Positions 1 to 64,000 of a stretch of DNA of 64,000 bases are shown here, one piece after another. The translations under genes and the position numbers were made by a program. A model generated the notes under the pieces. The model was given only the letters and a program-made list of their open reading frames with translations. It had not been told where the DNA came from and made no database searches. Each line of letters begins with the position of its first letter. The stretch's first letter is position 1. Origin of the DNA: Nitrosopumilus sp. (lineage in GTDB: Archaea; Thermoproteota; Nitrososphaeria; Nitrososphaerales; Nitrosopumilaceae). Location: positions 1,792,001 through 1,856,000 of the forward strand of contig OZ250186.1 of NCBI GenBank assembly GCA_965238275.1, in the 5' to 3' direction.

Positions 1-1048
1 GGTGCGGCGGGAAGAACATTTCAGAGAACCCCACGGACAAATACGACCGGATCGTCAAGAGGCTGGACCTGATTGTAAAGACCATAAAGTACGTGACAGT
101 CAGGCGCTGGTGCAGGGACTGCAAGAAACAGGTCTCTGCCAAGCCGCCCGAAACCTCGCCGCACGCCCGCTACGGCGCCAACATCGGCGCCGTGCTCAAC
201 TTTTTGAACATGTCCGGGCTGTCCCACGCAAGATCCGCCGAATTCGCAGGCGACGCGCTTGGCACGCCCGTGTCCTGCTCGTCTGCATACAGGAACAAGA
301 TAAGCAGGGCCAGACAGATGGCCCCGGAACGCGACGCCGTGAGGGAAGAGATTCTAAAGGAGCCGCACCTGGGGGCCGACGAGTTCCACTGGCCACTGGA
401 AGGTGGCAGGCGTGGTTACGGCGTGGTCGCACTCGGCAAGAGATCGTGCCTGGTGGAGATCGTGGACTCCCGCAAGATAAAGTTCAAGGGCGTGCTGCCC
501 GGCTACGGGGGAACCCTCACGCAGGACTCGTACCCGGCGTGGCTCCATGTCGGGTCGGCCCGCCAGATGTGCGTGGTCCACCAGGAGCGCCTGGTGCAGA
601 AGGATCTGGAGTGGAACCCAGGCGGGGACTGGCCGAATTCCTAGCCGGGCTGTCTGCCGTGCACAAAAAGATCTACCGCGCCTGGCGCGTCAAGGACCCG
701 CATTCCAGGGAAGTGGCAGCTGACTGCATAGACTCGGAACTAGCGGGGCTGTTTGCCGCCCCGTACAAAGACGACAAGTACGGCACCATCGCCAAATACC
801 GCAAGCGGCGCTACCGCGAGGGGTACTACATGACAACCTGCCTGCGGATCCCGGGCATCAGTCCGGACAACAACGCGGTGGAGAGGGCCAACCGAAGGTT
901 TGTCTCGGTGAGGAATGACGGCGGGGGCAACCGGTCCCGGAAGGGCATGGACGCAAATTCCGTGCTGTTCACCTTGCTGGCCACTGACCGCGTCCGGGGG
1001 GAAAAGTTCTTCGACCACCTGGTGCGTTCCGCGTCCGGCGACGGCTGA
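1..1048 (+). pseudogene. IS66-family (single-ORF type) transposase, 5'-truncated by the window and frameshifted
   Basis: Frame 3 (to 644) carries the zinc-finger CRDC, ADE, QDSY and CVVH motifs. Frame 2 continues with DNNAVER and the IS66-like C-terminus. The frame switches near 625-632 (GACTGGCC, apparently one C lost). A possible right end ...CAATTAC lies at about 1165. Confidence 0.8.
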
Positions 1049-1404
1049 CAACGGAGCCTGCGTCACCATTTATCCGGCACGATCCGCGCTCTCGGATGGG
1101 GAGACTGCGCGAGTATAGGCGCGCAAAGAGCGGAACTTCAAAAAGCGAAACTTACAAACAATTACGAAATTTTGTACATCATTCCGACAGGTCTCCGGAT
1201 TTGCAGCAGAGTGCTGTACGGTTTTAATTTTTAAGGGCATGCAGGTACTGCAGGATCCCCGGATGGGCCAGAAATGAGATGTGTGCTGCAGAATCAGCGC
1301 CAATGCAGCATTCCACAGTAGAGTCTCCAGCAAAATAGTCCCTTGGCCTGTAAAATCTCGCGCGGCATCAAAAGACAGTTATAGAAACCTGCATAGCCGT
1401 ATTC

Positions 1405-1695
1405 ATGCCACTTACAAACAGCGTCATTGCAAAACTCAACGAGATAACGTCCCTGGTTGAGGACAAGTCACGCCTTTCAGATACGGAGGTAGACGAGATA
1501 AAGACCATCTTCAGGGAACTGGTGAAGAACGGGGAGATGTACAACATTGACGAGATTGAGTTTTGGTTTGAAAACGAGGGCAGCTGGACTTCAAGGGCAT
1601 CCAGGGTGCGAATAACAAACATATCCAGTTATGTTCAGGACAAGTTTCAGCAGACGGCACACCTGAGAATGATTGACGACGGGTGCGGGTGCTAG
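1405..1695 (+). CDS. Small conserved-type thaumarchaeal hypothetical protein
   Basis: 96-aa ORF with ATG start, an upstream TTATA box and natural composition. Confidence 0.7.
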   Translation: MPLTNSVIAKLNEITSLVEDKSRLSDTEVDEIKTIFRELVKNGEMYNIDEIEFWFENEGSWTSRASRVRITNISSYVQDKFQQTAHLRMIDDGCGC

Positions 1696-1916
1696 TCCTC
1701 AAGCCGCTCCAAGAGGCGCCGGATTATTTCCGCATTCTCCCTGCGCTCGTCGGATATTGAATCCATTCTGGCCCGGTTACTGCCTCCGCTTGAAACAATC
1801 TCGAGGTATTCCCTGTCAAGATCACTGTTTGCCTGCAGTCTTTGGACTATCTCAAAGAGGATCCCGATTACCTGCTTTTGCGCCTCGATTAACTCGTCCT
1901 TGTCTCCTTCTGACAT
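1692..1916 (-). CDS. Small helical hypothetical protein
   Basis: 74-aa ORF overlapping the end of the HD gene on the same strand. Confidence 0.65.
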   Translation of the reverse strand: MSEGDKDELIEAQKQVIGILFEIVQRLQANSDLDREYLEIVSSGGSNRARMDSISDERRENAEIIRRLLERLED

Positions 1917-2443
1917 GACTCCTCAATACCGGCAAGCAGTTCTCTTAGCATGGGATTAGTAATTCCTGATCTTGCAGACTCGAGGAACGGCTCCAGCTCC
2001 CTCTTGGAGTATCCGTCGCCATGATACACCATTGCCTGAAGGGCCATCTCCAGCTTGTCAATCTGGTGCACGATTCGCGCCTCTGCCGAAGCGTTTTTCA
2101 GATACTCCTGCCAGATCTCCCTGTACTCGGATTCCATCTCACCAGGCAGGTCCCGGATAATTTTCTCAAACTCTGCATTCTCCAGCACCTTCTTTTCATC
2201 CCTGCCGACACTGCCTGGCGTGACGTCTCCAATCCCGGACTCGGCCAGATCATGCAGCAGGGTCATTTTAAGAACACGCTCAGAATCAAGACCCTCCAGT
2301 TTGGATACCACCATGCCCATCATGGCCATCGAGTATGAATGATCTGCGACGGACTCTGCATACGGCATGAACAGTCTCTCAACCCAGCCCTGCCGCCGAA
2401 CCCTTTTGAGGTGGGCAGCTGTCTTGAAAAAATCCAAAATCAT
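1889..2443 (-). CDS. HD-domain phosphohydrolase (YfbR/HDDC2-like 5'-deoxynucleotidase)
   Basis: LKRVRRQGW, ESVADHS, LLHDLAE and DKLE motifs. Confidence 0.9.
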   Translation of the reverse strand: MILDFFKTAAHLKRVRRQGWVERLFMPYAESVADHSYSMAMMGMVVSKLEGLDSERVLKMTLLHDLAESGIGDVTPGSVGRDEKKVLENAEFEKIIRDLPGEMESEYREIWQEYLKNASAEARIVHQIDKLEMALQAMVYHGDGYSKRELEPFLESARSGITNPMLRELLAGIEESCQKETRTS

Positions 2444-2571
2444 ACATCATGAATCCCACGCGTCTCCTAATGAATTTTTTCTTTGCCTAAGAGTCGTCAA
2501 ACGTCCTTCTTGCCCATCAGCAGATTTTGCAGAGGAGCCAACCAGAAAACGGCATCCGATGATGCCGGGCG

Positions 2572-3645
2572 TCATCTGAAGAAGAAGTTTGTAATCTTTT
2601 TCAGGGGGTTTCTAGTATCCGTATCGTCAAACCTTGTCGGTATCGTATACGTCGGTTTTTCGACGAGTATCCCCTGCGGCCGGTACAGCAGTATCACAAT
2701 CAGGATCATGCCAAGCAGCAGGAAGTCAAGCCATATGACATCAAACGGAAGGAATCCCTCAAATGAGCCCTTGAAGAATATGATGGTCTTTCTCAGGGTC
2801 ACGAATATCAGCGTGCCTAACAGGACGCCCTTGTTGTTGGCAAGTCCGCCAATCAGTATCATGAGGAACGGCCAGAATGTCCAGCTTGCCCTGTCGTATG
2901 CAAAGGCAATCGTTCCGCCCACATAAAACGCGTACAGCGCACCGCCGATTGCAGCAAGTGCGGCAGATATCATGATGATCTTCATCCGCACGTGCGTGGT
3001 ATTCTTGCCAAGCGACTCGGCGGCATTTTCGTTGTCACGTACGGCCCGAAGCAGCCGTCCAAGAGGGGAACGGATCATCTTTTCGCTGTAAATATACACC
3101 ACGATTGCAATCGCTACAAGCCCCAGCGTGGCCGCTGTAAACCGGAGATCATCAGGCAGGAACGACAGCGGATCCGGAATCTGGACTCCAAGGGTTCCCC
3201 CCACCAGCGGAGTGTAGTTGTTTCCAACCAATCGTATGGCCTCACCAAATGCAAGCAGGGTGATGGCAAGATAGTCACCCCGCAGTTTCACTGCAGGGTA
3301 TGACGTAAGTATTCCCATTATCCCTCCGACGACGGCTGCAATTCCCAGCGTCAAAAAGAATACTGCAAAGCCGATCCCCACATTGTCCACCAGCCATGCA
3401 TTGATCTGCGGGACCATCATCAGATTATTGGTGATAAAGTCACCCTCTACTCCTGCCAGGTCTGCAAGTATCCGCCCTGGAATTGAGGCGGCGACAAATG
3501 CCCCTGCAGCCACCGCCAGCACCTTTCCAAAGTTTGGCACGCCTGCATACCCAAACTCCATGTTCAGGCTGAGGTTGATGATTGCATAGACTGCAAACAA
3601 TGCAAGCAGATCGATTATAAATACAAACTCAGATCCGAACACCAA
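2572..3645 (-). CDS. livM: Branched-chain amino acid ABC transporter permease (LivM-like)
   Basis: LRGDYLAITLLAFGE and GRLLRAVRDNENAAESLG motifs; multiple transmembrane segments. Confidence 0.9.
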   Translation of the reverse strand: MVFGSEFVFIIDLLALFAVYAIINLSLNMEFGYAGVPNFGKVLAVAAGAFVAASIPGRILADLAGVEGDFITNNLMMVPQINAWLVDNVGIGFAVFFLTLGIAAVVGGIMGILTSYPAVKLRGDYLAITLLAFGEAIRLVGNNYTPLVGGTLGVQIPDPLSFLPDDLRFTAATLGLVAIAIVVYIYSEKMIRSPLGRLLRAVRDNENAAESLGKNTTHVRMKIIMISAALAAIGGALYAFYVGGTIAFAYDRASWTFWPFLMILIGGLANNKGVLLGTLIFVTLRKTIIFFKGSFEGFLPFDVIWLDFLLLGMILIVILLYRPQGILVEKPTYTIPTRFDDTDTRNPLKKITNFFFR

Positions 3646-4558
3646 TTCTCCTCAACAACCTCGACCAGTTTACGCCTGCAAGCCCATTGGGCGCAACGAA
3701 GAGCGTAACTACAATAAACACAAGGGGTACAAGCGGACGGTACGCAATAAGCCACGGCCCAAACTCGCCTGCAAGAATCCGGGTTCCAAGCACCTCTGTG
3801 ATTCCTATAAGGAATCCCCCTGCAATCGCCCCATAGATGCTCATGAATCCGCCCACTATGCTTGCAGCAAATATGCTTGGCAGTATCAGTGGTCCGAAGT
3901 TCGGATCACCCTGAAACCACATGGCCATGAACACTCCTGCAATCCCTGCAAAACCGCCACCCATCAACCAGGATATCGTGTATATGGTCTTGACGTTGAT
4001 CCCCACCGTGCCTGCAAGATTGGGATTCTCGGTTGCAGCACGCATGGCAATACCAAACTTTGTCATGCGCATCATGATATGCAGTCCTATCCCAAGGGCT
4101 GCAATGCCGACGGGGGCAGCGACGACTATCAGTGGCAGCCCGCCAATATCTATATCATAACTGCGCAGCGTAAACTCCCTGGAGGAGACATGGTACGTCC
4201 GGACAATAAAGTCTGCCACTATGTTGATTGCGGCTATGAGCACCAGATCAAATGCAAGGGTTGCTATCATCAGGATGGTGGATGTCGCCCGCTTCCGAAT
4301 CAGCGGTTTGAGAATGAGAAGGTACAGTCCCACGGCTATGGTTCCCGAGGCTACAAACGCAACAGGGATCACCACGTATGGGCTTACGCCCCAGATGTGG
4401 TTTCCCACCAGTGCCACGTATATGCCGACGGTTGCAAACGACGCATGCGCAAAATTTGGAATTCTGGTTGTAATGTAGGTAAGCGTAAGACCGATACTCA
4501 GGAATGCAAGCAGTGACGCAAGAATTACCGCATCCGAGTATATTGGATCCAATGCCAT
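3629..4558 (-). CDS. livH: Branched-chain amino acid ABC transporter permease (LivH-like)
   Basis: GLTLTY..NFAH and TKFGIAMRAATENPNLAGTVGIN motifs. Confidence 0.9.
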   Translation of the reverse strand: MALDPIYSDAVILASLLAFLSIGLTLTYITTRIPNFAHASFATVGIYVALVGNHIWGVSPYVVIPVAFVASGTIAVGLYLLILKPLIRKRATSTILMIATLAFDLVLIAAINIVADFIVRTYHVSSREFTLRSYDIDIGGLPLIVVAAPVGIAALGIGLHIMMRMTKFGIAMRAATENPNLAGTVGINVKTIYTISWLMGGGFAGIAGVFMAMWFQGDPNFGPLILPSIFAASIVGGFMSIYGAIAGGFLIGITEVLGTRILAGEFGPWLIAYRPLVPLVFIVVTLFVAPNGLAGVNWSRLLRRIGVRI

Positions 4559-5121
4559 TATGAATTACTCTCCGATCTGAAATCCGGCATTTGCGTATCA
4601 ACCCGCATTGTTAATTTCATTCTAGTGTCAGGCAGATGACCAATCAAGGATTCTGTCTGGATCAGCGTTCGTAGGATCCCAAGGATGGCATACGTTCTAC
4701 TGAACATCATACCTGTTACAGAGATACATGCCAATAATACTTTCCCACGCAGAAGGTGCCTTACGAATTAATTTCTGCACAGTTGTCTCCTGATTATTCC
4801 AGTCATGTGTTATGTGTATGACTACCGTTGTGCCGTTCCGTTAACCAGCCGGGAGGGCGGATTCCGCCGGTTACTTTTATCTACGTTGCATATTTTGTAC
4901 TGCAGTTTTTCAGACGCGTCTGTTTCTTCTTGTATTCTTGGCAACTGTCTTTTTTTTCCATTGGAATCATTAATCTTGAGCAGGGCCTGCGCTACGGCCC
5001 CTTTCTGATGCATGATGCCTCTGATCCATCCCGTTGACGGTTTTTTGACGGGAATTTGGACAACGTCAAATGGCCGCCATACGCTTTATGCCATCCGGAT
5101 GGTGTCATGATAAGAGTAGGA

Positions 5122-5195
5122 TGCCGGGGGCGGGATTTGAACGCGCGACAGCCCGGTCTTCAGCCGAGTGCTCTCCCAGGCTGAGCTACCCCGGC
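5122..5195 (-). tRNA. tRNA-Phe (GAA)
   Basis: Reverse complement reads GCCGGGGTAGCTCAGCCTGGGAGAGCACTCGGCTGAAGACCGGGCTGTCGCGCGTTCAAATCCCGCCCCCGGCA. It folds as a cloverleaf with anticodon loop CT-GAA-GA; CCA is not encoded. Confidence 0.95.
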
Positions 5196-5223
5196 ACTTA
5201 GAAAAAGGCACTCAGTTGATGAA

Positions 5224-5775
5224 TTAAATCTTGCTTTTGCGGCCTGTCCACACGATATCCTTTGTGCCTCTTCGCTTGTTGACTAGGCGGCCTGCCACAA
5301 AGAGCAGATCCGAGAGTCGGTTCAGGTATGCAGTACAGTTTGGATTGATTCCCGCCTCCCTGCCCAGCTGGACTGTCAGGGCCTCGGCTCTTCTTGTAAC
5401 GGTTCTTGCATGATGCAGATGGGCAGCTGCAGGTTCCCCCCCAGGTAGAATAAAGTTTGCAAGTGGAGGCAGTTCGGACTCAAAACGGTCAATGCAGGAT
5501 TCCAATCTGCAAACCATGTCCTGAGATACCCTGTTGTTTGTGTCATCAGGATCCGGATTGGAGAGATCCGCACCCACTACGAAGAGATCATTTTGGATCT
5601 CGCGCATGGCGCTTCTTAGATCCCTGTCAATCGGACTTGCCAGGACTACTCCAAGTATGGCATTTGTCTCATCGACTGCCCCATACGCAGCTATTCTCGG
5701 GTGGGATTTGGATACCCTGAGGCCGCCCTGAAGGCCGGTATCCCCACCATCACCGGTACGGGTGTAGATCTTCAT
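5224..5775 (-). CDS. ATP:cob(I)alamin adenosyltransferase, PduO type
   Basis: MKIYTRTGDGGDT, YGAVDETN, RTVTRRAE and YLNRLSDLLF motifs. Confidence 0.93.
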   Translation of the reverse strand: MKIYTRTGDGGDTGLQGGLRVSKSHPRIAAYGAVDETNAILGVVLASPIDRDLRSAMREIQNDLFVVGADLSNPDPDDTNNRVSQDMVCRLESCIDRFESELPPLANFILPGGEPAAAHLHHARTVTRRAEALTVQLGREAGINPNCTAYLNRLSDLLFVAGRLVNKRRGTKDIVWTGRKSKI

Positions 5776-5893
5776 TGATATTCAAGATCGTGATTAATTA
5801 TTATGTGATTCGAGGGAGCAGAAAGATTGCAACCAGATACGGCCAGAAGAAGAGAGATCTCACAGACGGCATGCTGCACAAGGAACCAAGATT

Positions 5894-8713
5894 CTAGTTG
5901 CGGCGGCTTATCCCTTTGCGGACCGTGTGGACTGCCAGGATTGGTCCTGCCACGTAGACTCCTCCGATGGCTGCAATCGAGAGCATGCCAAAGACCAGCA
6001 CCGATGCCTCAGAGCCTGGGTCTGCAAGCGTCATGATGTTCATGGTGTACAGTCCCGGTGTTATCAGTGCCCTTACGGCATCCCTGAATATCGGGTTCTC
6101 CCTTTCAAGGTCTGCAATTGCAGGCGAGAAGGAGTAGTAGACCTGGTTGAATCCAGTCATGAATGATGATCCCGAGGATGTGGATAGCAGTGTGCTGTCC
6201 CGGATTTCACGGAGGAACTGTACCTGTGGTGCAAGCTCGCTGCCGTATGCTGCAGTCGCAATCAGGCATCCACCGTTGTCATCTATCACTTCTTCTTCAT
6301 CAGTCATCACTTCTTCATCAGTCATCACTTCTTTATCATCTGCAAGCTCAATTGAGTCACTAGAGGCAAAGTACACGCCGAGCTGCACCCACTGGCCGTC
6401 TGAAATCGTCCATACGTCATAGTTTACCTGGGCCAGGTCACCATTCTCGTTGAGTTTTGTAGAGCCAAGTGCGCCGCTGTGCTCTGCTGCAACCTCTGGG
6501 AATACGACAGTCAGTTTGGCGACATCGGTGCTCTGTATGCGTTCCATGGAAAGGCCCAGAAGCCAGATTGCATCATATGCGGAGCTTGCATAGGTTCGTG
6601 GAGTCCTGCCAATGGCCTCCTCGACTGCCTCCTCTACCTGCTTGCTGATATCGTTCTTGCCTGATGCGACCTGGAGTGTGGTAAATTCGGTGGCGGTGGC
6701 AAATTCTAATGTGATTTGGTCGTCTATGATGACGGTATCCTTGGTGACAGCATCTGCGCCGAACCATCTGACATCGTCGAGTATGTCATGGGATGCTGCG
6801 GACTGGAAGAGAATCTGCGTCTCGCCGAATCCAAAGCTTGCGACGCCCACCTTGTCAGCGCCATGCTCATCTACGTATCCCTGGACTATCTCTGCCAGTA
6901 ATGATGCCTCACTTGAAAAGTCACTGGCCTCCGGACTATACGCTATTCCCTCGTGCACTGTGCCTCCCGCGGCCGAGAATGCCTCGCGTATTGCGCTCTC
7001 AAGGCCCACGCCCCATGCCTCGTCTCTCCATATGGGGACGATCACCTCGATTCCTGCATCCTGGAGAAGACGGACCAGTGCGACTGCCTGATTGGAGTCG
7101 TCAGGGGCAAGTCGGAATATGCTGTCGTCCCCGATTGCAAGAAGTGGTGACGTGGAGGAGGGACTGATTATCATAATGTTGTTAGAGTCTACATACCCCT
7201 TGATGTTCTGTATGTTGCCGCTGGACTGTGGGCCTATGACGTGCTTTATGCCCTTAGCGTTTAGTGCCTGCACCTTTTCAAGCGTCACCGTGGGCTGGGT
7301 CTGGGAATCCTCGGACACTACTGAAAATGACCAGCCTGCATCCTTTTCTGCCAAGTACTGGTTAAAGTGGTCCACTGCAAGCTCGTATCCGATCTTGTTC
7401 TCCTCTCCGGATCTGGCAAGTTTGCCCGTGAGCGGTATGATTGAGCCGATCTCGATCTCGCCGGACAGCTTCTCCTCCATCATTGCATCCATGGCAACAG
7501 GCATGATGGAGTTGCTACCGGCATTATAGGTTCCAAGGAACGTCCACTCCTCATTTTCGATTGCCCATATGTCATAGTTTGCCTGGGCAAGATCTCCCAC
7601 ATCATTCAGGTTGAGGGATCCAAGTGCGCCCGTACGCTCTGCTGCAACCTGTGGGATCGCATCGGTCAGAACGTCAACATCCGTGCTCTGGGTTCCCTCC
7701 ATTGCAAGACCCAGCAGCCATACTGCGTCATATGATGCGCTTGCGTAGGGTGTCGGTATAGTTCCAAGTACTGCCTCCACGGATTTGTCCACATGCGTGC
7801 TTAGATCATTTTGTCCTGAGGCCACCACTACGGAGGTAAAGTTAACGTTGGTCGCGAATTCCAGCGCGAGCGGATCATTGATGATTTTCTGACTCTTTGC
7901 GGTGGCATCCGTGCCAAACCATTCAACTGTGCTTAGTATGTCATGTGCCTGTGCCGACTGGAAGAAGGACACCCCCTCTTCAAATCCAATGTATGCCACA
8001 CCCACGTTCCCTGCGCCATGCTCGTCAACAAGCCCCTGTACGATATCTGCCAGGACGGACGTCTCAGCTGAAAAGTCACTTGATTCAGGAACGTATCCGA
8101 ATCCGGCGTCGACTGTACCTCCAATTGCTGGGAACGATTCGTTAAGCGCGTCCTTCAGCCCAACACCCCACGAGTCTTCCCTCCATACGGGAACCACCGC
8201 GTCGATTCCGTTCATTTTCAGAAGCTCCGCTATTGCGACTGCCTGGTTGGTGTCGTCAGGTGCCAGCCTGAATATGCTGTCGTCCCCGATTGCAAGCAGT
8301 GGCGATGTGGAACAGCAGCTGATGACCAGCATATTGTTGGAATCAACGTACCCCTTTACGTTCTGCAGGGAACCGCTGGTTTCAGGTCCTATTACGTGCA
8401 GAATGCCTTTGGCATAAAGTGACTGTATCTTCTCAAAGGCCACGGTCGGAAGCGTCTGTGAGTCTTCGGATACCAGTGAGAACGACCATCCTGCGTCCTT
8501 TTCTGCAAGGTATGCGTTAAAGTCCTCTATGGCAATCTGCTGTGCAAGGTTGTGCTGAACCCCATAGGTGGCAAGATCGCCACTGATTGGGACGATTGCG
8601 CCTATCTGGATATCGCCTGAGAGTTCTGCAGATGCGGATTGAGAGAATGCGCCTATTCCCAACATGCTGATCGCGAAAGCCATAATAATTGTGTATAATT
8701 GTAACTTCACCAT
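5894..8713 (-). CDS. LIV-type ABC substrate-binding protein with two tandem binding domains and a CFI-box-CTERM anchor
   Basis: Signal peptide; two homologous repeats of about 375 aa (LSG.I.IG.I.P..G ... STSPLLAIGDDSIFRLAPDD); C-terminal GGCLIATAAYGSELAPQVQFLREIRD plus a transmembrane segment. Confidence 0.9.
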   Translation of the reverse strand: MVKLQLYTIIMAFAISMLGIGAFSQSASAELSGDIQIGAIVPISGDLATYGVQHNLAQQIAIEDFNAYLAEKDAGWSFSLVSEDSQTLPTVAFEKIQSLYAKGILHVIGPETSGSLQNVKGYVDSNNMLVISCCSTSPLLAIGDDSIFRLAPDDTNQAVAIAELLKMNGIDAVVPVWREDSWGVGLKDALNESFPAIGGTVDAGFGYVPESSDFSAETSVLADIVQGLVDEHGAGNVGVAYIGFEEGVSFFQSAQAHDILSTVEWFGTDATAKSQKIINDPLALEFATNVNFTSVVVASGQNDLSTHVDKSVEAVLGTIPTPYASASYDAVWLLGLAMEGTQSTDVDVLTDAIPQVAAERTGALGSLNLNDVGDLAQANYDIWAIENEEWTFLGTYNAGSNSIMPVAMDAMMEEKLSGEIEIGSIIPLTGKLARSGEENKIGYELAVDHFNQYLAEKDAGWSFSVVSEDSQTQPTVTLEKVQALNAKGIKHVIGPQSSGNIQNIKGYVDSNNIMIISPSSTSPLLAIGDDSIFRLAPDDSNQAVALVRLLQDAGIEVIVPIWRDEAWGVGLESAIREAFSAAGGTVHEGIAYSPEASDFSSEASLLAEIVQGYVDEHGADKVGVASFGFGETQILFQSAASHDILDDVRWFGADAVTKDTVIIDDQITLEFATATEFTTLQVASGKNDISKQVEEAVEEAIGRTPRTYASSAYDAIWLLGLSMERIQSTDVAKLTVVFPEVAAEHSGALGSTKLNENGDLAQVNYDVWTISDGQWVQLGVYFASSDSIELADDKEVMTDEEVMTDEEEVIDDNGGCLIATAAYGSELAPQVQFLREIRDSTLLSTSSGSSFMTGFNQVYYSFSPAIADLERENPIFRDAVRALITPGLYTMNIMTLADPGSEASVLVFGMLSIAAIGGVYVAGPILAVHTVRKGISRRN

Positions 8714-8890
8714 AAATTGTCAAACCATACAGTCTTAATAAAAATTTCTGAAATTAGATTCCCCTGCAAGGCCGGTTGATGGTGTAAATTCAAGATCTTC
8801 TCAAGAAAATTTGCTCGTCCGGCCTGTGCACAATAGAAAGCGGCCGGCCGGCCGGAAAGTCTTTTAAGATAATATCACGCCGTTCAATTA

Positions 8891-9646
8891 ATGTCCATAT
8901 TGTCAATCTCAGGAATCAAGAAGAGTTTTGATGGCAACCAGGTACTTGATGGAGTCGACATGGAGCTTGATGCCGGAAAGGTATACCAGTTAATCGGGCC
9001 CAACGGATGCGGCAAGACTACGCTAATCAACATAATAACAGGGCTTCTCGAACCGGATGAAGGCAAGATTACCTTCGAGGGAAAGGATATCACACACAAG
9101 GGGCTATTTGACACATACAAGGCCGGTCTGATTCGGACATGGCAGACACCCCAGCCATTCAGGGATCTTACCGCCTTGGAGAACTTTATGGTGGCAGGTC
9201 CAGGCAATTCGGGGGAGTCGTTCGTATACGCGCCGGCAAGGCCAAAGTGGAGAAAGGATGAAGAGAGGCTATTAAAGATGACAGAAGAGGTAAGTTCCAA
9301 GATCAAGCTCTTTGACAAGAGCATGACACTGAGTGGCAATCTCAGCGGCGGACAGCAAAAGCTTTTGGAACTTGGAAAGACAATGATGTCAGGTGCCAAG
9401 TTGGTTATGCTTGACGAGCCCATTGCAGGCGTCAATCCCAAGCTGGCAGTAGACATATTTGAGAGGATCGCAGAAACATGCAGGAGCGAGGGAATCACGT
9501 TCCTATTTATAGAACACAGGCTAGACATTGCTCTTAGTTATACAGACAAGGTGTTTGCTTTGAATCAGGGCAAGGTCATCGCACAGGGCACATCAGAGGA
9601 GGTCATGAACCATCCGGAGGTCATTGAATCCTATCTGGGGGTATGA
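8891..9646 (+). CDS. livG: Branched-chain amino acid ABC transporter ATPase (LivG-like)
   Basis: GPNGCGKTT, LSGGQQKLLE, LDEP, IEH and VIESYLG motifs. Confidence 0.92.
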   Translation: MSILSISGIKKSFDGNQVLDGVDMELDAGKVYQLIGPNGCGKTTLINIITGLLEPDEGKITFEGKDITHKGLFDTYKAGLIRTWQTPQPFRDLTALENFMVAGPGNSGESFVYAPARPKWRKDEERLLKMTEEVSSKIKLFDKSMTLSGNLSGGQQKLLELGKTMMSGAKLVMLDEPIAGVNPKLAVDIFERIAETCRSEGITFLFIEHRLDIALSYTDKVFALNQGKVIAQGTSEEVMNHPEVIESYLGV

Positions 9647-10437
9647 GGCAGGACATGAGTGATGAGATGATGCGTTCGCCGACAAACCCGTTGTCAGGGA
9701 CAGGCAGTAAACAGAGTACAAACGAGATCATCGTGAACATAAAGGACCTGCACGCAGGATACGTCAACACCCACATCATATTCGGGGTGGATTTTGAGGC
9801 CGTTCACAACAAGATTACAGTGATAGTCGGACCCAACGGATGCGGCAAGAGTACCCTGCTAAAGAGCATATTTGGCATTACCGATGTTTATTCCGGAGAG
9901 ATCACATACAAGGGCAAACTCATTACAGGTCTTGCGCCGCATGTCATCGCAAGAAAAAGGGTGGCATACCTGCCACAATTGGATAACGTCTTTGCGAATC
10001 TATCCATCAAGGAGAATCTGGTAATGGCAAGCTATACGCTTGATTCCAAGACATTCCGGGAGAGGCTTCCGAAGATCTTTAAGATGTTTCCCGTGCTTGA
10101 ATCCCGCAACGACAAAGCAAAGAAGCTCAGCGGAGGACAGCGTCAGATGCTTGCAATGGCCATGGCCCTGATAAGGGAACCAGAAACCCTTCTCTTTGAC
10201 GAGCCCACAGCCAGCCTCTCACCAAAGCTTGCAGCAGAGGTGCTTGAAAAGATAGTCCAGATACGCGACGAGTTTGGCCTCACAGTCATTCTTGTAGAAC
10301 AAAACGTCAAGCAGGCACTAAAGATTGGCGACACGGTATACCTGATGGCAAACGGCAAGAACGTATACAACGGGAGCGCAGCCGAGCTGCTTGAAAACGA
10401 GGATCTTGGCAGCCTGTATCTGGGCGTCAAGAACTGA
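9643..10437 (+). CDS. livF: Branched-chain amino acid ABC transporter ATPase (LivF-like)
   Basis: GPNGCGKST, LSGGQRQMLAM, DEPT and LVEQN motifs; exact start uncertain. Confidence 0.92.
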   Translation: MRQDMSDEMMRSPTNPLSGTGSKQSTNEIIVNIKDLHAGYVNTHIIFGVDFEAVHNKITVIVGPNGCGKSTLLKSIFGITDVYSGEITYKGKLITGLAPHVIARKRVAYLPQLDNVFANLSIKENLVMASYTLDSKTFRERLPKIFKMFPVLESRNDKAKKLSGGQRQMLAMAMALIREPETLLFDEPTASLSPKLAAEVLEKIVQIRDEFGLTVILVEQNVKQALKIGDTVYLMANGKNVYNGSAAELLENEDLGSLYLGVKN

Positions 10438-10469
10438 CAGTGCCGGATTTCCACGGGTGCTATGGCCGC

Positions 10470-10684
10470 GACTATGCGTTACCATCACATACAGGGGCGG
10501 CATGTTCGTGTTTCCAGGAGACGGCAGAGACTGCCTCAGGGGAGACCCGGAGACGAGGCATGTCCTATACAAGAGCCTGAATCCCGAGGAAGGCGACGTA
10601 ATCATCATCTCGTCATCGGATGACGAGTTTACAGCAGAGATCTCTGCAAAGAACTCCGCCCTGCAGACATTAACTGCAGGCTAA
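10470..10684 (+). pseudogene. C-terminal remnant of a DUF4443-like archaeal protein
   Basis: TITYRGGMFVFPG...LNPEEGDVIII...AEISAKNSAL resembles the DUF4443 C-terminus; no credible N-terminus follows livF. Confidence 0.55.
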
Positions 10685-10803
10685 GGGATGCGCCCAGAAA
10701 TGATGGCAACTGTTTGCACGGCCCATGTAATCACAAAAAATCCAACCACATCCCCGGTACATGAGCAGTTAATTAATATTCAAACAGTCAGAAAACCCCA
10801 CAA

Positions 10804-12084
10804 ATGACAAAGATCAGCATAGAAAAACAGGATTCAGTCAAAATCTACAAGATTAGAAAGATTCTTGACGAGTTGTCACAAAAATCAGGCAGGGGAACCG
10901 AACTCATCACAGTGTACATTCCCAAAAGCAAGCAGCTTCACGAGATCATAAACTCGCTGCAGCAGGAACAGGGTACGGCAGACAACATAAAGTCGGATCT
11001 GACAAGGACGCACGTGGTGGGATCCCTGGGAAAGGTAGTCCAGAAACTCAAGATGTATAAAAAGACCCCCGAGAAGGGGCTGGTGATATTCTGTGGCGCG
11101 CTGCCCCCGGAGGGAGGCTGCCCCCTTGGAGGCGAGGTCCTCCAGACATGGGTGATTGACCCACCCAAGGAACTAAACCAGTATCTGTACAGGTGTGACG
11201 ATCACTTTCATGTGGATATTCTAAAGGACATGCTAAAAGACGACAACCTTATCGGGTTTCTGGCAATTGATGCAAAGGATGCAGGATGGGGACTTCTTCA
11301 CGGCGACAGAATCGAGGTGCTTGCCCAGACAGGCTCGGGGGTTGCAGGAAAGCACAGGCAGGGCGGCCAGTCTGCAAAGAGGTTTCAAAAGCTCAGGGAG
11401 ATGGAGCTGACGTACTACTTTAACAGGGTGGCAGCAACCACAAAGGAGTACTTTATCGACATCTATCCGGTCAAGGGCCTGATTGTGTCAGGCCCCGGAC
11501 CCACCAAGGAGGATTTCATCAACGGCAGCTATCTGGAGTACAGGCTGCAGGACATGATACTGTCTACAATCGACTCGTCATACTCGGGATCAGAGGGCGT
11601 GAGGGAGGCGTTTGTAAAGTCTGCAGACATCCTGTCGGACTTTAGAATGGTCGAGGAGCGCAAGCTGGTAGAGGATCTCTTCAAGGAGATAAACTCGCAC
11701 TCGGGACTTGGCTCGTACGGGCTGGAGGAGGTAGTCAGATACCTGAAGAACAACGTAGTCAGCACGCTGATCATCACGAACAACACCGGCCTGCACAGGA
11801 TCGAGGGCAGGTGCAGAAGATGCCAGCACGTTCAGGAGGAGATCATCGAACGATCCCGGGTGATTCCAAAAAAGACAGAGTACACAGGCAGTCCATGTCC
11901 GGGCTGCGCTGCAATGGAGGTTGTGGCAACAGAGCAGGACATTGTGGACTATCTGGAGCTTCTGGCATCCCAGACCGGCTCCAGGCTGGAGATAATATCT
12001 GGGGCTGCCGAACACGGAAACATGCTTGCAAGCCTGGGAAAGATAGGCGCGATTCTAAGATACAACCCGGGCCACTCTAGATGA
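10804..12084 (+). CDS. prf1: Peptide chain release factor aRF1
   Basis: GTADNIKS, YRCDDHF and GKHRQGGQSAKRF motifs. Confidence 0.97.
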   Translation: MTKISIEKQDSVKIYKIRKILDELSQKSGRGTELITVYIPKSKQLHEIINSLQQEQGTADNIKSDLTRTHVVGSLGKVVQKLKMYKKTPEKGLVIFCGALPPEGGCPLGGEVLQTWVIDPPKELNQYLYRCDDHFHVDILKDMLKDDNLIGFLAIDAKDAGWGLLHGDRIEVLAQTGSGVAGKHRQGGQSAKRFQKLREMELTYYFNRVAATTKEYFIDIYPVKGLIVSGPGPTKEDFINGSYLEYRLQDMILSTIDSSYSGSEGVREAFVKSADILSDFRMVEERKLVEDLFKEINSHSGLGSYGLEEVVRYLKNNVVSTLIITNNTGLHRIEGRCRRCQHVQEEIIERSRVIPKKTEYTGSPCPGCAAMEVVATEQDIVDYLELLASQTGSRLEIISGAAEHGNMLASLGKIGAILRYNPGHSR

Positions 12085-12496
12085 GAATGCTGCGGATCCT
12101 TTGCGCAAGGTCTGATAGCTCTGCATCGTCGGGGATGCTGCGTTTTGTCCAGACCGAGCCCCTGCTGTTGTATCTGGGAATTATATGTATGTGGACATGC
12201 GGGACTATCTGCTTTGCTGCACGGCCGTTGTTCTGGCCCACGCTAAAGGCGTCTGCGCCGGCAGCCTCCAGGACGGCGCCGGCAATCTTGGGAACCAGTG
12301 AAAATATCCTTCCCACGGCCTCAGGGGTCATGTCAGTGATCCTTTCATGGTGGCTGCGCGGTATTATCAGGCTGTGGCCCACATCAATCGGATACTTGTC
12401 CAGCAGTGCGACGTGGTCCTCATCAGAGTACAGCACGTGCCCGTCCATTCTTCCTGCAAGGATGTCACAGAATATGCAGTCCATTGTCCTGTTCAA
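12077..12496 (-). CDS. HIT family hydrolase
   Basis: DCIFC and HVHIHIIPR motifs. Confidence 0.93.
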   Translation of the reverse strand: MNRTMDCIFCDILAGRMDGHVLYSDEDHVALLDKYPIDVGHSLIIPRSHHERITDMTPEAVGRIFSLVPKIAGAVLEAAGADAFSVGQNNGRAAKQIVPHVHIHIIPRYNSRGSVWTKRSIPDDAELSDLAQRIRSILI

Positions 12497-12742
12497 AGGG
12501 TAATTTTATTTATTGTTTTAAGATGGATTTGGCGTGGCAGCATTACAGGGGTACACGTGAAAAATCCCGGAGACGCATCTGCCCGGCCGCTGCCATAGTA
12601 TGCACTAAGATCCCGTTTGAGACTAGGCATGGTTTTGCAGGACTGGATACAATTTTGTGCCTGGACAAGTCACCGACCTGAGTGGTATCAATTCAGGTCC
12701 AATATAACCACGTGAGTCAGATTTATCGATACAAGGCACTAC

Positions 12743-12850
12743 TTGACCATGTTCAGATTGCAGCGTGCCAGAAATCTAATCATGATCAGATCCATGGATC
12801 CAGATCCCGTTCAGATTGACCATGTTCAGATTGCAGCGTGCCAGAAATCT
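12743..12850 (+). repeat. Two copies of a 35-bp direct repeat
   Basis: TTGACCATGTTCAGATTGCAGCGTGCCAGAAATCT at 12743-12777 and 12816-12850; a degenerate partial copy lies near 14924-14945. Confidence 0.9.
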
Positions 12851-12962
12851 TCGCGCAGGCAAGAATCGGCGGCATGCGATTTGTACCGGAAATTGTTCTT
12901 GGCGACCAGACGTGCGGCAACGACCCGTCCGCCAGAATGTTTTGGGCAGCCGCGGCGGCGGA

Positions 12963-14699
12963 TCAGGCCGGGATCGCGGATTCCATCCGGCGTCCGGACA
13001 CGGCTGCTGCCCCCGTCATGATGGGCGGTGGGATGCCAGAGGAGAAGATGTCCCAGCATGGATCCCGGGCCATCGCCAGCACCGCCTCGCGCGGGGATAT
13101 CCCGTTCTTTCTGCACGTCGCTATGAACGTCTGGTGCGTCGAAAAGTTTCGCGCCGCCGCCTTGTTGGGGTGCGGTGCCCTGTGGCGGGAGGGTATGATG
13201 TACCTGCGTATCAGGAGCTCAGTCGAGTTGTTGTGAAGCGGCATTCCAGGGTAGCGCAGCCCGGTGAAGAGGTTGTCTAGTGCGTTTTCCAGCGTGGTGG
13301 TAAGGGAATCGTGCTGAAACGAGTCGATGATCATGCGCACGCGGTCTGTCAGGGACGCTGTGTACTGCTTGACTGTCTCTGCCAGGCCGGGCACCTTGGA
13401 TGCGGCTTCCAGGTTGCTGGCGCACCGGATCGGTCCCCCGGCTGCGACCGTGATCAGGATTGCGGCCTTTTTGGCGTCCTTGTACACGTCCAGCAGCATC
13501 CTGTGCCTTACGTGTTGGTACGAGTCGTGCCCGTGCTTGATGGCCAGGGATTCGGACTTGCGGGTCACGTGCACGAGGCACCTGCCAAGCGGCCCGTTAT
13601 GCCACCCGAATCCGCTGGTCCCGTCGCGCATGGCCGGGCGGTTGGCCATCCAATTGTGCTGCGCGCGGAGATCCGCGGCACCCTTGCTGTCGGCCACCTT
13701 GATGGTGGTGGTGTGGAGTGTGTTGGAGACTAGCACCTGCGCGGCATCCCCGGCCACCCTGCCGCCCGTCTCGTCGGTGGCCGCGTGCGGGTCCATCGAC
13801 GCCCTCTCCAGGATCGCCCCCATGATTGGCCTGGGAGCCGCCGGGTTCCTGCCGCAACCGCCGTCCACTGCCGGCTCGTCCACTGCACGTCCCTCCAGTT
13901 TCCTTGCCATGGCCGTGCGGCAGTGGGATATTGCCCCTGCCGAGAGCTTGACCCCGTGGAGTTCCTCCAGGAACATCCTTATGCTTCCCTGCCCGGCGTC
14001 GCCGTCAAAATACGTCTCGATGATAGCCCTCAGTCTGGGCCCGAACGAGGTACCCTCGATCGCGTCGGTGTGGGGGACGGCCGTGGCGCCGCAGGCTGCA
14101 CACTCGGCAAGCCAGATGTAATACATGAGGCACTCGATCCCCGCGCCGTCTTCGCGCAGGTCGTAGATCCTCTTGCGGATGATCCTTGTCACATGCAGGT
14201 CCGTCCCGCCGCAGTTCTGGCAGGTCTCCGGGATAAACGTGCACGTGCCTGTCGGCATGTCGCCTCGGGAGGATCCCTGCGTCCCGGGCTGCTTGCCAGG
14301 TTTTTTGGCAGGAGGGGGTTCCCGACCTTCGGCTTCTGCCTTGCGCGCCTCCCCTTCCCTGCGGAACTCCCTGCGCGTCTTGAGCGCCGGCCCGTTCTCA
14401 GAGGGCCTGCCGTTCCAGCCGTGGGCGACTTTCATGGCCCTGTTGAGGTACGCGATCTCGTCGTCTCGCACCTTGATCCTAGACTCCAGCCTTTCTGTCT
14501 TCTCCAGCGCCGCGGCAAGTTCGTTCTTGTCCTTCCGGCGCGCCGCGGCAAGCTCTTCTTCCAGCTCGTTTACGATCGCCCACACCCTGCACAATGCCCC
14601 GCGCAGCACCTTCTTCTCGTCATATGCAGGCGGCGCCGGCAGGGACACGATGCCGGATCCCGAACACGCCGGGCATTTTGCGTGACTGCAGGATAACAT
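12963..14699 (-). CDS. IS66-family transposase (TnpC-like, single ORF)
   Basis: Coiled coil, KKPGKQPG, CQNCG...CAACG zinc finger, TDETG, RDG, CLVH and HNNSTE motifs. Confidence 0.85.
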   Translation of the reverse strand: MLSCSHAKCPACSGSGIVSLPAPPAYDEKKVLRGALCRVWAIVNELEEELAAARRKDKNELAAALEKTERLESRIKVRDDEIAYLNRAMKVAHGWNGRPSENGPALKTRREFRREGEARKAEAEGREPPPAKKPGKQPGTQGSSRGDMPTGTCTFIPETCQNCGGTDLHVTRIIRKRIYDLREDGAGIECLMYYIWLAECAACGATAVPHTDAIEGTSFGPRLRAIIETYFDGDAGQGSIRMFLEELHGVKLSAGAISHCRTAMARKLEGRAVDEPAVDGGCGRNPAAPRPIMGAILERASMDPHAATDETGGRVAGDAAQVLVSNTLHTTTIKVADSKGAADLRAQHNWMANRPAMRDGTSGFGWHNGPLGRCLVHVTRKSESLAIKHGHDSYQHVRHRMLLDVYKDAKKAAILITVAAGGPIRCASNLEAASKVPGLAETVKQYTASLTDRVRMIIDSFQHDSLTTTLENALDNLFTGLRYPGMPLHNNSTELLIRRYIIPSRHRAPHPNKAAARNFSTHQTFIATCRKNGISPREAVLAMARDPCWDIFSSGIPPPIMTGAAAVSGRRMESAIPA

Positions 14700-15313
14700 G
14701 TCTAGCCGCAGGCCTCCCCGTAATGAAGACGCCAGTCAATCCCCTTAAATTCCCCCTTGTTCAAGCGTGTTTGGCGTGCTGGTTTCTTCATTTGTGATGA
14801 TCTGGAGGAACTGGCACCCGTTCATACTTGGATCTTGGTAGTTTAGATTTGTTGGTAAGATTGTGAAAATATTAAACACGTATCGAGGCGGTACGGCCGG
14901 AAACTTCGGAATGATGCTGTCATGACCATGATCAGAACTGCGTGGTTATATTGGACCTGAATTGATACCAGGTTCCACCGGACAGGTTCCACCGAACAGT
15001 CTGATGCCGGTTTCTGGGAAGGACGCCTTTCCCATTCTGCGGATGCTGCAGTGGACACACGCAGTTAGGACGTTCAGATTGCATACGATACCGTGCAAGA
15101 ACGCCAGCCGAACCATTCAATGCCATGATTACTGGCTGCTATGGATTCTGCAAGCCTTACTTCTGCGTTAACTGGAATAATTCCCTGCCGTGGCGGATTG
15201 CCGCGCAGCATGGTCATAATGGGTTCAATTCCACATTCAGGTATTGCGCCAGGGGATGAGAAAACCGGTGTGGTTTTTTGCCCTGTGTGCTGTTATCCAG
15301 AACAGGCGTACCG

Positions 15314-18300
15314 TCAGGAGTTCTCAAGCACGTACGAGATGGCAGTGACAAACTCGTCCAGGCTAATCTGGTCCTTGGAGAACAGGGTTCCCAGATGCGT
15401 CATCGTCCAGTCAGGAAGGTTTCCATCTGGTTCCAGGCCGAGCGCAGCAAGGAGTTCCCTGTCGGTTGCAGACTCTGGTGCAAACCCGGACCACATGCGG
15501 ATTATCGTTTCAGGCGTGTTTTTGTCTGCTGTGGTGCTGCCAAGCCCAATCACGGGATCCTCAACGGGTTCGGGATCCACGCCAGGCTCGGCTACGGGTT
15601 CAGGATCCACTGCGGACTCTGGTTCCGATACCGCCACCTCAGATACAGGCGTTACCACCTCGAATGCATTCAGGATTCGTACCATTGTAATGGACGCATC
15701 GGTGTTCCACGTCCTGACTACAAGATTGGTCTGTTCCATCTCGTCTTCAAACGTGATACTGAATACGACTATGTGTCTTACCGAATCTGCCTCGCTGGTC
15801 TTGATGGAGACTGTGGCATCTGCGATGAGATCGTGCGGGTCGACTATCCGGATGTTGCCCATGTCATACGTGACGTAGGTGTCGCTGTCCCGGTATTCGG
15901 TGTTCTGTCCGTGCAGGTTCATGTATAGGGTAAAGTGTGCTATTTCTGCGTGGTCATACACGGCAAAGCTGATGGTGTTGGGGACTCCGGTCAGGAGGGT
16001 CTGGGGCTCCAGCGTGTTCAGGCTGCCACCCAGCAGGTAGTGACTGTCGTTTATGGCGATTGCAAAGTTGGACGAGTCACCTGCATTCATGGGGGTTATG
16101 AGCGCATACGGATCATGCGGATTAGTAATGTTGGAGGAATCCACATAGCCCAATGACTGCAGGGAGGCAAGATCCACTGCCGGCGTGGATGTGGAGGAGG
16201 ATGAGCGCTTGCGCGACTGCTTGTTTATTTCCTTGTCAGTAAAGCCTTCCAGAGGATTGCCATCCCCGTCTGCAATATCTCCGGTACCTCTAACATAGCA
16301 GAGTTTCGGGGTGGGGTCATCTGGTATCGTCTCAAGGAATTCCAGCGTGATTGTGGATCCGGATACGTCAACTGTTGACGCTGTAATTAACGTGTCGCAG
16401 ATGGTAAAATCGCCTAGTCCGGTCATGTCTTTCCCGACGGACTCAGAAAGCCTGACGTAGACGGTGCCGGAGTTGTCTATCGTGACAGAGCGCACCGTCG
16501 GGGCCGTGGTGTCAAGGGTGTTTCTCACTGCCTCGTCAAAGCCTGCAAGGGGCTTGCCTTTGAGATCCGTTATGGAGCCGGTGGTGTCGTTGTAGGCTAG
16601 CCGGGGAGAGTCAGAATCAAGCATGCCACCAGACAAGCTCAACGTGATTATATTAGCAAGGGATGTAACGCCACGGATGAGGATGGAAGAGTCGGACACG
16701 ATACCAGATATGGTAAATCCGGTAGTAGTGGTCACGCTCCGCACATTCTCAGACATGTTCACGATTATGGTGTCAGGTTCTCCTGTCTCGATGGAATCTA
16801 CATACGGTGCGACGTATATCTTGACAATCACTTTCAAGATGGCAGTCGCGGTGTTGTCGGAACGGTCAGTACATGTGTAGGTTACAGTATACGTGCTTGG
16901 GGTGGTTGAATTTACCGTGCCAGAAGTGGTGACGGCCCGGACACCGTCAACGTCATCAGTACACGTGACCACAGGATCGGTGTACGCGTCACCCTCGGTT
17001 ATTGTCAGCGGGTTGTCTCCCGGGATGTCGATGACAGGCCGTGTGCTGTCGGGCGTGACAGTAACGCTCTGAGTTGCAGTCACGGTGTTTTTGGAACTGT
17101 CAGTACAGGTATAGGTTACAGTCTGTGGGCCTGGACTGCGTGTATCTACTGCAGAATGCGTGGCAGTCAGGATGCCGTCAACGTCATCAGTACACGTGAC
17201 CGACGAGACGAATGTCGCACCCTGACTTACTGTTACTGCACCAGTGTTGTGAATGACAGGATCGATGTGGTTAGGCGGTGTCAGGCCGATTCGGATATCC
17301 TTGTTGTAGCTAAGCGAACCGATACTTCCTGGTTGGGGTAGCGTTGTTGGGATGGATGTACCATTGCCATACGTCAATGTGTAAGAATTGACATGAAATG
17401 CGTCCGTTCCAGCATACGCAAGGCGAGGAGAATAGTCGTATTTCCCCACACCATACTCAAAGATCAGGGTATCGCTTGCCGATTCCTTGTATACTGCACG
17501 TGCAGGCGGAGTGGTGTCCAGTGCAATGAATGGCAAAAGCGGGTTTATTGGGTAGGCGGGATTTGTAATGTCGATTATCTGGACGCCGTTGTCAAGGTAA
17601 GATGCAACCAGGGCGTAATGTTTGCCTCCAATTTGGGTCGTCGTGACAGAATACGCCGCGTAAAGTTCGTCAAAGCCGCCTGAGCCGTCAGTTATGTTGG
17701 CAGTTGACACGGGGCTTGCAGGGTCGGTTATGTTAATTATCTGGACACCGTCATCGAAATCAGATGCAACTAGGGCGTAATGTTTGCCTCCAATTTGGGT
17801 CGTCGTGACAGAATGCGCCCCGTAAAGTTCGCCAAAGCCGCCTGAGCCGTCAGTTATGTTGGCAGTTGACACGGGGCGGGCAGGGTCGGTTATGTCGATT
17901 ATCTGGACGCCGTCGTCGTTGTAAGCTGCGACCAGGGCGTAATGTTTGCCTCCAATTTGGGTCGTCGTGACAGACCGTGCCCCTTCAAGTTCGCCAAAGC
18001 CGCCTGAGCCTTCAGTTATGTTGGCAGTTGACACGGGGCGGGCAGGGTCGGTTATGTCGATTATCTGGACGCCGCTGTCTCCGTTAGCTGCGACCAGGGC
18101 GTAATGTTTGTCTCCAATTTGGGTCGTCGTGACAGAATACGCCCCGTTAAGTACGCCAAAGCCGCCTGAACCGTCAGTTATGTTGGCAGTTGCCATGGGG
18201 CGGGCAGGGTCGGTTATGTCGATTATCTGGACGCCGCTGTCGGAATCAGATGCAACCAAGGCGTAATGTTTGTCTCCAATTTGGGTCGTCGTGACAGACC

Positions 18301-18844
18301 GTGCCCCTTCAAGTTCGCCAAAGCCGCCTGAACCGTCAGTTATGTTGGCAGTTGCCACGGGGCTGGTAGGGTCGGTTATGTCGATTATCTGGACGCCGCT
18401 GTCTCCGTATGCTGCGACCAGGGCGTAATGTTTGCCTCCAATTTGGGTCATCGTGACAGAATGCGCCCCTTCAAGTTCGCCAAAGCCGCCTGAACCGTCA
18501 GTTATGTTGGCAGTTGCCACGGGGCTGGCAGGGTCGGTTATGTCGATTATCTGGACGCCGTCGTCGCCGTAAGCTGCAACCAAGGCGTAATGTTTGTCTC
18601 CAATTTGGGTCGTCGTGATGGAATATGCCTGAGCAAGCTCGCCAAAACCGTGTCTGCCATCAACGATATTGAATTCTTCAAAGGTTGGGTTTCCTGAAAG
18701 TATCATCCGGACATCAATGGAACCCTCCGTATAGGTGCCATTGGCAGTGTCGGAGGTTACGTTTGCCGACACCTGCGCGTGGGCAGACCCAACCCCCACA
18801 AGGAGCATCCCAAGGCAGAGCATGGCAGGCAGAATGTGGTTCAT
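15314..18844 (-). CDS. Large secreted/surface protein with seven LVIVD repeats (beta-propeller), Ig-like (DUF5011-like) domains and an acidic Pro-rich linker
   Basis: Signal peptide; 7 repeats of about 54 aa containing GVQIIDITDP; two VTCTDDVDG...VTYTCTD modules; EPVAEPGVDPEP linker. Confidence 0.9.
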   Translation of the reverse strand: MNHILPAMLCLGMLLVGVGSAHAQVSANVTSDTANGTYTEGSIDVRMILSGNPTFEEFNIVDGRHGFGELAQAYSITTTQIGDKHYALVAAYGDDGVQIIDITDPASPVATANITDGSGGFGELEGAHSVTMTQIGGKHYALVAAYGDSGVQIIDITDPTSPVATANITDGSGGFGELEGARSVTTTQIGDKHYALVASDSDSGVQIIDITDPARPMATANITDGSGGFGVLNGAYSVTTTQIGDKHYALVAANGDSGVQIIDITDPARPVSTANITEGSGGFGELEGARSVTTTQIGGKHYALVAAYNDDGVQIIDITDPARPVSTANITDGSGGFGELYGAHSVTTTQIGGKHYALVASDFDDGVQIINITDPASPVSTANITDGSGGFDELYAAYSVTTTQIGGKHYALVASYLDNGVQIIDITNPAYPINPLLPFIALDTTPPARAVYKESASDTLIFEYGVGKYDYSPRLAYAGTDAFHVNSYTLTYGNGTSIPTTLPQPGSIGSLSYNKDIRIGLTPPNHIDPVIHNTGAVTVSQGATFVSSVTCTDDVDGILTATHSAVDTRSPGPQTVTYTCTDSSKNTVTATQSVTVTPDSTRPVIDIPGDNPLTITEGDAYTDPVVTCTDDVDGVRAVTTSGTVNSTTPSTYTVTYTCTDRSDNTATAILKVIVKIYVAPYVDSIETGEPDTIIVNMSENVRSVTTTTGFTISGIVSDSSILIRGVTSLANIITLSLSGGMLDSDSPRLAYNDTTGSITDLKGKPLAGFDEAVRNTLDTTAPTVRSVTIDNSGTVYVRLSESVGKDMTGLGDFTICDTLITASTVDVSGSTITLEFLETIPDDPTPKLCYVRGTGDIADGDGNPLEGFTDKEINKQSRKRSSSSTSTPAVDLASLQSLGYVDSSNITNPHDPYALITPMNAGDSSNFAIAINDSHYLLGGSLNTLEPQTLLTGVPNTISFAVYDHAEIAHFTLYMNLHGQNTEYRDSDTYVTYDMGNIRIVDPHDLIADATVSIKTSEADSVRHIVVFSITFEDEMEQTNLVVRTWNTDASITMVRILNAFEVVTPVSEVAVSEPESAVDPEPVAEPGVDPEPVEDPVIGLGSTTADKNTPETIIRMWSGFAPESATDRELLAALGLEPDGNLPDWTMTHLGTLFSKDQISLDEFVTAISYVLENS
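17550..18647 (-). repeat. Intragenic tandem repeat, 162-bp unit, about 7 copies
   Basis: Near-identical units such as GGCGTAATGTTTG(C/T)CTCCAATTTGGGTC recur every 162 bp. Confidence 0.95.
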
Positions 18845-19059
18845 TTATAACATGACACCTCTACGTCACTTAGGTAACTAAACACAAATTTACTTAATAA
18901 ATTCATTTACAGAATCTTCAGGAATATGCTAATCTAATAAATGCATTGTTTAATATATACTTATATATCGTACAAAAATCATTCCGCCTGAAAATACTCA
19001 TGCACGCCATGCAATACTACTGCTTCAAGCTGCATGGAACAAAGGAGACGGCGAGGCCA

Positions 19060-19245
19060 AAACGGACTGACGACAAGTCCATACGTTGCGTCATTGGGCA
19101 GCTAAAAAAGGACACGGATGCGGATACCGTGGCAATGGAGGTACGCGTGACGCGGCAGCGGCACATCCAGAGACGGGGCAGGGTATCTCAAGACTGGAAC
19201 CATACACCGGCAACGCCCCGCCGGCCAGCCAAGCAGGCGTCATGA
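19060..19245 (+). pseudogene. Degraded N-terminal fragment of an IS481-like transposase
   Basis: DKSIRCVIGQLKK...VAMEVRVTRQRHIQR, then by frameshift YLKTG...PAGQP, resembles the HTH N-terminus of archaeal IS481-type transposases. Confidence 0.45.
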
Positions 19246-19378
19246 CCGGTTTGCCAATATGACCAGTGATGGAAAAAGAACAACCGGCCAGAATGCCAGA
19301 TATCTTAATGATGCCCTGCCGGTTATAAAAAACCCGCACCCAACGACGCCGGCACCTGAGTGCGTACCTGCCATACTC

Positions 19379-20591
19379 GGGTGTGTCCTAGAGACATATA
19401 CCCCCGGATGACAAAAGATATGGATCGGCAGATCACGGCATCGCCTAATGACTACAAAGAAACGCGATCAACGACAATACGATTTGGTTCAGCAGTACCT
19501 GTCTGGTCTCATGCTGAATACCGTGCTGGGAATAATCAAGGAGCTTGGGAATCCGTACGCCGTCAGGCCCGGCCTGGGCGGCATGACTGCATATCCGCCT
19601 GGCGCCATGGCAGCTGTCTGCATCATGCTTGAGGCACAGCGCACGACCTACCGTAAGATGGTCGGCATTCTCCGGAATAACGGCACCATGGCAGCCAAGA
19701 TGGGCCTGGACCGGATTCCCTCCAAGAGCACGATAGCGCGCGCCTACGGCCTGATCCCGGAATGGTATCTGGCAGAGGCACACCGGATTGCCATCAGGGA
19801 GGTGGAGGCAGGCTCCCTGGCAGCAGACAGCACCGGATACTCGTACCTGCGGTTTGTCAGGTGGCTTGACGTCAGGACCGACAGTTTTCGCACCAGGAAG
19901 GGATGGGTCAAACTGCACGCAATCGTGGATATCCGCACCAGGGTGATAATCGACTGCATGGTGACAGACAGCGCGGTGGCAGACATAAACGGGTTGTATG
20001 TGATGCTCTGCAGGCTAAGCCGGGGCACCGGCGACTTTTGCCTGGATTCTGCGTATCTGGCAAGGCTCATGTGCAACATGATATCTGCCATGGGAATGGT
20101 GCCCCGCATCAAGCCAAAGTCCAACACCGTACGCAACGCCAAGGGAAGCCAGTCGTGGCGCGAGATGGTGAGCCTGTACATGGATGATCGGGACAAATTT
20201 GATTCGCAGTACCACCAGCGGAGCATCATCGAGGCAGTCTTTGCCGCCCTCAAGAAGATGTACGGGGATGGCACCAGATGCCGAAAACACGAGAACCGGG
20301 CAAATGAGGTTGCGATCCGCATCATGTGCTACAACGTCGAGCTCGTGGCCAGATTGCAGGCAAAAGACGGTAGGCTCACACAGGATCAAATCGCGATACT
20401 TGCAGCGTAACCGGCACGTCTTGACACGCGCCTCCTAGCGGAGCCTCCGCACAGCGTCTTGGATTTGGGGGATTTTATGGGTTGTGGGGGATCGACGGTG
20501 CTGCACTGTTGATGCCGACGGGTTCTGGCACCAATCGTGTCTTTGACATCTTGGCACATGGGATGGCATTTTTTATTACTAGGACACACCC
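19379..20591 (+). mobile_element. Complete IS5-family insertion sequence
   Basis: 13-bp TIR GGGTGTGTCCTAG (19379-19391 and 20579-20591); 9-bp target duplication GCCATACTC (19370-19378 and 20592-20600). Confidence 0.92.
19448..20410 (+). CDS. IS5-family DDE transposase
   Basis: ADSTG, WVKLHAIVD, LDSAY and YHQRSIIEAVFAALK motifs. Confidence 0.9.
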   Translation: MTTKKRDQRQYDLVQQYLSGLMLNTVLGIIKELGNPYAVRPGLGGMTAYPPGAMAAVCIMLEAQRTTYRKMVGILRNNGTMAAKMGLDRIPSKSTIARAYGLIPEWYLAEAHRIAIREVEAGSLAADSTGYSYLRFVRWLDVRTDSFRTRKGWVKLHAIVDIRTRVIIDCMVTDSAVADINGLYVMLCRLSRGTGDFCLDSAYLARLMCNMISAMGMVPRIKPKSNTVRNAKGSQSWREMVSLYMDDRDKFDSQYHQRSIIEAVFAALKKMYGDGTRCRKHENRANEVAIRIMCYNVELVARLQAKDGRLTQDQIAILAA

Positions 20592-20640
20592 GCCATACTC
20601 CGAATGGTTAATTAGTGCAGATTTTTGAATTAAACTAGTC

Positions 20641-21234
20641 ATGGGTAGAAAGGAGAGAAGGGCACGCGAAGAGAAGCGCGAGAATTATGCCACAAAGCAC
20701 ACTGCCCAGAAGAGAAAGAACATGCTGATTGCGATCGGCGTCCTAGGAGTAATTACCGCCATCGTAGTCTATGCTGCCTTTATCTTTGTCACATCTACCG
20801 GGGAGACTCCGGGCGGGCCGTCAAACGCAGGGGTAATGGGAAGTGCCCATGATCATGCAGGCATCCTGGTAAAGATATTCAATGACGAGTTCGACTTTTC
20901 AACGACTTCATACCAGATAAAATCCAACTGGATTCACTTCGAGGGAAGGGACGGAACCACTGTCCACAAGCACGCCACGGGAGTAACATTGGGATTTCTC
21001 TTTGAGACACTCAACATTAGACTCGATGACAAGTGCTATGTGTTCCCGGACGGAAGGGAGTTTTGCACCGACGATGAATACGACCTTAGATTCTTCATCA
21101 ATGGCGAGGAGCTTTCAGACATCAGGGACTATGAGATATTCGAGGACGACAGGATTCTAATCTCATATGGCGCCACGCCAGAACAGCTGGAATCCCAGAT
21201 GCTTCAGATAAGCAACCAGGTCATAGTAAAGTAG
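20641..21234 (+). CDS. Conserved-type thaumarchaeal membrane-anchored protein
   Basis: Basic N-terminus, one transmembrane segment, His-rich domain (HDHA, WIHFE, VHKHA). Confidence 0.8.
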   Translation: MGRKERRAREEKRENYATKHTAQKRKNMLIAIGVLGVITAIVVYAAFIFVTSTGETPGGPSNAGVMGSAHDHAGILVKIFNDEFDFSTTSYQIKSNWIHFEGRDGTTVHKHATGVTLGFLFETLNIRLDDKCYVFPDGREFCTDDEYDLRFFINGEELSDIRDYEIFEDDRILISYGATPEQLESQMLQISNQVIVK

Positions 21235-21327
21235 AACTCGGGTGGTAGCAGCATCATGCCACACACGGGGCGGCGGCAGCTGCTTTTGGGACCAAACGGC
21301 ACAAGGCAAATGTAAATATGACATGTC

Positions 21328-23016
21328 ATGGCTGATGCCATCATGGAGATATCCAGCAGGAACGTGGTGGAGGGAACCGCCAGAGCTCCGCACAGGGCCA
21401 TGTACAAGGCCATGGGGCTTGACGACGATGATCTGGCCAAAAAATTTATCGGCGTATGCCATACCGGAAACGAGGCCACGCCATGCAACATCCACCTTCC
21501 AGAACTGGCCCTCAGGGCAAAGGACGGCGTCAGGGATTCGGGGTGCACGCCAAGGGAGTTTTCAACCATAGCGGTAAGCGACGGGATTGCAATGGGCCAC
21601 GAGGGAATGAAGTCATCACTGGTCTCCCGCGAGGTCATTGCAGACTCGATTGAGCTGATGGTCAGGGCGCACCAGTATGACGCGCTGGTGGGAATTGCAG
21701 GGTGTGACAAGAGCCTGCCTGGAACAATGATGGCAATGGCCAGGCTGGACATTCCGTCCGTGTTTGTCTATGGAGGCACCATCATGCCGGGAATGCTTGA
21801 CGGGAAGGAGCTTACAATAGTTGATGTGTACGAGGCGGTAGGGGCATACGATGCAGGCGACCTTACGCTGGAGGGCCTCAAGAGCATAGAGGACGCTGCA
21901 TGCCCAAACGCAGGATCCTGCGGGGGCATGTTCACTGCAAACACAATGGCCTCCATATCAGAGGCCATAGGTCTTGCGCTGCCAGGAAGTGCCAGCCCCC
22001 CTGCAGAGGACAGCCGACGGGGGAAGATGGTGTATGACACAGGGGCCGCATGCGCCAAACTCCTGGATATGAACATAAGGCCCAGTGACATCCTGACATT
22101 TGAGGCCTTTGAGAATGCAATTACAATGCTAAACTCGGTAGGCGGATCGACAAACGGCATCCTTCACCTACTTGCGCTTGCCGGCGAGGTCGGAATAGAC
22201 CTGACGTATGATGACTTTGAGAGGATTCGAAGGAGAACCCCACACCTGGCAGACATGAAGCCGGGGGGAAGCTATGTGATGAACTCGCTGGACAAGATAG
22301 GGGGAATTCCGCTTGTCCTAAAAAAGCTGCTTGAAAAGGGGCTCATCCACGGCCAGTGCATGACTGTAACCGGGAGAACCATCAGGGACAACATCATGCA
22401 GGCAGACATTGCAGAGCCAGAGCAGCGCATTGTAAGACCGGTGACAGATCCCATCCACGCAGAGGGGACTGCACTCATACTAAGAGGGAGTCTGGCACCG
22501 GATGGGGCAGTAATCAAGACGGCAGGCGTGGAAATGTCAGAGTTTACTGGAAGGGCCCGCGTCTTTGACAGGGAAGAGGTAGCATTTGATGCAGTCTCAA
22601 AAGGCATGATAGGCGAGGGGGACGTTGTGGTGATTAGGTACGAGGGGCCAAAGGGAGGTCCCGGAATGAGGGAGATGCTTGCAACCACTGCGGCGCTTGT
22701 AGGGCAGGGACTTGGCAGGAAGGTTGCCATGGTGACTGACGGAAGGTTTTCAGGAGGCACGCGCGGGTTCATGGTGGGCCATGTGGCCCCCGAGGCGTAC
22801 GTGGGAGGAGCAATAGCACTTGTCAGAGACGATGACAGGATTACAATCAACATCAACACCAACACCATCGATCTCCACGTATCCCCTGACGAGATTCAGA
22901 AGAGGAGACGCATGTGGAGTCCCCCAAAACCCAACTACACGACAGGCGCGCTTGCAAAATACGCCACGCTGGTAGGCTCCGCGGCCCAGGGCGCCACAAC
23001 CAGGCCGAACCTGTAA
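21328..23016 (+). CDS. ilvD: Dihydroxy-acid dehydratase
   Basis: PCNIHL, CDKSLPG, CGGMFTANTM, GGSTN, GPGMREM and TDGRFSGG motifs. Confidence 0.97.
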   Translation: MADAIMEISSRNVVEGTARAPHRAMYKAMGLDDDDLAKKFIGVCHTGNEATPCNIHLPELALRAKDGVRDSGCTPREFSTIAVSDGIAMGHEGMKSSLVSREVIADSIELMVRAHQYDALVGIAGCDKSLPGTMMAMARLDIPSVFVYGGTIMPGMLDGKELTIVDVYEAVGAYDAGDLTLEGLKSIEDAACPNAGSCGGMFTANTMASISEAIGLALPGSASPPAEDSRRGKMVYDTGAACAKLLDMNIRPSDILTFEAFENAITMLNSVGGSTNGILHLLALAGEVGIDLTYDDFERIRRRTPHLADMKPGGSYVMNSLDKIGGIPLVLKKLLEKGLIHGQCMTVTGRTIRDNIMQADIAEPEQRIVRPVTDPIHAEGTALILRGSLAPDGAVIKTAGVEMSEFTGRARVFDREEVAFDAVSKGMIGEGDVVVIRYEGPKGGPGMREMLATTAALVGQGLGRKVAMVTDGRFSGGTRGFMVGHVAPEAYVGGAIALVRDDDRITININTNTIDLHVSPDEIQKRRRMWSPPKPNYTTGALAKYATLVGSAAQGATTRPNL

Positions 23017-23120
23017 CGAAACGGATCGCCTGCAGTCCAGAACACGGATTGGCGCAGAGGCATGACCGTGTTCGTTTTTCAGCACACAAGGCACGCGGGG
23101 AGTAGCTCCCCATTATTCTT

Positions 23121-23390
23121 GTGCCGGCACGCTACACAAGCTCGCTCTGTGCGGAATGCGGGGGGAAGGTACGCCTCAGACGCAGACGCAGGATACACTG
23201 CAGGACGTGTGGCACACTCGCAGACAGGGATGAAAACGCGAGTAAGAACACACTCTTTCGTGGCCCCGGGACCCGGGCCAGACTGGGCGCATGTGAGACG
23301 ATGGTGAAGGAATTCCCTGGCGGGGCAGTACGACTAGTCGATGTTTGCTCAATGCAGAAAGGTGCGTATCTGCGCATCAATTACGCATAA
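23121..23390 (+). pseudogene. tnpB: C-terminal remnant of an IS200/IS605-type TnpB
   Basis: YTSSLCAECG...CRTCG...DRDENASKN, i.e. zinc ribbon plus RuvC-III only. Confidence 0.8.
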
Positions 23391-25080
23391 GGCCCATTCC
23401 CAAAACGTCGCGGTATGCAGCAGGGATCATCTTATGCGCACGAAACAGGATGGTGTTTACGGCCTTGTCAAGTACGTAGGTCCTCGCCCAGTCATCCTCG
23501 CTCCGAATCGAGCGCCCAAATCCCTGCAACAGCTTGATGAGTGTCTGGGACTGGTACCAGAGGGGAAATCTCTTCATCTTTGCCTGGACCCGATTCTCGG
23601 CGAAGCTTGGATAGGGGATCTTTGCAATGATTTGAAACCGGGACAGATCATCCTTCAGATCCACACCCTCCCACAGGGAGGACGAAAGCAGCACTCCGGT
23701 GGGATCTGTGGCATGCTCGGAGAGTACCTCACTTTGGGTCTTGCCGTTCCTGTTTTTGCTGTGACAGATTCGAACCCTCCGGGCATTCCTAGGAGAGAGG
23801 TTCATTAGAATCTTGTAGCACCTTGGAATCGACGAGGTCAGGATCAGTCCCCGCTGGTCTGAATGGTTCTCAAGAATCTCATCGATGGTCCTGATGACTG
23901 CAAGCTCGTCATCCTCGGTGGAGCGGTAATTGAGCTGCCTGACATTGAGCATCTCTATGCTCCGGTGTTCCATTGGAAACGGGGATCTTGGGGTGTCGAT
24001 AAACGCAACATCCTTGGGATCCATCCCCATGTTCTCACAAAAGCTTGACTTGTCAACTGTTGCAGACATGAACAGCTGGTACTCGGTATCAAAGAACTCG
24101 TTTGTGAATTTTGAGATGTCGATGGGCTTTACGGACAGGGAGTCAAAGCTTCCGTCCTGATGGCGTGCAGGCCTGCCTGCCACAAAGTTGTCCTTGTCCC
24201 TTAGTATGTCAATTCTGGCCTGTGCTGCCCGGTCATACTGCCTTTCAAGCCTGGTCACCAGTTCATAGTCGGGATTGTTCCGGAATGACGGGCTCTCCTT
24301 GACATTCCTGATCTTTTTAGAGTATGACTGGGCAATATCGTCAAGCATTCCCGTTACCGAGTCCAGATCATCCAAGGCATACCGGTCAGGGTTGATTCTG
24401 CATTCCTCAGTCTGCCAGTGGGAGATCTCAACGCCCACAAACTGGATTATCTGGTCCTCTATCTTGTGCGCCTCGTCAAAGATGGACACCTTTCGGTCCA
24501 GGTATGGCTCGAAGAGCTTCTTGTTGTACTTCATTATCTGAAAGAATGAATGATAGTTCCACAGGGAGTGCGGGGATGCCAGCGCATGATACTTTTGCAG
24601 GTAGTAGTGGCACGACCCCGAATCATGCATTCCGGCCACGACATCGGCGATGGCCGGCTTGAACTTGCACACCTCGACGAACTCCTTGCCTTCCTTTACC
24701 CTGCGCTCGACACACTGCCCCTTCTGGCACGTCAGCCCCGCCTGCATGGCCATTTTTGAATCCTCGACCTTCTTTACAGACATGAGTTTGAGGCACGGAA
24801 AGTTCTGCTTTCCCTTTACGGGTTTTAGGAACGGAAGATCCTGGGCATACTGATCCTGAAGGCTCTTTGTAGCCGTTACAATAAACGACCTTCCAAAGTG
24901 TTCAGATACGGTAACGCCGACAAGCGACTTGCCTATTCCCGTGGGCGCGCACAGAAGAATCTTCTTGTATCCAGAACCAATGCTCTGGTCAATCCTAGAG
25001 AGGATCTCCTTTTGAATCTCCCTGGGCACAAACTGCCTTGGAAATTTTGTAATCAGTGACAGGATTTTTGATGTTTGCAT
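23377..25080 (-). CDS. DinG/Rad3-family SF2 DNA helicase
   Basis: APTGIGKS, Cys cluster, DEAH, SAT, LWEGVD and QGFGRSIRS motifs. Confidence 0.92.
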   Translation of the reverse strand: MQTSKILSLITKFPRQFVPREIQKEILSRIDQSIGSGYKKILLCAPTGIGKSLVGVTVSEHFGRSFIVTATKSLQDQYAQDLPFLKPVKGKQNFPCLKLMSVKKVEDSKMAMQAGLTCQKGQCVERRVKEGKEFVEVCKFKPAIADVVAGMHDSGSCHYYLQKYHALASPHSLWNYHSFFQIMKYNKKLFEPYLDRKVSIFDEAHKIEDQIIQFVGVEISHWQTEECRINPDRYALDDLDSVTGMLDDIAQSYSKKIRNVKESPSFRNNPDYELVTRLERQYDRAAQARIDILRDKDNFVAGRPARHQDGSFDSLSVKPIDISKFTNEFFDTEYQLFMSATVDKSSFCENMGMDPKDVAFIDTPRSPFPMEHRSIEMLNVRQLNYRSTEDDELAVIRTIDEILENHSDQRGLILTSSIPRCYKILMNLSPRNARRVRICHSKNRNGKTQSEVLSEHATDPTGVLLSSSLWEGVDLKDDLSRFQIIAKIPYPSFAENRVQAKMKRFPLWYQSQTLIKLLQGFGRSIRSEDDWARTYVLDKAVNTILFRAHKMIPAAYRDVLGMGLMRN

Positions 25081-25094
25081 TCGATATTAAAAGT

Positions 25095-25400
25095 ATGAAG
25101 ATTTGGGGCGTCATGCCGGAGGGGTTGCTGGAAAGAAGCTTTGCCGAGCAGAGATTCAATGCAGGCAGGGGATACGACTCGGACAGCAACTGCGAGGCCG
25201 TCTTTGCGCTGGGCATGCTGCCCAACATCAAGCAGAGAATGTATGCAAAGAGCAGGGACAAAAGATTCAGAACAAGGGCCGCAGAGATCTTTGAACCCAG
25301 TACTCACAAGAGACGCGGGATGATAGGGGGGGGATCATTGGGCAGGGGAGACCGAACACCACCAGTTGTACCGTGGGTTCCGGAAGAAAGCAAACCAGAG
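25095..25400 (+). pseudogene. Degraded DDE transposase fragment
   Basis: FNAGRGYDSDSNCEAVFALGMLPNIKQR...HKRRGMI resembles decayed DxGYD and YxxRxxIE motifs. Confidence 0.55.
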
Positions 25401-25506
25401 GAAATTCGGACTGTTCAATGCAATCGGCTGGAACCCGGAGGTTCTCAACAGGATGGAGTGTACCAAGGAATTGCGACATAGCATAATATATGCATAAGTC
25501 GATTTA

Positions 25507-26795
25507 CAGTCTTCCCAGAAGTGACTCAGGGTAGTACCGGCGGTGGGGGCTCGGGCGGCTCTTTGTAGCCAAATACGATCAGCAACAGCATCATATCCCG
25601 AAGATCCTGCTGGGTGATCAGGGGATCCGTGGGATAAATCCCGATACGGTGCATCAGTGTCGCGTTTGCCATTACCCATGCGTTAAAGACGGTTACAGAG
25701 TACACAAAGCACAGTAGTCGCGCCGCCGGATTCTTGCTGTGCGTCTTGGCCCTTGTGTTTTCTATCATCCGGTATCCAGTCTCTATGCCCCACCTGTTCC
25801 CGTACGAGTCCGGATCCACGTCGGGTGCGTTGGTGGCAAACCCGATGTATCTCTCGTGTGGTAGCAGCTCGCCGTCGTCCTTTCTTTTCTTCTTCTTCCT
25901 TTCTGTGATGGTCATCGTGTACGGCACCTCCTTGCCGTCGCCCCCGGTGATGACGGATTCAGAGACCCGACTGCGTTTGCCTGCCGCAAACTCTGCGATG
26001 GCATCCACCACCGGATCTGTGTTCTTGCACGGCACCATGTATTTGATGCCCATGTCCCCAAGCGTTCCCATTACGCCTGCCGTAAAGAACTCCCTGTCAA
26101 GCATCGCCATCCCGATGCAGGCTCCCGCATCCTGCGCAATACCGATGATTTTACGCACGAAATCGGCAGTATCCTCGAGTGACGGCATGTCCAGGACGCC
26201 TAGCACGAGGCGACGGTTCTGGTCAATGCACTGTATCGTGATGTACCTCTCAAAGATGTGCGTCCCGTCCTTGGCTTTTGAGCGCACCAGCTCTACCCCG
26301 TATCTCTTGTCGTATCTGGGTATCAGGTGCATGTCGATTGCCACGTCAATCTCCTGGCCTTTCTTGAGTAGTCTCATCTCGCGCAGCTGGCCAATCTGCA
26401 GGGACACCGTCCTGGCAAAGCATTTGTAGATGTCGCTGCCACGCGTCTTGGATGCCACGTCGCGCATCCACTCGTCACTTGGGCGTGAGTCCCCGTCTGC
26501 ACTGCCGATTCTTTTGGAGGATCTGGCGCATCCGGCTACCTGCCTGCCGTGTGCGCACGCGCCTGCCATGCTCCTGTGAAAATCCTCGGTGCCGTAGATG
26601 ACGTTGTACCTGCGTGAGACCACGATGCATGGAGACATGCCGATCCCTACCGTGTCTAGGACACCTTGATATATGCGCGGGTTGTTAAGCATGTCACGTC
26701 TCAGTTGGTTCATTGGTTGTTCGATGACCTTCTGGGACTGCCCTAATTGATCTGTTGTGGTTTTGGGTTGTTTTCAGGCACTTCTGGGAAGACTG
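25507..26795 (-). mobile_element. Complete ISH3-family (IS4-like) insertion sequence
   Basis: 17-bp perfect TIR CAGTCTTCCCAGAAGTG (25507-25523 and 26779-26795); 5-bp target duplication ATTTA (25502-25506 and 26796-26800). Confidence 0.92.
25526..26713 (-). CDS. ISH3-family transposase
   Basis: VAIDMH, LDREF and YGNRWGIETGYR motifs. Confidence 0.88.
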   Translation of the reverse strand: MNQLRRDMLNNPRIYQGVLDTVGIGMSPCIVVSRRYNVIYGTEDFHRSMAGACAHGRQVAGCARSSKRIGSADGDSRPSDEWMRDVASKTRGSDIYKCFARTVSLQIGQLREMRLLKKGQEIDVAIDMHLIPRYDKRYGVELVRSKAKDGTHIFERYITIQCIDQNRRLVLGVLDMPSLEDTADFVRKIIGIAQDAGACIGMAMLDREFFTAGVMGTLGDMGIKYMVPCKNTDPVVDAIAEFAAGKRSRVSESVITGGDGKEVPYTMTITERKKKKRKDDGELLPHERYIGFATNAPDVDPDSYGNRWGIETGYRMIENTRAKTHSKNPAARLLCFVYSVTVFNAWVMANATLMHRIGIYPTDPLITQQDLRDMMLLLIVFGYKEPPEPPPPVLP

Positions 26796-26870
26796 ATTTA
26801 CGCAACAATTCTCCTGTTCCAGAGATAAAACAGGATATAAAAAGGAAAACGATTAATTCAAGATACGTGC

Positions 26871-27050
26871 ATGAAAGTCATGCATCAATGCTATTATTGT
26901 GAACAGCTGTTCGAATCAAAGGAAAAGTTGTACGAGCACCTAGAGGTACACTCAGATAACGACAGAGACAGGGAAGCAGAGAACAGAGACAAGGGTGTGG
27001 AGAGTAGAAAGAAGAGTACCAAGACAAAAGGCAAAACCAAGACAAAGTGA
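26871..27050 (+). CDS. Small C2H2 zinc-finger protein (59 aa; absent from the ORF track)
   Basis: Manual translation gives MKVMHQCYYCEQLFESKEKLYEHLEVHSDNDRDREAENRDKGVESRKKSTKTKGKTKTK, with a C-x2-C-x12-H-x3-H pattern. Confidence 0.8.
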   Translation: MKVMHQCYYCEQLFESKEKLYEHLEVHSDNDRDREAENRDKGVESRKKSTKTKGKTKTK

Positions 27051-27083
27051 TTTATTCAGAAGGCATGTATGGGATGGTTCCAG

Positions 27084-27623
27084 TCATGGGGTTCTCAGCC
27101 CTGCAAAGACTGCGTCGTACTCTGACTGCCTTTTGGGGTTGTGGCCAAAGTCCGTATCTGCATCATACTTTTGGCGCCTCTGCTCGAGGGTGTTTTTCAG
27201 GGACTCGGCATCGCCTGCAATCATCCGTCCCGAGTCAGACCTGGCAAACTGCTTTCTCTGCTCCTCGTTTTGCCCCCGTGTTGGAAACGCCCTTCCGTCA
27301 AACCTGTGCCGTACCATCCCAATATTCTCTCGGACCACCAATTCTGCCAGATCAAAGTGTCCCTGCTCATGCCGCAACAGGCTGGCATCGGATTGGGATA
27401 TTCTGACCCATGACAGCTGCCTGTGAAACTCTACGGAGATCTGTATGTCCCGTACGATAAACACGACATCGCCTCCAACCTGCTCAGAGTCCACCACCCA
27501 TGTAGGCCTGTACCGGATTATGCTGTGCGAATCCTCATAGACTGAAGGGTTGGACTCTGCCTTGAAGTCAGACCACGAAAGAAACGAGTCCTTGGACCAG
27601 ACAACTATGTCATTCTCACTCAT
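27084..27623 (-). CDS. DUF922-like putative zinc-dependent protease
   Basis: LSWSDFK, LLRHEQGHFDLAE and YDADTDFG motifs. Confidence 0.75.
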   Translation of the reverse strand: MSENDIVVWSKDSFLSWSDFKAESNPSVYEDSHSIIRYRPTWVVDSEQVGGDVVFIVRDIQISVEFHRQLSWVRISQSDASLLRHEQGHFDLAELVVRENIGMVRHRFDGRAFPTRGQNEEQRKQFARSDSGRMIAGDAESLKNTLEQRRQKYDADTDFGHNPKRQSEYDAVFAGLRTP

Positions 27624-27992
27624 GACCCAGATTCATTTTGAGCTTGAACCGCTTATATGGCTTTGCCGGCGACTCGAAATCTGTCAGGACATGCAGATTC
27701 GACAAGCAATCATCATGCCCGGTTTGGCCGACAGCCGACGTATGTGCATCCGGCTCATGATCGGCAGCAGACACAAGACAGACCGATCCCCTTAACATGG
27801 CCGTACCTGCCGCAGACCGAATCCCGGCAGCGGGTGATAATTCAGGGCGAACCCTTTTCAGGCTGCAGACAGCACCATCATGTCCTGATTGCAGCGGTGT
27901 CTACAGTCACACTACAGCGAAACGCCAGCCGTGGAGGCTGCCAACCGGTGCCAGACTCCAAACTATTAATCCCGTGCATCCAGACACACATC

Positions 27993-28070
27993 ATGAACAG
28001 CAGGTTTTATTTCTGGATGGGGATCTCGATAGCCGCATTAGCTGCAGGATTCATCATACTGTTTTCATGA
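27993..28070 (+). CDS. Putative 25-aa single-TM micropeptide
   Basis: MNSRFYFWMGISIAALAAGFIILFS, with a TATTAA box about 29 bp upstream. Confidence 0.45.
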   Translation: MNSRFYFWMGISIAALAAGFIILFS

Positions 28071-28474
28071 CACTGTTTCAGGATGCCCTGCCGGCAGGCG
28101 CGCCTCTGCATGCATGGACTAACTCCCGAATCATTCGGACACGCCCTGACGAGTACGACGCAGCGCATGGGGGCATTACCCGGGCAGGATTATTGCCATA
28201 GTTTTCAGTTTGATTTTTTGTTCACGGACCCGTCCCATGTCAGGCCCGAACGCGCAGTCAGCACCACGCGTGCCAGGCCAGGGAGTGCACAGTCACATGC
28301 CAGGACCGATACTGCCACAAGCATGTGCTCTGACTTTAGCACGGTTCACATTCATCCGGATGCAGTCATGATTCTGCATACGGCAGCAGAATGGTTCTGA
28401 GAGGACTTCAAAGATGCCTGTGCGGGCCGAATCACAATAAATCAGCTAAAATACTAGAACGAATTGAAAGATGC

Positions 28475-28825
28475 ATGGAAGGCAGGAGGCCGTTTAAAGG
28501 ATACAGGCGAAAGGAGTCGTTCCTTACCATCGAGCAAAAGGTCGAACAGTTTGTGCTGAGAAACTCCAGAAACGGTTTCTTTACCAGAATCTCAACAGTC
28601 CAAAGCAAGTTTGAGGTTTCAGAGGAAAGGACATGGGAGATTGTAGGTGAATTGCTGGCAAACGGCTCACTGGAATCCACGCACGATCCCGGTACAGGAG
28701 AGATGAAGCTCTGCGAGATAGACAAGACGTATTCAATAATGGGCACAAAACGAAGGAAGCAGAAATATGACAAGAGGGGTTCAAAGAAACCCTCCCCAAA
28801 ATCAGGCTCTGGCCTCACGCGATAA
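28475..28825 (+). CDS. Hypothetical protein, possibly winged-helix
   Basis: ATG at 28475; helix-turn-helix-like core and basic termini. Confidence 0.65.
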   Translation: MEGRRPFKGYRRKESFLTIEQKVEQFVLRNSRNGFFTRISTVQSKFEVSEERTWEIVGELLANGSLESTHDPGTGEMKLCEIDKTYSIMGTKRRKQKYDKRGSKKPSPKSGSGLTR

Positions 28826-29327
28826 CTCAGGCGGAACCGCCGTCAGGACTACTCGTGACGCATGCCAGGCAGGCTATGGAACCGGACTTTCGCCGTGTTT
28901 GCCGGCGGGGGATGTATCAGCACATGCCAGGCAGGGTGCAAATCCTACACATTCGGGATGATTGATGGCGGGCATGTATCTGTGACACACAATGTATCTT
29001 TATTGAACATTTGATTGGTTAATATAAATATTCTATATGGTTGTTTAGAAATTTATCCAAACAGTTTATCAACTGTCTCATGCAACATATGTTATGAGGG
29101 GAGTAGAGATTATCAGAAACATACGTGAAAAGTGCCAGTCATGCATGCAGGCATCAGTGTATTGTGACTGCATATGTTCCTATTGCGGCAGTAAGGAATA
29201 CTGCGAATGCGACGCGCTGCCGCAGCCGATCCTGCCATAATTTTTTTGCGTGGCGGGCAAAATTTTGAGTCAGCGGCTAGAAAAAATTTACCCCTGCTGT
29301 GTAATATCAACTGGGTAAGCATATCTC

Positions 29328-29540
29328 ATGTCTATAATGGAGGCGTACGATTTCAAGGCACGAAAAAAGGTGCCAATAAAAGACCCACAGCCATACCTCA
29401 TGAACAACGGCATGTGGGCAATCAGGGGCACTAGCTCTGAGACTGGAACAACGGTGTTTAGAATTGTCGGAAAGACAAAACCGTCACTGCAACAGTCAAG
29501 ATTCGGTGCATTCAAGAAGATCTTTACGAGCCAAAGATGA
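29328..29540 (+). CDS. Small basic DUF5679-like protein lacking the cysteines
   Basis: MEAYDFKARKKVPIKDP...MNNG.WAIRGTSSETGTTVFRI follows the DUF5679 pattern by eye. Confidence 0.65.
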   Translation: MSIMEAYDFKARKKVPIKDPQPYLMNNGMWAIRGTSSETGTTVFRIVGKTKPSLQQSRFGAFKKIFTSQR

Positions 29541-29560
29541 GAATGCGCAAAATCATGCTA

Positions 29561-31161
29561 TAGTGAAAAGCGAAAGTTCGTGCAATTTTTTGAGATCCTT
29601 TTTAAGAAAATAAATCCCAACTACAGAGACATAATCCGTAATAGGCAGTTTTGGGTCATTTCGTGCCTAGCATCTATTCCCACTTTGTGCCTAACGACTA
29701 ATTACGGATTACGTCTCAGGTATGATTGTCAGTAAAATCATCAAGATAACACAATCTCGGGAACTGTCACGCAAGATCGTGAAATGCTCCCGGGAAACAG
29801 ACATCATTTACGACATGACAATCATGATGAAACTTGCACACTCACGGATCACACAGTTTGATGTCAACAACCTGATAACAGGATGGCGCAGGGAATTCAA
29901 CCTGACCAACAGCGTCCGCATGCATGAGGCCGCCTCAAAACAGGCTTTCCAGGCGGCAGTCAAATTCCGCAAGGCAAACCGGCTCAAGCACAACAAGCGC
30001 ATCTGGCGCAAGAAGCAGATCAAGCTGGGGAAAAAGAAGACGTACAAGCACAATCGGTGGACCGAGCCGTCCAGCCTGATGAGGCGCGGCAGGAAAACAA
30101 CCAGGCTGCGCTCGCTGAATTCACGCGGAAAGCCAAAACTGCGAGACAGTGGGGCGGTATTTCTGCCCGGACTCGGGGAAGCAAGGCCACGCACGAAGGT
30201 TCCAGAAGGCAGGCTCGTGTCGTTCCAGATGATTGACGCCACAGGCAAGGTCACGCGTAAGACCAAGGATGGTGATCGCGAATTCAAACTGCATTTGCAG
30301 ATAGAAGTCCCAGACCCCGAACCCGCGACAGGCGGTGGCCGCGGATGCAAGGCAGGGCTGGATCTTGGAGTCAGGCACCTTGCGGCAGTCGCAGACGAGC
30401 ATGGGAACGAAAAACTGCACAATGTCCCCGGAGGCTGCAAGAGGCATGACGGCGACAGGATTGATCAGCTGAAATCACTTAGATCAAGATGCCAGGCAGG
30501 CTCCAGAAGATGGAAAGAGATCGGCCGCAAGGTAACGCATGAATTGAAAAAGATATCAAACAGGCAAAAACACAACGAGATCGACATTGCCAGGCGGATA
30601 ACAAAAGGACTGTCCGTATTGTTCCTGGAAGACCTGGATTTGACCAAGATGAGGCGATCCTGCGGGGCGGCTTCAAAGACGGGGTTGAACCGCGAGATGG
30701 CCTATTCCAGAATGGGCGAGTTCAGGATCCAGCTTGAATGGCAGATGAAAAAGAAAGGCGGAATTTCAAGACGCGTGGAACACGCACATACAAGCCAGAG
30801 GTGCGCTGCCTGCGGGGTAGTGGACAAGAAATCCAGGAACGGCGAATCATTTGTCTGCGTCTCATGCGGATGGTGCCACCATGCCGACAAGAACGCGGCA
30901 AAAAACATTTTGGATAATGACTGTCTCCATACGGAGGAGACTGGCGGCCAAGCCCACGGGAATCGTGGAGGCACCATTGCAGGTGTCGAGGTCGTCACAA
31001 GGCGCGAGGATCACGGATCGGATGGTTCTGGAATGAACAATTCGACAGGTCGGCTTGGACCCGGCAACGACGACAATATTGGAAGGTCTGACAGAGCGCC
31101 GGAAAGAGCATCAGGACACGCTACAGAGAGATCTGTTTGCACGAACTTTCGCTCGCCGCTA
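29561..31161 (+). mobile_element. tnpB-only element with terminal inverted repeats and flanking TA (copy 1)
   Basis: Left end TAGTGAAAAGCGAAAGTTCGTGCAA (29561-29585) versus reverse-complemented right end TAGCGGCGAGCGAAAGTTCGTGCAA (31137-31161), 21/25 identical; TA at 29559-29560 and 31162-31163. Confidence 0.8.
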
Positions 31162-31164
31162 TAG
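29722..31164 (+). CDS. tnpB: TnpB-family RNA-guided endonuclease
   Basis: RuvC-I GLDLG, RuvC-II FLEDL, zinc ribbon CAACG/CVSCG, RuvC-III HADKNAAKNI. Confidence 0.92.
   Translation: MIVSKIIKITQSRELSRKIVKCSRETDIIYDMTIMMKLAHSRITQFDVNNLITGWRREFNLTNSVRMHEAASKQAFQAAVKFRKANRLKHNKRIWRKKQIKLGKKKTYKHNRWTEPSSLMRRGRKTTRLRSLNSRGKPKLRDSGAVFLPGLGEARPRTKVPEGRLVSFQMIDATGKVTRKTKDGDREFKLHLQIEVPDPEPATGGGRGCKAGLDLGVRHLAAVADEHGNEKLHNVPGGCKRHDGDRIDQLKSLRSRCQAGSRRWKEIGRKVTHELKKISNRQKHNEIDIARRITKGLSVLFLEDLDLTKMRRSCGAASKTGLNREMAYSRMGEFRIQLEWQMKKKGGISRRVEHAHTSQRCAACGVVDKKSRNGESFVCVSCGWCHHADKNAAKNILDNDCLHTEETGGQAHGNRGGTIAGVEVVTRREDHGSDGSGMNNSTGRLGPGNDDNIGRSDRAPERASGHATERSVCTNFRSPL
30923..31161 (+). ncRNA. Putative omegaRNA scaffold overlapping the tnpB 3' end
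   Basis: Hairpins conserved with copy 2 through compensatory changes; GNRA loops; 5' boundary approximate. Confidence 0.65.
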
Positions 31165-31327
31165 TCCTTATTTTTAACCATCAGTAAGCCACATGCTCGG
31201 CCCCCCCCCCAAAGTCGGACACGGCTATTTGCAGGATTCATGCCTGACAGATGCTGTACATGCAATCACGCGTCGTGATCCGTCCGGAATTCGAAACCGT
31301 TAATTTGGCAGTAATGCAACAGAGCAC

Positions 31328-31798
31328 ATGTCATTTGAGATTGACTGGCGAAGTGATTTTTACGGAATCTCATGGGCGTACGAGAAGAGCAGGTTGGTGG
31401 TATCGACGATATTTGAGGACAAGAAGAATGCAGTGGAAGTTGCGATGGACATAGACAGCTGGAGTGACAAGTTCACGCGGATGACAATAATAGAGAGGGA
31501 CAACGGCGAATTTGCAATCTGTTGCTATCAGGACCCCCAGGTAGCAAAGGGCAAAAACCCCATAGGGCTGTTCAGGACAGGAATGATACAGAGCGGCGGA
31601 TACGAACAGGCAAAGCCCATGATTGAGGAGAGGTCCCCCCTGCTACAGATTGCATACGCAGCAGATGTCAGGGATATGAGTACATACGAGCAGATCTCCA
31701 GGCTGGTGCCCATAAGAAAGTGCAGGATAATCTCTGAAAAGGATTTGAAACGGCAGGAATACTATTACGAAAAGGGCGCGTGTGAAAAATCAGCATAG
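31328..31798 (+). CDS. Hypothetical protein
   Basis: 156-aa ORF with natural composition and an upstream TTAATTT box. Confidence 0.7.
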   Translation: MSFEIDWRSDFYGISWAYEKSRLVVSTIFEDKKNAVEVAMDIDSWSDKFTRMTIIERDNGEFAICCYQDPQVAKGKNPIGLFRTGMIQSGGYEQAKPMIEERSPLLQIAYAADVRDMSTYEQISRLVPIRKCRIISEKDLKRQEYYYEKGACEKSA

Positions 31799-31971
31799 GC
31801 TGCATGATCACGGCGACGCAGCTGCCTTTCAGGATGCTGCGGCGCGCCACCACGCCTGCACTCCAACGGGAGGCATGCCCGCCTGACTGCATTGGCATGC
31901 CGTGCTTGGGTTGTAAAGCCAGTCATCATCCAAACCCAATACTTTAATTGAACTTGCAGGACAATGCAATA

Positions 31972-32373
31972 ATGAATTATGACAACCTTTTAAAGAGAAT
32001 CATGGCATCGGACGTGAATATACGGCACAGCATCATTACAGACATCGAGGGAGCCATAAAGGCCACCGGACACCGGGAGGGGATTCGAAACTATCTTTCC
32101 CAGGAGGAGACAGAGGCATCATTGAAGAGGGCCGCATATGCATGGAAACAGAGAAAGCAGCTGTATCCAAAGATTGGAAAGGGGGTATACGCAGTGGCAG
32201 TCTTTGAGAAGATAACAAGGATTACATTTCCTGTGGACGAGGATCATCTGATATTTGTCAGCATGGGGTTTGAGCAGACACGAACGAATCTAGACGCAGG
32301 TGGCCAAAAGCACATCATTGACAACGTGCTGAACATATTGAGCCGTGATCCCACAAGGGGAGTAAGAGTCTAG
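31972..32373 (+). CDS. DUF6659/roadblock-like thaumarchaeal protein
   Basis: IRHSIITD..G....G.REG....LS.EE...IGKGVYAVAVFEKITRITFP pattern; start uncertain. Confidence 0.7.
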   Translation: MNYDNLLKRIMASDVNIRHSIITDIEGAIKATGHREGIRNYLSQEETEASLKRAAYAWKQRKQLYPKIGKGVYAVAVFEKITRITFPVDEDHLIFVSMGFEQTRTNLDAGGQKHIIDNVLNILSRDPTRGVRV

Positions 32374-32522
32374 GGTCTTTGCGCCCGGAGGCACCACGGT
32401 ATTTTTAATTTTAAAAGGGATGGCTGTTGTTGCCGCATGCGGGTTCGGGACGCCTGCCCGCAACTGGCACCGGCGGCAACCGGTTCACAATATTCATTAA
32501 ACTCTTCAACTGACAACAAAAC

Positions 32523-32873
32523 GTGACAGAGTTTGTCTACAGGCCGTACAAGCGGGTTTACGTAAGGGATGTGATCAGGCTGAACCTTGATGACTTTATC
32601 GGGATGATGACCTCGATGGAATCCATAAGCGCATACTGGGCAGACGGGGTCATGTTTGCAAGTTTTGCCATGACAGAGTCCGAGGAGCTGGCCAAAAAGG
32701 AGATGCAGGACGAGATGTACCTTGACAGGATAGTGTTTACAAAGTACGATAACTATTCCAAGACGGCCAGGTCTGCAAACAACCTAGAGATAGGCATACT
32801 GAACGTGCAGAACGGCCCTGTATACAGGAAGTTGGTTGCGTGGCTCAAGACCCAGACGGCATGGAACGAATAA
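32523..32873 (+). CDS. Conserved-type archaeal hypothetical protein
   Basis: 116-aa ORF with GTG start; YRPYKRVYV and YWADG motifs. Confidence 0.7.
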   Translation: MTEFVYRPYKRVYVRDVIRLNLDDFIGMMTSMESISAYWADGVMFASFAMTESEELAKKEMQDEMYLDRIVFTKYDNYSKTARSANNLEIGILNVQNGPVYRKLVAWLKTQTAWNE

Positions 32874-32945
32874 CGCCGGCGTAAAAAACCGGCCTGCGCA
32901 GAATCTAGGCTTTGTGCAGCAGGGTAATAAAAAACCAGGTGTTTA

Positions 32946-33131
32946 CTACTGCGGCGTGTAGTGCAGATCACAGAACAGCGCGTTTCCGTTTGGTAGCGTC
33001 CTGGCAGTTATGCTAAAACCGGAATCAAGTCCCCTTCCACAGACATAACATTCCACGCTCTTGGCCGAACTCCAAACATGTTCTGGTTTCTTGAGAATCT
33101 GCATGTCCTGTATGATCGTCTGGTTTGTCAC
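32946..33131 (-). CDS. Small zinc-binding hypothetical protein
   Basis: CYVC...FCDLH ligands; the real start may be 33104. Confidence 0.6.
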   Translation of the reverse strand: MTNQTIIQDMQILKKPEHVWSSAKSVECYVCGRGLDSGFSITARTLPNGNALFCDLHYTPQ

Positions 33132-33452
33132 CCGGGCCGTGGTGGATTTTTGACATGCAGTAGTATAGAACAGGTTGGTATTTAAAAGTACCGTACCATA
33201 ACCGTACTATTAGGTACACAGCCGTTTGGCGGCAGCAGAACAACTCATTCCCAGACGGCTCATTTTGTAGCAGACAGGGTTGCCGGCAGGTATGGACAAC
33301 GGTTGTGCGGCTTGCCTGCAGTCAGAATCCCGTCATGCTGCTGCACGGTGACTGCAGCCGGCACGCCATCCGTGTTCTGCCGGATTTTATCCGGTAGCAT
33401 GAGCGGCATTCTCATCAATTTAAATAATAAGGCATGATGATTTACCGTATGG

Positions 33453-34802
33453 GTGGACATCTTTGGAAATGCTCAGGCAAGACTGATACCGCTGGATCTG
33501 TCTGAGAACCAGTTTCAGATTTACAACAGAATCTCACGAAACTATTCGCACTCATTCCTCTTCGAATCGCTTACAGGGCCAGGCAAACTCTCTGAGACAT
33601 CAGTAATGGGCTTTGATCCGGCCGTGATCCTCAGGGGATACTCTGACAGGGTGGAGATAGTCGCAAAAGGACAGACCAGAGTCATCCGGGATGCGAATCC
33701 GTTTGAGGAGATAAGACGTCTCCTTGGGGGGACGGCAGACCAGAGATACAGGTATCTTGGAGGGGCAGTCGGAATTGTAAACTATGACACAGTCAGGACA
33801 ATAGAGGACATTCCGGATTCGCACGGTGCGCCTGCTCCGCTAATGGAGTTTGGGGTGTACGACGATGGAATACTCTACGACAACCTGCACAAGAAGCTGT
33901 TCTACTTTTACCACGACCGGGACAGGTTTGAGGAACTTCAAATCGGCGACGGGGAGTTTGGCAGATTCCATGCCGGTCATGTCAGGTCAAACATGAGCGA
34001 GTCAGGGTTCTCAGAGATTGTGGAGAGGGCAAAAAGATACATCTACGACGGGGATATCTTTCAGGCGGTTCTCTCGCGCAAGTTTACATTTGATGTCAGC
34101 GGGGACAATCTGGCATTGTACAGTGCACTTCGCAGGCTGAATCCGTCGCCATACATGTACCACCTGAAACAGGGCAGCAGCACAGTCATTGGCGCGTCCC
34201 CGGAGATGCTGGTCCGCGTCACAGGAGACACGGTAGAGACGTTTCCGATTGCAGGAACAAGAAAGATCACAAAGGATGAAAGGCAGAACCAGGCACTCGC
34301 AGACGAGCTGCTCTGCGACGAGAAGGAGCTGGCAGAACACACAATGCTGGTGGACCTTGGCAGGAACGACATAGGGAGGGTCTGCAGGTACGGAACCGTC
34401 CATCCCGAATCCCTGATGAAGGTGAGGAGGTTCAGCCATGTGCAGCACATAGTCACACACCTGGCAGGCAGGCTGGCTCCCGAAAGGGACATGTTTGATG
34501 CGTTCCAGTCCGTGTTTCCCGCAGGGACAGTCTCAGGGGCGCCAAAGGTTCGGGCCATGGAGATCATCGACGAGCTGGAGACGGATGCGAGGGGGCCGTA
34601 TGCGGGGGCAGTCGGATACTTTTCACACAACGGATGCTGCGACTTTGCAATCGGAATCAGGAGCATATTCATTAAAGGGAACAAGGGATTTGTGCAGTCC
34701 GGCGCGGGAATCGTCTCGGACTCGGTTCCCAGAAACGAGTTTATGGAGACAGAGTACAAGGCAGACGCGATGCTTCAGGCGCTAAGGGAGGCATCGGATT
34801 GA
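33453..34802 (+). CDS. trpE: Anthranilate synthase component I
   Basis: FLFES, NPSPYMY, KELAEHTMLVDLGRND and PAGTVSGAPK motifs. Confidence 0.95.
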   Translation: MDIFGNAQARLIPLDLSENQFQIYNRISRNYSHSFLFESLTGPGKLSETSVMGFDPAVILRGYSDRVEIVAKGQTRVIRDANPFEEIRRLLGGTADQRYRYLGGAVGIVNYDTVRTIEDIPDSHGAPAPLMEFGVYDDGILYDNLHKKLFYFYHDRDRFEELQIGDGEFGRFHAGHVRSNMSESGFSEIVERAKRYIYDGDIFQAVLSRKFTFDVSGDNLALYSALRRLNPSPYMYHLKQGSSTVIGASPEMLVRVTGDTVETFPIAGTRKITKDERQNQALADELLCDEKELAEHTMLVDLGRNDIGRVCRYGTVHPESLMKVRRFSHVQHIVTHLAGRLAPERDMFDAFQSVFPAGTVSGAPKVRAMEIIDELETDARGPYAGAVGYFSHNGCCDFAIGIRSIFIKGNKGFVQSGAGIVSDSVPRNEFMETEYKADAMLQALREASD

Positions 34803-35395
34803 AGGTACTGATAATAGACAACTATGACTCGTTTGTGTACAATATTGCGCAGTATGCAGGGGAGCTTGGTGCCGAGTGCGATGTCATCAGGAATGACAGG
34901 ATCACTCCAGAGCAGATAAGACAGAAGGGGTACGATGCAATAATAATCTCGCCTGGTCCCGGAACCCCGGAGGAGAGAAGGTACTTTGGCATATGCTCTG
35001 ATGTCATATCCGACATTGGGCCGACTGTCCCAATACTGGGCATCTGTCTTGGGCACCAGGGAATCATTCATGCCTTTGGCGGCAGGGTCACCAATGCAGG
35101 ATGCGTAAGACACGGAAAGACAAGCCCCGTAATCCATACGGGCTCGGATCTGTTCCGGGATGTAAGGTCCCCGTTTCAGGCAACCAGGTATCACAGCCTG
35201 GTGGGCGACAAGACGATAATTCCAGACGACTTGGAGGTTACTGCCACGGCAGCCGACGACGGGGAGATCATGGCAGTAAGGCACAAGACGTATCCCGTCC
35301 AGGGGGTGCAGTTTCATCCCGAGTCGATAATGACCCAGGACGGAAAGAAGATTATTGGGAATTTTATGAGGCAGGCAGGAGAGGCGGCACGATGA
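34799..35395 (+). CDS. trpG: Anthranilate synthase component II
   Basis: IDNYDSF, SPGPG, GICLGHQ and QFHPES motifs. Confidence 0.95.
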   Translation: MKVLIIDNYDSFVYNIAQYAGELGAECDVIRNDRITPEQIRQKGYDAIIISPGPGTPEERRYFGICSDVISDIGPTVPILGICLGHQGIIHAFGGRVTNAGCVRHGKTSPVIHTGSDLFRDVRSPFQATRYHSLVGDKTIIPDDLEVTATAADDGEIMAVRHKTYPVQGVQFHPESIMTQDGKKIIGNFMRQAGEAAR

Positions 35396-36443
35396 TTCCA
35401 CACATCATCTCCAGGCTGCAACAGGGACTGGACATCACATATGAGGAGGCCGGGGCCGCCATGACAGAGATGCTCTCGGGACGGACAGACGGCAGGCAGA
35501 ATGCAGAACTCATATCCGGCCTTGCCGACAAGGGGGAGACAGACGAGGAGCTGCTGGGAATGCTTGATGCGATGCAGAGGTTTGTCCTTGTGATGAGGCC
35601 CGGGGATGATGATGATGATGCCAAAACCACAATAGACATGTGCGGGACCGGGGGAGACGGGCTTGGAACATTCAACATATCCACTGCAGCCTCGTTTGTG
35701 GTGGCAGCGGCAGGAGGGGTAGTGGCAAAGCACGGGAACCGCTCAAATTCCGGAGCCACGGGCAGCGCCGACGTGTTTGAGTACTTTGGGTATGATCTTG
35801 GCATGGAGCCTGCAGAGGTCTCAGGGATCCTGCACAGGCACGGCATATGCTTCATGTTTGCGCAAAAGTTTCACCCGGCAATGAGGCATGTGGCAGCTGC
35901 CCGCAAAGCCCTTGGGAGAAGGACCGCATTCAACCTGCTGGGGCCGCTTGCAAACCCTGCAGGCACAAAGAACCAGCTCGTCGGGGTGTCCTCAGAGGAC
36001 ATGCTTGAGAGAATCCCGCTCATCCTCAAAAGGAACGGGGCAGAATGCATCATGACTGTGCGGGCTGCAAACGGGTTGGACGAGTTTTCCACCAGCTCCC
36101 CCAACTCGGTGTGCATGCTCAAGGAAGGCAGCATAACCAGGAGCGTGGTAAAGCCCGAGGATGTCGGACTTTGCAGGTCGAGCCTGCGCGACATACAGGT
36201 GAGCACGGGCGACGAGGCGATGAGGGCCTTTGTGGGTGTGCTTGACGGAACGGCAAACAGGGCGATGATTGAGACGGTGGCCCTCAATGCCGCAGGCGGG
36301 CTTGTCGTGGCGGGCATCTCAGAGAGCATCGGAGAGGCAGTGGAGACTGCGCTGGGCGTCATGGACGGGGGCGGCGCCTTTTCACTCTTGGAGAGGTTTG
36401 TCGCAGATACTGGCACCGTATCACTGATAAGGGGGCTGCTGCA

Positions 36444-36447
<4 letters not shown>
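35392..36447 (+). CDS. trpD: Anthranilate phosphoribosyltransferase
   Basis: CGTGGDG, FNIST and KHGNRS motifs; ATG at 35392 overlaps the trpG stop. Confidence 0.95.
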
Positions 36448-37249
<802 letters not shown>

Positions 37250-37253
<4 letters not shown>

Positions 37254-38437
37254 GGTATCCCAAAGACGGCAGGTTTGGGGAGTTTGGCGGGAGATACATA
37301 CCGGAGACTCTCGTGCCTGCAATCGAGGAGCTGGAGAAGAGCTACCTGAGGTTCAGAGGCGATCCCGACTTTAAGAGCGAGCTGAGGTACTATCTGAAGT
37401 CATACGCGGGACGCCCCACGCCGCTGTACTATGCAGAGAACCTCTCAAAGAGGCTGGGGGGCGCAAGGATATACCTCAAGAGGGAGGATCTGCTGCACGG
37501 CGGGGCCCACAAGATCAACAACACGCTGGGCCAGGCACTGCTTGCCAAGAGGATGAGAAAAAAGAGGATAATAGCAGAGACCGGGGCCGGCCAGCACGGG
37601 GTTGCCACTGCCATGGCATGCGCGGTGCTGGGGATGAAGGCCGAGGTATACATGGGATACAAGGATACCATAAGGCAAAAGCTCAACGTGTTCAGGATGA
37701 ACATGCTTGGATCCAGGGTCCGTCCCGTGGAGTCAGGCTCCAAGACGCTCAAGGATGCCATCAACGAGGCGATTCGGGACTGGATTACAAACGTCAACAC
37801 CACGTACTACCTGCTGGGCTCGGCAGTGGGCCCGCACCCGTATCCGGTGATGGTAAGGGACTTTCAAAGCGTGATAGGAAAAGAGATAGCCTCCCAGATG
37901 AGGGGGATTGGCAGGAGACCGGATACCGTTATTGCCTGCGTCGGCGGAGGATCCAACGCGATAGGCACGTTTTATCCCCTGGCCTCGACTGACGCGGAGA
38001 TGATCGGCGTGGAGGCTGCGGGGCTGGGACTCAGGTCGGGCAAGCATTCGGCATCCATTTCTGCGGGAAGCAAGGGCGTGCTTCACGGCATGATGACGTA
38101 CCTGCTCCAGAACAGGGAGGGGCAGATAATGGAGACGCACAGCATCTCAGCAGGGCTTGACTATCCGGGCGTGGGGCCGGAGCATGCATACTACAAGGAC
38201 TCAGGAAGGGTCAGGTACAGGGCGGCAAGGGACGCCGAGGTGATTGACGCGTTTCTGATGCTGACCAGGACGGAGGGGATAATTCCGGCGCTTGAATCGG
38301 CCCACGCGGTGGCCGAGGCCGTCAAGGTTGCAAAAAAGGGCAAGAAGACAGAGTCGGTCGTGGTGACGCTGTCTGGACGCGGGGACAAGGACGTGGAGGA
38401 AGTGCAGAGGTACTTGAATGAAAATGTCAAGAATTAG
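37250..38437 (+). CDS. trpB: Tryptophan synthase beta chain
   Basis: [23 protein letters not shown] and LSGRGDKD motifs; TTG start overlaps the trpC stop. Confidence 0.96.
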
Positions 38438-39227
38438 GGACAGGCTTGCCAGGCTGCAGGCAGACAACACCAGGGCGCTGATACCGTACGTGATGGCAGG
38501 ATTTCCAGACGAGGACGCCACGGTCTCTGCGGTAAGGGGGCTGGTAAAAGGAGGGGCAGACATAATTGAGTTGGGATTTCCGTTTTCCGACCCGCTTGCA
38601 GACGGGCCGGTGATTCAAAACGCAGGGACCGTATCGCTGGAGAACGGCACGAGCATCGCGGGATTCTTCAGGATGGTCAGGAGGATCAGAAAGGAGACTG
38701 ACATCCCGCTGGTGCTGATGACATACGCCAACATCCTGTACCACCGGGGGTATGCAAGGTTCGTATCAGAGGCGGCAGGGGCTGGGATAGACGGGCTCAT
38801 CATACCGGACATGTCAGTGGAGGAATCAGAAGAGTATCTTGACGCTGCAAGGGGCAGGGTGGACACCATATTTCTGATATCACCCAACACTGCCAAGGCA
38901 AGGGTGCAGAGGATTGCAAGGGAGTCGTCGGGATTCCTGTATCTCGTGGCCGTGTACGGCACGACCGGCGTGGGCAGGGGCATCAAGGAGTACACGCTCA
39001 GGGCAATCAAAAACGCCAAGGAGTATACGGGGGGAGGGATTCCCGTCGGGGTGGGTTTTGGCGTGTCGAGTCCGCAGGATGTCAGGGCGTATGTCGCGGC
39101 AGGCGCAGACGCGGTGATTGTGGGCAGCGCGTACCTGAAGCTTATCCAAAAAACGCCAAAAGACGAGATCGAGTCTGCCGTGGCGTCGTTTACGAGGGAA
39201 CTCAAGGAGCAGACAAGGCCGGGCTGA
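38418..39227 (+). CDS. trpA: Tryptophan synthase alpha chain
   Basis: [17 protein letters not shown] and VGFGV motifs. Confidence 0.96.
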
Positions 39228-39514
39228 TTCGGTGCACACATCTGGAGGCGGTTAGGCAAGTCAGCTGCAATGAGAAGAGGATAACATGACATCTCGTCAG
39301 TCGACTACATGGAGGGAATACTCTAGCGCACTTTGACATCAGAATGCGTACATGCCTGCAGGAATCATCCCCACCCCAGCATCAGTCAATACGTTGTCAG
39401 CCAGTTCCATGTCATCTGCAAGACTTTGGAAACAGGAATATGTCTTGGGAACCGGATGTGATTTGAAGGGTGACAGATATCCACAAATATAAGTAGGCAG
39501 GTTGAATCAACGAT

Positions 39515-39799
39515 ATGCCACTAAAACGCGCCAGCAGGGGCCGCACCAAGGGCGGAAAGGGATCCTCTGGAGTCATCCAGTGTACAAACTGCGGACAGAC
39601 TGTTCCAAAGGACAAGGCAAAAAAGGTCACATCAAGGCTGAATCTGGTTGAGCACACGCTGGCAAAGGAGCTGCGTGCCCAGGGCGCATACATTGCATCG
39701 CCGACGGTCCTCAAATGGTACTGCATCTCCTGTGCAATCCACTTTAAGATTCTAAAGATAAGATCCGCTGACAACAGGCGAAAGCGCGGCAGGCTCTAG
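39515..39799 (+). CDS. rps26e: 30S ribosomal protein S26e
   Basis: CTNCGQTVPKDKA and YCISCAIH motifs. Confidence 0.96.
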   Translation: MPLKRASRGRTKGGKGSSGVIQCTNCGQTVPKDKAKKVTSRLNLVEHTLAKELRAQGAYIASPTVLKWYCISCAIHFKILKIRSADNRRKRGRL

Positions 39800-40368
39800 T
39801 CACGAATCTGTCTTGCAGTGACGATCATCCTCTGAACCAGCGTGATTCCTGCAATTATGATTACGATTATCACGGCGTACTCCATGAATCCTATCATCCC
39901 TATTATGGCAACCACCAGTAATCGTTCGGCCCTCTCGCCGATCCCAACCCCCTGAAGCCTTATGCCAAGCTGATCCGACTTTGCCCTGGCATAGCTGACC
40001 AGCAGGGACAGCGTCACTGCAAGCAGCACGAGTATCGGATCTGCGTACCCTCCCACAAGGATTCCCAGAAATATTGCAACCTCGGCAATCTTGTCAAACA
40101 TCGCATCAAGGTAGGAGCCCTTGTTGGAGGTCTTGCCGATGACCCTGGCCACCTGGCCGTCCACCATGTCAAAGAATCCGGATACAAGCAGCAGTACGCC
40201 CCCGATTATCAGCCCGTACTGGATTCCCAGGCCGTACGATACGGCAGAGGCCAGCGCAAATCCAAGCCCGACGGCAGTCCAAAAGTTTGGAGACAGTCCG
40301 GTGGATGCAAACCCGCGTCCAACCTTCTCAAGTGCAGGCCTCAGGGTATCCCTCAGGTTGTTGAGCAT
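39796..40368 (-). CDS. CDP-alcohol phosphatidyltransferase (archaetidylinositol phosphate synthase-like)
   Basis: DMVDGQVAR...GSYLDAMFD signature; likely start MLNNLR at 40368. Confidence 0.9.
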   Translation of the reverse strand: MLNNLRDTLRPALEKVGRGFASTGLSPNFWTAVGLGFALASAVSYGLGIQYGLIIGGVLLLVSGFFDMVDGQVARVIGKTSNKGSYLDAMFDKIAEVAIFLGILVGGYADPILVLLAVTLSLLVSYARAKSDQLGIRLQGVGIGERAERLLVVAIIGMIGFMEYAVIIVIIIAGITLVQRMIVTARQIRD

Positions 40369-40475
40369 ATGATGGACTCGTGTATATGGTATAATAACAT
40401 GAATAGTGTCAGGCCGGAGATGCATGCCAGGTGATCCTGCCGGTACCCCCAATATGCCAAGATTCTGCGTGTCTG

Positions 40476-41351
40476 CTACCGGTCCCGGGCAACGCCCTGC
40501 GCAACCAGCACGGAGATTATCTTTGCGGCAAGCGATGCGGTGGCGCCGTTGTCATGGTATGGGTTCAGTTCCACAATGTCGGCACCGGACACCTGCACGT
40601 CGCGCAGGGAATGAATCATGTCAAAGAGCTCCCGCGATGTGATGCCTACCGCCTCGGGGCTGCCCACTCCGGGGGCAAACGCGGGATCCAGCACGTCCAG
40701 GTCAAAGCTGGAGTACACTGCACCAAAGGAGGAGGCATAGTCTCGGAGCAGCTGCGGTCCCTGGCCTGCCCGTATCTGGCCGTCTGAGATGGTGCGGATG
40801 CGGTTCTCATTCAGAAACTCTAGCTCCTCGCCTACAAACGCCCTGGCCCCGACATGCAGGATGCCGTCAGCGCCCCTCTCCTCTGCTATCCGCCGGAGAT
40901 AGGATGCGTGGCTCAGCCGCGTCCCGTCAAACTCGTCGCGCAGGTCGTAGTGGGCATCAAACACCACGTATCCCGTGTCCTTGGGAAAGCTCATGTATGC
41001 GCCATACGTGATGGAGTGCTCCCCCCCAAGCATTATCACCGGACGGCCCCTGCCGACCAGTTCGGCAGTAACCCTCCCCACCATCTTGATCATCTCAGAG
41101 GAGACTGCAGTGTGGCGGATGTTTCCCACGTCATCAATGTGTGCAGATTCCAGGTCCACGCCAAGCTCGGGGTGGAATATCTCGATGTTGTCAAACGAGT
41201 TGCGTATTGCATCCGGTCCGAACCGGCACCCGGGCTTGTAGGATTGGGTCGCGTCAAACGGAACGCCAAACAGGGTTGCAACAGGCATTGAGGCATCACC
41301 AGACGATGTGATTGACGAGTTTGCATTGAGGTACAGATCAGCGTAGCTCAT
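40476..41351 (-). CDS. speB: Agmatinase
   Basis: GGEHS, DAHYD and SFDLDVLDPAFAPG motifs. Confidence 0.93.
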   Translation of the reverse strand: MSYADLYLNANSSITSSGDASMPVATLFGVPFDATQSYKPGCRFGPDAIRNSFDNIEIFHPELGVDLESAHIDDVGNIRHTAVSSEMIKMVGRVTAELVGRGRPVIMLGGEHSITYGAYMSFPKDTGYVVFDAHYDLRDEFDGTRLSHASYLRRIAEERGADGILHVGARAFVGEELEFLNENRIRTISDGQIRAGQGPQLLRDYASSFGAVYSSFDLDVLDPAFAPGVGSPEAVGITSRELFDMIHSLRDVQVSGADIVELNPYHDNGATASLAAKIISVLVAQGVARDR

Positions 41352-41353
41352 GC

Positions 41354-43216
41354 CTACACCATCAGCTGCGGGCGTCGGGACATGTGCCGCGGCATGTTCA
41401 GTCCTGCAAACGGCATGTCGCGTGTCTGCATGCCGGTCTCCTCTATAAACTCCTCAAACGTCAGATCCCTTACGCCTCCTGTCACCCTGTCACGCACGCT
41501 GAGGGTCTCGGAGCCTGACTCCTTTGGGCCCACCACCATGATGTACCGTATCCACTCCTTTTCGGCATCGCGTATCCTCTTTCGGATGCTCTCGTTTCGG
41601 TCGTCAATGTCCACCCTGAGACGGCAGGCAGTCAGCCTGTCTGTCAGGGATTCGCAAAAGTCGTTGAACTCGGCCTGTATCGGGATGATTCTCACCTGTG
41701 TTGGCGAGAGCCAGAACGGAAGGTGCGGCTTGATTCCCTTTTTGGAGTCGGCATCGGCCTTTTCCAGCAGCGCATAGATTATCCTCTCGATTGCCCCGCT
41801 CGGGGAGTTGTGAAGGATTATCGGGGGTATTGCCTTGTTGTTCTCGTCGATGAACTCTATGCCGTACCTGCTCCCGTTTTCGATGTCTATCTGGTCAGTC
41901 GAGAGGGCAGATGCCTTGCCCATGCCGTCTACAAAGTTAAACTCCCACTTCATGACAAAATAAAAGAACCTCTTCTTCCACATCTCCACGAGCACCGGCT
42001 TGCCGTGCCTTGCCACCATCTCCTGGACTGCCTGCCTGTTCTCGTCGTAGAATGACTCGGTCAGCCTTACTGCCATCTCATAGTCAGAGTCCTCGATTCC
42101 AAGATTGTTCAGAACCTTCTGCGAGAGATCAAAGCGCACCTTGAGCTCCCCTACTGCCTGATCAATGTCGGTGCAGAATGCATGGCAGTCAGGCATGGTA
42201 AAGGCCCTGAGCCTCCTGAGTCCGACCAGCTCGCCGGACTGCTCCCGCCGAAAGCTGTACCGCGTCATCTCGTACAGCCGGTACGGCAGGTTCTTGTATG
42301 ACATTTGGAACTGGTTTGCCATGAGAAACTGCCCGAAACATGCGGCAAACCTCAAAAAGAGCTTCTTGCCGTCCGAGTCGATGCTGTACTGCCTTGCAGG
42401 AAACCTGTTAAAGTAGCTCACCATGCTCGGGTGATCCGAGTCGTACATGATCGGGGTCTCTACTTCGTATCCGCCGTACTCTTTTACCATCTTGGTGACG
42501 TAGTTTTCTATCAGGGACTTTATCAGGCGGCCGTTGGGAAAGAACCTCATGTTTCCAGAGTCAGATGCGGACTCGTAATCTGCAATGGCCAGCTTTTTCA
42601 TCAGGGATACGTGCGGGGGCGGTGAGTCGACCCGGCGTTCCTTTTTTGACTCGTACTTTGCCAGCGTCTCCAGCTTTTTGTGTCCTGAAAAGTCAAACTT
42701 GCCCACGTCAGTCAGGGTTCCGTCAGGGGACATTATCTTCCAGTACGAGCGCATGCCTGATTCGCCCTTTAGGGCCTCAGAGGTGGCCTCGCCATCATGG
42801 GTGGCAGAATCTGCAGTTATCGTCTTGGAGCTCTCGGCCAGCGGGTGCCCCTTTACCTGGATGTGGTAGGACTTTGTCCAACCAAACGGGGAACGCGATA
42901 CTTCAAGATCAGAGGGAATGCCGTCCATTACGCGGAGTATTGCAAGGGCCTCAGACGGCCTTGCCAGGTCGGAGCTCAGGTGTGCATACGGGTACAGCAG
43001 GAGCCGCTTGCAGCCGATCTTTGCCATGGAGTCCTTAATCTGGGACATGGCGTTTCTGGCAACATCCGGATTGTCGCCGGACTCCACAGCGACAAAGGCC
43101 ACCACCACCTCCTCAATCCTTGTGGTGCCGGCATCGCCGATCTCCTCTGCCGTCTTGATCTCCCTTTTTGTGGGGGTGTACTCTATGCTGTCGCAGTGAA
43201 GCTGCAGTATCCGCAT
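41354..43216 (-). CDS. thrS: Threonine-tRNA ligase (archaeal type)
   Basis: Archaeal editing domain YPYAHLS; LRFAACFG and FTMPDCH motifs. Confidence 0.96.
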   Translation of the reverse strand: MRILQLHCDSIEYTPTKREIKTAEEIGDAGTTRIEEVVVAFVAVESGDNPDVARNAMSQIKDSMAKIGCKRLLLYPYAHLSSDLARPSEALAILRVMDGIPSDLEVSRSPFGWTKSYHIQVKGHPLAESSKTITADSATHDGEATSEALKGESGMRSYWKIMSPDGTLTDVGKFDFSGHKKLETLAKYESKKERRVDSPPPHVSLMKKLAIADYESASDSGNMRFFPNGRLIKSLIENYVTKMVKEYGGYEVETPIMYDSDHPSMVSYFNRFPARQYSIDSDGKKLFLRFAACFGQFLMANQFQMSYKNLPYRLYEMTRYSFRREQSGELVGLRRLRAFTMPDCHAFCTDIDQAVGELKVRFDLSQKVLNNLGIEDSDYEMAVRLTESFYDENRQAVQEMVARHGKPVLVEMWKKRFFYFVMKWEFNFVDGMGKASALSTDQIDIENGSRYGIEFIDENNKAIPPIILHNSPSGAIERIIYALLEKADADSKKGIKPHLPFWLSPTQVRIIPIQAEFNDFCESLTDRLTACRLRVDIDDRNESIRKRIRDAEKEWIRYIMVVGPKESGSETLSVRDRVTGGVRDLTFEEFIEETGMQTRDMPFAGLNMPRHMSRRPQLMV

Positions 43217-43491
43217 AACTTCAAACAGAAGTGCTAATTGAAATAAATCTTTACTTTGGAATTTTCGCCATATTTTTTAACCTTTGTATCTTTTGGGAGG
43301 CAATGCGGACGTACGAGATCTGCAAAAAGGCGACACAGGAGGATTTGGAAGCGGTGCAGCCAAGGTTCGCCGACATCGTCGAAGATCTGGGTGAAGTCGG
43401 GGACACGTTCAGTCGTGCCGGGATCATCAAGATGCCAGAAAGCATGTGCCAATGAGCACGAATATGTCCTGAATTCAGGCACCCGTTAGAT

Positions 43492-44256
43492 TTGTCAGTC
43501 GAGCCTAACAAAAAACCGTTTAACAAAGTTTTGATAATTCCCGCCGCAATAGCGGCAATCGTCGTGCTGGTCGCCGCATTCGCAATCAACGCAGACATTG
43601 AAGAACGCAGAGCATTTGAACAAGTCAAGACCGACTTATGCGACGTGTACCTGGACGGGTTTGACGTAAAGCTAGAATTATGCATGCCCAACCCGTCCTC
43701 GACAGATGCCAAGGTGGACAGGATCGACGTCCGTGTCTTTGCAGGTGACAACAACATAGCAGGGGTCACCATCCCCAAACACATCACAATACCTGAGAGT
43801 GAAGTGGTTGTTGTCGATGCAGACATTACCATTAAAAAAACGGGTTTGTTGGCTGCTGGCTTGGATTACCCTTTCGACAAGGATGTCAGCCTGGTGGTCG
43901 AGGGCACCGTGTACTATGATTCATCGTTTGGAACTTACGAATACCACTTCTCAGAACAACCCAATTCGTCCCAACGTCCCAACGAAGCATCAATCCGACA
44001 ACAATGTAGTGGCGCCATTAATGATCTTTTGGATTATTGGGGATATGCCCTCCAGGACAGCTCGTCCAAAGCAGAATTTGAACAGATGGTGCTGGGCAAT
44101 GGCTACGACTTTGAATCTAGGACACTGAAAATTCATGAAATATGTGATGTTAGATCGTGGCAAGGACTGACGAGCGCCAGCCCGCATTTGGACGCGCAGA
44201 CAAAACAAAGATTTGTCGATTTTTTTTCTGAACTAAATACGATGACCGGTTCTTGA
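43492..44256 (+). CDS. Membrane-anchored LEA_2-like domain protein
   Basis: N-terminal transmembrane segment; NP motif and beta-rich core (IPES..VV...I, LVVEGTV). Confidence 0.6.
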   Translation: MSVEPNKKPFNKVLIIPAAIAAIVVLVAAFAINADIEERRAFEQVKTDLCDVYLDGFDVKLELCMPNPSSTDAKVDRIDVRVFAGDNNIAGVTIPKHITIPESEVVVVDADITIKKTGLLAAGLDYPFDKDVSLVVEGTVYYDSSFGTYEYHFSEQPNSSQRPNEASIRQQCSGAINDLLDYWGYALQDSSSKAEFEQMVLGNGYDFESRTLKIHEICDVRSWQGLTSASPHLDAQTKQRFVDFFSELNTMTGS

Positions 44257-44475
44257 TCCAAGGCGTCTTTTGGCGACAGCGTGTTGTAATTCTACAAGTC
44301 AGGCAATCCGGCCTTCTCCTTATACGCTGCCGAACGCGGGGTGCATGACATGCAGGCATTGCGGCAGACCGGTCGAACGTAGCGGTAACATGATGTGCAG
44401 AAGATGCAGCGGCAAAAAATATACTTGTGTGCGTTGCGGGAACGGACTGCGCCACAATGACCCCGCCCACGCGGA

Positions 44476-45183
44476 TCAGAGCCATGCGTGCGACAGGAAA
44501 AGCCCCTTTAGGATCCCTAGCGCCACTGTAAACGCGTATGTGGCGGCTATTGCCAATGCCAGAACACCGACCGCCTTGCCCGTCCCGAACCCGTGCGATA
44601 TCTTTGTCGCCTTTACGAACAGCACAAAGGCCCACGCCATGAAAGAGGCCAAAAATGCGTTTTGAATTAGGAGGATGATACCGTGACCGGCGAAGTCGAG
44701 CGCGTATGACGGCGACAGGTCTGGATCCTGGTCTAGCGAGCCCCCTCCCACGTAGCCGCCACGCATTGATTCTAGGGGATCAAACAGGTGCATGCCGGCC
44801 AGGGTGGTGGCGACCAAAACCGCGATTGGGATCAGACAGAATGACAGCGTCGGAAACGTATCCCTGAACTTGCGGTTTCCTCCATACCTGCTTCCGATCC
44901 AGAATATCGCAGCAATGAACAGGAGGTTCTGCAGGATGGCACTGATGAGCGATATAGCGTATGCCCACATGCCATCGCCAAAGCCACTGAATGTGCCGCT
45001 GCCCGGCTCGGGCCATATGGCGGCAGACGGCAGGGCAGACACAAGGCACACGGCCGCAAATACCGCCACGGACGATGCAAGATAGCGGTCAGGGGCCATG
45101 GATATCGTCCTGAATGTGTCGCCCGGTCTTGCCATCGTGCCAGCAACGGCACAGAGCGCGCGACTACACCCGACTCCTTCCAT
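44476..45183 (-). CDS. Yip1-family membrane protein
   Basis: RPGDTFRTI, five transmembrane segments, GG..KF and HGFGTGKA motifs. Confidence 0.75.
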   Translation of the reverse strand: MEGVGCSRALCAVAGTMARPGDTFRTISMAPDRYLASSVAVFAAVCLVSALPSAAIWPEPGSGTFSGFGDGMWAYAISLISAILQNLLFIAAIFWIGSRYGGNRKFRDTFPTLSFCLIPIAVLVATTLAGMHLFDPLESMRGGYVGGGSLDQDPDLSPSYALDFAGHGIILLIQNAFLASFMAWAFVLFVKATKISHGFGTGKAVGVLALAIAATYAFTVALGILKGLFLSHAWL

Positions 45184-45965
45184 GATACACGCCCGTATGC
45201 TGATCCGGCATCTTATATGTCATCATCATTTTGGGGCACGAGTCGCGCGCGGGCCGGCCTGACACGCTCCGGACGTTTGCCGCGCATGCTAGCAGATCTC
45301 GGCCGACGCGCGTCCTGCGTGCCCGGCCCGCTTGTGCTCATGTCAGTAGCGGTACCGGTGACCATTGGCGTCTTGGTGAGCCGGGTGTTGTCTTTCATTA
45401 GGCGGAGCGGCGTCCTTGCCGGCTTGTCGGTGACGGCTGGCCTGGCGGTCTTCTTCATGGACGTGGCCATGATCGTGCATGTACAGAACAGCTAAAACTG
45501 CGCACTTGCCGCTGCCGCCGCTTGCAGTCCGAATATGTACAGTTGTGGGAAATCAGACCAGCCATAGGAGTAATCGCCGTGATGGCGCACGCGTGGCGCG
45601 CGACCGGGTGGTGACGTCTTGCCGTCCTAGTAACCGGAGCGCGCCGCCCCTGCGTATTCGTTGTTCCAGCACGTCTCAAGCAGAGGGCCTAAGGAATCTA
45701 CCATGCGCGGCTCGGTAGGAATCGTGATTTGGCCGCTTAGGAAGTGCCACGCGGGGGGTCAGGAGGGGCCAAACTGTAGTGATATGGACAAGACTGCGAC
45801 AGACACAATCGCTTTAATAAACGGACGCGCGAGGCACTTCATGGACGGAAGGGCTACGAGGTTTTTTTGGAGCAGGAAGGGGTTCACCATAATATTCATT
45901 TTGGCGGCCATCGGACTGGCGTCCGTCGTTTCTAAAGCGATATATTCGACGCTCAACCTGTTCCG

Positions 45966-46364
45966 CTAGTCTCGTTTGCCCAGAAATAAACGGCGCGTGC
46001 TAATGGAGTTTGCTGGCGGGAATCCAATCGGTGCGCTTTTCGGGGTTGGCCTTCTGGTACGCCCTAACCCCCTCACAGGATTGGCGTCACGCCAAGCTTT
46101 CTCCAGCGCGGGGCGCTTTTCTTTGCCTTTTTCCAAGTATGCGGCAACCCCCTCAGAATTGGCGTCACGCCAGGCTTTCTGGTAAGCATACACCTTTTCC
46201 TTGTTCTTTTGGCGGTACGCCTTTTGCTGCGCGGCTACCTTTGCCTTGTTCTTTTGGTGATACTGTTTGGCGTATTCGGATTTGCTCGTTCGGGAACCGG
46301 ATGCGGTCTTGGCAGGTTCGCCTGGCAGGTTCGCCTGGCAGGTTCGCCTGGCAGGTTTGGCCAC
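45966..46364 (-). CDS. Basic repeat protein or remnant (YxxKNKEK / KAWRDAN repeats)
   Basis: Helical repeats of the kind seen N-terminal to phage HNH endonucleases; no nuclease motif present. Confidence 0.4.
   Translation of the reverse strand: MAKPARRTCQANLPGEPAKTASGSRTSKSEYAKQYHQKNKAKVAAQQKAYRQKNKEKVYAYQKAWRDANSEGVAAYLEKGKEKRPALEKAWRDANPVRGLGRTRRPTPKSAPIGFPPANSISTRRLFLGKRD
46310..46357 (+). repeat. 13-bp tandem repeat, about 3.7 copies
   Basis: TGGCAGGTTCGCC three times, then TGGCAGGTT. Confidence 0.92.
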
Positions 46365-46547
46365 GGTACAGTCATGGAATGGCCTTTATTTTGTCTGTCG
46401 ATGCCATATGCACCGCACGGGAACCACCTGCGCGGCATTCGGCCGCCGTGTGCATCCAGCCGCAACCGACGAAAAGATGCAAAGGGAAAGTAAACCGCTG
46501 AAAACTACACCCACAATAAATCTTTGTAGTTGGTTTTGTTTGCCCTT

Positions 46548-47975
46548 TTATATAGCGGCGAGCGAAAGTTTGTGCAGACAGATTTCTCCGTAACGTCCTA
46601 GTGCCCTTTCTGGCGTTCTGTCAGATCTTCCAAAATCATCGTTGTCGGGTCCAAGCCGACTTGTCAAGCTGTCCTTTGCAGGACTGCCTGAACCGTGATC
46701 CTCGCGCCTTGTGACGACCTCGACATCTGCAATGATGCCTCCACAATCTTTGTGGGCTTGGCCGCCAGTCTCCTCCATGTGGAGACGTCCGTTAGTGAAA
46801 ATGATTTGTGCCGCGCTCTTGTCTGCATGGTGGTGCCATCCGCATGCCGTGCAGACAAATGATTCACTGTTCCTTGATTTCTTGTCCACGGTCTTGCATC
46901 TCATGCACGTCCTGCTCGTGTTCTTGTATTCCACGCGTTTTGGAATCCCGCCCTTCTTTTTCATCTGCCATTCAAGCTGGCCTCGAAACTCCTCAATCCG
47001 GGAGTATGCCATCTCGCGGTTCAGTCCGGTCTTTGATGCCTTTCCGTTGGATCGCCTCATTTTGGTCAAGTCCAGGTCTTCCAAAAACAACACGGACAGA
47101 TTCTTCGTTATCCGTCTGGCAATACCTGTCTCGTTGTGTTTCTGCCTGTCAGATATCTTTTTCAATTCGCGTTTTATCTTGCGGCCGATTTCGCTCCATT
47201 TGCGCGAACCATGCACGCATTTTGACCGGCGTAACTTTAACTGGTCAATCCTGTCACCGTCATGCCGTTTGCAACCGCTGGGAACGTTGTACAGTTTTTC
47301 GTTCCCATGCTCGTCTGCGACTGCCGCCAGGTGCCTTACTCCAAGGTCCAGTCCTGCCATCGAACCGGCCGCCTGTTCGGGGTCCGGAACCTCGATCTGC
47401 AAGTGCAGTTTGAATTCGCGATCACCGTCCCTGATCCTGCGCGTAATCTTCTCTGTGACATCAATCATCTGGAACGACACGGGCCTGCCTTCGGGGATCT
47501 TCGTGCGCGGTCTTACTTCCCCGAGTCCGGGCAGGAATACGGTGTCGTTGTCCCGCAGTTTTGGCTTTCCGCGTGAATTCAGCGAACGCAACCTCGTGAT
47601 TTTTTTGCCCCTCCTCATCAGGCTCGACGGTTCCGTCCACCTGTTGTGTTTGTACGTTTTGGTCTTGTCGAGCCTTATCTGTTTCTTGCGCCAGATACGT
47701 TTTACATGCTTTACTCGGTTTGCCTTGCGGAATTTGGCTACAGCCTGGAATGCCTGTTTTGAGGCGGCCTCATGCATGTGGACGCTGTTGGCCAGGTTGA
47801 ATTCCCCGCGCCATCCAGTTATCAGGTTGTTGATGTCAAACTGCGTGATTCTTGGATGTGCAAGTTTCATCATGATTGCCATGTCGTAAATGATGTCGGT
47901 TTCCAGGGAGCATTTCACGATCTTGCGTGACAGTTCTCGTGATTGTATAATTTTGATGCTTTTGCTGACAATCAT
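46548..47975 (-). CDS. tnpB: TnpB-family RNA-guided endonuclease, paralog of 29722-31164
   Basis: MIVSK start matches copy 1; GLDLG, FLEDL, CMRC/CTAC and HADKSAA motifs. Confidence 0.92.
   Translation of the reverse strand: MIVSKSIKIIQSRELSRKIVKCSLETDIIYDMAIMMKLAHPRITQFDINNLITGWRGEFNLANSVHMHEAASKQAFQAVAKFRKANRVKHVKRIWRKKQIRLDKTKTYKHNRWTEPSSLMRRGKKITRLRSLNSRGKPKLRDNDTVFLPGLGEVRPRTKIPEGRPVSFQMIDVTEKITRRIRDGDREFKLHLQIEVPDPEQAAGSMAGLDLGVRHLAAVADEHGNEKLYNVPSGCKRHDGDRIDQLKLRRSKCVHGSRKWSEIGRKIKRELKKISDRQKHNETGIARRITKNLSVLFLEDLDLTKMRRSNGKASKTGLNREMAYSRIEEFRGQLEWQMKKKGGIPKRVEYKNTSRTCMRCKTVDKKSRNSESFVCTACGWHHHADKSAAQIIFTNGRLHMEETGGQAHKDCGGIIADVEVVTRREDHGSGSPAKDSLTSRLGPDNDDFGRSDRTPERALGRYGEICLHKLSLAAI
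46553..46786 (-). ncRNA. Putative omegaRNA scaffold (copy 2)
   Basis: Hairpins co-vary with copy 1; GCAA and GAAA tetraloops. Confidence 0.65.
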
Positions 47976-48040
47976 GTACACAATAGAACTTGTTTTTTTA
48001 AAAAGGAGGTGCATTGATTGCAGGAACATGCTCTTCACTA
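46553..48040 (-). mobile_element. tnpB-only element with terminal inverted repeats and flanking TA (copy 2)
   Basis: Left end on the - strand TAGTGAAGAGCATGTTCCTGCAA (48040-48018); right end TAGCGGCGAGCGAAAGTTTGTGCA (from 46553); TA at 46551-46552 and 48041-48042. Confidence 0.75.
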
Positions 48041-48182
48041 TAGGAATGGGGCAATTAACTGAATCTTGCGCTTGGCATTATGCGCGTGGGTGTCGTCTGC
48101 TCCAGACAGGTCTGGAAGGGCGGCATTGGCAGATGCAGGAGAATTCATCCACGGAGCGAATCCAGAGTGCTGCCCGGTTCCC

Positions 48183-48512
48183 TCACAGTTTTGAGCCGAT
48201 TGCAATGATTGAGCGGAGGATCAGGGCGGACAGTCCCATCTGAGATGTAAGAAACTTTACTGCACCTGCAAGGGGTTCTTCTCCACGGTATCCCTCGTCA
48301 TAGACCATCTCGATTGAACCCCTGTCAGTATCCACAAAGGATGTTATGATGGAGTAGGTGCCATGCGTCTGGTCTGTCTGGTAGAGACGCAGTTCAACCC
48401 GGCGCACTTCAAACCCGTCCTGTACAAAGCCACCCGAGGAGAGCATAACCTCAACGTCATCAGGACTGCAGTCCACCCTTTGGGCATCAGGAACATCAAC
48501 TATCCGCATCAT
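48183..48512 (-). CDS. Conserved-type thaumarchaeal hypothetical protein
   Basis: Likely start MMRIVDVP; natural composition. Confidence 0.65.
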   Translation of the reverse strand: MMRIVDVPDAQRVDCSPDDVEVMLSSGGFVQDGFEVRRVELRLYQTDQTHGTYSIITSFVDTDRGSIEMVYDEGYRGEEPLAGAVKFLTSQMGLSALILRSIIAIGSKL

Positions 48513-48791
48513 ACTTCCTGTGAATGCATTCACATAAGTATAATTTTGGCGAATCCTCTGGCATCGCCTCTGTGGCAGGAGTGTGTGTAGACAGTCGCAG
48601 TTCGGCCGTGCGCCATTTTCCCGGCCTGCCCGATATTCAAAATAGTGGCGCACACCAGAGCATCCCTGGAATAGAATGCATGGCAGTTATTGCAGACTCA
48701 AAATACATGGGAGTGTGACTGGGAATTTTTGGATATAATTCTTGGGCATTGGCTGTAAGACTTTTTATAATAACGGGGGCGCCTTGGAGTC

Positions 48792-49139
48792 ATGCAGTAC
48801 TTTGTGGCTCTGAAGACCGGACAGAAACGCGTCGCATCCGCAAGGGAGTATCTTAACGGACTCACAGGTGGCAAGGCAATGCCGGCACTGGCACTGGCAG
48901 ATACAAAATCAGGCGTCTGGGAGCCGGTCGGCGAGGAGAACCTGTACGCGTTTGTAGACGAGTCCTCAGGGTTTGTCCTGACGGACAACAGCGGATACAT
49001 CCTTGCGCTGGTGGACAAAAGCGGTGCCTCAAAGACGATAGTGCAGGGCGTCACTGTACAGCAAAAGGAGGCGCTGGAAAAGACGTTCCGCTCAGACGGC
49101 ATAGAAAAGTTTGAAGGCAAGGTAATCCTGCCGGTATGA
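48792..49139 (+). CDS. Conserved-type hypothetical protein
   Basis: 115-aa ORF with a TTTATAA box about 25 bp upstream. Confidence 0.75.
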   Translation: MQYFVALKTGQKRVASAREYLNGLTGGKAMPALALADTKSGVWEPVGEENLYAFVDESSGFVLTDNSGYILALVDKSGASKTIVQGVTVQQKEALEKTFRSDGIEKFEGKVILPV

Positions 49140-49187
49140 CCCAAAACAACGTAAACCTTTAGTTAGACTCGTTTAAAGAAGAGTAAA

Positions 49188-50477
49188 TTGGACGGATTTT
49201 CCGAAGAAGTCGAGGCAAGCGGTCATCTGATTGACTCCATGATAATGAGCAGAATCTTTGAGAGCATAATCAACCTTCAGGGAGACTTTCAGATTCAGGA
49301 GATCAACATCGGAAAGAGAAAGACGGACAAGTCCTATTTCAGGCTGCGCGTGACCGGCAGGGACAAGAAGCATCTTGAGGTGCTCCTAGAGGAGATTCAC
49401 AGGGAGGGGGCAGTCTCCAAGATTCGAAAGGAGACAAGGCTGGTAGAATCCCCAAGGGACTGCGTTATGCCGGATAACTTTTACAGCACGACAAACAACG
49501 ACACTGAAATCTTTCATGACGGGAGATGGGTTGCAGTGGACAACATGATGATGGACAAGTGCATCAGGGTGCAAAATGGTGCAGCATCCTGCGTCCCGGT
49601 CAGGGACGTAAGAAAGGGAGACCAGATAGTGGTAGGCGAGGACGGGATAAAGATCACGCCGCCTGAGCGTCCAAGGGAGGGGGCCAACATATTTGAGTTT
49701 ATGGGAAGTTCAAGCTCTAGCGAGAGGCCGACCCAGCACATTGCAAGAAAGGTGGCAGACGACATATACGATACCAAAAAGGCAGGCGGCAGGGTGATTA
49801 TAGTAGGGGGCCCTGCAATCGTACACACGGGAGCTGCAGATACCGTGGCAGAGATGATACGGCTGGGATTCATAGACGGAATCCTTGCAGGAAACGCACT
49901 TGCAGTACACGACATAGAGTATGCCACGCTTGGGACGTCGCTTGGGATGAATGTTCACGATGCGTCCCTGGCACACCACGGGCACAGAAACCACATGGAT
50001 GCAGTCAATGCCGTGTTCAAGGCAGGCTCGATTGCAGAGATGGTAAGGTCAGGAGTGCTGACAAGGGGAATAATGTACGAGTGCATACAGAACAACGTTC
50101 CGTTTGCCCTGGCAGCCTCAATCCGGGATGACGGGCCGCTCCCTGACGTGACAGTCGACATAGTCGAGGCACAGCGAAAATACAAGAAGATCCTCAAGGG
50201 CGCAGACATGGTAATAATGGTCTCCACGATGCTCCACTCCATCGCAGTCGGAAACATGCTGCCTGCCAACGTCAAGGTGATTGTCGTGGATATCAGCCAG
50301 CCGACAGTCACAAAGCTGATGGACCGGGGAACGTGGCAGGCGCTGGGGATTGTAACTGACGTGGGCGCGTTCCTGCCCATGGTGGCAGATAACATCCGAA
50401 GAAGGATGAAGACGGACGACAGCACTCAGACGAATCCCGGATCCGCACGCATCTCCAGCACACCAGGCAGTTCATGA
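49188..50477 (+). CDS. TIGR00300/LOR-SDH family protein (putative ornithine cyclodeaminase)
   Basis: GHLIDS, FYSTTN, FEFM.SSSSSERP, GNALAVHDIE and SIRDDGPLP motifs. Confidence 0.88.
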   Translation: MDGFSEEVEASGHLIDSMIMSRIFESIINLQGDFQIQEINIGKRKTDKSYFRLRVTGRDKKHLEVLLEEIHREGAVSKIRKETRLVESPRDCVMPDNFYSTTNNDTEIFHDGRWVAVDNMMMDKCIRVQNGAASCVPVRDVRKGDQIVVGEDGIKITPPERPREGANIFEFMGSSSSSERPTQHIARKVADDIYDTKKAGGRVIIVGGPAIVHTGAADTVAEMIRLGFIDGILAGNALAVHDIEYATLGTSLGMNVHDASLAHHGHRNHMDAVNAVFKAGSIAEMVRSGVLTRGIMYECIQNNVPFALAASIRDDGPLPDVTVDIVEAQRKYKKILKGADMVIMVSTMLHSIAVGNMLPANVKVIVVDISQPTVTKLMDRGTWQALGIVTDVGAFLPMVADNIRRRMKTDDSTQTNPGSARISSTPGSS

Positions 50478-50565
50478 CAACGGCATTCCCGAGACGACTC
50501 CCAGAAGGTTCCACCTAAAACAATACGGCATCCCACAGTAGCCAGGATCATCTCATGCCGAACCG

Positions 50566-52491
50566 TCATGCAAGATCCGTCCAGCACGGAATCTCATCGA
50601 GGACCTGCGGATTCTCAAGGGACGACAGGTCGCCGAGGTCCTGTGCAAGCAGTTTTGAGCGCAGCGCGCGCCTTAGTATCTTCCCGGTTCGGGTTCGCGG
50701 CAGATCAGAGACTTGTATGACCATCCGCGGTCTTGCAATCTTGCCGATTCGGCGTGCCACCATGTCTGCAATCTCTGTCTCCAGTCCATCTTCTGCCACA
50801 ACAAACACCACTACTGCCTGGCCGGTCAGTTTATCGGGTACGGCAACGGATGCCACATCAGAGACCCCCGGATGCGACAGTGCAGAATCCTCTATCTCTG
50901 CAGTGCTCATCCGGTGCCCTGAGACGTTTATGACATCGTCTGCCCTTCCGCGCATGTACCACAGGCCGTCCCCGTCCACAAGGACATAGTCGCCATGAAA
51001 CCAGACATCCTTAAACCTGGACCAGTAGGTCTTGATGTACCGCGAGTCGTCATGGAGCAGGCCCCGAGTCATTGCAGGCCACGGGGATTTGATCACAAGG
51101 TATCCGTTTTTGCCCCTGACCGGTTCTCCCTGCTCGTCCACCGAGTCAAGGCTCATGCCTGGTATCGGGATGCCCACCGTGGACGGCTTGATGCGCATTC
51201 CCGGAAGGACAGACAGCATCGCGCCGCCAATCTCGGTTCCCCCGGACAGGTTCACTATCGGGATCTGCCTTCTCCCCACCCTCTCAAAGAGCCACCACCA
51301 CGAGTCCTCGTCCAGCGGCTCCCCGGTTGTGGCAATGACTCTCAGATGGTCCAGTTTGGGCGGCGACGGCTGCACGTTGCTGCGCCTGATCATCCTGGCT
51401 GCCGTGGGCGATGTCCCAAATATGGTTGCCTGCGTACTGGAGAGTATCTGCCATGTCCTTCCGGCGTCAGGAAAGTCCAGGGCGCCGTCGTAGATTACGG
51501 CAGATGCGCCGGTCAGCAAAAGTCCGTAGACGTTCCATACTAGGCCCGTAATCCAGCCGATGTCAGCAGGCCAGAAGAGGGTGTCGGTTCTGTGCATGTC
51601 AGTCAGGTACGCGGACTGGTAGCCTGCAAAGACTGAAAACCCCCCGTGCGTGTGAACCACGCCCTTGGGTCTTCCGGTGGTGCCCGAGGTGTACAGGATG
51701 AATAGCGGGTCCTCAGAGTCCATGCTCTGAGTGGGGCACCTGCCCCCTCCCTGCGACGAGATCAGATTACCATAGGGCGTCACTCCGTCTGAGGGTGCGT
51801 ACCTGTCAACTCCCATGTACGGCACCACGATGATCCTCTCCACTGCGGTATTCCGGACTGACTGCATGACGGTATCTTTTGCAGATACCGGTCTTCCCCT
51901 CCTCTGAAAGCCGTCGCACACAAAGAGCACCTTGGCATTGCAGTCACAGAGCCGTACGTGAAGGGATTCGGCGCCATACCCCAAAAATATGGCAGTCTGG
52001 ACTGCGCCGATCTTGGCAGATGCGAGGATCGCCAGTATCGCCTCGGGGATCATCGGCATGTATACGGCAACCACGTCGCCTGGCCCCACCCCGATACCGC
52101 GCAGGCCGTTTGCAAGGGCGGATGCCTTCCTGTCCAGTTCGGCATATGTCAGTCCAGACGACATGCCGTTTTCTGAGACGAATGTGTATGCGGTACTTTG
52201 AGGATTCGACTGCGCAAACCTCTCAACGGAGGAGCAGTATATGTTGGTCCTGCCCCCTACAAACCAACGGGACCACATGATTCCCTTGGAGGAGTCAAGT
52301 ATCTCAGAGTATGGAGCATCCCAGACTATCCCGATATCCTGGCCTACTGCCTCCCAGAACCACTCGGGGTTACCTGCAGCCATGGCAGACAGATCCTCCA
52401 AATTTGATATTCCGTGCCTCTGCATGAATCCGAACATGTTGGATTCGGCAGTCTGCTTTGGGGTCGGGGTAAACTCAAAGCCGGTCAACAA
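50566..52491 (-). CDS. Acetyl-CoA synthetase-like AMP-forming acyl-CoA ligase
   Basis: YTSGTTGRPKG, SGGTE, GRADDVINVSGHR and LPRTRTGKI motifs. Confidence 0.92.
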   Translation of the reverse strand: MLTGFEFTPTPKQTAESNMFGFMQRHGISNLEDLSAMAAGNPEWFWEAVGQDIGIVWDAPYSEILDSSKGIMWSRWFVGGRTNIYCSSVERFAQSNPQSTAYTFVSENGMSSGLTYAELDRKASALANGLRGIGVGPGDVVAVYMPMIPEAILAILASAKIGAVQTAIFLGYGAESLHVRLCDCNAKVLFVCDGFQRRGRPVSAKDTVMQSVRNTAVERIIVVPYMGVDRYAPSDGVTPYGNLISSQGGGRCPTQSMDSEDPLFILYTSGTTGRPKGVVHTHGGFSVFAGYQSAYLTDMHRTDTLFWPADIGWITGLVWNVYGLLLTGASAVIYDGALDFPDAGRTWQILSSTQATIFGTSPTAARMIRRSNVQPSPPKLDHLRVIATTGEPLDEDSWWWLFERVGRRQIPIVNLSGGTEIGGAMLSVLPGMRIKPSTVGIPIPGMSLDSVDEQGEPVRGKNGYLVIKSPWPAMTRGLLHDDSRYIKTYWSRFKDVWFHGDYVLVDGDGLWYMRGRADDVINVSGHRMSTAEIEDSALSHPGVSDVASVAVPDKLTGQAVVVFVVAEDGLETEIADMVARRIGKIARPRMVIQVSDLPRTRTGKILRRALRSKLLAQDLGDLSSLENPQVLDEIPCWTDLA

Positions 52492-52750
52492 TCCAACCGG
52501 GGATGCAATCTAAAAAGACCTTTCGGACTTTTTCAAGTATTGTCCAGGTCTATGCAGGTACGGAGCAAAATTCTCATCAGCCTGCATGTCTTTGCATTTT
52601 TGTGGTAAACGGATGCTTTGGACACTCCGGATAACGCTCCAAGCCATACAAGATTGCCTCGGTTCAGCATGCCAAGGCAAACCACTTTTGGGGCACGCAT
52701 ATGTCAGTAATCAACGAAATATTTAAATAAAAACAATATATCATTATAGC

Positions 52751-53380
52751 ATGGACTATTTAAAGAAAAACAATATGATTGTCAATAGTGAAAGAAAGAG
52801 TGCAATCAAATCAAGACTTGCACGAGTGCTGCTAAACCATCCTGAGGGACACCTAACAAAATACAGAGTTGCCCAGCTGTCTAAAAATAAGTATCCATGG
52901 ACACATCAAGTTCTAAAAACTTTAGAAGAACAGGAAATTGTGAAAGGAACAAAGGTTTTAAAGTTTCAAATCCTGTTCAAGCTATGGATGAAATGGGAAT
53001 TACCGTACAAAACCATGAGCTATCTAATAAAAGATCCAGTAGAGTTGTTAATGAAAACAAAATTAAAATATGCATTGACGACATATCAGGCAGAGAATTT
53101 AATACAGAATTATCTATTCCCAACTAGAATTGATTTTCATATTAGGCCAGACGACAAAATTAAATGGCACAAACTACTGGCAAAGAATGGATTAGTCGGT
53201 GCAGGAAACACTAGGATAATAATTTCCAACGAACACGTATTCTATAATTCATTTAGGAGGGATGAACTGGATGTATCCTCGGTTCCACAAATAATTTTTG
53301 ATCTCTATAACGAAGGTGGGGTATGTATCGAAGCCGGTGAAATGTTAACGGACAAGGTGATAATGAATGCTATATCATGA
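52751..53380 (+). CDS. HTH protein resembling an AbiEi-type antitoxin; AT-rich
   Basis: N-terminal HTH; YALTTY.AE, IDFHI and QIIFDLYNEGG motifs; visibly more AT-rich than its neighbours. Confidence 0.65.
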   Translation: MDYLKKNNMIVNSERKSAIKSRLARVLLNHPEGHLTKYRVAQLSKNKYPWTHQVLKTLEEQEIVKGTKVLKFQILFKLWMKWELPYKTMSYLIKDPVELLMKTKLKYALTTYQAENLIQNYLFPTRIDFHIRPDDKIKWHKLLAKNGLVGAGNTRIIISNEHVFYNSFRRDELDVSSVPQIIFDLYNEGGVCIEAGEMLTDKVIMNAIS

Positions 53381-53564
53381 GTACGAAACCAGCGTATCAA
53401 AAAACAATCTATCATCACGGGATCAGGATACGGAATACGTCTAAAGGTCATGCCGAATTGTGTAACATCCGGAAAACCGTGTGCCTGTCAGCCTGTTCCA
53501 AGCCTGTCAGGGCATGTGTCAATCTTGAGATTCCGGCAAACTCGAGGGTCTAAACATCTGGATA

Positions 53565-54977
53565 TCACCCGGATGATTCCTGAATCTTTCTTCTGAGCAG
53601 CTCCAGGGTCTTCTCCGGATCCGCCTTGCCCCTTGTCTTTTTCATGACCATGCCCACCAGGTAGTGGATGGTCTTGGGGTTTGAGGCTGCCTGCTCCACT
53701 GCCGCTGCCTCCTCGGATATCACCTCGGATACCACCTTGATTAATGCCGACTCGTCAGAGACCCCCTCCAGATCAAGATCCCGGATCACGTCAGGCAGTC
53801 TCTTTCCGGTCCGGACAATCTCGTACAGTGCGTTCTTTGCAGAGCTTCGCGAGATTCTCCCCGACAGGACAGAGTCTGCCAGGTCCCGCAGGTGTGATGC
53901 AGTGACCAGCGAGGAGTCCCTCTTCTCCCTTGTATCGACCACCCCCATCAGATCACTGGTAATCATGTTTGCCACCTCCTTTGCATTGGAGTCCGTATGC
54001 GCCTCCTCAAAGAGATCAGAGTAGTACCGGTCAGACGAGAGGATCTCTGCAACCTGTCCTGCAATGCCGTACCTTGATACGTACCGCTCCCGCCTGGAAC
54101 TGACGCTTTCGGGCATCTTGGATCTCAGACCCTCCAGCATGTCATCATCCATCCTCACCCAAGGAATGTCCCCCTCCAGGATATACCGGTAGTCAGATTC
54201 GGTCTCCTTGGAGCGGGACGGGATTGTAATCTTTCTCTGGTTGTCCCAGTGGCGCGTCTCCTGGATTACCCTTATGCCCCGCGAGTGCAGGCTCTCCTGC
54301 CGCGTAATCTCAAAATGGACCGCCTTTTCCAGATCGTGAAACGAGCCGATGTTTTTTATCTCCACCTTGTTTCCCCCCTGGATTGATACGTTGGCATCTG
54401 CCCTCATGGCCCCCTCGAGGCCCGGATCAGAGACCTTGAGGTTCTCAAGCAGCACAGACAGGATGTTGAGGAACCCCCTGACCTGTCGGGGGTTCTCAAA
54501 GTCCGGCTCGGTGACGATCTCGACTAGGGGGGTGCCTGCACGGTTGTAGTCTACCAGGGTGGTTCTGTTCTTGGATGGCCCCTCGTAGATCAGCCGTCCG
54601 GGATCCTCCTCCAGCTGAACCCGGGTGATCCTGATCTTTTTGTCCCCCACCATGACGTGGCCCGCACCCCCGATGCTGGTATCCCCGTAGATGTTGAGCT
54701 GCGTTATCTGGAAGTTCTTTGGCAGGTCCGGGTAAAAGTAGTTCTTTCTAAAGAATGCAATCCTCTCAGGCATCCGGCAGTTCAGCGCCATTGCAATCAT
54801 TGTTGCCTGCCGGACCGCCTGGCCGTTGAGCCTGGGAAGGCTTCCGGGGATGCCTGCACAGACCAGGCATATGTTCTCGTTTATCTCCAGTCCCCGATAG
54901 TCGGCCCTGCACGTGCAGAACAGCTTGCTTTGCAGGCTTGTCAGCTGGCAGTGGATCTCCAGCCCTATCATGGTCAT
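53565..54977 (-). CDS. gatB: Asp/Glu-tRNA amidotransferase subunit B
   Basis: IGLEIHCQL, RKNYFYPDLPK and DYNRAGTPLVEIVTEP motifs. Confidence 0.96.
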   Translation of the reverse strand: MTMIGLEIHCQLTSLQSKLFCTCRADYRGLEINENICLVCAGIPGSLPRLNGQAVRQATMIAMALNCRMPERIAFFRKNYFYPDLPKNFQITQLNIYGDTSIGGAGHVMVGDKKIRITRVQLEEDPGRLIYEGPSKNRTTLVDYNRAGTPLVEIVTEPDFENPRQVRGFLNILSVLLENLKVSDPGLEGAMRADANVSIQGGNKVEIKNIGSFHDLEKAVHFEITRQESLHSRGIRVIQETRHWDNQRKITIPSRSKETESDYRYILEGDIPWVRMDDDMLEGLRSKMPESVSSRRERYVSRYGIAGQVAEILSSDRYYSDLFEEAHTDSNAKEVANMITSDLMGVVDTREKRDSSLVTASHLRDLADSVLSGRISRSSAKNALYEIVRTGKRLPDVIRDLDLEGVSDESALIKVVSEVISEEAAAVEQAASNPKTIHYLVGMVMKKTRGKADPEKTLELLRRKIQESSG

Positions 54978-56425
54978 ATCGGCGGCGCCTCCGGCAGGCT
55001 GACTGTCTGCTCCAATGCGCGTGCTGCCTGCAGCAGCATTTTATCCTGCATGGAGTCGGCCATCAGCTGCACCCCTATGGGAAGCCCGCCTGATACTGCA
55101 AACGGCACGGATACGGCAGGCTTGCCTGTGAGGTTTGCAGTCACGGTGTTAATGTCAACCAAAAACATGGAGACGGGATCGTCGATCTTCTCGCCGATCC
55201 TAAACGGCAGTACCGGGACGGTTGGTGCCATCAGCAGGTCATACCTCTTAAACGCCTCGTTGATCTCCCGTGTCAACCTGCTCTTGACCTTGAGGGCCTT
55301 GAGGAAGTACCTTCCCGCATGCCCTGCAGACGGGACGAACCCCCCGATGATCATCCTGCGGATTACCTCGGGGCCGAACCTCTGCCTTGCCTTTGAGATG
55401 TATGCGTTGAACTCGTAGCCGTCTGTCGGAAACGGATAGCCGTACCGCAGGTTGTCATACCGGGCAAGGTTGCTTCCGGCCTCGGCCGAAGTTATGGTGT
55501 AGTAGGCTGCAACCGAATACTTGACCATGTCCAGCGAGACCTCCTCGCATACGGCTCCAAGCCCCTCAAGTTTTGCAACGGCATCCCTTGTTGCAGACAG
55601 CACAGTGGGATCCGCGCCGTCGGAGGTCATCTCCCTGACTATCCCTATCCGTTTGCCCTCTATGCCTGTCTCTATTCCTTCCAGATACCCGGCATCTTTG
55701 CCATTATCCACCGTGGTGTCGTCGTTGGGATCAGAACCCGATATTATATCCAGCATGAATGCCGCATCGCTTACAGTCCTTGCCAGCGGGCCTATCTGCT
55801 CTATGCTGTTGGCGTAGGATATCAGGCCGAACCTGCTGACCAGCCCGTACGTGGGCTTGTATCCCACCACCGAGCAAAAGCTTGCCGGGTTTCTTACCGA
55901 GCCGCCCGTGTCAGAGCCCAGCGATGCGACGCACTCGAATGCGCCTACAGATACCGCGCTGCCCCCCGACGACCCGCCGGGGACAAATTCTGTATTCCAC
56001 GGATTCCTGCTTGCCCCAAACGCGCTAAACTCCGTTGTCAGGCCCATGGCAAACTCGTCGAGGTTTGTCTTGCCTACAAACACGGCATCTGCGGCCCTCA
56101 GCCGCGAGACCACCGTGGCGTCATACGGGGCCACAAAGTCCTCAAGCATCCTTGATGCACAGGTGGTTGTGCCGTCCCGGACGCATATGTTGTCCTTGAT
56201 GGATACGGGCATCCCGAAGCACGCCCCCACCTTCTCCCCTGCAGCCACCCTGCGGTCTACATCCCTTGCCGTCCCGACTGCATCGTCATTAATCGAGAGG
56301 AACGCGTGAAGGGTATCGTCAATTTTAGATATCCTCTCAAGGGTGGCTGCTGTAAAGTCCTCTGCAGATATGTTCCCGTTTTGCACGCCCCTGGCGTAGT
56401 CAAGGGCCGATATCCTCAGGTCCAT
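54974..56425 (-). CDS. gatA: Asp/Glu-tRNA amidotransferase subunit A
   Basis: Amidase signature GGSSGGS...GSDTGGSVR. Confidence 0.96.
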   Translation of the reverse strand: MDLRISALDYARGVQNGNISAEDFTAATLERISKIDDTLHAFLSINDDAVGTARDVDRRVAAGEKVGACFGMPVSIKDNICVRDGTTTCASRMLEDFVAPYDATVVSRLRAADAVFVGKTNLDEFAMGLTTEFSAFGASRNPWNTEFVPGGSSGGSAVSVGAFECVASLGSDTGGSVRNPASFCSVVGYKPTYGLVSRFGLISYANSIEQIGPLARTVSDAAFMLDIISGSDPNDDTTVDNGKDAGYLEGIETGIEGKRIGIVREMTSDGADPTVLSATRDAVAKLEGLGAVCEEVSLDMVKYSVAAYYTITSAEAGSNLARYDNLRYGYPFPTDGYEFNAYISKARQRFGPEVIRRMIIGGFVPSAGHAGRYFLKALKVKSRLTREINEAFKRYDLLMAPTVPVLPFRIGEKIDDPVSMFLVDINTVTANLTGKPAVSVPFAVSGGLPIGVQLMADSMQDKMLLQAARALEQTVSLPEAPPI

Positions 56426-56691
56426 CAGGACATCTTTGGCGCCCTGACGTAGGTCCCCTTGTAGTTGTTGAGTCTATTAATCAGCCTCTGATCGGATGCG
56501 ACATGGATGTCTTGGCGCAGGTCGGAGGCGGGAATCTCGCGCACGGTAATCTCCTCGTCCTCGACTCCCGCAGAGTCCAGTATGTCAAAATAGCCTATCA
56601 TCGACTCGACCTTGTCCACGTACTCGTCATACTCCTGTATGCCAATCTTCATCATCCCTGCAACAAGTTTTATCTCCTCGCGTGTAACCAT
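56425..56691 (-). CDS. gatC: Asp/Glu-tRNA amidotransferase subunit C
   Basis: Size and position; LRQD and YVRAPK motifs. Confidence 0.88.
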   Translation of the reverse strand: MVTREEIKLVAGMMKIGIQEYDEYVDKVESMIGYFDILDSAGVEDEEITVREIPASDLRQDIHVASDQRLINRLNNYKGTYVRAPKMS

Positions 56692-56701
56692 GCCCCATCA
56701 C

Positions 56702-58009
56702 CTACGGCATCAGCCGGTCCACATCACGCGGATAGAACGTCGTGTCCCGTATGTTCTCCGTGCCCGTAACTGCCATCATCAATCTCTCAAGGCCGATTCC
56801 GCACCCGGCATGCGGGGGGACGCCATAGTCAAAGGCTGCAAGATGGTACTCAAAAGAGTCCGGATCCATGCCCTTGATCTTCATCCTCTCCACAAGCTCG
56901 TCGCGCTTCTCGATCCTTGTGCTGCCAGACGACAGCTCCAAGCTGCCAAACATCAGATCAAAGGACTCGGAGGTCTCGGGGTTTTTGCCTGCCTTGACAT
57001 AAAACGGCTTGGGGCCAAGCGGCCAGTCCGTGATAAAGTAGAATCCCTCCAGGCCAATCTTGGCCAATCCCGACGGATACAGGTCATCGCCCCACTGGGT
57101 CTTTACTCCCGCCTGCTGCATCATCTCCAGCAGCTTGGCATAGGTGTACCTTGGAATGCTTTCTGGCACCTCCGGGACTGCAAACCCCGTATCCGGGTTC
57201 TCTGCTGCGTGGGAGGCGGCCGTGTCGACGGACGTTCTGACTATCCTGTCAATCCTGTCCATGACGTCGTTGTAGTCTACAAACGCCTCCTCCAGGTCCA
57301 CAGATATTGCCTCTGCAAGGTGCCTGTTGGTCCTTGAGGACTCGGCCCGGAATATGGGGCCAATCTCAAAGACCTTCTCAAAACTCATGGTAAGCTGCTC
57401 CTTGTACAGCTGCGGGCTCTGGGCCAGAAACGCCTCCTTGTCATAGTAGAATATCGGAAACAGCGCGGATCCGCCCTCGGTGGCGCTGGCAATCATCTTT
57501 GGCGTGTTGATCTCGGTGAATGACTCCCCGGTAAAATATCCCCGGATGGACGCAAGTATGCTGCTTCGGACACGGAATATGTGCTGGAGCGGCATGCGCC
57601 TGAGATCGATGGACCGGACCTCCAACCGGGTCTCGATGTTCTTTACGGTCCGCGCCAGCGGATCAAACGGAGGGGTCTTTTGCACCTCGGAGAATATCCT
57701 CAGCTCGGACGGGACTATCTCAAATCCGCTCGGGGTCTTCTGTGATGCCTTTATCCTACCGGTGACTGCCACAGAGGAGTGTGCCTTGAGTGAGGAGAAC
57801 TTTTCACGGATCTCATCAGGGCACTCCCCCTTCTTTGCCACAACAAAGAGATCGCCGTTCTTGTCGCGCATGGTGGCAAAACTGATGTTTCCGTGTCCCC
57901 GCACCGTCAGGATCCATCCCATGACGGTAACCGTGCGGCCGTCGTCGGTGCCTGACAGGTCGTCAGAATAATGTGTCCTGCGCAACTCCCCTAGTTCGGT
58001 ATCAATCAT
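56702..58009 (-). CDS. aspS: Aspartate-tRNA(Asp/Asn) ligase
   Basis: LAQSPQLYK, FRAE and PPHAGCGIGLERL motifs; in an operon with gatCAB. Confidence 0.96.
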   Translation of the reverse strand: MIDTELGELRRTHYSDDLSGTDDGRTVTVMGWILTVRGHGNISFATMRDKNGDLFVVAKKGECPDEIREKFSSLKAHSSVAVTGRIKASQKTPSGFEIVPSELRIFSEVQKTPPFDPLARTVKNIETRLEVRSIDLRRMPLQHIFRVRSSILASIRGYFTGESFTEINTPKMIASATEGGSALFPIFYYDKEAFLAQSPQLYKEQLTMSFEKVFEIGPIFRAESSRTNRHLAEAISVDLEEAFVDYNDVMDRIDRIVRTSVDTAASHAAENPDTGFAVPEVPESIPRYTYAKLLEMMQQAGVKTQWGDDLYPSGLAKIGLEGFYFITDWPLGPKPFYVKAGKNPETSESFDLMFGSLELSSGSTRIEKRDELVERMKIKGMDPDSFEYHLAAFDYGVPPHAGCGIGLERLMMAVTGTENIRDTTFYPRDVDRLMP

Positions 58010-58143
58010 AATTTACATACCCACCATCCAACGGTGTAATTAATTTTTAGGCTCCGACAGATCTCGATAAGTCAACAGAGCCCATACCCCCCATAATGCT
58101 TATAGTAAGTATCATTCGAGTTCAAGGCAAGTTGGACATTCTA

Positions 58144-58314
58144 ATGGGCCTTGTCATAGTAGCCATTATAGTCACTGCAGGCTATATCGGGTATCATGCA
58201 TCGCAGGAAACTGAGGTAGTCGAGGAGCATGGCATTGCCATCCTGCCAGAAGCACTAGAGGGTGCACCATCCGTCCACGCCCTTCAAGAGATAGTGATTC
58301 CTGCAAGGCTATAG
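58144..58314 (+). CDS. Small single-TM hypothetical protein
   Basis: MGLVIVAIIVTAGYIGYH; start uncertain. Confidence 0.5.
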   Translation: MGLVIVAIIVTAGYIGYHASQETEVVEEHGIAILPEALEGAPSVHALQEIVIPARL

Positions 58315-58467
58315 CCAAGACACGCAATTTGGCCAAATCGTATCCGCCCGGATGGCAGTTCCGGGCATACAAGACGGATGCAAAAATTTGAAGACCGAGG
58401 TCTCACACTTCCAAAAGGCGTTGCGCCAATCAGCACACAGCCATGTTGAGAGTTTTGGAATTCCAAG

Positions 58468-58773
58468 TCAGGCAAACTTTTCTGCGCGAAGCACGCCGGC
58501 ATCACTCACGTATAGGACCAGCGCAAAATTGGCAAACAGTGTCCGGGCAATCTCCTCTACAACATCGTGCAGCTTCTCCTCGTGCATCAGCGCCTCGATT
58601 TTGACGTTTTTTTCGTCCTTCAGTCCCCGGCCGCGCAGGCCGCGCGTGCCGCTCCCGCCGACCTCGTATGTCGTGTATCCGGATACATTGTGTCTTCCCA
58701 GAATGTCAATGACGTTCTTTTGAACAAGAATCTCGCAGGTGACTGTAAGAAGTTTTACGTTGTAGAATTTCAT
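58468..58773 (-). CDS. sbtB: PII-like regulator SbtB
   Basis: KLLTVTCE, SGYT, GSGTRG and NVKIE motifs; lies downstream of sbtA. Confidence 0.88.
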   Translation of the reverse strand: MKFYNVKLLTVTCEILVQKNVIDILGRHNVSGYTTYEVGGSGTRGLRGRGLKDEKNVKIEALMHEEKLHDVVEEIARTLFANFALVLYVSDAGVLRAEKFA

Positions 58774-58781
58774 GTTCAGGC

Positions 58782-59858
58782 TTATGGAATGAAATTGAAT
58801 AAGTCTATCGATTCCGGGCTGTGGGTGAACGACGATATGGCAAACATGACGGGAAGCAGCACGATGATGTTGTACGGGAACGTGATTCCCAGCGCGGACG
58901 TTATGTACAGACTGGGCTTTGCCTGCGGGATGGCGTGGCGCAGCACCGCAGGGGCTGCAATGAACGATGCGCTTGCAAGCAGCAGCCCGAACATCACAGA
59001 GCCCCCCAGGCTCAGCCCGAGCGCGGTGGCGACAAATACGCCCACGATTCCGTTGAACGTGGGCATGAGTATCGCAAAGGAGATCAGAAACGGCCCGACC
59101 TTTTTTATGTCGTCCAGTCGCTGGCCGGCAATTATTCCCATCTCTATTAGAAATATGGCAATCGCGCCTGTAAACAGCTCGTCAAAGACTATGCTGATGG
59201 ACTCAAACCCCTCCTCCCCTATCAGATATCCAATGATGATTCCGCCAAGCAGTATCACGATTGCCTTGCCGGTAAGGGACTCGTGCAGAACGTGCCTGAT
59301 GCCGGTCCTGCCCTGTACAACCCCCATATCAAATTCAGCATCAGCATCGCCAAGCTGCCCGGCAGACATCTTTTTTGTCTTGATCTGTTTTGAGACTGCC
59401 ATGTTTGTAAGAAATATTGCCAGGATGAATGCCACAGGCTCCAGTACTGCAAGTATTGCTGCAAGATACCCTTCGGATCCCACACCCTGATTGTTTAAAA
59501 ATGAGATTCCGACGGAGAACGTGACAGCGCCCACGGCACCATATGTGGATGCAAGGGCATACGCATCAAACAGGTTGAATTTTCCAAGATGTTTCAGGAT
59601 TTGGTAGTGGTTGAGCGTGAATAGCAGCGACAGTGCAACTGCGACAGCCATCGGAAGCAGCATCTGCTCAAACCCGGTGGAGCGCATCTCCAACCCCCCG
59701 TGCAGGCCAATTGCCGCCAGAAGATAGATTGGGAGAAATTCGGATATCGCATCAGGCATCCTCAGGTCGGACTTGATTCGTGCAGCAACGATTCCCAGTA
59801 TGAAAAACAGCACGATTGGAGTCAGGAGGTTTGCCTGAATCAGTTCCAGAATATCCAT
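58782..59858 (-). CDS. sbtA: Sodium-dependent bicarbonate transporter SbtA (DUF897)
   Basis: KSDL, YLLAAIGLHGG, YGAVGAVTF, SASFIAAPA and LGITFPYNI motifs; start MDILELIQ at 59858. Confidence 0.92.
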   Translation of the reverse strand: MDILELIQANLLTPIVLFFILGIVAARIKSDLRMPDAISEFLPIYLLAAIGLHGGLEMRSTGFEQMLLPMAVAVALSLLFTLNHYQILKHLGKFNLFDAYALASTYGAVGAVTFSVGISFLNNQGVGSEGYLAAILAVLEPVAFILAIFLTNMAVSKQIKTKKMSAGQLGDADAEFDMGVVQGRTGIRHVLHESLTGKAIVILLGGIIIGYLIGEEGFESISIVFDELFTGAIAIFLIEMGIIAGQRLDDIKKVGPFLISFAILMPTFNGIVGVFVATALGLSLGGSVMFGLLLASASFIAAPAVLRHAIPQAKPSLYITSALGITFPYNIIVLLPVMFAISSFTHSPESIDLFNFIP

Positions 59859-59970
59859 TTGATGATTCAGGGGTTTTGAAGAGGGATAAAAACCAAGATA
59901 GTGTGCACCCACGTTTGGACCAGCAGCAGCAGCAACAGCACGAGCTGGGAGGAGTGCATGTTCTGGAGGG

Positions 59971-60480
59971 CTAACGCAAATTCCGGTACAACAAATCCAC
60001 ATCTCGACGAATCAGGGATGCCTTAAACTGATCCGTGATCTGTCCAATCACACTCCAGTCAATATCTGAGTACCTCCGTCTGGCTATGCTGACAAGATCC
60101 TCTATGTCTTGTTCGCGATTTGCAGTGTATTTTGCCACTATCAAGGACTCCAAGCCTAGCGTGCGCAGGGCGCGTTTGGAACCGACGGCACACTCTGCTG
60201 CATTCCTGACTATCCAGTCATGGGAGACGCCTGGAATGTCTCCAGAATATATGTCGATTTTAATGTCTCTGGGAGTAGACCACGGCTGCTTTCTGGCAGT
60301 CGTTTTCTTGTATCCCTTGGTAATCAGTTCGTCGTCAGGAATGTTTCGCTCTACGACAAAATCTATGTCACGGGAATCCCGTCCCTCATTGGTGTGCAGG
60401 TGTACTGCCAAGGCACCGATGAATATGACATTACCCAGCTCTTGGGTTATCATTAGTGCTTCCCTAGACAGACCGTTCAA
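59971..60480 (-). CDS. Nucleotidyltransferase (AbiEii/DUF6036-like), putative toxin
   Basis: FIGALAV..H, RDSRDIDF and LIVAK...REQDIED motifs. Confidence 0.75.
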   Translation of the reverse strand: MNGLSREALMITQELGNVIFIGALAVHLHTNEGRDSRDIDFVVERNIPDDELITKGYKKTTARKQPWSTPRDIKIDIYSGDIPGVSHDWIVRNAAECAVGSKRALRTLGLESLIVAKYTANREQDIEDLVSIARRRYSDIDWSVIGQITDQFKASLIRRDVDLLYRNLR

Positions 60481-61127
60481 ATCATGTCGTCCTGCACCTT
60501 CAGAACATTGCCGATATCAAACTTGCCGTTGACACTCAGCATGTCGCCGTATTTTATCCCAATTGCAATGGCATCCAAGATGCTCCTTCCCCCCTTTGCG
60601 ATGCAGTCTAGGTACACCTGCTCTACCGTATCCTTGGTGGCAGGCTGCTTCTGCAGCAGTACCACGTGCCCACGGGATCCTTGACTAAAGCGGTTTTTCT
60701 TTAAAAATCTTGATGTCTCCAGAATATCATCCACATAAACATAGAGATCATTGGGCACCTGATACTTGGTCAGATCCCAGCAACGGTGGTCTAGGGTCAC
60801 AATAGCATTTTTGGGCAGTTTGCCCTTGAAGAAGGAGATGTCCGACGCGCGGTACTTTCGTCCAAACCTTATCGCGCCTTTAAGCGCGATCAGTGATGGT
60901 AAAAGGTGCTCCAGCACATACATCGGTTGTCTTGCGGTCCGACTGATCTGGAACCTGCCCCTAGATAGCGTGGCCAGGCCGTACTCCTTTAGAGTGTTAA
61001 TCCTCCGGTATGCTGTAGGGACAGAACCCGCAATGGCTGCCGCGTCCTTTATGGTGTGGGAGATTTGAAGCGGCATGCTTGAGGCAAAGGCATGTCCTTG
61101 CGACAGTCCCGATGATCGAACTTGCAT
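60477..61127 (-). CDS. wHTH protein resembling an AbiEi-type antitoxin
   Basis: TAYRRINTLKEYGL HTH; DLYVYV and QVYLDCIAKGGR motifs; 4-bp overlap with the nucleotidyltransferase; TTTATAAA box upstream. Confidence 0.65.
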   Translation of the reverse strand: MQVRSSGLSQGHAFASSMPLQISHTIKDAAAIAGSVPTAYRRINTLKEYGLATLSRGRFQISRTARQPMYVLEHLLPSLIALKGAIRFGRKYRASDISFFKGKLPKNAIVTLDHRCWDLTKYQVPNDLYVYVDDILETSRFLKKNRFSQGSRGHVVLLQKQPATKDTVEQVYLDCIAKGGRSILDAIAIGIKYGDMLSVNGKFDIGNVLKVQDDMI

Positions 61128-61373
61128 GTATAAGATACATGGAAAATATTTATAAACATTTATCATATATGATTCATTTTCTGCATCAAATTCCCCAAGC
61201 ATGGCAAATCATTATCCACGGGTGATTCTGACCGCATCCATAGCCCTGTTTTTGTATCCGTGCGGTGCGCCAATTCAGACTCGGGCATTATGGCGGCGCC
61301 GGGGAGCCTGAACGGTTACAGCGTCATGCATGTACAGCACTCGCAAGACAGATTAACCCGGCATGGGACCTGA

Positions 61374-61640
61374 ATGCTGATGGCAACGCACGAGGTCCAT
61401 GTCACCATAGAGAACAAGCCGGGCATGAGCGACCCCGAGGGAGACACCATCCTCAACGACTTGGTCTTGAGGGGCAGTCACGAGGAGGTTACAAGGATAA
61501 GGGCTGCAAGGATGCTCAAGTTTACCATCAATGCTGCCGACTCAAACGACGCCATAGCCAGGGTGCAGAAGATCTGCGACGAACTGAGAATATACAATCC
61601 GGTGGCAAGCAGGATCTCGCTCAAGGCACGACAGCAGTAA
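61374..61640 (+). CDS. purS: FGAM synthase subunit PurS
   Basis: KPGMSDPEGDTI and YNPV motifs. Confidence 0.92.
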   Translation: MLMATHEVHVTIENKPGMSDPEGDTILNDLVLRGSHEEVTRIRAARMLKFTINAADSNDAIARVQKICDELRIYNPVASRISLKARQQ

Positions 61641-61706
61641 CCCGGAATCCGCACGTCGGTGCGTGCGACTGATTTCAATTAAATATCGCCAAATCCAAAC
61701 GGTTCT

Positions 61707-62384
61707 GTGAGCGTAGTCATCGTGGTGTTTCCCGGAAGCAACTGCGATCGCGACATGCACCACGTACTGAGGGACGTCATCGGCTTTGACGTGCAGTATC
61801 TCTGGCATGAAAGCCCCATGCCTAGTGATGCAGATGCGGTGATTCTTCCCGGCGGGTTCTCGTACGGCGACAGGCTCAGGGCAGGCATCATCGCGGCACA
61901 CAGCCCCATAATACGCGACATCAAGAGGATGGCAGATTCTGGAACCCCAATACTCGGAGTCTGCAACGGGTTTCAGATTCTTGCAGAATCGGGGATACTG
62001 CCAGGCGTGCTGCTCAAAAACGAGTCGCTGAGATACATGTGCGAGTGGTCCGGCATAACAGTGGAGAACAACAGGACCCCATTTACAGGCAGGTTCCGGT
62101 TGCACCAAAAGATCCCAATCCCGATTGCAAACGGCGAGGGAAGATACTTTGCAGACGGGGACACGCTGGAGCGGATGCGCAGGAACAACCAGATTGTATT
62201 TCGGTACGAGGGGCCGGTAAACGGCTCCATACACAACATTGCGGGGGTATGCAACGAGGAGGGAAACGTGGTGGGCATGATGCCCCATCCTGAGAGGGCT
62301 GCAGAATCCGCGATTAATCCGTCAGGCGACACCTCGTCGCTGCTAATCTTAGAGTCCATGCTTGAGGGAGCGGTGCGCAGTTGA
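61707..62384 (+). CDS. purQ: FGAM synthase subunit PurQ
   Basis: FPGSNCDRD, PGGFSYGDRLR, GVCNGFQ and MPHPER motifs. Confidence 0.96.
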   Translation: MSVVIVVFPGSNCDRDMHHVLRDVIGFDVQYLWHESPMPSDADAVILPGGFSYGDRLRAGIIAAHSPIIRDIKRMADSGTPILGVCNGFQILAESGILPGVLLKNESLRYMCEWSGITVENNRTPFTGRFRLHQKIPIPIANGEGRYFADGDTLERMRRNNQIVFRYEGPVNGSIHNIAGVCNEEGNVVGMMPHPERAAESAINPSGDTSSLLILESMLEGAVRS

Positions 62385-64000
62385 GCCTGGAACCGCATGA
62401 GATCGAGGAGCTTCGGGCAAGAATCGGCAGGGAGCCCACCAGCACAGAGTTTGAGATGGTGGCAGCAGAATGGTCCGAGCACTGCTCCTACAAGTCATCA
62501 AAGAGGCACCTGAGGATGCTTCCGATGGACGGGCCGCTGGTAATTACAGAAAAGGGGTACGACTCGGGGGTGCTGGATGTGGGGGACGGATACGTGATAA
62601 CTGCCCACATCGAGAGCCACAACCACCCTTCAGCAGTGGAGCCGTACGGGGGCGCGGCAACCGGGGTCGGCGGGGTGATACGGGACATACTGTCTGCGGG
62701 GACCAGGCCGGTCGCAATACTTGACGGGCTGCGCTTTGGGGACATCAGGAGTGACGCGCATGCACGGTGGCTGTTCAGAAACGCCGTGAGCGGCATTGCA
62801 GACTATGGCAACTGCCTGGGAATTCCCACCATCGGGGGCGAGACGGAGTTTGATTCGTGCTATTCGGGATATGCCATGGTGGACGTGGCTGCAGTCGGAT
62901 TTGGAAAAAGGGAACGCCTGATACAAAACCATGCAGAGCCCGGGGACCTGGTGGTTCTGGTGGGCGGCGCCACCGGCCGCGACGGCATAGGAGGATCACA
63001 GTTTGCATCAGACACGCTGGAGACAGACGACCGCTCGGCCGTGCAGATACCCGATCCGTTCATTGAAAAGCTGATAATCGAGGCCATACTGGAGGCAAGG
63101 AACGCAGGCGTGATTCACGCCATGAAGGATCTTGGAGGCGGCGGGCTTGCATGTGCCGTATCCGAGACTGCCAATGCCCTTGGCGTGGGAATGGACGTGG
63201 ATGTGGAAGGCGTCCACACCAGGGGGGAGGGGATGGATCCGTGGGAGATCATGGTATCAGAGTCGCAGGAGAGGATGCTGCTGGTTACCGGAGGCAGACA
63301 AGTCAGGGTACTGGAGGAGATATGCAAAAAGTTTCGCATCGGCTGCTCTGTCATCGGCTCAGTTACGCCAGACGGGATTGTGCGGATCCGGAGGGGCCAG
63401 GAGATCTTTGCCTGCCTGCCTGCAAAGGTCATTACCGATGCCACGCTCCTTGACCTGCCCTCGAAAAAGCCAGAATACCTCAAGACCATACACGCAGAGA
63501 GCCTCAAGGAGGTCGCGGACCTCTCAGACGTACTGGCAAGCCTGCTTGGCGCGCCCAACATCGCAAGCAAGATCTGGGTGTACGGCCAGTATGATCACGA
63601 GGTGGGAATCAGGACCGTCACAAAGCCTGGCGGCGATGCCTCCGTCCTGCGCCTTGACAACGGCAGGTTCCTCTCGGTAAAGATCGACGGAAACCCAAAG
63701 CACTGCTATGTCGATCCCCGCAACGGCGCCATCGGCTGCTTTGAGGAGGCATGCAGGAACGTCGCGTGCACCGGCGCCAGGCCCGTCGGGATGCTGGATC
63801 ACCTCCAGTTTGGAGATCCCAGGGATCCCGAGATATTCTGGACGTTTCTCGAATCGGTCAGGGGCATTGCAGACTTTGCAAGACACATGAACATTCCGTG
63901 CATCGGGGGGAAGGTAAGCCTGTACAACGAGACTGCCTCGGGTCCCATCAAGCCCACCCCTCTGATCGGAGTCCTGGGGCTCTCAGACAAGCAGCCTGCG
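62381..64000 (+). CDS. purL: FGAM synthase subunit PurL (runs off the window)
   Basis: Manual translation from TTG 62381 gives WSEHCSYKSS, ESHNHPS, GAATGVGG, DLGGGGL and SESQERM. Confidence 0.95.
   Translation, partial: MSLEPHEIEELRARIGREPTSTEFEMVAAEWSEHCSYKSSKRHLRMLPMDGPLVITEKGYDSGVLDVGDGYVITAHIESHNHPSAVEPYGGAATGVGGVIRDILSAGTRPVAILDGLRFGDIRSDAHARWLFRNAVSGIADYGNCLGIPTIGGETEFDSCYSGYAMVDVAAVGFGKRERLIQNHAEPGDLVVLVGGATGRDGIGGSQFASDTLETDDRSAVQIPDPFIEKLIIEAILEARNAGVIHAMKDLGGGGLACAVSETANALGVGMDVDVEGVHTRGEGMDPWEIMVSESQERMLLVTGGRQVRVLEEICKKFRIGCSVIGSVTPDGIVRIRRGQEIFACLPAKVITDATLLDLPSKKPEYLKTIHAESLKEVADLSDVLASLLGAPNIASKIWVYGQYDHEVGIRTVTKPGGDASVLRLDNGRFLSVKIDGNPKHCYVDPRNGAIGCFEEACRNVACTGARPVGMLDHLQFGDPRDPEIFWTFLESVRGIADFARHMNIPCIGGKVSLYNETASGPIKPTPLIGVLGLSDKQPA

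Follow-up and report, generated by a model that had tools for sequence, protein, structure and literature searches.

The window, that is, the whole stretch of DNA that was analyzed (64,000 nucleotides), comes from a complete, single-contig genome of Nitrosopumilus sp. (2,216,668 bp, 99.9% complete; G000 below) and contains, at 29561-31161, an element with 25-nt inverted ends, a TA dinucleotide on each side and tnpB as the sole gene between its arms. The features of the locus are given here by window coordinates and strand.

29558, plus strand: target-derived C that precedes the left TA and may be the first base of a target-adjacent motif, C+TA, read by TnpB; fixed across insertions and present in empty sites
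29559-29560, unstranded: left copy of the duplicated target TA; a single TA in the empty allele of public run X5 and in the ortholog of the related genome G017
29561-29585, plus strand: left terminal inverted repeat (TIR), 25 nt, TAGTGAAAAGCGAAAGTTCGTGCAA; identical at 15-20/25 positions to the ends of IS630 family E and at 7-13/25 to those of other IS630 families
29586-29626, plus strand: A+T-rich left subterminal region 5' of tnpB, probable promoter region; kept in every copy
29627-29716, unstranded: unrelated nested 90-bp MITE, outside the canonical element; other copies join 29626 to 29717
29722-31164, plus strand: tnpB, 480 aa, its ORF running through the right repeat; the stop codon TAG consists of the duplicated TA and the flanking G
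30923-31163, plus strand: conserved structured RNA, probable omega-RNA scaffold; overlaps with tnpB at its 3' end and with the right repeat
31137-31161, minus strand: right TIR, 25 nt, TAGCGGCGAGCGAAAGTTCGTGCAA read inward; 21/25 identical to the right repeat of the family-E element E1
31162-31163, unstranded: right copy of the duplicated target TA, followed by G at 31164; a single TA in empty sites
46551-48042, minus strand: second, diverged copy of the TnpB element in the window; flanked by TA at each end, the left TA, at 48043, preceded by C

The inverted arms at 29558-29585 and 31137-31164 are 28 nt long and 86% complementary, each consisting of a C or G, the TA and the 25-nt repeat. The original prediction had described an intact tnpB between 25-bp inverted repeats, a TA at each end and no transposase inside, and these observations are confirmed: the two 25-nt TIR arms match at 21/25 positions and share a perfect 17-mer, the flanking TA dinucleotides lie at 29559-29560 and 31162-31163, and the ORF list and Pfam give tnpB alone, with no DDE transposase, between the repeats. 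The inverted repeat is genuine; its 17-mer occurs in 0 of 100 shuffles of the window versus three times in the window itself, the third match, at 46561, being part of the second element copy. In that copy the left repeat carries a 2-nt deletion, and the TnpB frame is open, with 79% amino acid identity. The predicted coordinates, 29559-31164, mark the right locus, to be narrowed to 29561-31161 for the element proper, with a 90-nt MITE inside. The canonical element measures ~1511 bp, and the window copy is 90 nt longer because this unrelated MITE sits at 29627-29716. The MITE has 17-nt inverted arms and a 3-bp duplication, CAG, at 29624-29626 and 29717-29719; it gives 13 BLAST matches in the genome including the window copy, each with its own 3-bp flanks, and is skipped by contigs in three of the four public runs compared.

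The TnpB protein matches Pfam OrfB_IS605 (PF01385, E 1.4e-11) and Cas12f1-like_TNB (PF07282, E 2.7e-16), and scores 117.3 bits on the NCBIfam model guided_TnpB NF040570, above the cut-off of 100. The RuvC residues are D214, E303 and D389, and the zinc-finger cysteines are C361, C364, C379 and C382; in an alignment of 15 sequences, D214, D389 and the four cysteines are invariant and E303 is nearly so. Since these residues are kept and the TnpB subfamily cut-off is passed, the nuclease looks active. Close relatives of the protein (44-97% identical) are found in a handful of genomes only, followed by a gap to 27-31%. The clade (E<=1e-30) is present in two of the 61 genus genomes drawn, namely the window's own genome and G017, which holds two TnpB subfamilies with ~55% and 46% amino acid identity to the window protein; another related genome has one copy at 74% identity. 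Metagenome contigs and viral contigs each yielded distant TnpBs only, with partial matches of no more than 40% identity. Among natural proteins of solved structure, the best relatives by sequence are all distant: a mimivirus TnpB-like protein (E 9e-22), an entry titled 'Transposase' (E 1.1e-21) and ISDra2 TnpB (E 1.6e-19).

A BLAST search of the window's own genome recovered ~22 full or near-full copies of the element, 81-98% identical to the window copy, together with fragments. Both ends could be paired for 20 copies, the 21st being the copy at 46551-48042, and an open frame of at least 474 aa is retained in 14 of these 21. A further 17 elements lie in two related Nitrosopumilus-type genomes and have the same repeat class with TA on both sides. 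A single diverged TnpB at 501-503 kb of G000 has ends too decayed to score. The copies in the own genome end at an identical TATAG..CTATA boundary, and homology extends past the TA in none of the elements, as expected from the original prediction. TA is found on both sides in 37 of the 38 elements, the exception being one diverged copy with TG..TG.

The empty sites define the target directly. At the window locus, a contig of 3558 nt from public run X5 joins 29558 to 31162 and skips 1603 nt, its ends reading TA..TA with two ambiguous letters, which leaves one TA; the locus is thus polymorphic for presence and absence of the element between samples. In G017, the ortholog of the window site is empty and reads ..CCTGC TA GCCATT.. 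(C-TA-G), so that the empty site cTAg, formerly only reconstructed, is seen in both this ortholog and the X5 contig. For the relatives' elements L031, L017 and L027, the window's own genome has a single C-TA-N at each site. Besides the X5 allele, there are thus four clear orthologous empty sites, each with one TA, and the expectation of empty sites with a single TA is borne out. An own-genome copy at 951-952 kb of G000 likewise corresponds to a single TA in L017, a more complex case as a fragment of another element adjoins. For L026, the orthologous site in the window's own genome is too rearranged to read. Two paralogous 'empty' sites show the expected 2-nt spacing, with TG and AA in place of TA; the paralogs are 72-91% identical, and we assume that these letters reflect divergence or the targeting of the one paralog that had a TA.

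The element inserts at TA with duplication of TA. The duplication is 2 bp, because only 15 of 38 elements have G as their right flank and the empty sites hold one CTA-N, observations that also rule out a 4-bp CTAG duplication. Insertion of the IS605 type, 3' of CTATA and without duplication, is ruled out by the form of the empty sites, C-TA-N with only 2 nt between the flanks. An element running from A to T and placed between T and A without duplication is less parsimonious given the TG..TG copy, in which duplication explains both sides in one step.

Candidate transposases were sought among the Pfam domains of the genomes that carry the element. No match to Y1_Tnp and none to Resolvase, the serine TnpA domain, was found in the complete own genome or in G017 (99% complete), control genomes being positive for both; a Y1 or serine TnpA with these ends, which would have contradicted the original prediction, was therefore not found in either genome. 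DDE_3 gives 34 matches in the own genome, distributed over at least five IS630 families. One of these, family E, consists of four copies of 1096-1104 bp with ends of the form TA|TA(C/G)TG.CG..CAAAAGT.., and its elements E1 (354 aa; 1873253-1874348 of G000) and E3 (337 aa; 2123842-2124945) have open transposase frames with HTH and DDE_3 domains that score 175 and 172 bits on NCBIfam IS630 (cut-off 100). The TIRs of the TnpB element are identical to those of family E at 15-21/25 positions, against 7-14/25 for families A, B and C. The right repeats of E1 and of the TnpB element agree at 21/25 positions, which equals the match between the TnpB element's own two repeats and was reached by none of 100000 shuffles, none of which exceeded 16; the right ends as a whole agree at 24/28 (counted by eye). 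Family E and the TnpB element both have the terminal TA|TAG/TAC and a central CNAAAGT block, and in both the right repeat is read by the ORF in the same frame, the two ORFs ending ..FCKNF-stop and ..VCTNFRSPL-stop. E1 itself interrupts a (TAG)n run, which would be continuous without the element and one TA.

The distribution of family E coincides with that of the TnpB clade: any family-E transposase at E<=1e-40 occurs in 8 of the 61 genus genomes, and both TnpB-clade genomes among the 61 also carry the closest of these transposases (58-63% identity to E1). Solo tnpB is found in all 38 members of the TA-flanked clade, and none of the resident IS630 partners carries a tnpB. No element combines a transposase and tnpB within one pair of ends, a family-E transposase lying within 4 kb at 0 of 49 related loci, and the closest agreement between a family-E end and an end of the TnpB element is 21/25, short of identity. 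The predicted IS630 transposase with the same TIRs is thus found as to the class of the ends, which are similar and not identical. The TnpB element is probably mobilized in trans by a transposase made elsewhere in the genome, as judged from these sequence comparisons. Because identical ends are lacking, cross-mobilization is no more than plausible, and because a joint copy of transposase and tnpB is lacking as well, trans mobilization by family E is the best-supported reading rather than a demonstrated one; for the latter reason, at the 49 loci, an origin by gene replacement is a guess.

The 3' part of the element encodes a conserved RNA. An alignment of the terminal 250 nt, taken from 14 elements in four subfamilies, yielded a common fold of 52 pairs, 23 of them with compensatory changes, and this fold takes up the last ~240 nt of the element and runs into the right repeat. 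Paired cells amount to 97%, compared with 34-45% after a shift of the partners by 1-3 columns (3-6 compensatory pairs), and the observed covariation score was reached by 0 of 500 shuffles; the structure was derived from the same alignment that was used for this test, which favors it somewhat. The last helix (helix 10) pairs 31106-31109 with 31151-31154, inside the right repeat, so that the modeled scaffold absorbs the repeat. Rfam gives no match above chance in 29400-31400. The conserved RNA is a probable omega-RNA scaffold, as modeled from the alignment, and its guide would be expected to derive from the DNA to the right of the element. In the RNA libraries X15 and X16, contigs of the element reach depths of 153 and 65.5 and the flanks 0-11, values to be read in light of a repeat of ~20 copies and of DNA that may be present; stretches of these public runs without cover carry no meaning.

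In all 38 insertions, the left TA is preceded by C. After the right TA, G is found 15 times, C 10, A 8 and T 5, which corresponds to an outward C in 15/38 (left versus right, Fisher p 1.8e-9). The left C is target-derived, since the empty sites hold it, and it is fixed in three TnpB subfamilies with repeats unlike one another. Among 13 transposase-bearing family-E elements from three genomes, C is present at 9/25 ends (by eye; p 5.6e-9 versus 38/38), with 5/13 and 4/12 at the two ends, neither being fixed. Of the 23 ends of this class in the own genome that belong to elements without TnpB, 16 have C (by eye; p 0.0006 versus 38/38), and part of the left C could therefore be due to a preference of the transposase.

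As tnpB is the only gene inside, the element is non-autonomous and no full IS630 member. It is very probably a non-autonomous derivative of an IS630-type (Tc1/mariner-type, DDE) transposon, in line with the original prediction, which gains support from the copies, the empty sites, the absence of other TnpA and family E; that family E in particular moves it appears somewhat more probable than not. The explanation as a whole, an IS630-derived element in which tnpB and its omega-RNA stand in the place of the transposase and which works in four steps, seems to us likely to be right. In this explanation, tnpB with its omega-RNA would occupy the usual place of the transposase gene in an IS630-type element, and a family-E IS630 transposase made elsewhere would bind the ends, excise the element and paste it into a new TA. 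Transcription of the omega-RNA would continue past the right repeat and the duplicated TA, and the flanking sequence reached in this way would serve as guide; the adjacent motif recognized by TnpB would be C+TA, one target base followed by the left TA. In this register, an occupied site would present ATA and an empty site CTA; through this difference of one base, the nuclease would spare the element and cut the resealed empty donor site, whereupon recombination with a sister copy would restore the element. A model of restoration by homing is reportedly set out in a preprint by Meers et al.

Most solo TnpBs belong to the IS200/IS605 (IS1341-type) or IS607-type elements, and the element might be an ordinary member of either group, moved by a Y1 or serine TnpA with TA as crossover or target motif. 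The second-best protein model is indeed IS607_TnpB NF038280, and a serine recombinase would by its mechanism leave the same dinucleotide at both junctions. The score on that model is, however, 91.2 bits against a cut-off of 350, the IS200-type TnpB model NF038281 gives 60.8 bits against 425, and neither Y1_Tnp nor Resolvase is matched in the own genome or G017. Moreover, the element has 25-nt inverted ends in common with IS630 elements and a TA duplication, and its empty sites are devoid of the 4-5-nt target expected for IS605, which together make this origin scarcely credible. Only slightly less remote is the view that the copies are relics that no longer move and were multiplied by duplication or recombination: those at 614929-616534 and 642577-644168 share the nested MITE at an identical position and resemble a single segmental duplication, but the remaining copies lie in unrelated surroundings and have a TA of their own, the window locus is empty in another sample and 14/21 frames are open. 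If the element is of IS630 type, its mover could still be another IS630 family of the genome or a partner since lost, as 34 DDE_3 matches in at least five families offer other sources and the best family-E match is 21/25 rather than identity. Families A, B and C match the TnpB ends at only 7-14/25, however, whereas family E agrees with the TnpB element in the terminal TA|TAG/TAC, in the CNAAAGT block and in the frame in which the right repeat is read; polymorphism between samples and copies 97-98% identical argue for a mover that is present now. We therefore regard a mover other than family E as unlikely, and retain the reading of an IS630-type element moved in trans by family E.

The left C allows two readings. 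IS630 itself prefers CTAG, and the C could reflect an oriented target preference of the transposase complex, whose two repeats differ at four positions, with no relation to TnpB; such a preference would fit the C at 16 of the 23 ends of this class that lack TnpB in the own genome. A symmetric DDE complex, however, should not fix C at one end only, and the right end has it in 15/38; neither end is fixed in the 13 family-E elements (5/13 and 4/12), and the C is fixed across three TnpB subfamilies with differing repeats. In Fanzors, furthermore, the 5' duplicated site is part of the motif, according to the portion of a 2026 review that treats it (PMC13565253). A transposase preference is accordingly a serious possibility that falls somewhat short of even, and for the reading of C+TA as the TnpB target-adjacent motif we see the chances as evenly balanced. 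A stronger proposal builds on this motif reading, namely that in these archaeal symbionts only insertions with a left-flank C+TA persist, since TnpB must cut the resealed empty site and force repair from the sister copy; we put it forward tentatively, as an idea that may well fail. If true, it would amount to evidence from nature, on the scale of populations, that cut-and-paste DDE transposons also profit from RNA-guided homing, and would address why such transposons, and the carriers of Fanzors in eukaryotes, keep a guided nuclease.

The kind of element described here has been known since 2023. In the portions of Altae-Tran et al. 2023 PNAS (PMC10691335) that concern DDE transposases, TnpBs termed DDE-6 occur together with an IS630 transposase and a distinct HTH protein, the ends being symmetrical, inverted terminal repeats are reported in all six DDE-associated groups, some solo TnpBs have ends near-identical to those of transposase-bearing systems and may move in trans, and a link to Fanzors is suggested; the corresponding part of the 2026 review (PMC13565253) restates these points. 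The novelty claimed in the original prediction was therefore overstated, given that IS630-linked TnpBs, solo copies with such ends and the Fanzor parallel already figure in those portions of PMC10691335. In the literature searched on TnpB with IS630, DDE transposases and Thaumarchaeota, no description of this archaeal TnpB clade was found, although the tables of Altae-Tran 2023 may list it. What is added here is an archaeal lineage that is always solo and has TnpB-less IS630 partners, together with precisely mapped boundaries, a locus polymorphic between samples, a model of the RNA and a left C that is fixed. As the phenomenon was published in 2023, the value lies in a model system and an extension of the lineage, with no new principle. 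For archaea, the element is a clean natural case of a TnpB with IS630-type ends, multi-copy and apparently active, and as a system it offers exact boundaries, empty sites, candidate trans-acting transposases, an omega-RNA model and a prediction of the motif C+TA. Two questions thereby become testable: whether a cut-and-paste DDE transposon gains from a guided nuclease, and how a scaffold absorbs the repeat and the duplicated site.

Like the DDE-6 and other DDE-associated TnpBs, as presented in the relevant portions of PMC10691335, it holds tnpB between symmetrical IS630-type ends with the 3' end of tnpB near the transposon end; unlike DDE-6 as characterized there, where an IS630 transposase and an HTH protein adjoin tnpB, the elements are solo in 38/38 cases and reside in a Nitrosopumilus-type archaeal host, and a family-E transposase lies within 4 kb at 0/49 related loci. 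Fanzor1 and Fanzor2*, including a non-autonomous ascovirus element, likewise have a guided nuclease as the only gene of an element bounded by TIRs and a target site duplication (TSD), in the sections of Yoon et al. 2023 (PMC10711439) devoted to them. The same sections describe Fanzor guide RNAs in TIR transposons whose scaffold absorbs the repeat, TIR and TSD being built into its 3' part, as in the RNA model presented here; the cited part of PMC13565253 reads the 5' duplicated site in the motif and places the 3' one in the scaffold. The protein differs from Fanzors in being a normal-sized prokaryotic TnpB whose RuvC triad is canonical and which has none of the Fanzor-type extensions. With the IS1341-type solo TnpBs of IS200/IS605, the element shares a solo tnpB, an overlapping 3' omega-RNA, many copies and a transposase supplied from elsewhere; those elements, in contrast, have asymmetric hairpin ends, no TIR or duplication, and insert 3' of a 4-5-nt motif via Y1 TnpA. 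Finally, it resembles the Stowaway-like MITEs of IS630/Tc1-mariner in being non-autonomous, TA-flanked and multi-copy, with ends that resemble those of the presumed partner without matching them, but MITEs are short and non-coding, whereas here a functional-looking gene of 1.4 kb and its RNA are kept.

In the TnpB element, a solo tnpB gene bounded by inverted repeats of the IS630 type, the reading frame does not carry its own stop codon, either in the window copy (right end, 31137-31164) or in any other copy. The frame continues across the omega-RNA region and then through the right repeat, terminating wherever the duplicated TA and the adjoining flank form a stop codon, which is TAG in the window copy. 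Because the stop is supplied in this way, copies differ in the C-terminus of TnpB. Just to the right of the element, the length of a C run (31190-31210) varies between samples, with four extra C in the contig from sequencing run X5, in which the locus lacks the element.

Two further mobile features are present in the window:

46551-48042, minus strand: another copy of the TnpB element, diverged (79% amino-acid identity) but with its frame open
29627-29716: MITE of 90 bp nested in the window copy of the element; its inverted ends are 17 nt long, and its 3-bp target duplication, CAG, lies at 29624-29626 and 29717-29719

The second copy has TA at both sides, with a C preceding the left TA, and its left repeat is shortened by a 2-nt deletion. 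The MITE ends 5 nt before the tnpB start codon, cutting off the A+T-rich upstream region from the gene; a BLAST search of its own genome returned 13 matches including this MITE itself, and two of the others lie within other TnpB copies.

Beyond the window, insertion sequences are very abundant across the complete genome (contig G000:C1), which has 34 matches to the IS630 transposase domain DDE_3 in at least five IS630 families, together with many short gene-less elements whose ends are of the same class as those of the TnpB element. Nested insertions also occur: the TnpB copy at 883619-891004 contains a 5.9-kb insert with an element of IS630 family A. Two more copies, at 827297 and 2149881, are interrupted in the left repeat, after its nucleotide 18. 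For two insertion sites, paralogs (G000:C1:759604, 762339, 172973 and 576451) carry exactly 2 nt at the position expected for the TA, but these same-spaced sites show CA and AA rather than TA; divergence of the paralogs is the sole account we offer for these dinucleotides.

A sister TnpB clade (27-31% amino-acid identity, about 14 copies) was found in a MAG labelled Cenarchaeum sp. (loci L035-L049), where tnpB is likewise solo and bounded by terminal inverted repeats. In contrast to the window element, the sister clade has another repeat, GGGAATTATATACAAAAGTAC, and a target duplication of 8 bp; TnpB in this archaeal family therefore seems to be carried by DDE-type ends of two or more kinds.

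What the first reader, a model, noticed from the sequence alone, without database searches (positions are those of the whole stretch)
30923..31185. Co-varying omegaRNA hidden in the tnpB C-terminal tail, ending in the right TIR
The roughly 240 nt after RuvC-III are conserved as RNA structure. Copy 1 versus copy 2: CCACG-n5-CGTGG vs CCACA-n5-TGTGG; GCACC-n6-GGTGT vs GCATC-n6-GATGT; GTTC-TGGAAT-GAAC vs GTCCT-GCAA-AGGAC; CAGA-GAGA-TCTG vs CGGA-GAAA-TCTG. The copies differ by a frameshifting indel near the end, and both ORFs only stop at the target site or flank, so the peptide tail seems unconstrained. Inference: the right TIR doubles as the scaffold 3' end, and the guide is the flanking host DNA ((TA)GTCCTTATTTTTAACC; (TA)TAAAAGGGCAAACAAAACC). 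The only shared left-flank motif is C-TA, a candidate short TAM matching a TA-targeting transposase.
Basis: partly seen in the sequence, partly recalled or inferred. Interest (0 to 1): 0.78.

Follow-up and report, generated by a model that had tools for sequence, protein, structure and literature searches.

The report
Guide RNA inside archaeal tnpB tail
The last 240 bases of this transposon nuclease gene fold into a conserved RNA that most likely acts as the nuclease's guide-RNA scaffold, in a mobile element that has the end repeats of an IS630-type jumping gene, an arrangement already reported in surveys but shown here in unusual detail.

Summary
Window 30923-31163 (+), the 3' tail of a 480-aa tnpB, carries a conserved secondary structure. 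On 19 diverged copies from two genomes, 25 of 51 predicted pairs keep pairing through changes on both sides, and 97.8% of cells are paired against 32-45% in slid controls. The structure is sense-strand specific (86 G-U cells) and reaches into the right terminal inverted repeat.

The element is a ~1.5 kb solo-tnpB transposon with about 24 copies. It has 27-nt TIRs and a TA duplication, confirmed by an empty orthologous site. Its TIRs resemble those of resident IS630-family transposons (21-24 of 27). The genome has no Y1 or serine transposase.

The left flank is C before TA at 37 of 37 left ends. The right flank has the mirror G at only 15 of 39, and autonomous IS630 copies have C at 5 of 10. 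This fits a TAM.

The tail's reading frame is kept open, so the peptide is not simply unconstrained. The single-sequence folding energy is not exceptional.

IS630-linked TnpB with symmetric ends is already published (PMC10691335), so this is a new member of a known kind. RNA expression and cleavage are untested.

The parts
29556..29560 (+). Left flank T-G-C plus the left TA of the target duplication. This is the candidate TAM (T/A-N-C-TA).
   Evidence: C at -1 at 37 of 37 left ends. T at -3 in 17 of 21 in this genome. An empty orthologous site holds a single TA.
29559..29585 (+). Left terminal inverted repeat (27 nt, counted with the TA)
   Evidence: It is the inverted match of 31137-31163, 23 of 27 identical as read. 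It matches IS630 TIRs at 17-22 of 27.
29624..29716 (+). 93-nt MITE inserted between the element's promoter-like AT-rich stretch and the tnpB start. It is specific to this copy.
   Evidence: Other copies jump from query position 67 to 158, and the 91-96-nt piece occurs alone at 10 or more other places. An RNA-library contig joins 29623 to 29717.
29722..31164 (+). tnpB ORF, 480 aa, copy 1
   Evidence: Pfam OrfB_IS605 and Cas12f1-like_TNB. NCBIfam guided_TnpB scores 117 bits against a cut-off of 100. D214, E303, D389 and four Cys are invariant in 9 homologs and align to the RuvC motifs of a solved TnpB-like chain.
30923..31163 (+). Predicted omegaRNA scaffold, copy 1. Helices lie at 30923-30941, 30942-48/30991-97, 30954-68, 30970-87, 31001-04/31097-100, 31008-12/31085-89, 31019-44, 31049-65 and 31106-09/31151-54. 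The terminal hairpin is at 31123-36.
   Evidence: RNAalifold and pair counts on 19 sequences. The terminal hairpin is folded at the same place in all 20 sequences.
31137..31163 (+). Right terminal inverted repeat. Its inner half is base-paired within the scaffold, and its last 9 nt are unpaired.
   Evidence: Helix 10 covaries (pair types AU 12, UG 4, GU 2, CG 1 at one pair). An alternative pairing GAAAG:CUUUC is also compatible.
31164..31183 (+). Right flank, the inferred guide segment. The length is assumed, and the guide may instead begin at the TA, 31162.
   Evidence: Sequence differs between all 24 right ends from this base on. It is homologous to the uninterrupted site in a related genome. 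No RNA end data are available.
46551..46786 (-). Predicted omegaRNA scaffold of copy 2, including its right TIR
46548..47975 (-). tnpB ORF of copy 2, from the ATG that aligns with copy 1's start. It is 78% identical in protein to copy 1.
48016..48043 (-). Left TIR of copy 2, with flank base C (48043) and TA (48042-48041)

Best explanation
Window 30923-31163 is the scaffold of a TnpB guide RNA (omegaRNA) on the tnpB sense strand. It belongs to a ~1.5 kb non-autonomous transposon that carries only tnpB between IS630-type 27-nt inverted repeats.

Shown here:
- A conserved multi-helix structure with compensatory changes begins just after the RuvC-III motif and runs into the right TIR.
- TIR bases pair with a segment about 45 nt upstream.
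- The element duplicates TA on insertion.
- It has about 24 copies with different flanks.
- The TIRs resemble those of resident IS630-family transposase genes.

Inferred:
- Transcription from the left end runs through the right end into the flank, and TnpB trims the transcript.
- The 16-20 flank bases after the scaffold serve as the guide.
- The RNP cuts the same locus when it lacks the element. That site has left flank ...C-TA followed by the guide match. In the occupied locus the TIR sits in that position, so the occupied locus is spared.
- Recombination with an occupied chromosome copy then restores the element.
- Movement to new TA sites is done in trans by an IS630 transposase.
- The invariant C (plus T or A at -3) before the left TA is the TAM or part of it.
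For: Covariation:
- 25 of 51 pairs have double-sided changes.
- 97.8% of cells are paired, against 32-45% when partners are slid.
- No shuffle of 500 reached the observed value on 4 of 5 measures.

Strand:
- 86 of 963 cells are G-U, including one pair that is G-U in 19 of 19 sequences. These would be mismatches on the other strand.

Not protein-driven:
- Substitutions at codon positions 1/2/3 are 48/53/117 in the core but 11/14/15 in the tail for copy 1 vs copy 2. They are 59/47/116 vs 8/11/15 for a second pair.
- The TnpB family profiles and solved structures end at about residue 397-400.

Nuclease:
- The nuclease looks intact, with D-E-D and a C4 zinc finger invariant.

Element anatomy and TA duplication:
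-, plus the empty site ...CTGC-TA-GCCATTATTTTTAACC in a related genome.

IS630 link:
- NF033545 scores 175 and 172 bits against a cut-off of 100.
- TIR identity is 21-24 of 27.
- The 99.9%-complete genome has no Y1 or serine recombinase.

TAM:
- C at -1 at 37 of 37 left ends, against G at +1 in 15 of 39 right ends and C at 5 of 10 left ends of autonomous IS630 copies.
- Fisher p is 1e-9 and 2e-4 (computed with 36).

Published frame:
- IS630-linked TnpB with symmetric ends, and solo TnpB moved in trans, are described in PMC10691335 (passages read).
- In Fanzors the 5' TSD is part of the TAM and the 3' TSD lies in the scaffold (review PMC13565253, passages read).
Against: - No RNA with defined ends was seen. 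The only RNA data are assembled contigs from metatranscriptome libraries. They cover the whole element and may include DNA.
- The folding energy of copy 1 alone is not better than shuffles (z -0.95), and the antisense strand scores z -2.11.
- There is no Rfam match.
- The consensus structure was predicted from the same alignment on which pairs were counted. The 19 sequences represent only about five lineages from two genomes.
- The 3' domain has two mutually exclusive pairings.
- The tail's frame is conserved, so some protein-level constraint exists.
- The control set of IS630 ends is small (10 left, 8 right). Within IS630 subfamilies the C preference may itself be uneven.
- A review argues that cut-and-paste DDE elements gain little from such homing (PMC13565253).
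Confidence: 0.85

Rival explanations
1. The conserved structure is a cis-acting RNA element of the tnpB transcript with no guide role. It could be a stabiliser, a translational control or a termination element.
For: The structure is real but no guide function was tested. The ORF runs through it, and in relatives the stop codon sits in the loop of the last hairpin, which could couple translation to folding.
Against: The gene is an intact TnpB, a family whose members use exactly such 3' overlapping RNAs. The structure extends to the last bases of the element, and the left flank shows a TAM-like invariant base. A mere mRNA element would not predict that base.
Confidence: 0.07
2. The hairpins act at the DNA level, as transposase-binding or single-strand hairpin signals like the subterminal hairpins of IS200/IS605.
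For: The region adjoins and includes a transposon end. The antisense strand folds slightly better than shuffles (z -2.11).
Against: - 86 G-U cells, one pair being G-U in all 19 sequences, are not complementary in DNA or on the other strand.
- The element has TIRs and a TA duplication typical of double-strand DDE transposition.
- No Y1 transposase is in the genome.
- The autonomous IS630 copies lack this 240-nt region.
Confidence: 0.03
3. The region is simply a C-terminal protein domain, and the apparent pairs are by-products of coding.
For: The frame is open for at least 68 codons in 18 of 19 sequences. Indels upstream of the stop are multiples of three, and short peptide motifs recur.
Against: - There is no third-position excess in the tail, unlike the core.
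- One stem changes its whole sequence between lineages while staying complementary (helix 8: 9 of 10 pairs with double changes).
- Copy 2 tolerates a frameshift near the end.
- Family profiles and solved structures stop before the tail.
Confidence: 0.03
4. The invariant left-flank C reflects only the target preference of the mobilising IS630 transposase (a C-TA-G type site), not a TAM. The omegaRNA reading stands either way.
For: Autonomous IS630 copies show C-TA and TA-G at about half of their ends (5 of 10 and 5 of 8). The tnpB elements show G at +1 in 15 of 39 and A at +3 in 13 of 24, so a palindromic preference exists. The cognate transposase is not identified with certainty.
Against: A symmetric TIR transposase should give equal preference on both sides, but the left is 37 of 37 and the right 15 of 39 (p about 1e-9). 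A nearly identical TIR has C at 5 of 5 as the left end of tnpB elements but 0 of 4 as the left end of IS630 copies.
Confidence: 0.35

Closest known systems
IS630-associated TnpB (branch 'DDE-6') and solo TnpBs with DDE-type inverted ends, Altae-Tran et al. 2023, PMC10691335 (passages read)
   Same: TnpB lies inside symmetric inverted repeats of IS630 type. The 3' end of tnpB is within 250 bp of the transposon end. Solo copies share ends with transposase-bearing elements and are presumably moved in trans.
   Different: Here no copy carries the transposase or a separate HTH gene in cis. The host is a Nitrosopumilus-like archaeon (record titles). Whether this clade falls in DDE-6 could not be checked because the supplements are closed. 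The RNA structure, the TA duplication and the flank motif are worked out here for this family; I saw none of them in the passages read.
ISDra2 / IS200-IS605 TnpB-omegaRNA (recalled; solved chains 8bf8, 8exa and 8h1j matched)
   Same: The scaffold overlaps the 3' end of tnpB on the sense strand and ends at the right end, with the guide taken from the flank. The TAM lies beside the left end. The D-E-D RuvC triad and the zinc finger are canonical.
   Different: That family has no TIRs and no target duplication, and it is moved by a Y1 TnpA. Here there are TIRs, a TA duplication and no Y1 in the genome. The ORF here overlaps nearly the whole ~240-nt scaffold.
Fanzor1 in Tc1/mariner and other DDE transposons (PMC10530073 and review PMC13565253, passages read)
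   Same: An RNA-guided TnpB relative sits inside a TA-duplicating TIR element, and the guide RNA overlaps the right TIR. In Fanzors the 5' TSD is part of the TAM and the 3' TSD lies in the scaffold, which is the arrangement proposed here.
   Different: Fanzors are eukaryotic or viral, longer, and often have a rearranged RuvC-II glutamate. This protein has the canonical E and an archaeal host.
IS630 family insertion sequences
   Same: TA duplication, a C-TA-G-like target, TIRs of about 27 nt sharing 21-24 bases, and multiple resident copies.
   Different: The element has no DDE transposase. Its cargo is tnpB plus a structured RNA.

Membership tests
TnpB (OMEGA RNA-guided nuclease) | Family profile match above the curated cut-off | tested here: met
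   Pfam PF01385 scores 45.1 (cut-off 30.5) and PF07282 scores 59.9 (cut-off 26.3). NCBIfam NF040570 scores 117.3 (cut-off 100).
TnpB (OMEGA RNA-guided nuclease) | RuvC D-E-D triad and C4 zinc finger | tested here: met
   D214, E303, D389 and C361/C364/C379/C382 are invariant in 9 homologs. They align to GxDxG, xEDL and D-x-NAA of a solved TnpB-like chain.
TnpB (OMEGA RNA-guided nuclease) | RNA-guided, TAM-dependent DNA cleavage | not testable with these tools
   Needs biochemistry.
omegaRNA (reRNA) of TnpB | Sense-strand RNA that overlaps the tnpB 3' end and reaches the transposon's right end | tested here: met
   The structure spans 30923-31163 and ends at the TIR end. G-U cells make up 86 of 963.
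omegaRNA (reRNA) of TnpB | Conserved secondary structure supported by covariation | tested here: met
   25 of 51 pairs show double-sided changes.
omegaRNA (reRNA) of TnpB | Transcript continues 16-20 nt into the flank (the guide) | tested here: inconclusive
   Only contigs from RNA libraries were available. Several run from the element into other flanks, and one ends 16 nt past the right end, but contig ends prove nothing.
omegaRNA (reRNA) of TnpB | Match to a curated RNA family | tested here: not met
   The Rfam 15 E-value scan of 29000-32000 gave only chance-level hits to unrelated families.
omegaRNA (reRNA) of TnpB | TAM adjacent to the left end | tested here: met
   There is an invariant C before TA at 37 of 37 left ends and a subfamily-specific base at -3. 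Function as a TAM is not tested.
IS630-family non-autonomous element | Terminal inverted repeats related to those of IS630 transposase-bearing elements | tested here: met
   Identity is 21-24 of 27. The transposases score NF033545 at 175 and 172 bits.
IS630-family non-autonomous element | TA target-site duplication | tested here: met
   An empty orthologous site with a single TA lies between the two flanks.
IS630-family non-autonomous element | Mobilised by an IS630 transposase in trans | not testable with these tools
   Inferred from the TIR likeness and from the absence of other candidate transposases.
IS200/IS605 (IS1341 group) | No TIRs, no duplication, subterminal hairpins, Y1 transposase | tested here: not met
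   TIRs and a TA duplication are present. PF01797 is absent from the 99.9%-complete genome, while the control genomes scored.
IS607 | Serine recombinase TnpA | tested here: not met
   PF00239 is absent from the genome. NF038280 scores 91 bits, below its cut-off of 350.
Branch DDE-6 of Altae-Tran et al. 2023 | Phylogenetic placement, with an IS630 transposase and an HTH gene in the same element | not tested
No transposase lies in cis in any copy.
Fanzor | Eukaryotic or viral host; often a rearranged RuvC-II glutamate | tested here: not met
   The record titles name archaeal MAGs. The E is at the canonical position.

The most novel reading that the evidence does not exclude
This archaeal TnpB lineage natively lives in IS630 (Tc1/mariner-superfamily) TIR elements with the same logic as eukaryotic Fanzor1. 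The left TA duplication plus a flanking C would be the TAM. The right TIR and right TA would be built into the guide-RNA scaffold. The strict left-flank C (37 of 37, against about half in TnpB-less IS630 copies) would then be a population-level footprint of RNA-guided homing acting on a cut-and-paste DDE transposon in vivo. That would give a prokaryotic model for how Fanzor-type partnerships arose.
Probability: 0.35. Interest if true: 0.65.

Novelty: new member of a known kind. Interest (0 to 1): 0.42.

Why it matters
TnpB guide RNAs are expected at the 3' end of every tnpB, so the RNA itself is ordinary. The setting is what adds value.

This is a high-copy solo-tnpB family on IS630-type ends, with three diverged subfamilies, about 45 copies in two complete genomes, and an empty site. 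Together these give a natural data set for three questions:
- how a guide-RNA scaffold can share sequence with a transposase-binding TIR;
- how a fixed TA duplication is split between the TAM and the scaffold;
- whether RNA-guided homing benefits cut-and-paste DDE transposons, which a recent review treats as open (PMC13565253).

The family also offers compact archaeal nucleases with a short predicted TAM for testing.

Tried and rejected
- **Rfam scan.** The scan of 29000-32000 gave no relevant family.
- **Single-sequence folding energy.** It was not significant on the sense strand (z -0.95) and was slightly better on the antisense strand (z -2.11). I therefore gave it no weight and relied on covariation and G-U pairs.
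- **RNA evidence.** They cover the whole element and cross into other flanks, but they cannot show ends, strand or level and may contain DNA.
- **Metagenome contig scan.** The scan for relatives found none.
- **Pseudoknot.** I looked for pairing between the 3' terminal GCCGC and the invariant GGCGGC. It is not conserved in the other subfamilies (reading), so I rejected it.
- **Scan for further covarying helices.** It gave several conflicting candidates. Only GAAAG:CUUUC looks meaningful, and it competes with helix 10.
- **Possible cognate IS630 copy.** An IS630 copy with the same left TIR as the tnpB element was sought at G000:1082170. Only a left-end fragment is there.
- **Left-flank table.** The first table (G000 left) mixed left and right ends because the search was too loose. 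I redid it.
- **Earlier notes of this scan.** None exist for this genome.
Full report
**What is at the coordinates**

Window 29722-31164 (+) is a 480-aa ORF with the OrfB_IS605 and Cas12f1-like zinc-ribbon domains. It passes NCBI's guided_TnpB model (117 bits, cut-off 100). A second copy lies on the minus strand at 46548-47975. It is 79-89% identical in DNA over the aligned arms and 78% identical in protein.

In nine homologs the residues D214, E303 and D389 and four cysteines are invariant. They align with the RuvC-I, RuvC-II and RuvC-III motifs of solved TnpB-like chains. Profile and structure matches stop near residue 397-400, so the last ~80 codons (30915-31164) have no counterpart in known TnpB proteins.

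So are the 2-nt deletion in copy 2 and the stop codons made with flank bases. Similarity between the copies ends exactly after ...CGCTATA.

**More copies**

The window lies in a 2.22-Mb single-contig genome. That genome holds 24 right ends of this element and 19 close left ends plus diverged ones. Thirteen copies read through all 480 codons without a stop, and copy 2 is open over codons 1-469.

A genome of the same genus (G017) holds about 20 relatives at 44-57% protein identity, in three subfamilies. A third genome holds one at 74%. The tool's record titles call these 'MAG: Nitrosopumilus sp.'.

No relative was found in 59 other related genomes or in the JGI metagenome contigs. In the 5.8-billion-protein set, 25 clusters have at least 44% identity, and identity then drops to 36% or less. 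The lineage is therefore narrow.

**RNA structure**

I aligned the last ~245 nt of 19 non-redundant copies. RNAalifold predicts ten helices with 51 pairs, and 25 of these keep pairing through changes on both sides.

On the pair count, 97.8% of 963 cells are standard pairs. Sliding the partners by 1-3 columns gives 32.5-45.3% paired and only 3-6 pairs with double changes. No shuffle of 500 reached the observed value for four of the five measures, and 26 of 500 did for the fifth.

One stem (31019-31044) has a wholly different sequence in each subfamily yet stays complementary, with 9 of 10 pairs showing double changes. The terminal hairpin (31123-31136) is misregistered in the alignment. Single-sequence folds place it at the same spot in all 20 sequences, with CAGA/TCTG, CGGG/CCTG and CCGG/CCGG or CTGG variants.

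86 cells are G-U, and one pair is G-U in all 19 sequences. This fits RNA of the tnpB sense strand, not DNA and not the opposite strand.

There are caveats. The structure was derived from the alignment on which it was counted. The sequences represent about five lineages. The free energy of copy 1 alone is unremarkable (z -0.95, with the antisense strand at -2.11). Rfam has no match.

**Coding versus RNA constraint**

Between copy 1 and copy 2, substitutions at codon positions 1/2/3 are 48/53/117 in the core but 11/14/15 in the tail. A second pair gives 59/47/116 against 8/11/15. Two closer pairs are less informative: 34/22/70 against 4/0/5, and 25/19/26 against 5/4/2. The tail is therefore not evolving like an ordinary protein segment.

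Even so, the coding frame stays open for at least 68 codons in 18 of 19 sequences. The exception is a decayed copy with a 2-nt deletion. The other two frames carry stops in most sequences. Indels upstream of the stop are multiples of three, although some lie in a GAC/GAT trinucleotide run where slippage alone would give that result.

In G017 and in one diverged copy of this genome, the ORF ends at a TAG in the loop of the last hairpin, 26-32 nt before the element's end. In the main family here that loop is GAGA, so the ORF runs to the TA at the edge or into the flank.

**The element and its ends**

The left end reads TATAGTGAAAAGCGAAAGTTCGTGCAA. The reverse complement of the right end reads TATAGCGGCGAGCGAAAGTTCGTGCAA. 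These form a 27-nt TIR.

The two flanks of copy 1 are adjacent in G017. The sequence there is ...AAAATCCTGC-TA-GCCATTATTTTTAACC..., with a single TA where the element sits here. This fixes the boundaries and shows a TA duplication.

The genome has many IS630-family transposase genes. Two were checked and score 175 and 172 bits on NF033545 against a cut-off of 100. Their TIRs share 21-24 of 27 bases with the tnpB elements' TIRs, and in G017 the match is nearly exact.

The genome is 99.9% complete and has no Y1 transposase or serine recombinase, while the control genomes scored in both searches. The element is thus a non-autonomous IS630-type transposon whose cargo is tnpB. Trans-mobilisation is inferred, not shown.

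**The TIR as part of the scaffold**

Helix 10 pairs GAGC (31106-31109) with GCTC inside the TIR (31151-31154). Where the TIR reads GCGC, the upstream segment reads GCGC or GUGC. An alternative pairing, GAAAG with CUUUC of the TIR, also covaries and excludes helix 10. In either case the inner half of the TIR is paired with scaffold about 45 nt upstream, and the last nine bases are free before the flank.

**The flank motif**

The base before the left TA is C at 37 of 37 left ends. This comprises 22 in this genome (three of them left-end fragments), 14 in G017 and 1 in the third genome. Position -3 is T in 17 of 21 here and A in 9 of 14 in G017.

The mirror base on the right (G at +1) is present in only 15 of 39. 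Autonomous IS630 copies have C at 5 of 10 left ends and G at 5 of 8 right ends. Fisher tests give p = 1e-9 against the right ends and p = 2e-4 against the IS630 left ends (computed with 36 of 36).

I read this as a transposase preference for C-TA-G at about half strength, with a second filter on the left side only. A TAM would predict exactly that. The control set is small, so I put this at about 0.6.

**Expression**

Four metatranscriptome runs from two studies hold the element as contigs. Some contigs continue from the right end into flanks of other copies, and one ends 16 nt past the right end. Contigs cannot show ends or strand, and DNA carry-over is possible, so expression remains unshown.

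**Comparison with what is known**

A 2023 survey (PMC10691335, passages read) already reports three things:
- a TnpB branch linked to IS630 transposases with symmetric ends;
- inverted repeats for all DDE-linked TnpBs, with the 3' end of tnpB within 250 bp of the end;
- solo TnpBs that share ends with transposase-bearing elements.

A 2026 review (PMC13565253, passages read) states that in Fanzors the 5' TSD is part of the TAM and the 3' TSD lies in the scaffold. It calls DDE-OMEGA partnerships in prokaryotes rare.

No paper in the library holds both 'TnpB' and 'Nitrosopumilus'. Whether this clade is the published DDE-6 branch could not be checked, because the supplements are closed.

**Verdict**

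It is a new, well-resolved member of a known kind rather than a new kind.

Noticed in passing
window 29624-29716: A 93-nt MITE with inverted ends GAGAC(A/G)TAATCCGTAAT sits between the AT-rich promoter-like stretch of copy 1 and its ATG. The same piece occurs alone at 10 or more other places in the genome. An RNA-library contig shows the form without it. It may uncouple this copy's tnpB from its promoter.
   Followed up: partly
window 17550-18659: A tandem array of at least six 162-nt units, 83-87% alike. It was not examined.
   Followed up: no
G000:C1:951012-951040 (outside the window): One tnpB element is inserted into the omegaRNA region of another copy. Its right flank is the element's own GGAAGGTCTGACAGAGCGCC segment.
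   Followed up: no
G000:C1:828605 and 2148252 (outside the window): Two copies have their left end replaced by the leader of the diverged copy at G000:501199-502602. This suggests recombination between subfamilies.
   Followed up: no
G000:C1:197768-198110 (L013): One copy carries a 44-nt internal duplication inside the scaffold, which repeats the second and third hairpins.
   Followed up: no
window 31200-31211 and L089 about 1960-2050: Just right of copy 1 there is a C10 run. At the orthologous place in the related genome there is a five-fold repeat of a ~14-nt unit, CCACCCCGCACGCG.
   Followed up: no
G000 genome-wide: There are more than 25 tblastn hits to IS630-family transposases of several subfamilies in a 2.2-Mb genome. 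Together with about 24 tnpB elements, this is a heavy load of TA-inserting elements.
   Followed up: partly
G017:C1:1501066-1502184 and three other places: A second, distant TnpB family (31% identity, 463-aa open frames, four copies) is present in the related genome. Its ends were not examined.
   Followed up: no

Follow-up and report, generated by a model that had tools for sequence, protein, structure and literature searches.

The window, a 64,000-nt stretch of a Nitrosopumilus sp. genome, carries two paralogous tnpB genes, located about 15 kb apart and in opposite orientation, as the initial annotation had described. Both open reading frames were found with their TnpB domains, each between a pair of terminal repeats. 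The features of the two copies, A and B, are the following:

29559..31163 (+), copy A, 1605 bp including a nested MITE
29559..29585 (+), left terminal inverted repeat of copy A, TATAGTGAAAAGCGAAAGTTCGTGCAA
29627..29716 (+), MITE of 90 bp inside copy A, bearing a 16-nt inverted repeat
29722..31164 (+), tnpB of copy A, 480 aa, guided_TnpB 117 bits
30914..31163 (+), candidate omega-RNA scaffold of copy A; the right repeat is part of it
31137-31163 (+), right repeat of copy A
46531..46550 (-), putative guide segment of copy B by analogy, the flank directly past the right end
46551..46577 (-), right terminal inverted repeat of copy B, ...CTGCACAAACTTTCGCTCGCCGCTATA
46551..46800 (-), candidate omega-RNA scaffold of copy B, overlapping the tnpB 3' end and ending at the right repeat
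46548..47975 (-), tnpB of copy B, 475 aa counted from the ATG that corresponds to the start of copy A, guided_TnpB 109 bits
48018..48042 (-), left terminal inverted repeat of copy B, TATAGTGAAGAGCATGTTCCTGCAA
46551..48042 (-), copy B from TATAG to CTATA inclusive, delimited by alignment with copy A, by the end motifs and by the same ends in 22 genomic copies

Both proteins exceed the NCBIfam guided_TnpB cut-off of 100 bits and are also above the cut-offs for Pfam OrfB_IS605 and Cas12f1-like_TNB. The RuvC D/E/D triad is indeed kept in both copies (D214/E303/D389 in A, D210/E299/D385 in B), its residues align with the catalytic motifs of solved TnpBs, and the CxxC pairs of the C4 zinc finger are present in both proteins. 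Across an alignment of eight sequences, D214, E303, D389, C361, C364, C379 and C382 are invariant. Between A and B, dN/dS was 0.21 for the full comparison and 0.19 when restricted to the RuvC/zinc-finger core, indicating purifying selection, and an ORF of at least 474 aa is found in 14 of the 22 genomic copies. For copy B, the listed ORF start (GTG, 48038) is an upstream extension, and the start homologous to that of copy A is the ATG at 47975. At the other end of the genes, the TAA stop codon of copy B straddles the right end, and the TAG stop codon of copy A consists of the terminal TA and the first flank base.

The nucleotide identity between A and B is about 81%, and in the alignment the similarity ends exactly at TATA on both sides. 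Beyond these ends the ungapped identity is that of random sequence (28/100 on the left, 18/100 on the right), in agreement with the initial annotation, which had called the flanks unrelated. The termini are common to the two copies as it had claimed: in the window, the left-end motif has exactly two matches, at 29559-29585 (+) and 48018-48042 (-), and the 19-nt right end also exactly two, at 31145-31163 (+) and 46551-46569 (-), with no match to either in 100 shuffles. The left and right ends form a 27-nt inverted repeat with 22/27 positions matching (manual count from the end sequences). The label of a TnpB element with terminal inverted repeats was thus right, and the repeats can further be placed in the IS630 family (see below). 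If the TA is a duplicated target, copy B proper spans 46553-48040.

One claim had to be corrected. The spacer between the left end and the ATG had been described as unrelated between the copies, but this impression is due to the 90-bp MITE in copy A, which has the duplicated triplet CAG on either side (29624-29626 and 29717-29719). Without the MITE, the 68-nt spacer of copy A aligns to that of copy B with about 72% identity. Twelve further copies of the MITE are found elsewhere in the genome, and it is absent from the spacer of the other genomic copies of the element.

We searched the complete genome (G000; one contig, 99.9% complete) for the terminal repeats. The right end occurs 24 times, and in 22 elements, each at a different, unrelated site, both ends could be recognised. 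The ends read TATAG...CTATA in all genomic copies except one with TGTAG...CTATG and one with a degenerate left end, and 20 of the 22 copies are bordered by TA on either side. An intact copy with a consensus-like sequence is the one at G000:1779808-1781325. The same element ends are present in two other species, the relatives being archaeal MAGs. In addition, for two of the tnpB copies there is an empty paralogous site, which holds exactly 2 nt where the element would be. Because 22 elements lie at unrelated sites with similarity ending at the same TATA on both sides, because two other species carry the same ends and because the two paralogous empty sites hold exactly 2 nt, spread of the TnpB elements by transposition, and not by segmental duplication, is supported, as initially argued. 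In the nearest species the sequence adjoining the insertion could not be aligned (only about 76% nucleotide identity in the coding flanks), and no empty site was obtained there.

The closest independent copies are 97-98.9% identical and no two independent copies are identical; therefore the movement was not very recent. Copy B is an old, diverged member of the family. It forms a lone lineage, its nearest genomic copy being 82% identical, and its left repeat is 2 nt shorter than the counterpart in the relative L031. Given this 2-nt deletion, copy B may no longer move. Its left junction is bridged by contigs of the sequencing runs X2, X7 and X8 and its right junction by contigs of X2, and no joint skipping copy B was observed between 44500 and 50000 of the window in contigs of X2, X6, X7 and X8, which cannot reveal rare excision.

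The terminal repeats link the tnpB elements to insertion sequences with a DDE transposase. DDE_3 (IS630-family) gave 34 matches in G000, and neither Y1_Tnp nor Resolvase gave any match in this complete genome. The IS630-family element G000:1873253-1874348 ends in TATAGTGGCGATCAAAAGTTCTTGCAA, which equals the right repeat of the tnpB element at 23/27 positions (manual count). Its 354-aa ORF reaches 175 bits on the NCBIfam 'IS630 family transposase' model (NF033545; cut-off 100) and also matches Pfam DDE_3 and HTH domains. In the relative G237, 1.1-kb IS630 elements possess a left end identical over 23 nt (23/23) to the left end of the tnpB element (copy A), a right end with 25/29 positions matching (manual count) and a transposase 87% identical to the G000 ORF. 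Their ends also have the same polarity relative to the gene as those of the tnpB elements. From the shared left end and the same polarity, we conclude that tnpB occupies the position of the transposase gene. The repeat pattern gave 55 matches in the relative G110 and 101 in G237 (reversed control, 0), with repeat pairs spaced by about 1.1 kb around DDE_3 and by about 1.49 kb around tnpB. In G000, the matching subfamily has a single intact transposase, whose element carries another left repeat (TATAGTGACGCGC...), and the subfamily with the identical left end is represented by solo ends alone (1082170 and 1974593).

No composite element, in which a single repeat pair would enclose both this tnpB and an IS630 transposase, was found in G000, G110 or G237, at two loci with DDE_3 and a different TnpB family at most 2.5 kb apart, or among nine related loci from genome contigs (two records only). 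Therefore, the case for mobilisation in trans is drawn from repeat similarity and co-occurrence alone. The IS630-family repeats explain both the TA and the inverted repeats, and with them the element joins a kind known from earlier work (PMC10691335).

We also compared the flanks of both types of element. On the left of the tnpB elements, C is found at -1 in 21/21 flanks and T at -3 in 17/21, and on the right, G is found at +1 in 9/22. This left-flank T-N-C is a candidate TAM. The IS630 family has CTAG as its target, and the transposase-bearing IS630 copies showed a C-TA-G preference at 18/20 ends. The C at -1, present at 18/20 ends of these elements (G237 and G110), is thus also an IS630 preference, and they carry T at -3 at 5/20 ends. 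The TAM is therefore hinted solely by the T at -3 and the left/right asymmetry. In G110, T at -3 occurs in just two of six left flanks, and the pattern is not seen there. As for the duplication, the 2 nt are TG at one empty paralogous site and AA at the other, instead of TA. We attribute this to the paralogs having diverged (about 8-25% in the flanks), but put the joint chance at only roughly 6%. For a transposase-bearing IS630 copy inserted in a (GTA)n run, the periodicity is restored only by removing one TA. The paralogous empty sites and the (GTA)n site fit insertion at TA with duplication of the TA. A third flank repeat, around the copy at 2139391-2140905, is a tandem coding repeat and is uninformative on the target.

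The last 250 nt of the element form a conserved, covarying RNA fold of 57 pairs, 10 of them with compensatory changes, in which 98.9% of cells are paired compared to 35-47% in slid controls. In one of the helices, GAAAG is paired to CUUUC within the right repeat. Rfam gave no match at E up to 1 (window 29000-49000). Judging from its sequence, this structured 3' RNA is a candidate omega-RNA. The guide RNAs of TnpB and Fanzor extend about 15 nt past the element end (PMC10711439), and by analogy the guide of copy B would lie at 46531..46550 (-).

Overall, we consider, with a probability of about 0.8, that the feature is a non-autonomous element of IS630 (Tc1/mariner-like) type, which carries tnpB and a candidate 3' guide-RNA scaffold in the place of the transposase gene, in the same orientation, and is probably mobilised in trans. 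Sequence comparison suggests that it probably borrows the transposase of a separate IS630-type insertion sequence. The IS630-family DDE transposase of the separate 1.1-kb insertion sequences would cut and paste the element in trans, with insertion at TA and duplication of this TA. Transcription through the right end would then produce an omega-RNA whose scaffold would include the right repeat and whose guide would be the flank beyond the TA. TnpB with this omega-RNA would cut an emptied or naive site bearing the TAM (left flank T-N-C plus TA), and recombinational repair from a filled copy would restore the element. Such a repair-based restoration after TnpB cutting has been shown for IS200/IS605 TnpB. 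More tentatively, the right inverted repeat could be both a transposase binding site and a part of the guide-RNA scaffold, and the TA duplication with T-N-C could constitute the TAM, RNA-guided cutting of the emptied site rescuing the element. We regard this combination as a rather doubtful possibility.

TnpB classically belongs to the IS200/IS605 family, and the match to Pfam OrfB_IS605 together with a conserved left flank and a non-conserved right flank, as in IS200/IS605, could point to an IS1341-type element, in which a solo tnpB is moved as single-stranded DNA by a Y1 TnpA acting in trans and inserts 3' of a fixed target (..C-TATA) without duplication. However, the complete genome has no Y1_Tnp, the ends are 27-nt inverted repeats common to DDE_3 insertion sequences and not asymmetric subterminal hairpins, the empty paralogs hold 2 nt between the flanks, not 0 or 4, and NCBIfam IS200_TnpB gives 61 bits against a cut-off of 425. 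This explanation is very improbable and already close to refuted. Equally improbable is movement by a serine recombinase of IS607 type, for which the border TA would be the crossover dinucleotide and not a duplication. A dinucleotide common to both borders would mimic the TA duplication, and IS607_TnpB (91 bits) scores higher than IS200_TnpB; nevertheless, 91 bits is far under the cut-off of 350, no Resolvase-domain match exists in the genome, no serine recombinase gene was seen between these ends at the loci examined, and the repeats belong to IS630-family elements, while IS607 is described as having no terminal inverted repeats (PMC13565253). Spreading by TnpB alone, through RNA-guided cutting and copying and with no transposase, would suit an element without a transposase gene and a TAM-like left-flank motif, yet homing requires homologous flanks and the 22 copies lie in unrelated sequence. 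Since it would also leave the inverted repeats common with DDE elements unexplained, we consider it the least credible explanation.

It is also conceivable, though unlikely, that copy B, and perhaps the whole family, are immobile relics of a past burst, whose TnpB or RNA now serves the host or merely persists and whose repeats are a historical trace. The isolation of copy B, the deletion in its left repeat, its bridged junctions with no skipping joint, its continuing purifying selection and the lack of two identical independent copies are in favor of this idea. On the other hand, without movement or homing it would be hard to keep 22 copies that are 97-99% identical, have conserved ends and include 14 intact ORFs, and the catalytic residues are intact here, unlike those of the known domesticated TnpBs as described in PMC10691335. 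In any case, the relic hypothesis bears on the present activity of the element and not on its identity.

The trans-mobilised IS630-type reading provides a clean, many-copy case of an RNA-guided nuclease gene living in a cut-and-paste DDE transposon without its own transposase, an association known mainly, from the sources cited here, from one survey (PMC10691335) and from the eukaryotic Fanzors. It also accounts for about 22 genes annotated 'IS605 OrfB' in a genome without IS605 or IS607 transposase. It predicts a TAM of 5'-TNC+TA, an omega-RNA of about 250 nt containing a transposase-binding repeat, and a mobility dependent on one identifiable IS630-family transposase. If the dual role of the right repeat and the associated TAM were true, the element would correspond, in a prokaryote, to the Fanzor1 arrangement, and a selfish TnpB would here be parasitising a selfish IS630 in nature. 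In the literature searched, on TnpB in connection with inverted-repeat ends, IS630/DDE transposases or Thaumarchaeota, Nitrosopumilus and sponge symbionts, no publication dealt with this element in these archaea.

Compared to known systems, the element shares terminal inverted repeats and TA at both borders with the IS630 family (IS630, ISY100; PMC2170065), but the tnpB element has no transposase gene and its right flank has no G preference (9/22). It resembles the IS1341-type solo tnpB elements in its size of about 1.5 kb, in carrying only tnpB, in its many copies and in its 3' guide RNA (a candidate here). In contrast, those elements are described as lacking inverted repeats and duplication and as needing a Y1 TnpA (PMC13565253), whereas here inverted repeats and TA borders are present and no Y1 gene is found. 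In Fanzor1 of eukaryotes and their viruses (PMC10711439, PMC3627910), the TnpB homologue likewise travels as a passenger of cut-and-paste elements that have inverted repeats and short duplications, and non-autonomous copies encode the nuclease only. The repeat is part of the guide-RNA scaffold there, as in the candidate RNA here, and in Fanzor1 the duplication is too. Unlike Fanzor, the present element belongs to an archaeal genome and has a canonical TnpB layout, with E303 located 58 residues before the zinc finger (C361) compared to about 6 in Fanzors (PMC13565253). The closest description is that of Altae-Tran et al. (2023, PNAS; PMC10691335), who reported TnpBs linked to IS630 DDE transposases with symmetrical ends, as well as solo TnpBs with the same ends. 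In this 'DDE-6' branch, which we liken to our element by description, TnpB also lies inside symmetrical IS630-type ends, and the tnpB 3' end is also at most 250 bp from the element end. The difference is that each of their elements also encodes the DDE transposase, together with a distinct HTH protein, whereas here the transposase is carried by separate 1.1-kb elements. A TnpB in IS630-type ends is thus a kind of element described before in that survey, and our data do not define a new category.

The window carries two diverged TnpB elements, copy A (29559-31163, + strand) and copy B (46551-48042, - strand), with the following genes:

29722-31164, + strand, tnpB of copy A (480 aa)
46548-48038, - strand, tnpB of copy B (open reading frame)

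Both proteins exceeded the curated cut-offs of Pfam OrfB_IS605 and Cas12f1-like_TNB, and scored 117 and 109 bits on the NCBIfam model "RNA-guided endonuclease TnpB family" (cut-off 100). The initial annotation had claimed that the two copies share their termini, and this was confirmed: the left-end motif TATAGTGAA(A/G)AGC..GTTC.TGCAA occurred at only two sites in the window, 29559-29585 (+) and 48018-48042 (-), as did the 19-nt right end, at 31145-31163 (+) and 46551-46569 (-), and neither motif was found in 100 shuffles. When the copies were aligned, as it had suggested, similarity ran from shortly 5' of the ATG to the common ...ACTTTCGCTCGCCGCTATA and ended there. Over the 100 nt beyond each end, identity was 28% and 18%, as in random sequence, and the flanks are thus unrelated, as it had stated. 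Its claim that the spacers between left end and ATG are unrelated was not borne out: copy A carries there a 90-bp MITE (29627-29716) with a 3-bp CAG duplication and a 16-nt inverted repeat (AGACATAATCCGTAAT / AGACGTAATCCGTAAT), absent at that spot from the other tnpB copies of the genome, and the remainder of the spacer is about 72% identical to that of copy B. The RuvC residues that had been reported as retained correspond to D214/E303/D389 (copy A) and D210/E299/D385 (copy B). Each copy also keeps both CxxC pairs, and the RuvC and CxxC columns are invariant among eight relatives, at identities down to 26%. Between the copies, dN/dS was 0.21 overall (dS 0.67), with 0.13 over the first 200 codons, 0.57 over the C-terminal tail and 0.19 in the RuvC/zinc-finger core, the region for which this calculation had been proposed.

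Elsewhere in the window, a TnpB zinc-ribbon (TNB) domain match at 23073-23249 (+ strand), with one in-frame TAG, falls in a 166-aa open frame that directly follows a dihydroxy-acid dehydratase gene (21328-23016); it probably derives as a relic from a different TnpB family. About 200 nt past the right end of copy B, the 13-nt unit TGGCAGGTTCGCC is perfectly repeated in tandem (3.7 copies, 46310-46357).

The complete genome that holds the window (hereafter G000, with coordinates G000:n) is one contig of 2.217 Mb, 99.9% complete. The genome-wide copy count called for in the initial annotation, made with copy A, gave 24 right ends and, after allowing for nested insertions, 22 elements with both ends. 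These start with TATAG and finish with CTATA, except for one TGTAG...CTATG copy and one degenerate left end, and the flanks of all 22 differ from one another. In 14 of them the ORF is 474 aa or longer. Identity is 97-98.9% in the closest pairs of independent copies; copy B stands alone in its lineage, with 82% identity to the copy nearest to it. The ends form an inverted repeat, left TATAGTGAAAAGCGAAAGTTCGTGCAA against right reverse complement TATAGCGGCGAGCGAAAGTTCGTGCAA, matching at 22/27 positions (manual count). Relatives bounded by these ends are present in OZ244651.1 (74% aa identity) and OZ244137.1 (55-57%), both labelled Nitrosopumilus sp. MAGs. In OZ244137.1, both ends are altered jointly, to TATAC(C/T)GAC(G/A)CGCAAAAGTT, and the repeat is thus jointly constrained. 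The earlier reading of a TnpB element with inverted repeats, spread by transposition, is judged right. Twelve further copies of the MITE were found in G000 (615464-615558, 643112-643206, 652694-652789 and nine more), including two within other tnpB elements, where they occupy another position. At three TnpB loci from the same archaeal family but other genera (L036, L037 and L040), distant homologues (~30% identity) lie between long inverted repeats that differ in type (GGGAATTATATA..., 29-45 nt, 80-90% complementary), so TnpB inside inverted repeats seems common in this family.

We then considered the transposition system. Family searches of G000 returned no match for a Y1 TnpA or a serine recombinase, control genomes being positive for both, and 34 matches for DDE_3. 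One DDE_3-bearing element (G000:1873253-1874348, 1096 bp) ends in TATAGTGGCGATCAAAAGTTCTTGCAA and TATAGTGACGCGCAAAAGTTTTGACAA, the former matching the right repeat of the tnpB element at 23/27 positions (manual count). The 354-aa ORF that it carries encodes an IS630-family transposase (NF033545, 175 bits, cut-off 100; Pfam DDE_3, HTH_32, HTH_29 and HTH_23). Three other DDE_3-bearing elements of G000 (1005-1104 bp) have the same repeat type. In G237 (OZ244651.1) there are IS630 elements 1103-1106 bp long which, oriented along their transposase gene, have a left end, TATAGTGAAAAGCGAAAGTTCGTTCCA..., equal to that of the tnpB element over 23 nt and a right end, ...TTTTGCAGGAACTTTTGATCGCCACTATA, matching at 25/29 positions (manual count); their transposase is 87% identical to the 354-aa ORF over 326 aa. 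Since polarity relative to the gene is the same in both kinds of element, tnpB stands in place of the transposase gene. The repeat pattern TATASYGRCRNNCAAAAGT (≤1 mismatch) had 55 matches in G110, a second relative's genome, and 101 in G237, and none when it was reversed as a control; DDE_3 matches lie between pairs spaced by about 1.1 kb, and tnpB between pairs spaced by about 1.49 kb. It was present in 35 of 201 sampled genomes of the archaeal family, some of them without this TnpB clade, and all three clade-bearing genomes have many matches. Because its ends are common to IS630 elements, the tnpB element is, judged by sequence, an IS630-type element without a transposase, and would most naturally be mobilised in trans by an IS630-family transposase.

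Two other insertions lie within such elements. An insertion sequence starting ACGCCATGTGTT... (G000:827297, 2149881 and 1920786, outside the window) occupies an identical position, right after ..AAAG of the IS630-type repeat, in three elements, two with tnpB and one an IS630 element with its transposase, which suggests that it targets such repeats. The tnpB element at G000:883619-891004 is interrupted by an insert of about 5.9 kb with an IS630-family DDE_3 gene (889457-889867).

TA is given as the insertion target of the IS630 family, duplicated on insertion, in a 2026 review (PMC13565253). A transposase-bearing copy in G000 sits in a (GTA)n run, ...GTAGTAG-TA-[element]-TA-GTAGTAG..., the periodicity of which is regained only on removing one TA. 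For two tnpB copies the surrounding sequence is repeated in the genome, and its uninterrupted paralogs have exactly 2 nt at the element position, as TA duplication predicts; an insertion adding the whole TATAG...CTATA is excluded. The two empty paralogs of copy 708708-710217 both read TG, a synonymous difference (CTG/CTA) between members of a gene family with about 25% divergence, and the two of copy 883619..891004 both read AA, in a repeat about 8% diverged. We estimate the joint chance of these mismatches to TA at about 6%, and the support that paralogs lend to TA duplication is soft. A search for a true empty allele was negative: contigs from four runs bridge the copy B junctions and none skips the copy. 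The four uninterrupted paralogs just described (G000:172973, 576451, 762339 and 759604) agree fully or almost fully with the inferred guide (right flank) and have AA or TG in place of the TA of the filled copy. Filling of those sites that have an intact TA and target motif (TAM) may explain this pattern, as may chance.

The flanks of the tnpB elements are asymmetric.

Flanking bases of the tnpB elements
G000: left -1 C 21/21; left -3 T 17/21; right +1 G 9/22 (C 9, A 3, T 1)
G110 subfamily 1: left -1 C 6/6; left -3 T 2/6; right +1 G 4/9
G110 subfamily 2: left -1 C 6/6 (two rows with the same 8-nt flank); right +1 G 3/6

In transposase-bearing IS630 elements of G237 and G110, C was at -1 in 18/20 ends, both sides alike (a CTAG preference), and T at -3 in 5/20; in those of G000, C was at -1 in 12/19 (counted by eye from listed sites). 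C alone may therefore stem from the transposase. Neither the T at -3 nor the difference between left and right is attributable to it, and both are read as the trace of a TAM, which we infer to be 5'-TNC followed by TA. The copies that persist would be those with a left flank that permits cutting of the emptied site by TnpB. The right flank of tnpB elements is less constrained than that of transposase-bearing elements.

Conservation of the last 250 nt of the element between the G000 and G110 subfamilies is far above that of the proteins (55-57% aa identity), and the changes are compensatory. On an alignment of 15 sequences (8 from G000, 1 from G237 and 6 from G110), RNAalifold predicted 57 pairs, 10 of them with changes on both sides, against 0-3 in controls with partners slid by 1-3 columns. 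Cells were paired at 98.9%, against 35-47% in the slid controls, a figure favoured by deriving the structure from the same alignment, the compensatory counts and slid controls being firmer; the covariation score was reached by 0/500 shuffles. Rfam gave no match for this 3' RNA. By analogy with established TnpB biology, it would be the guide RNA of TnpB (omega-RNA), with the flank past TA as guide. One predicted helix pairs GAAAG with CUUUC of the right inverted repeat, so the scaffold of this RNA would include the putative transposase-binding repeat, resembling Fanzor1 as described by Yoon et al. (PMC10711439), where the repeat is part of the scaffold.

Membership of IS200/IS605 was rejected on the absence of Y1 TnpA and the presence of inverted repeats, that of IS607 on the lack of a serine recombinase and, again, the inverted repeats, and Fanzor identity on the canonical TnpB catalytic layout. 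TnpBs linked to IS630-family DDE transposases, with symmetrical ends, are reported by Altae-Tran et al. (2023; PMC10691335), an association restated in the 2026 review (PMC13565253). Compared with the TnpBs described there, no composite of transposase and tnpB was found among the G000, G110 and G237 loci examined, tnpB taking the transposase's place, and the hosts are archaea with the label Nitrosopumilus. Overall, this is a non-autonomous IS630-type element with TnpB and a candidate guide RNA, ordinary in kind and of a class already described; it is of value because its anatomy is clean, its copies are numerous, the RNA structure is well supported, the predicted TAM is concrete and a candidate transposase can be identified.
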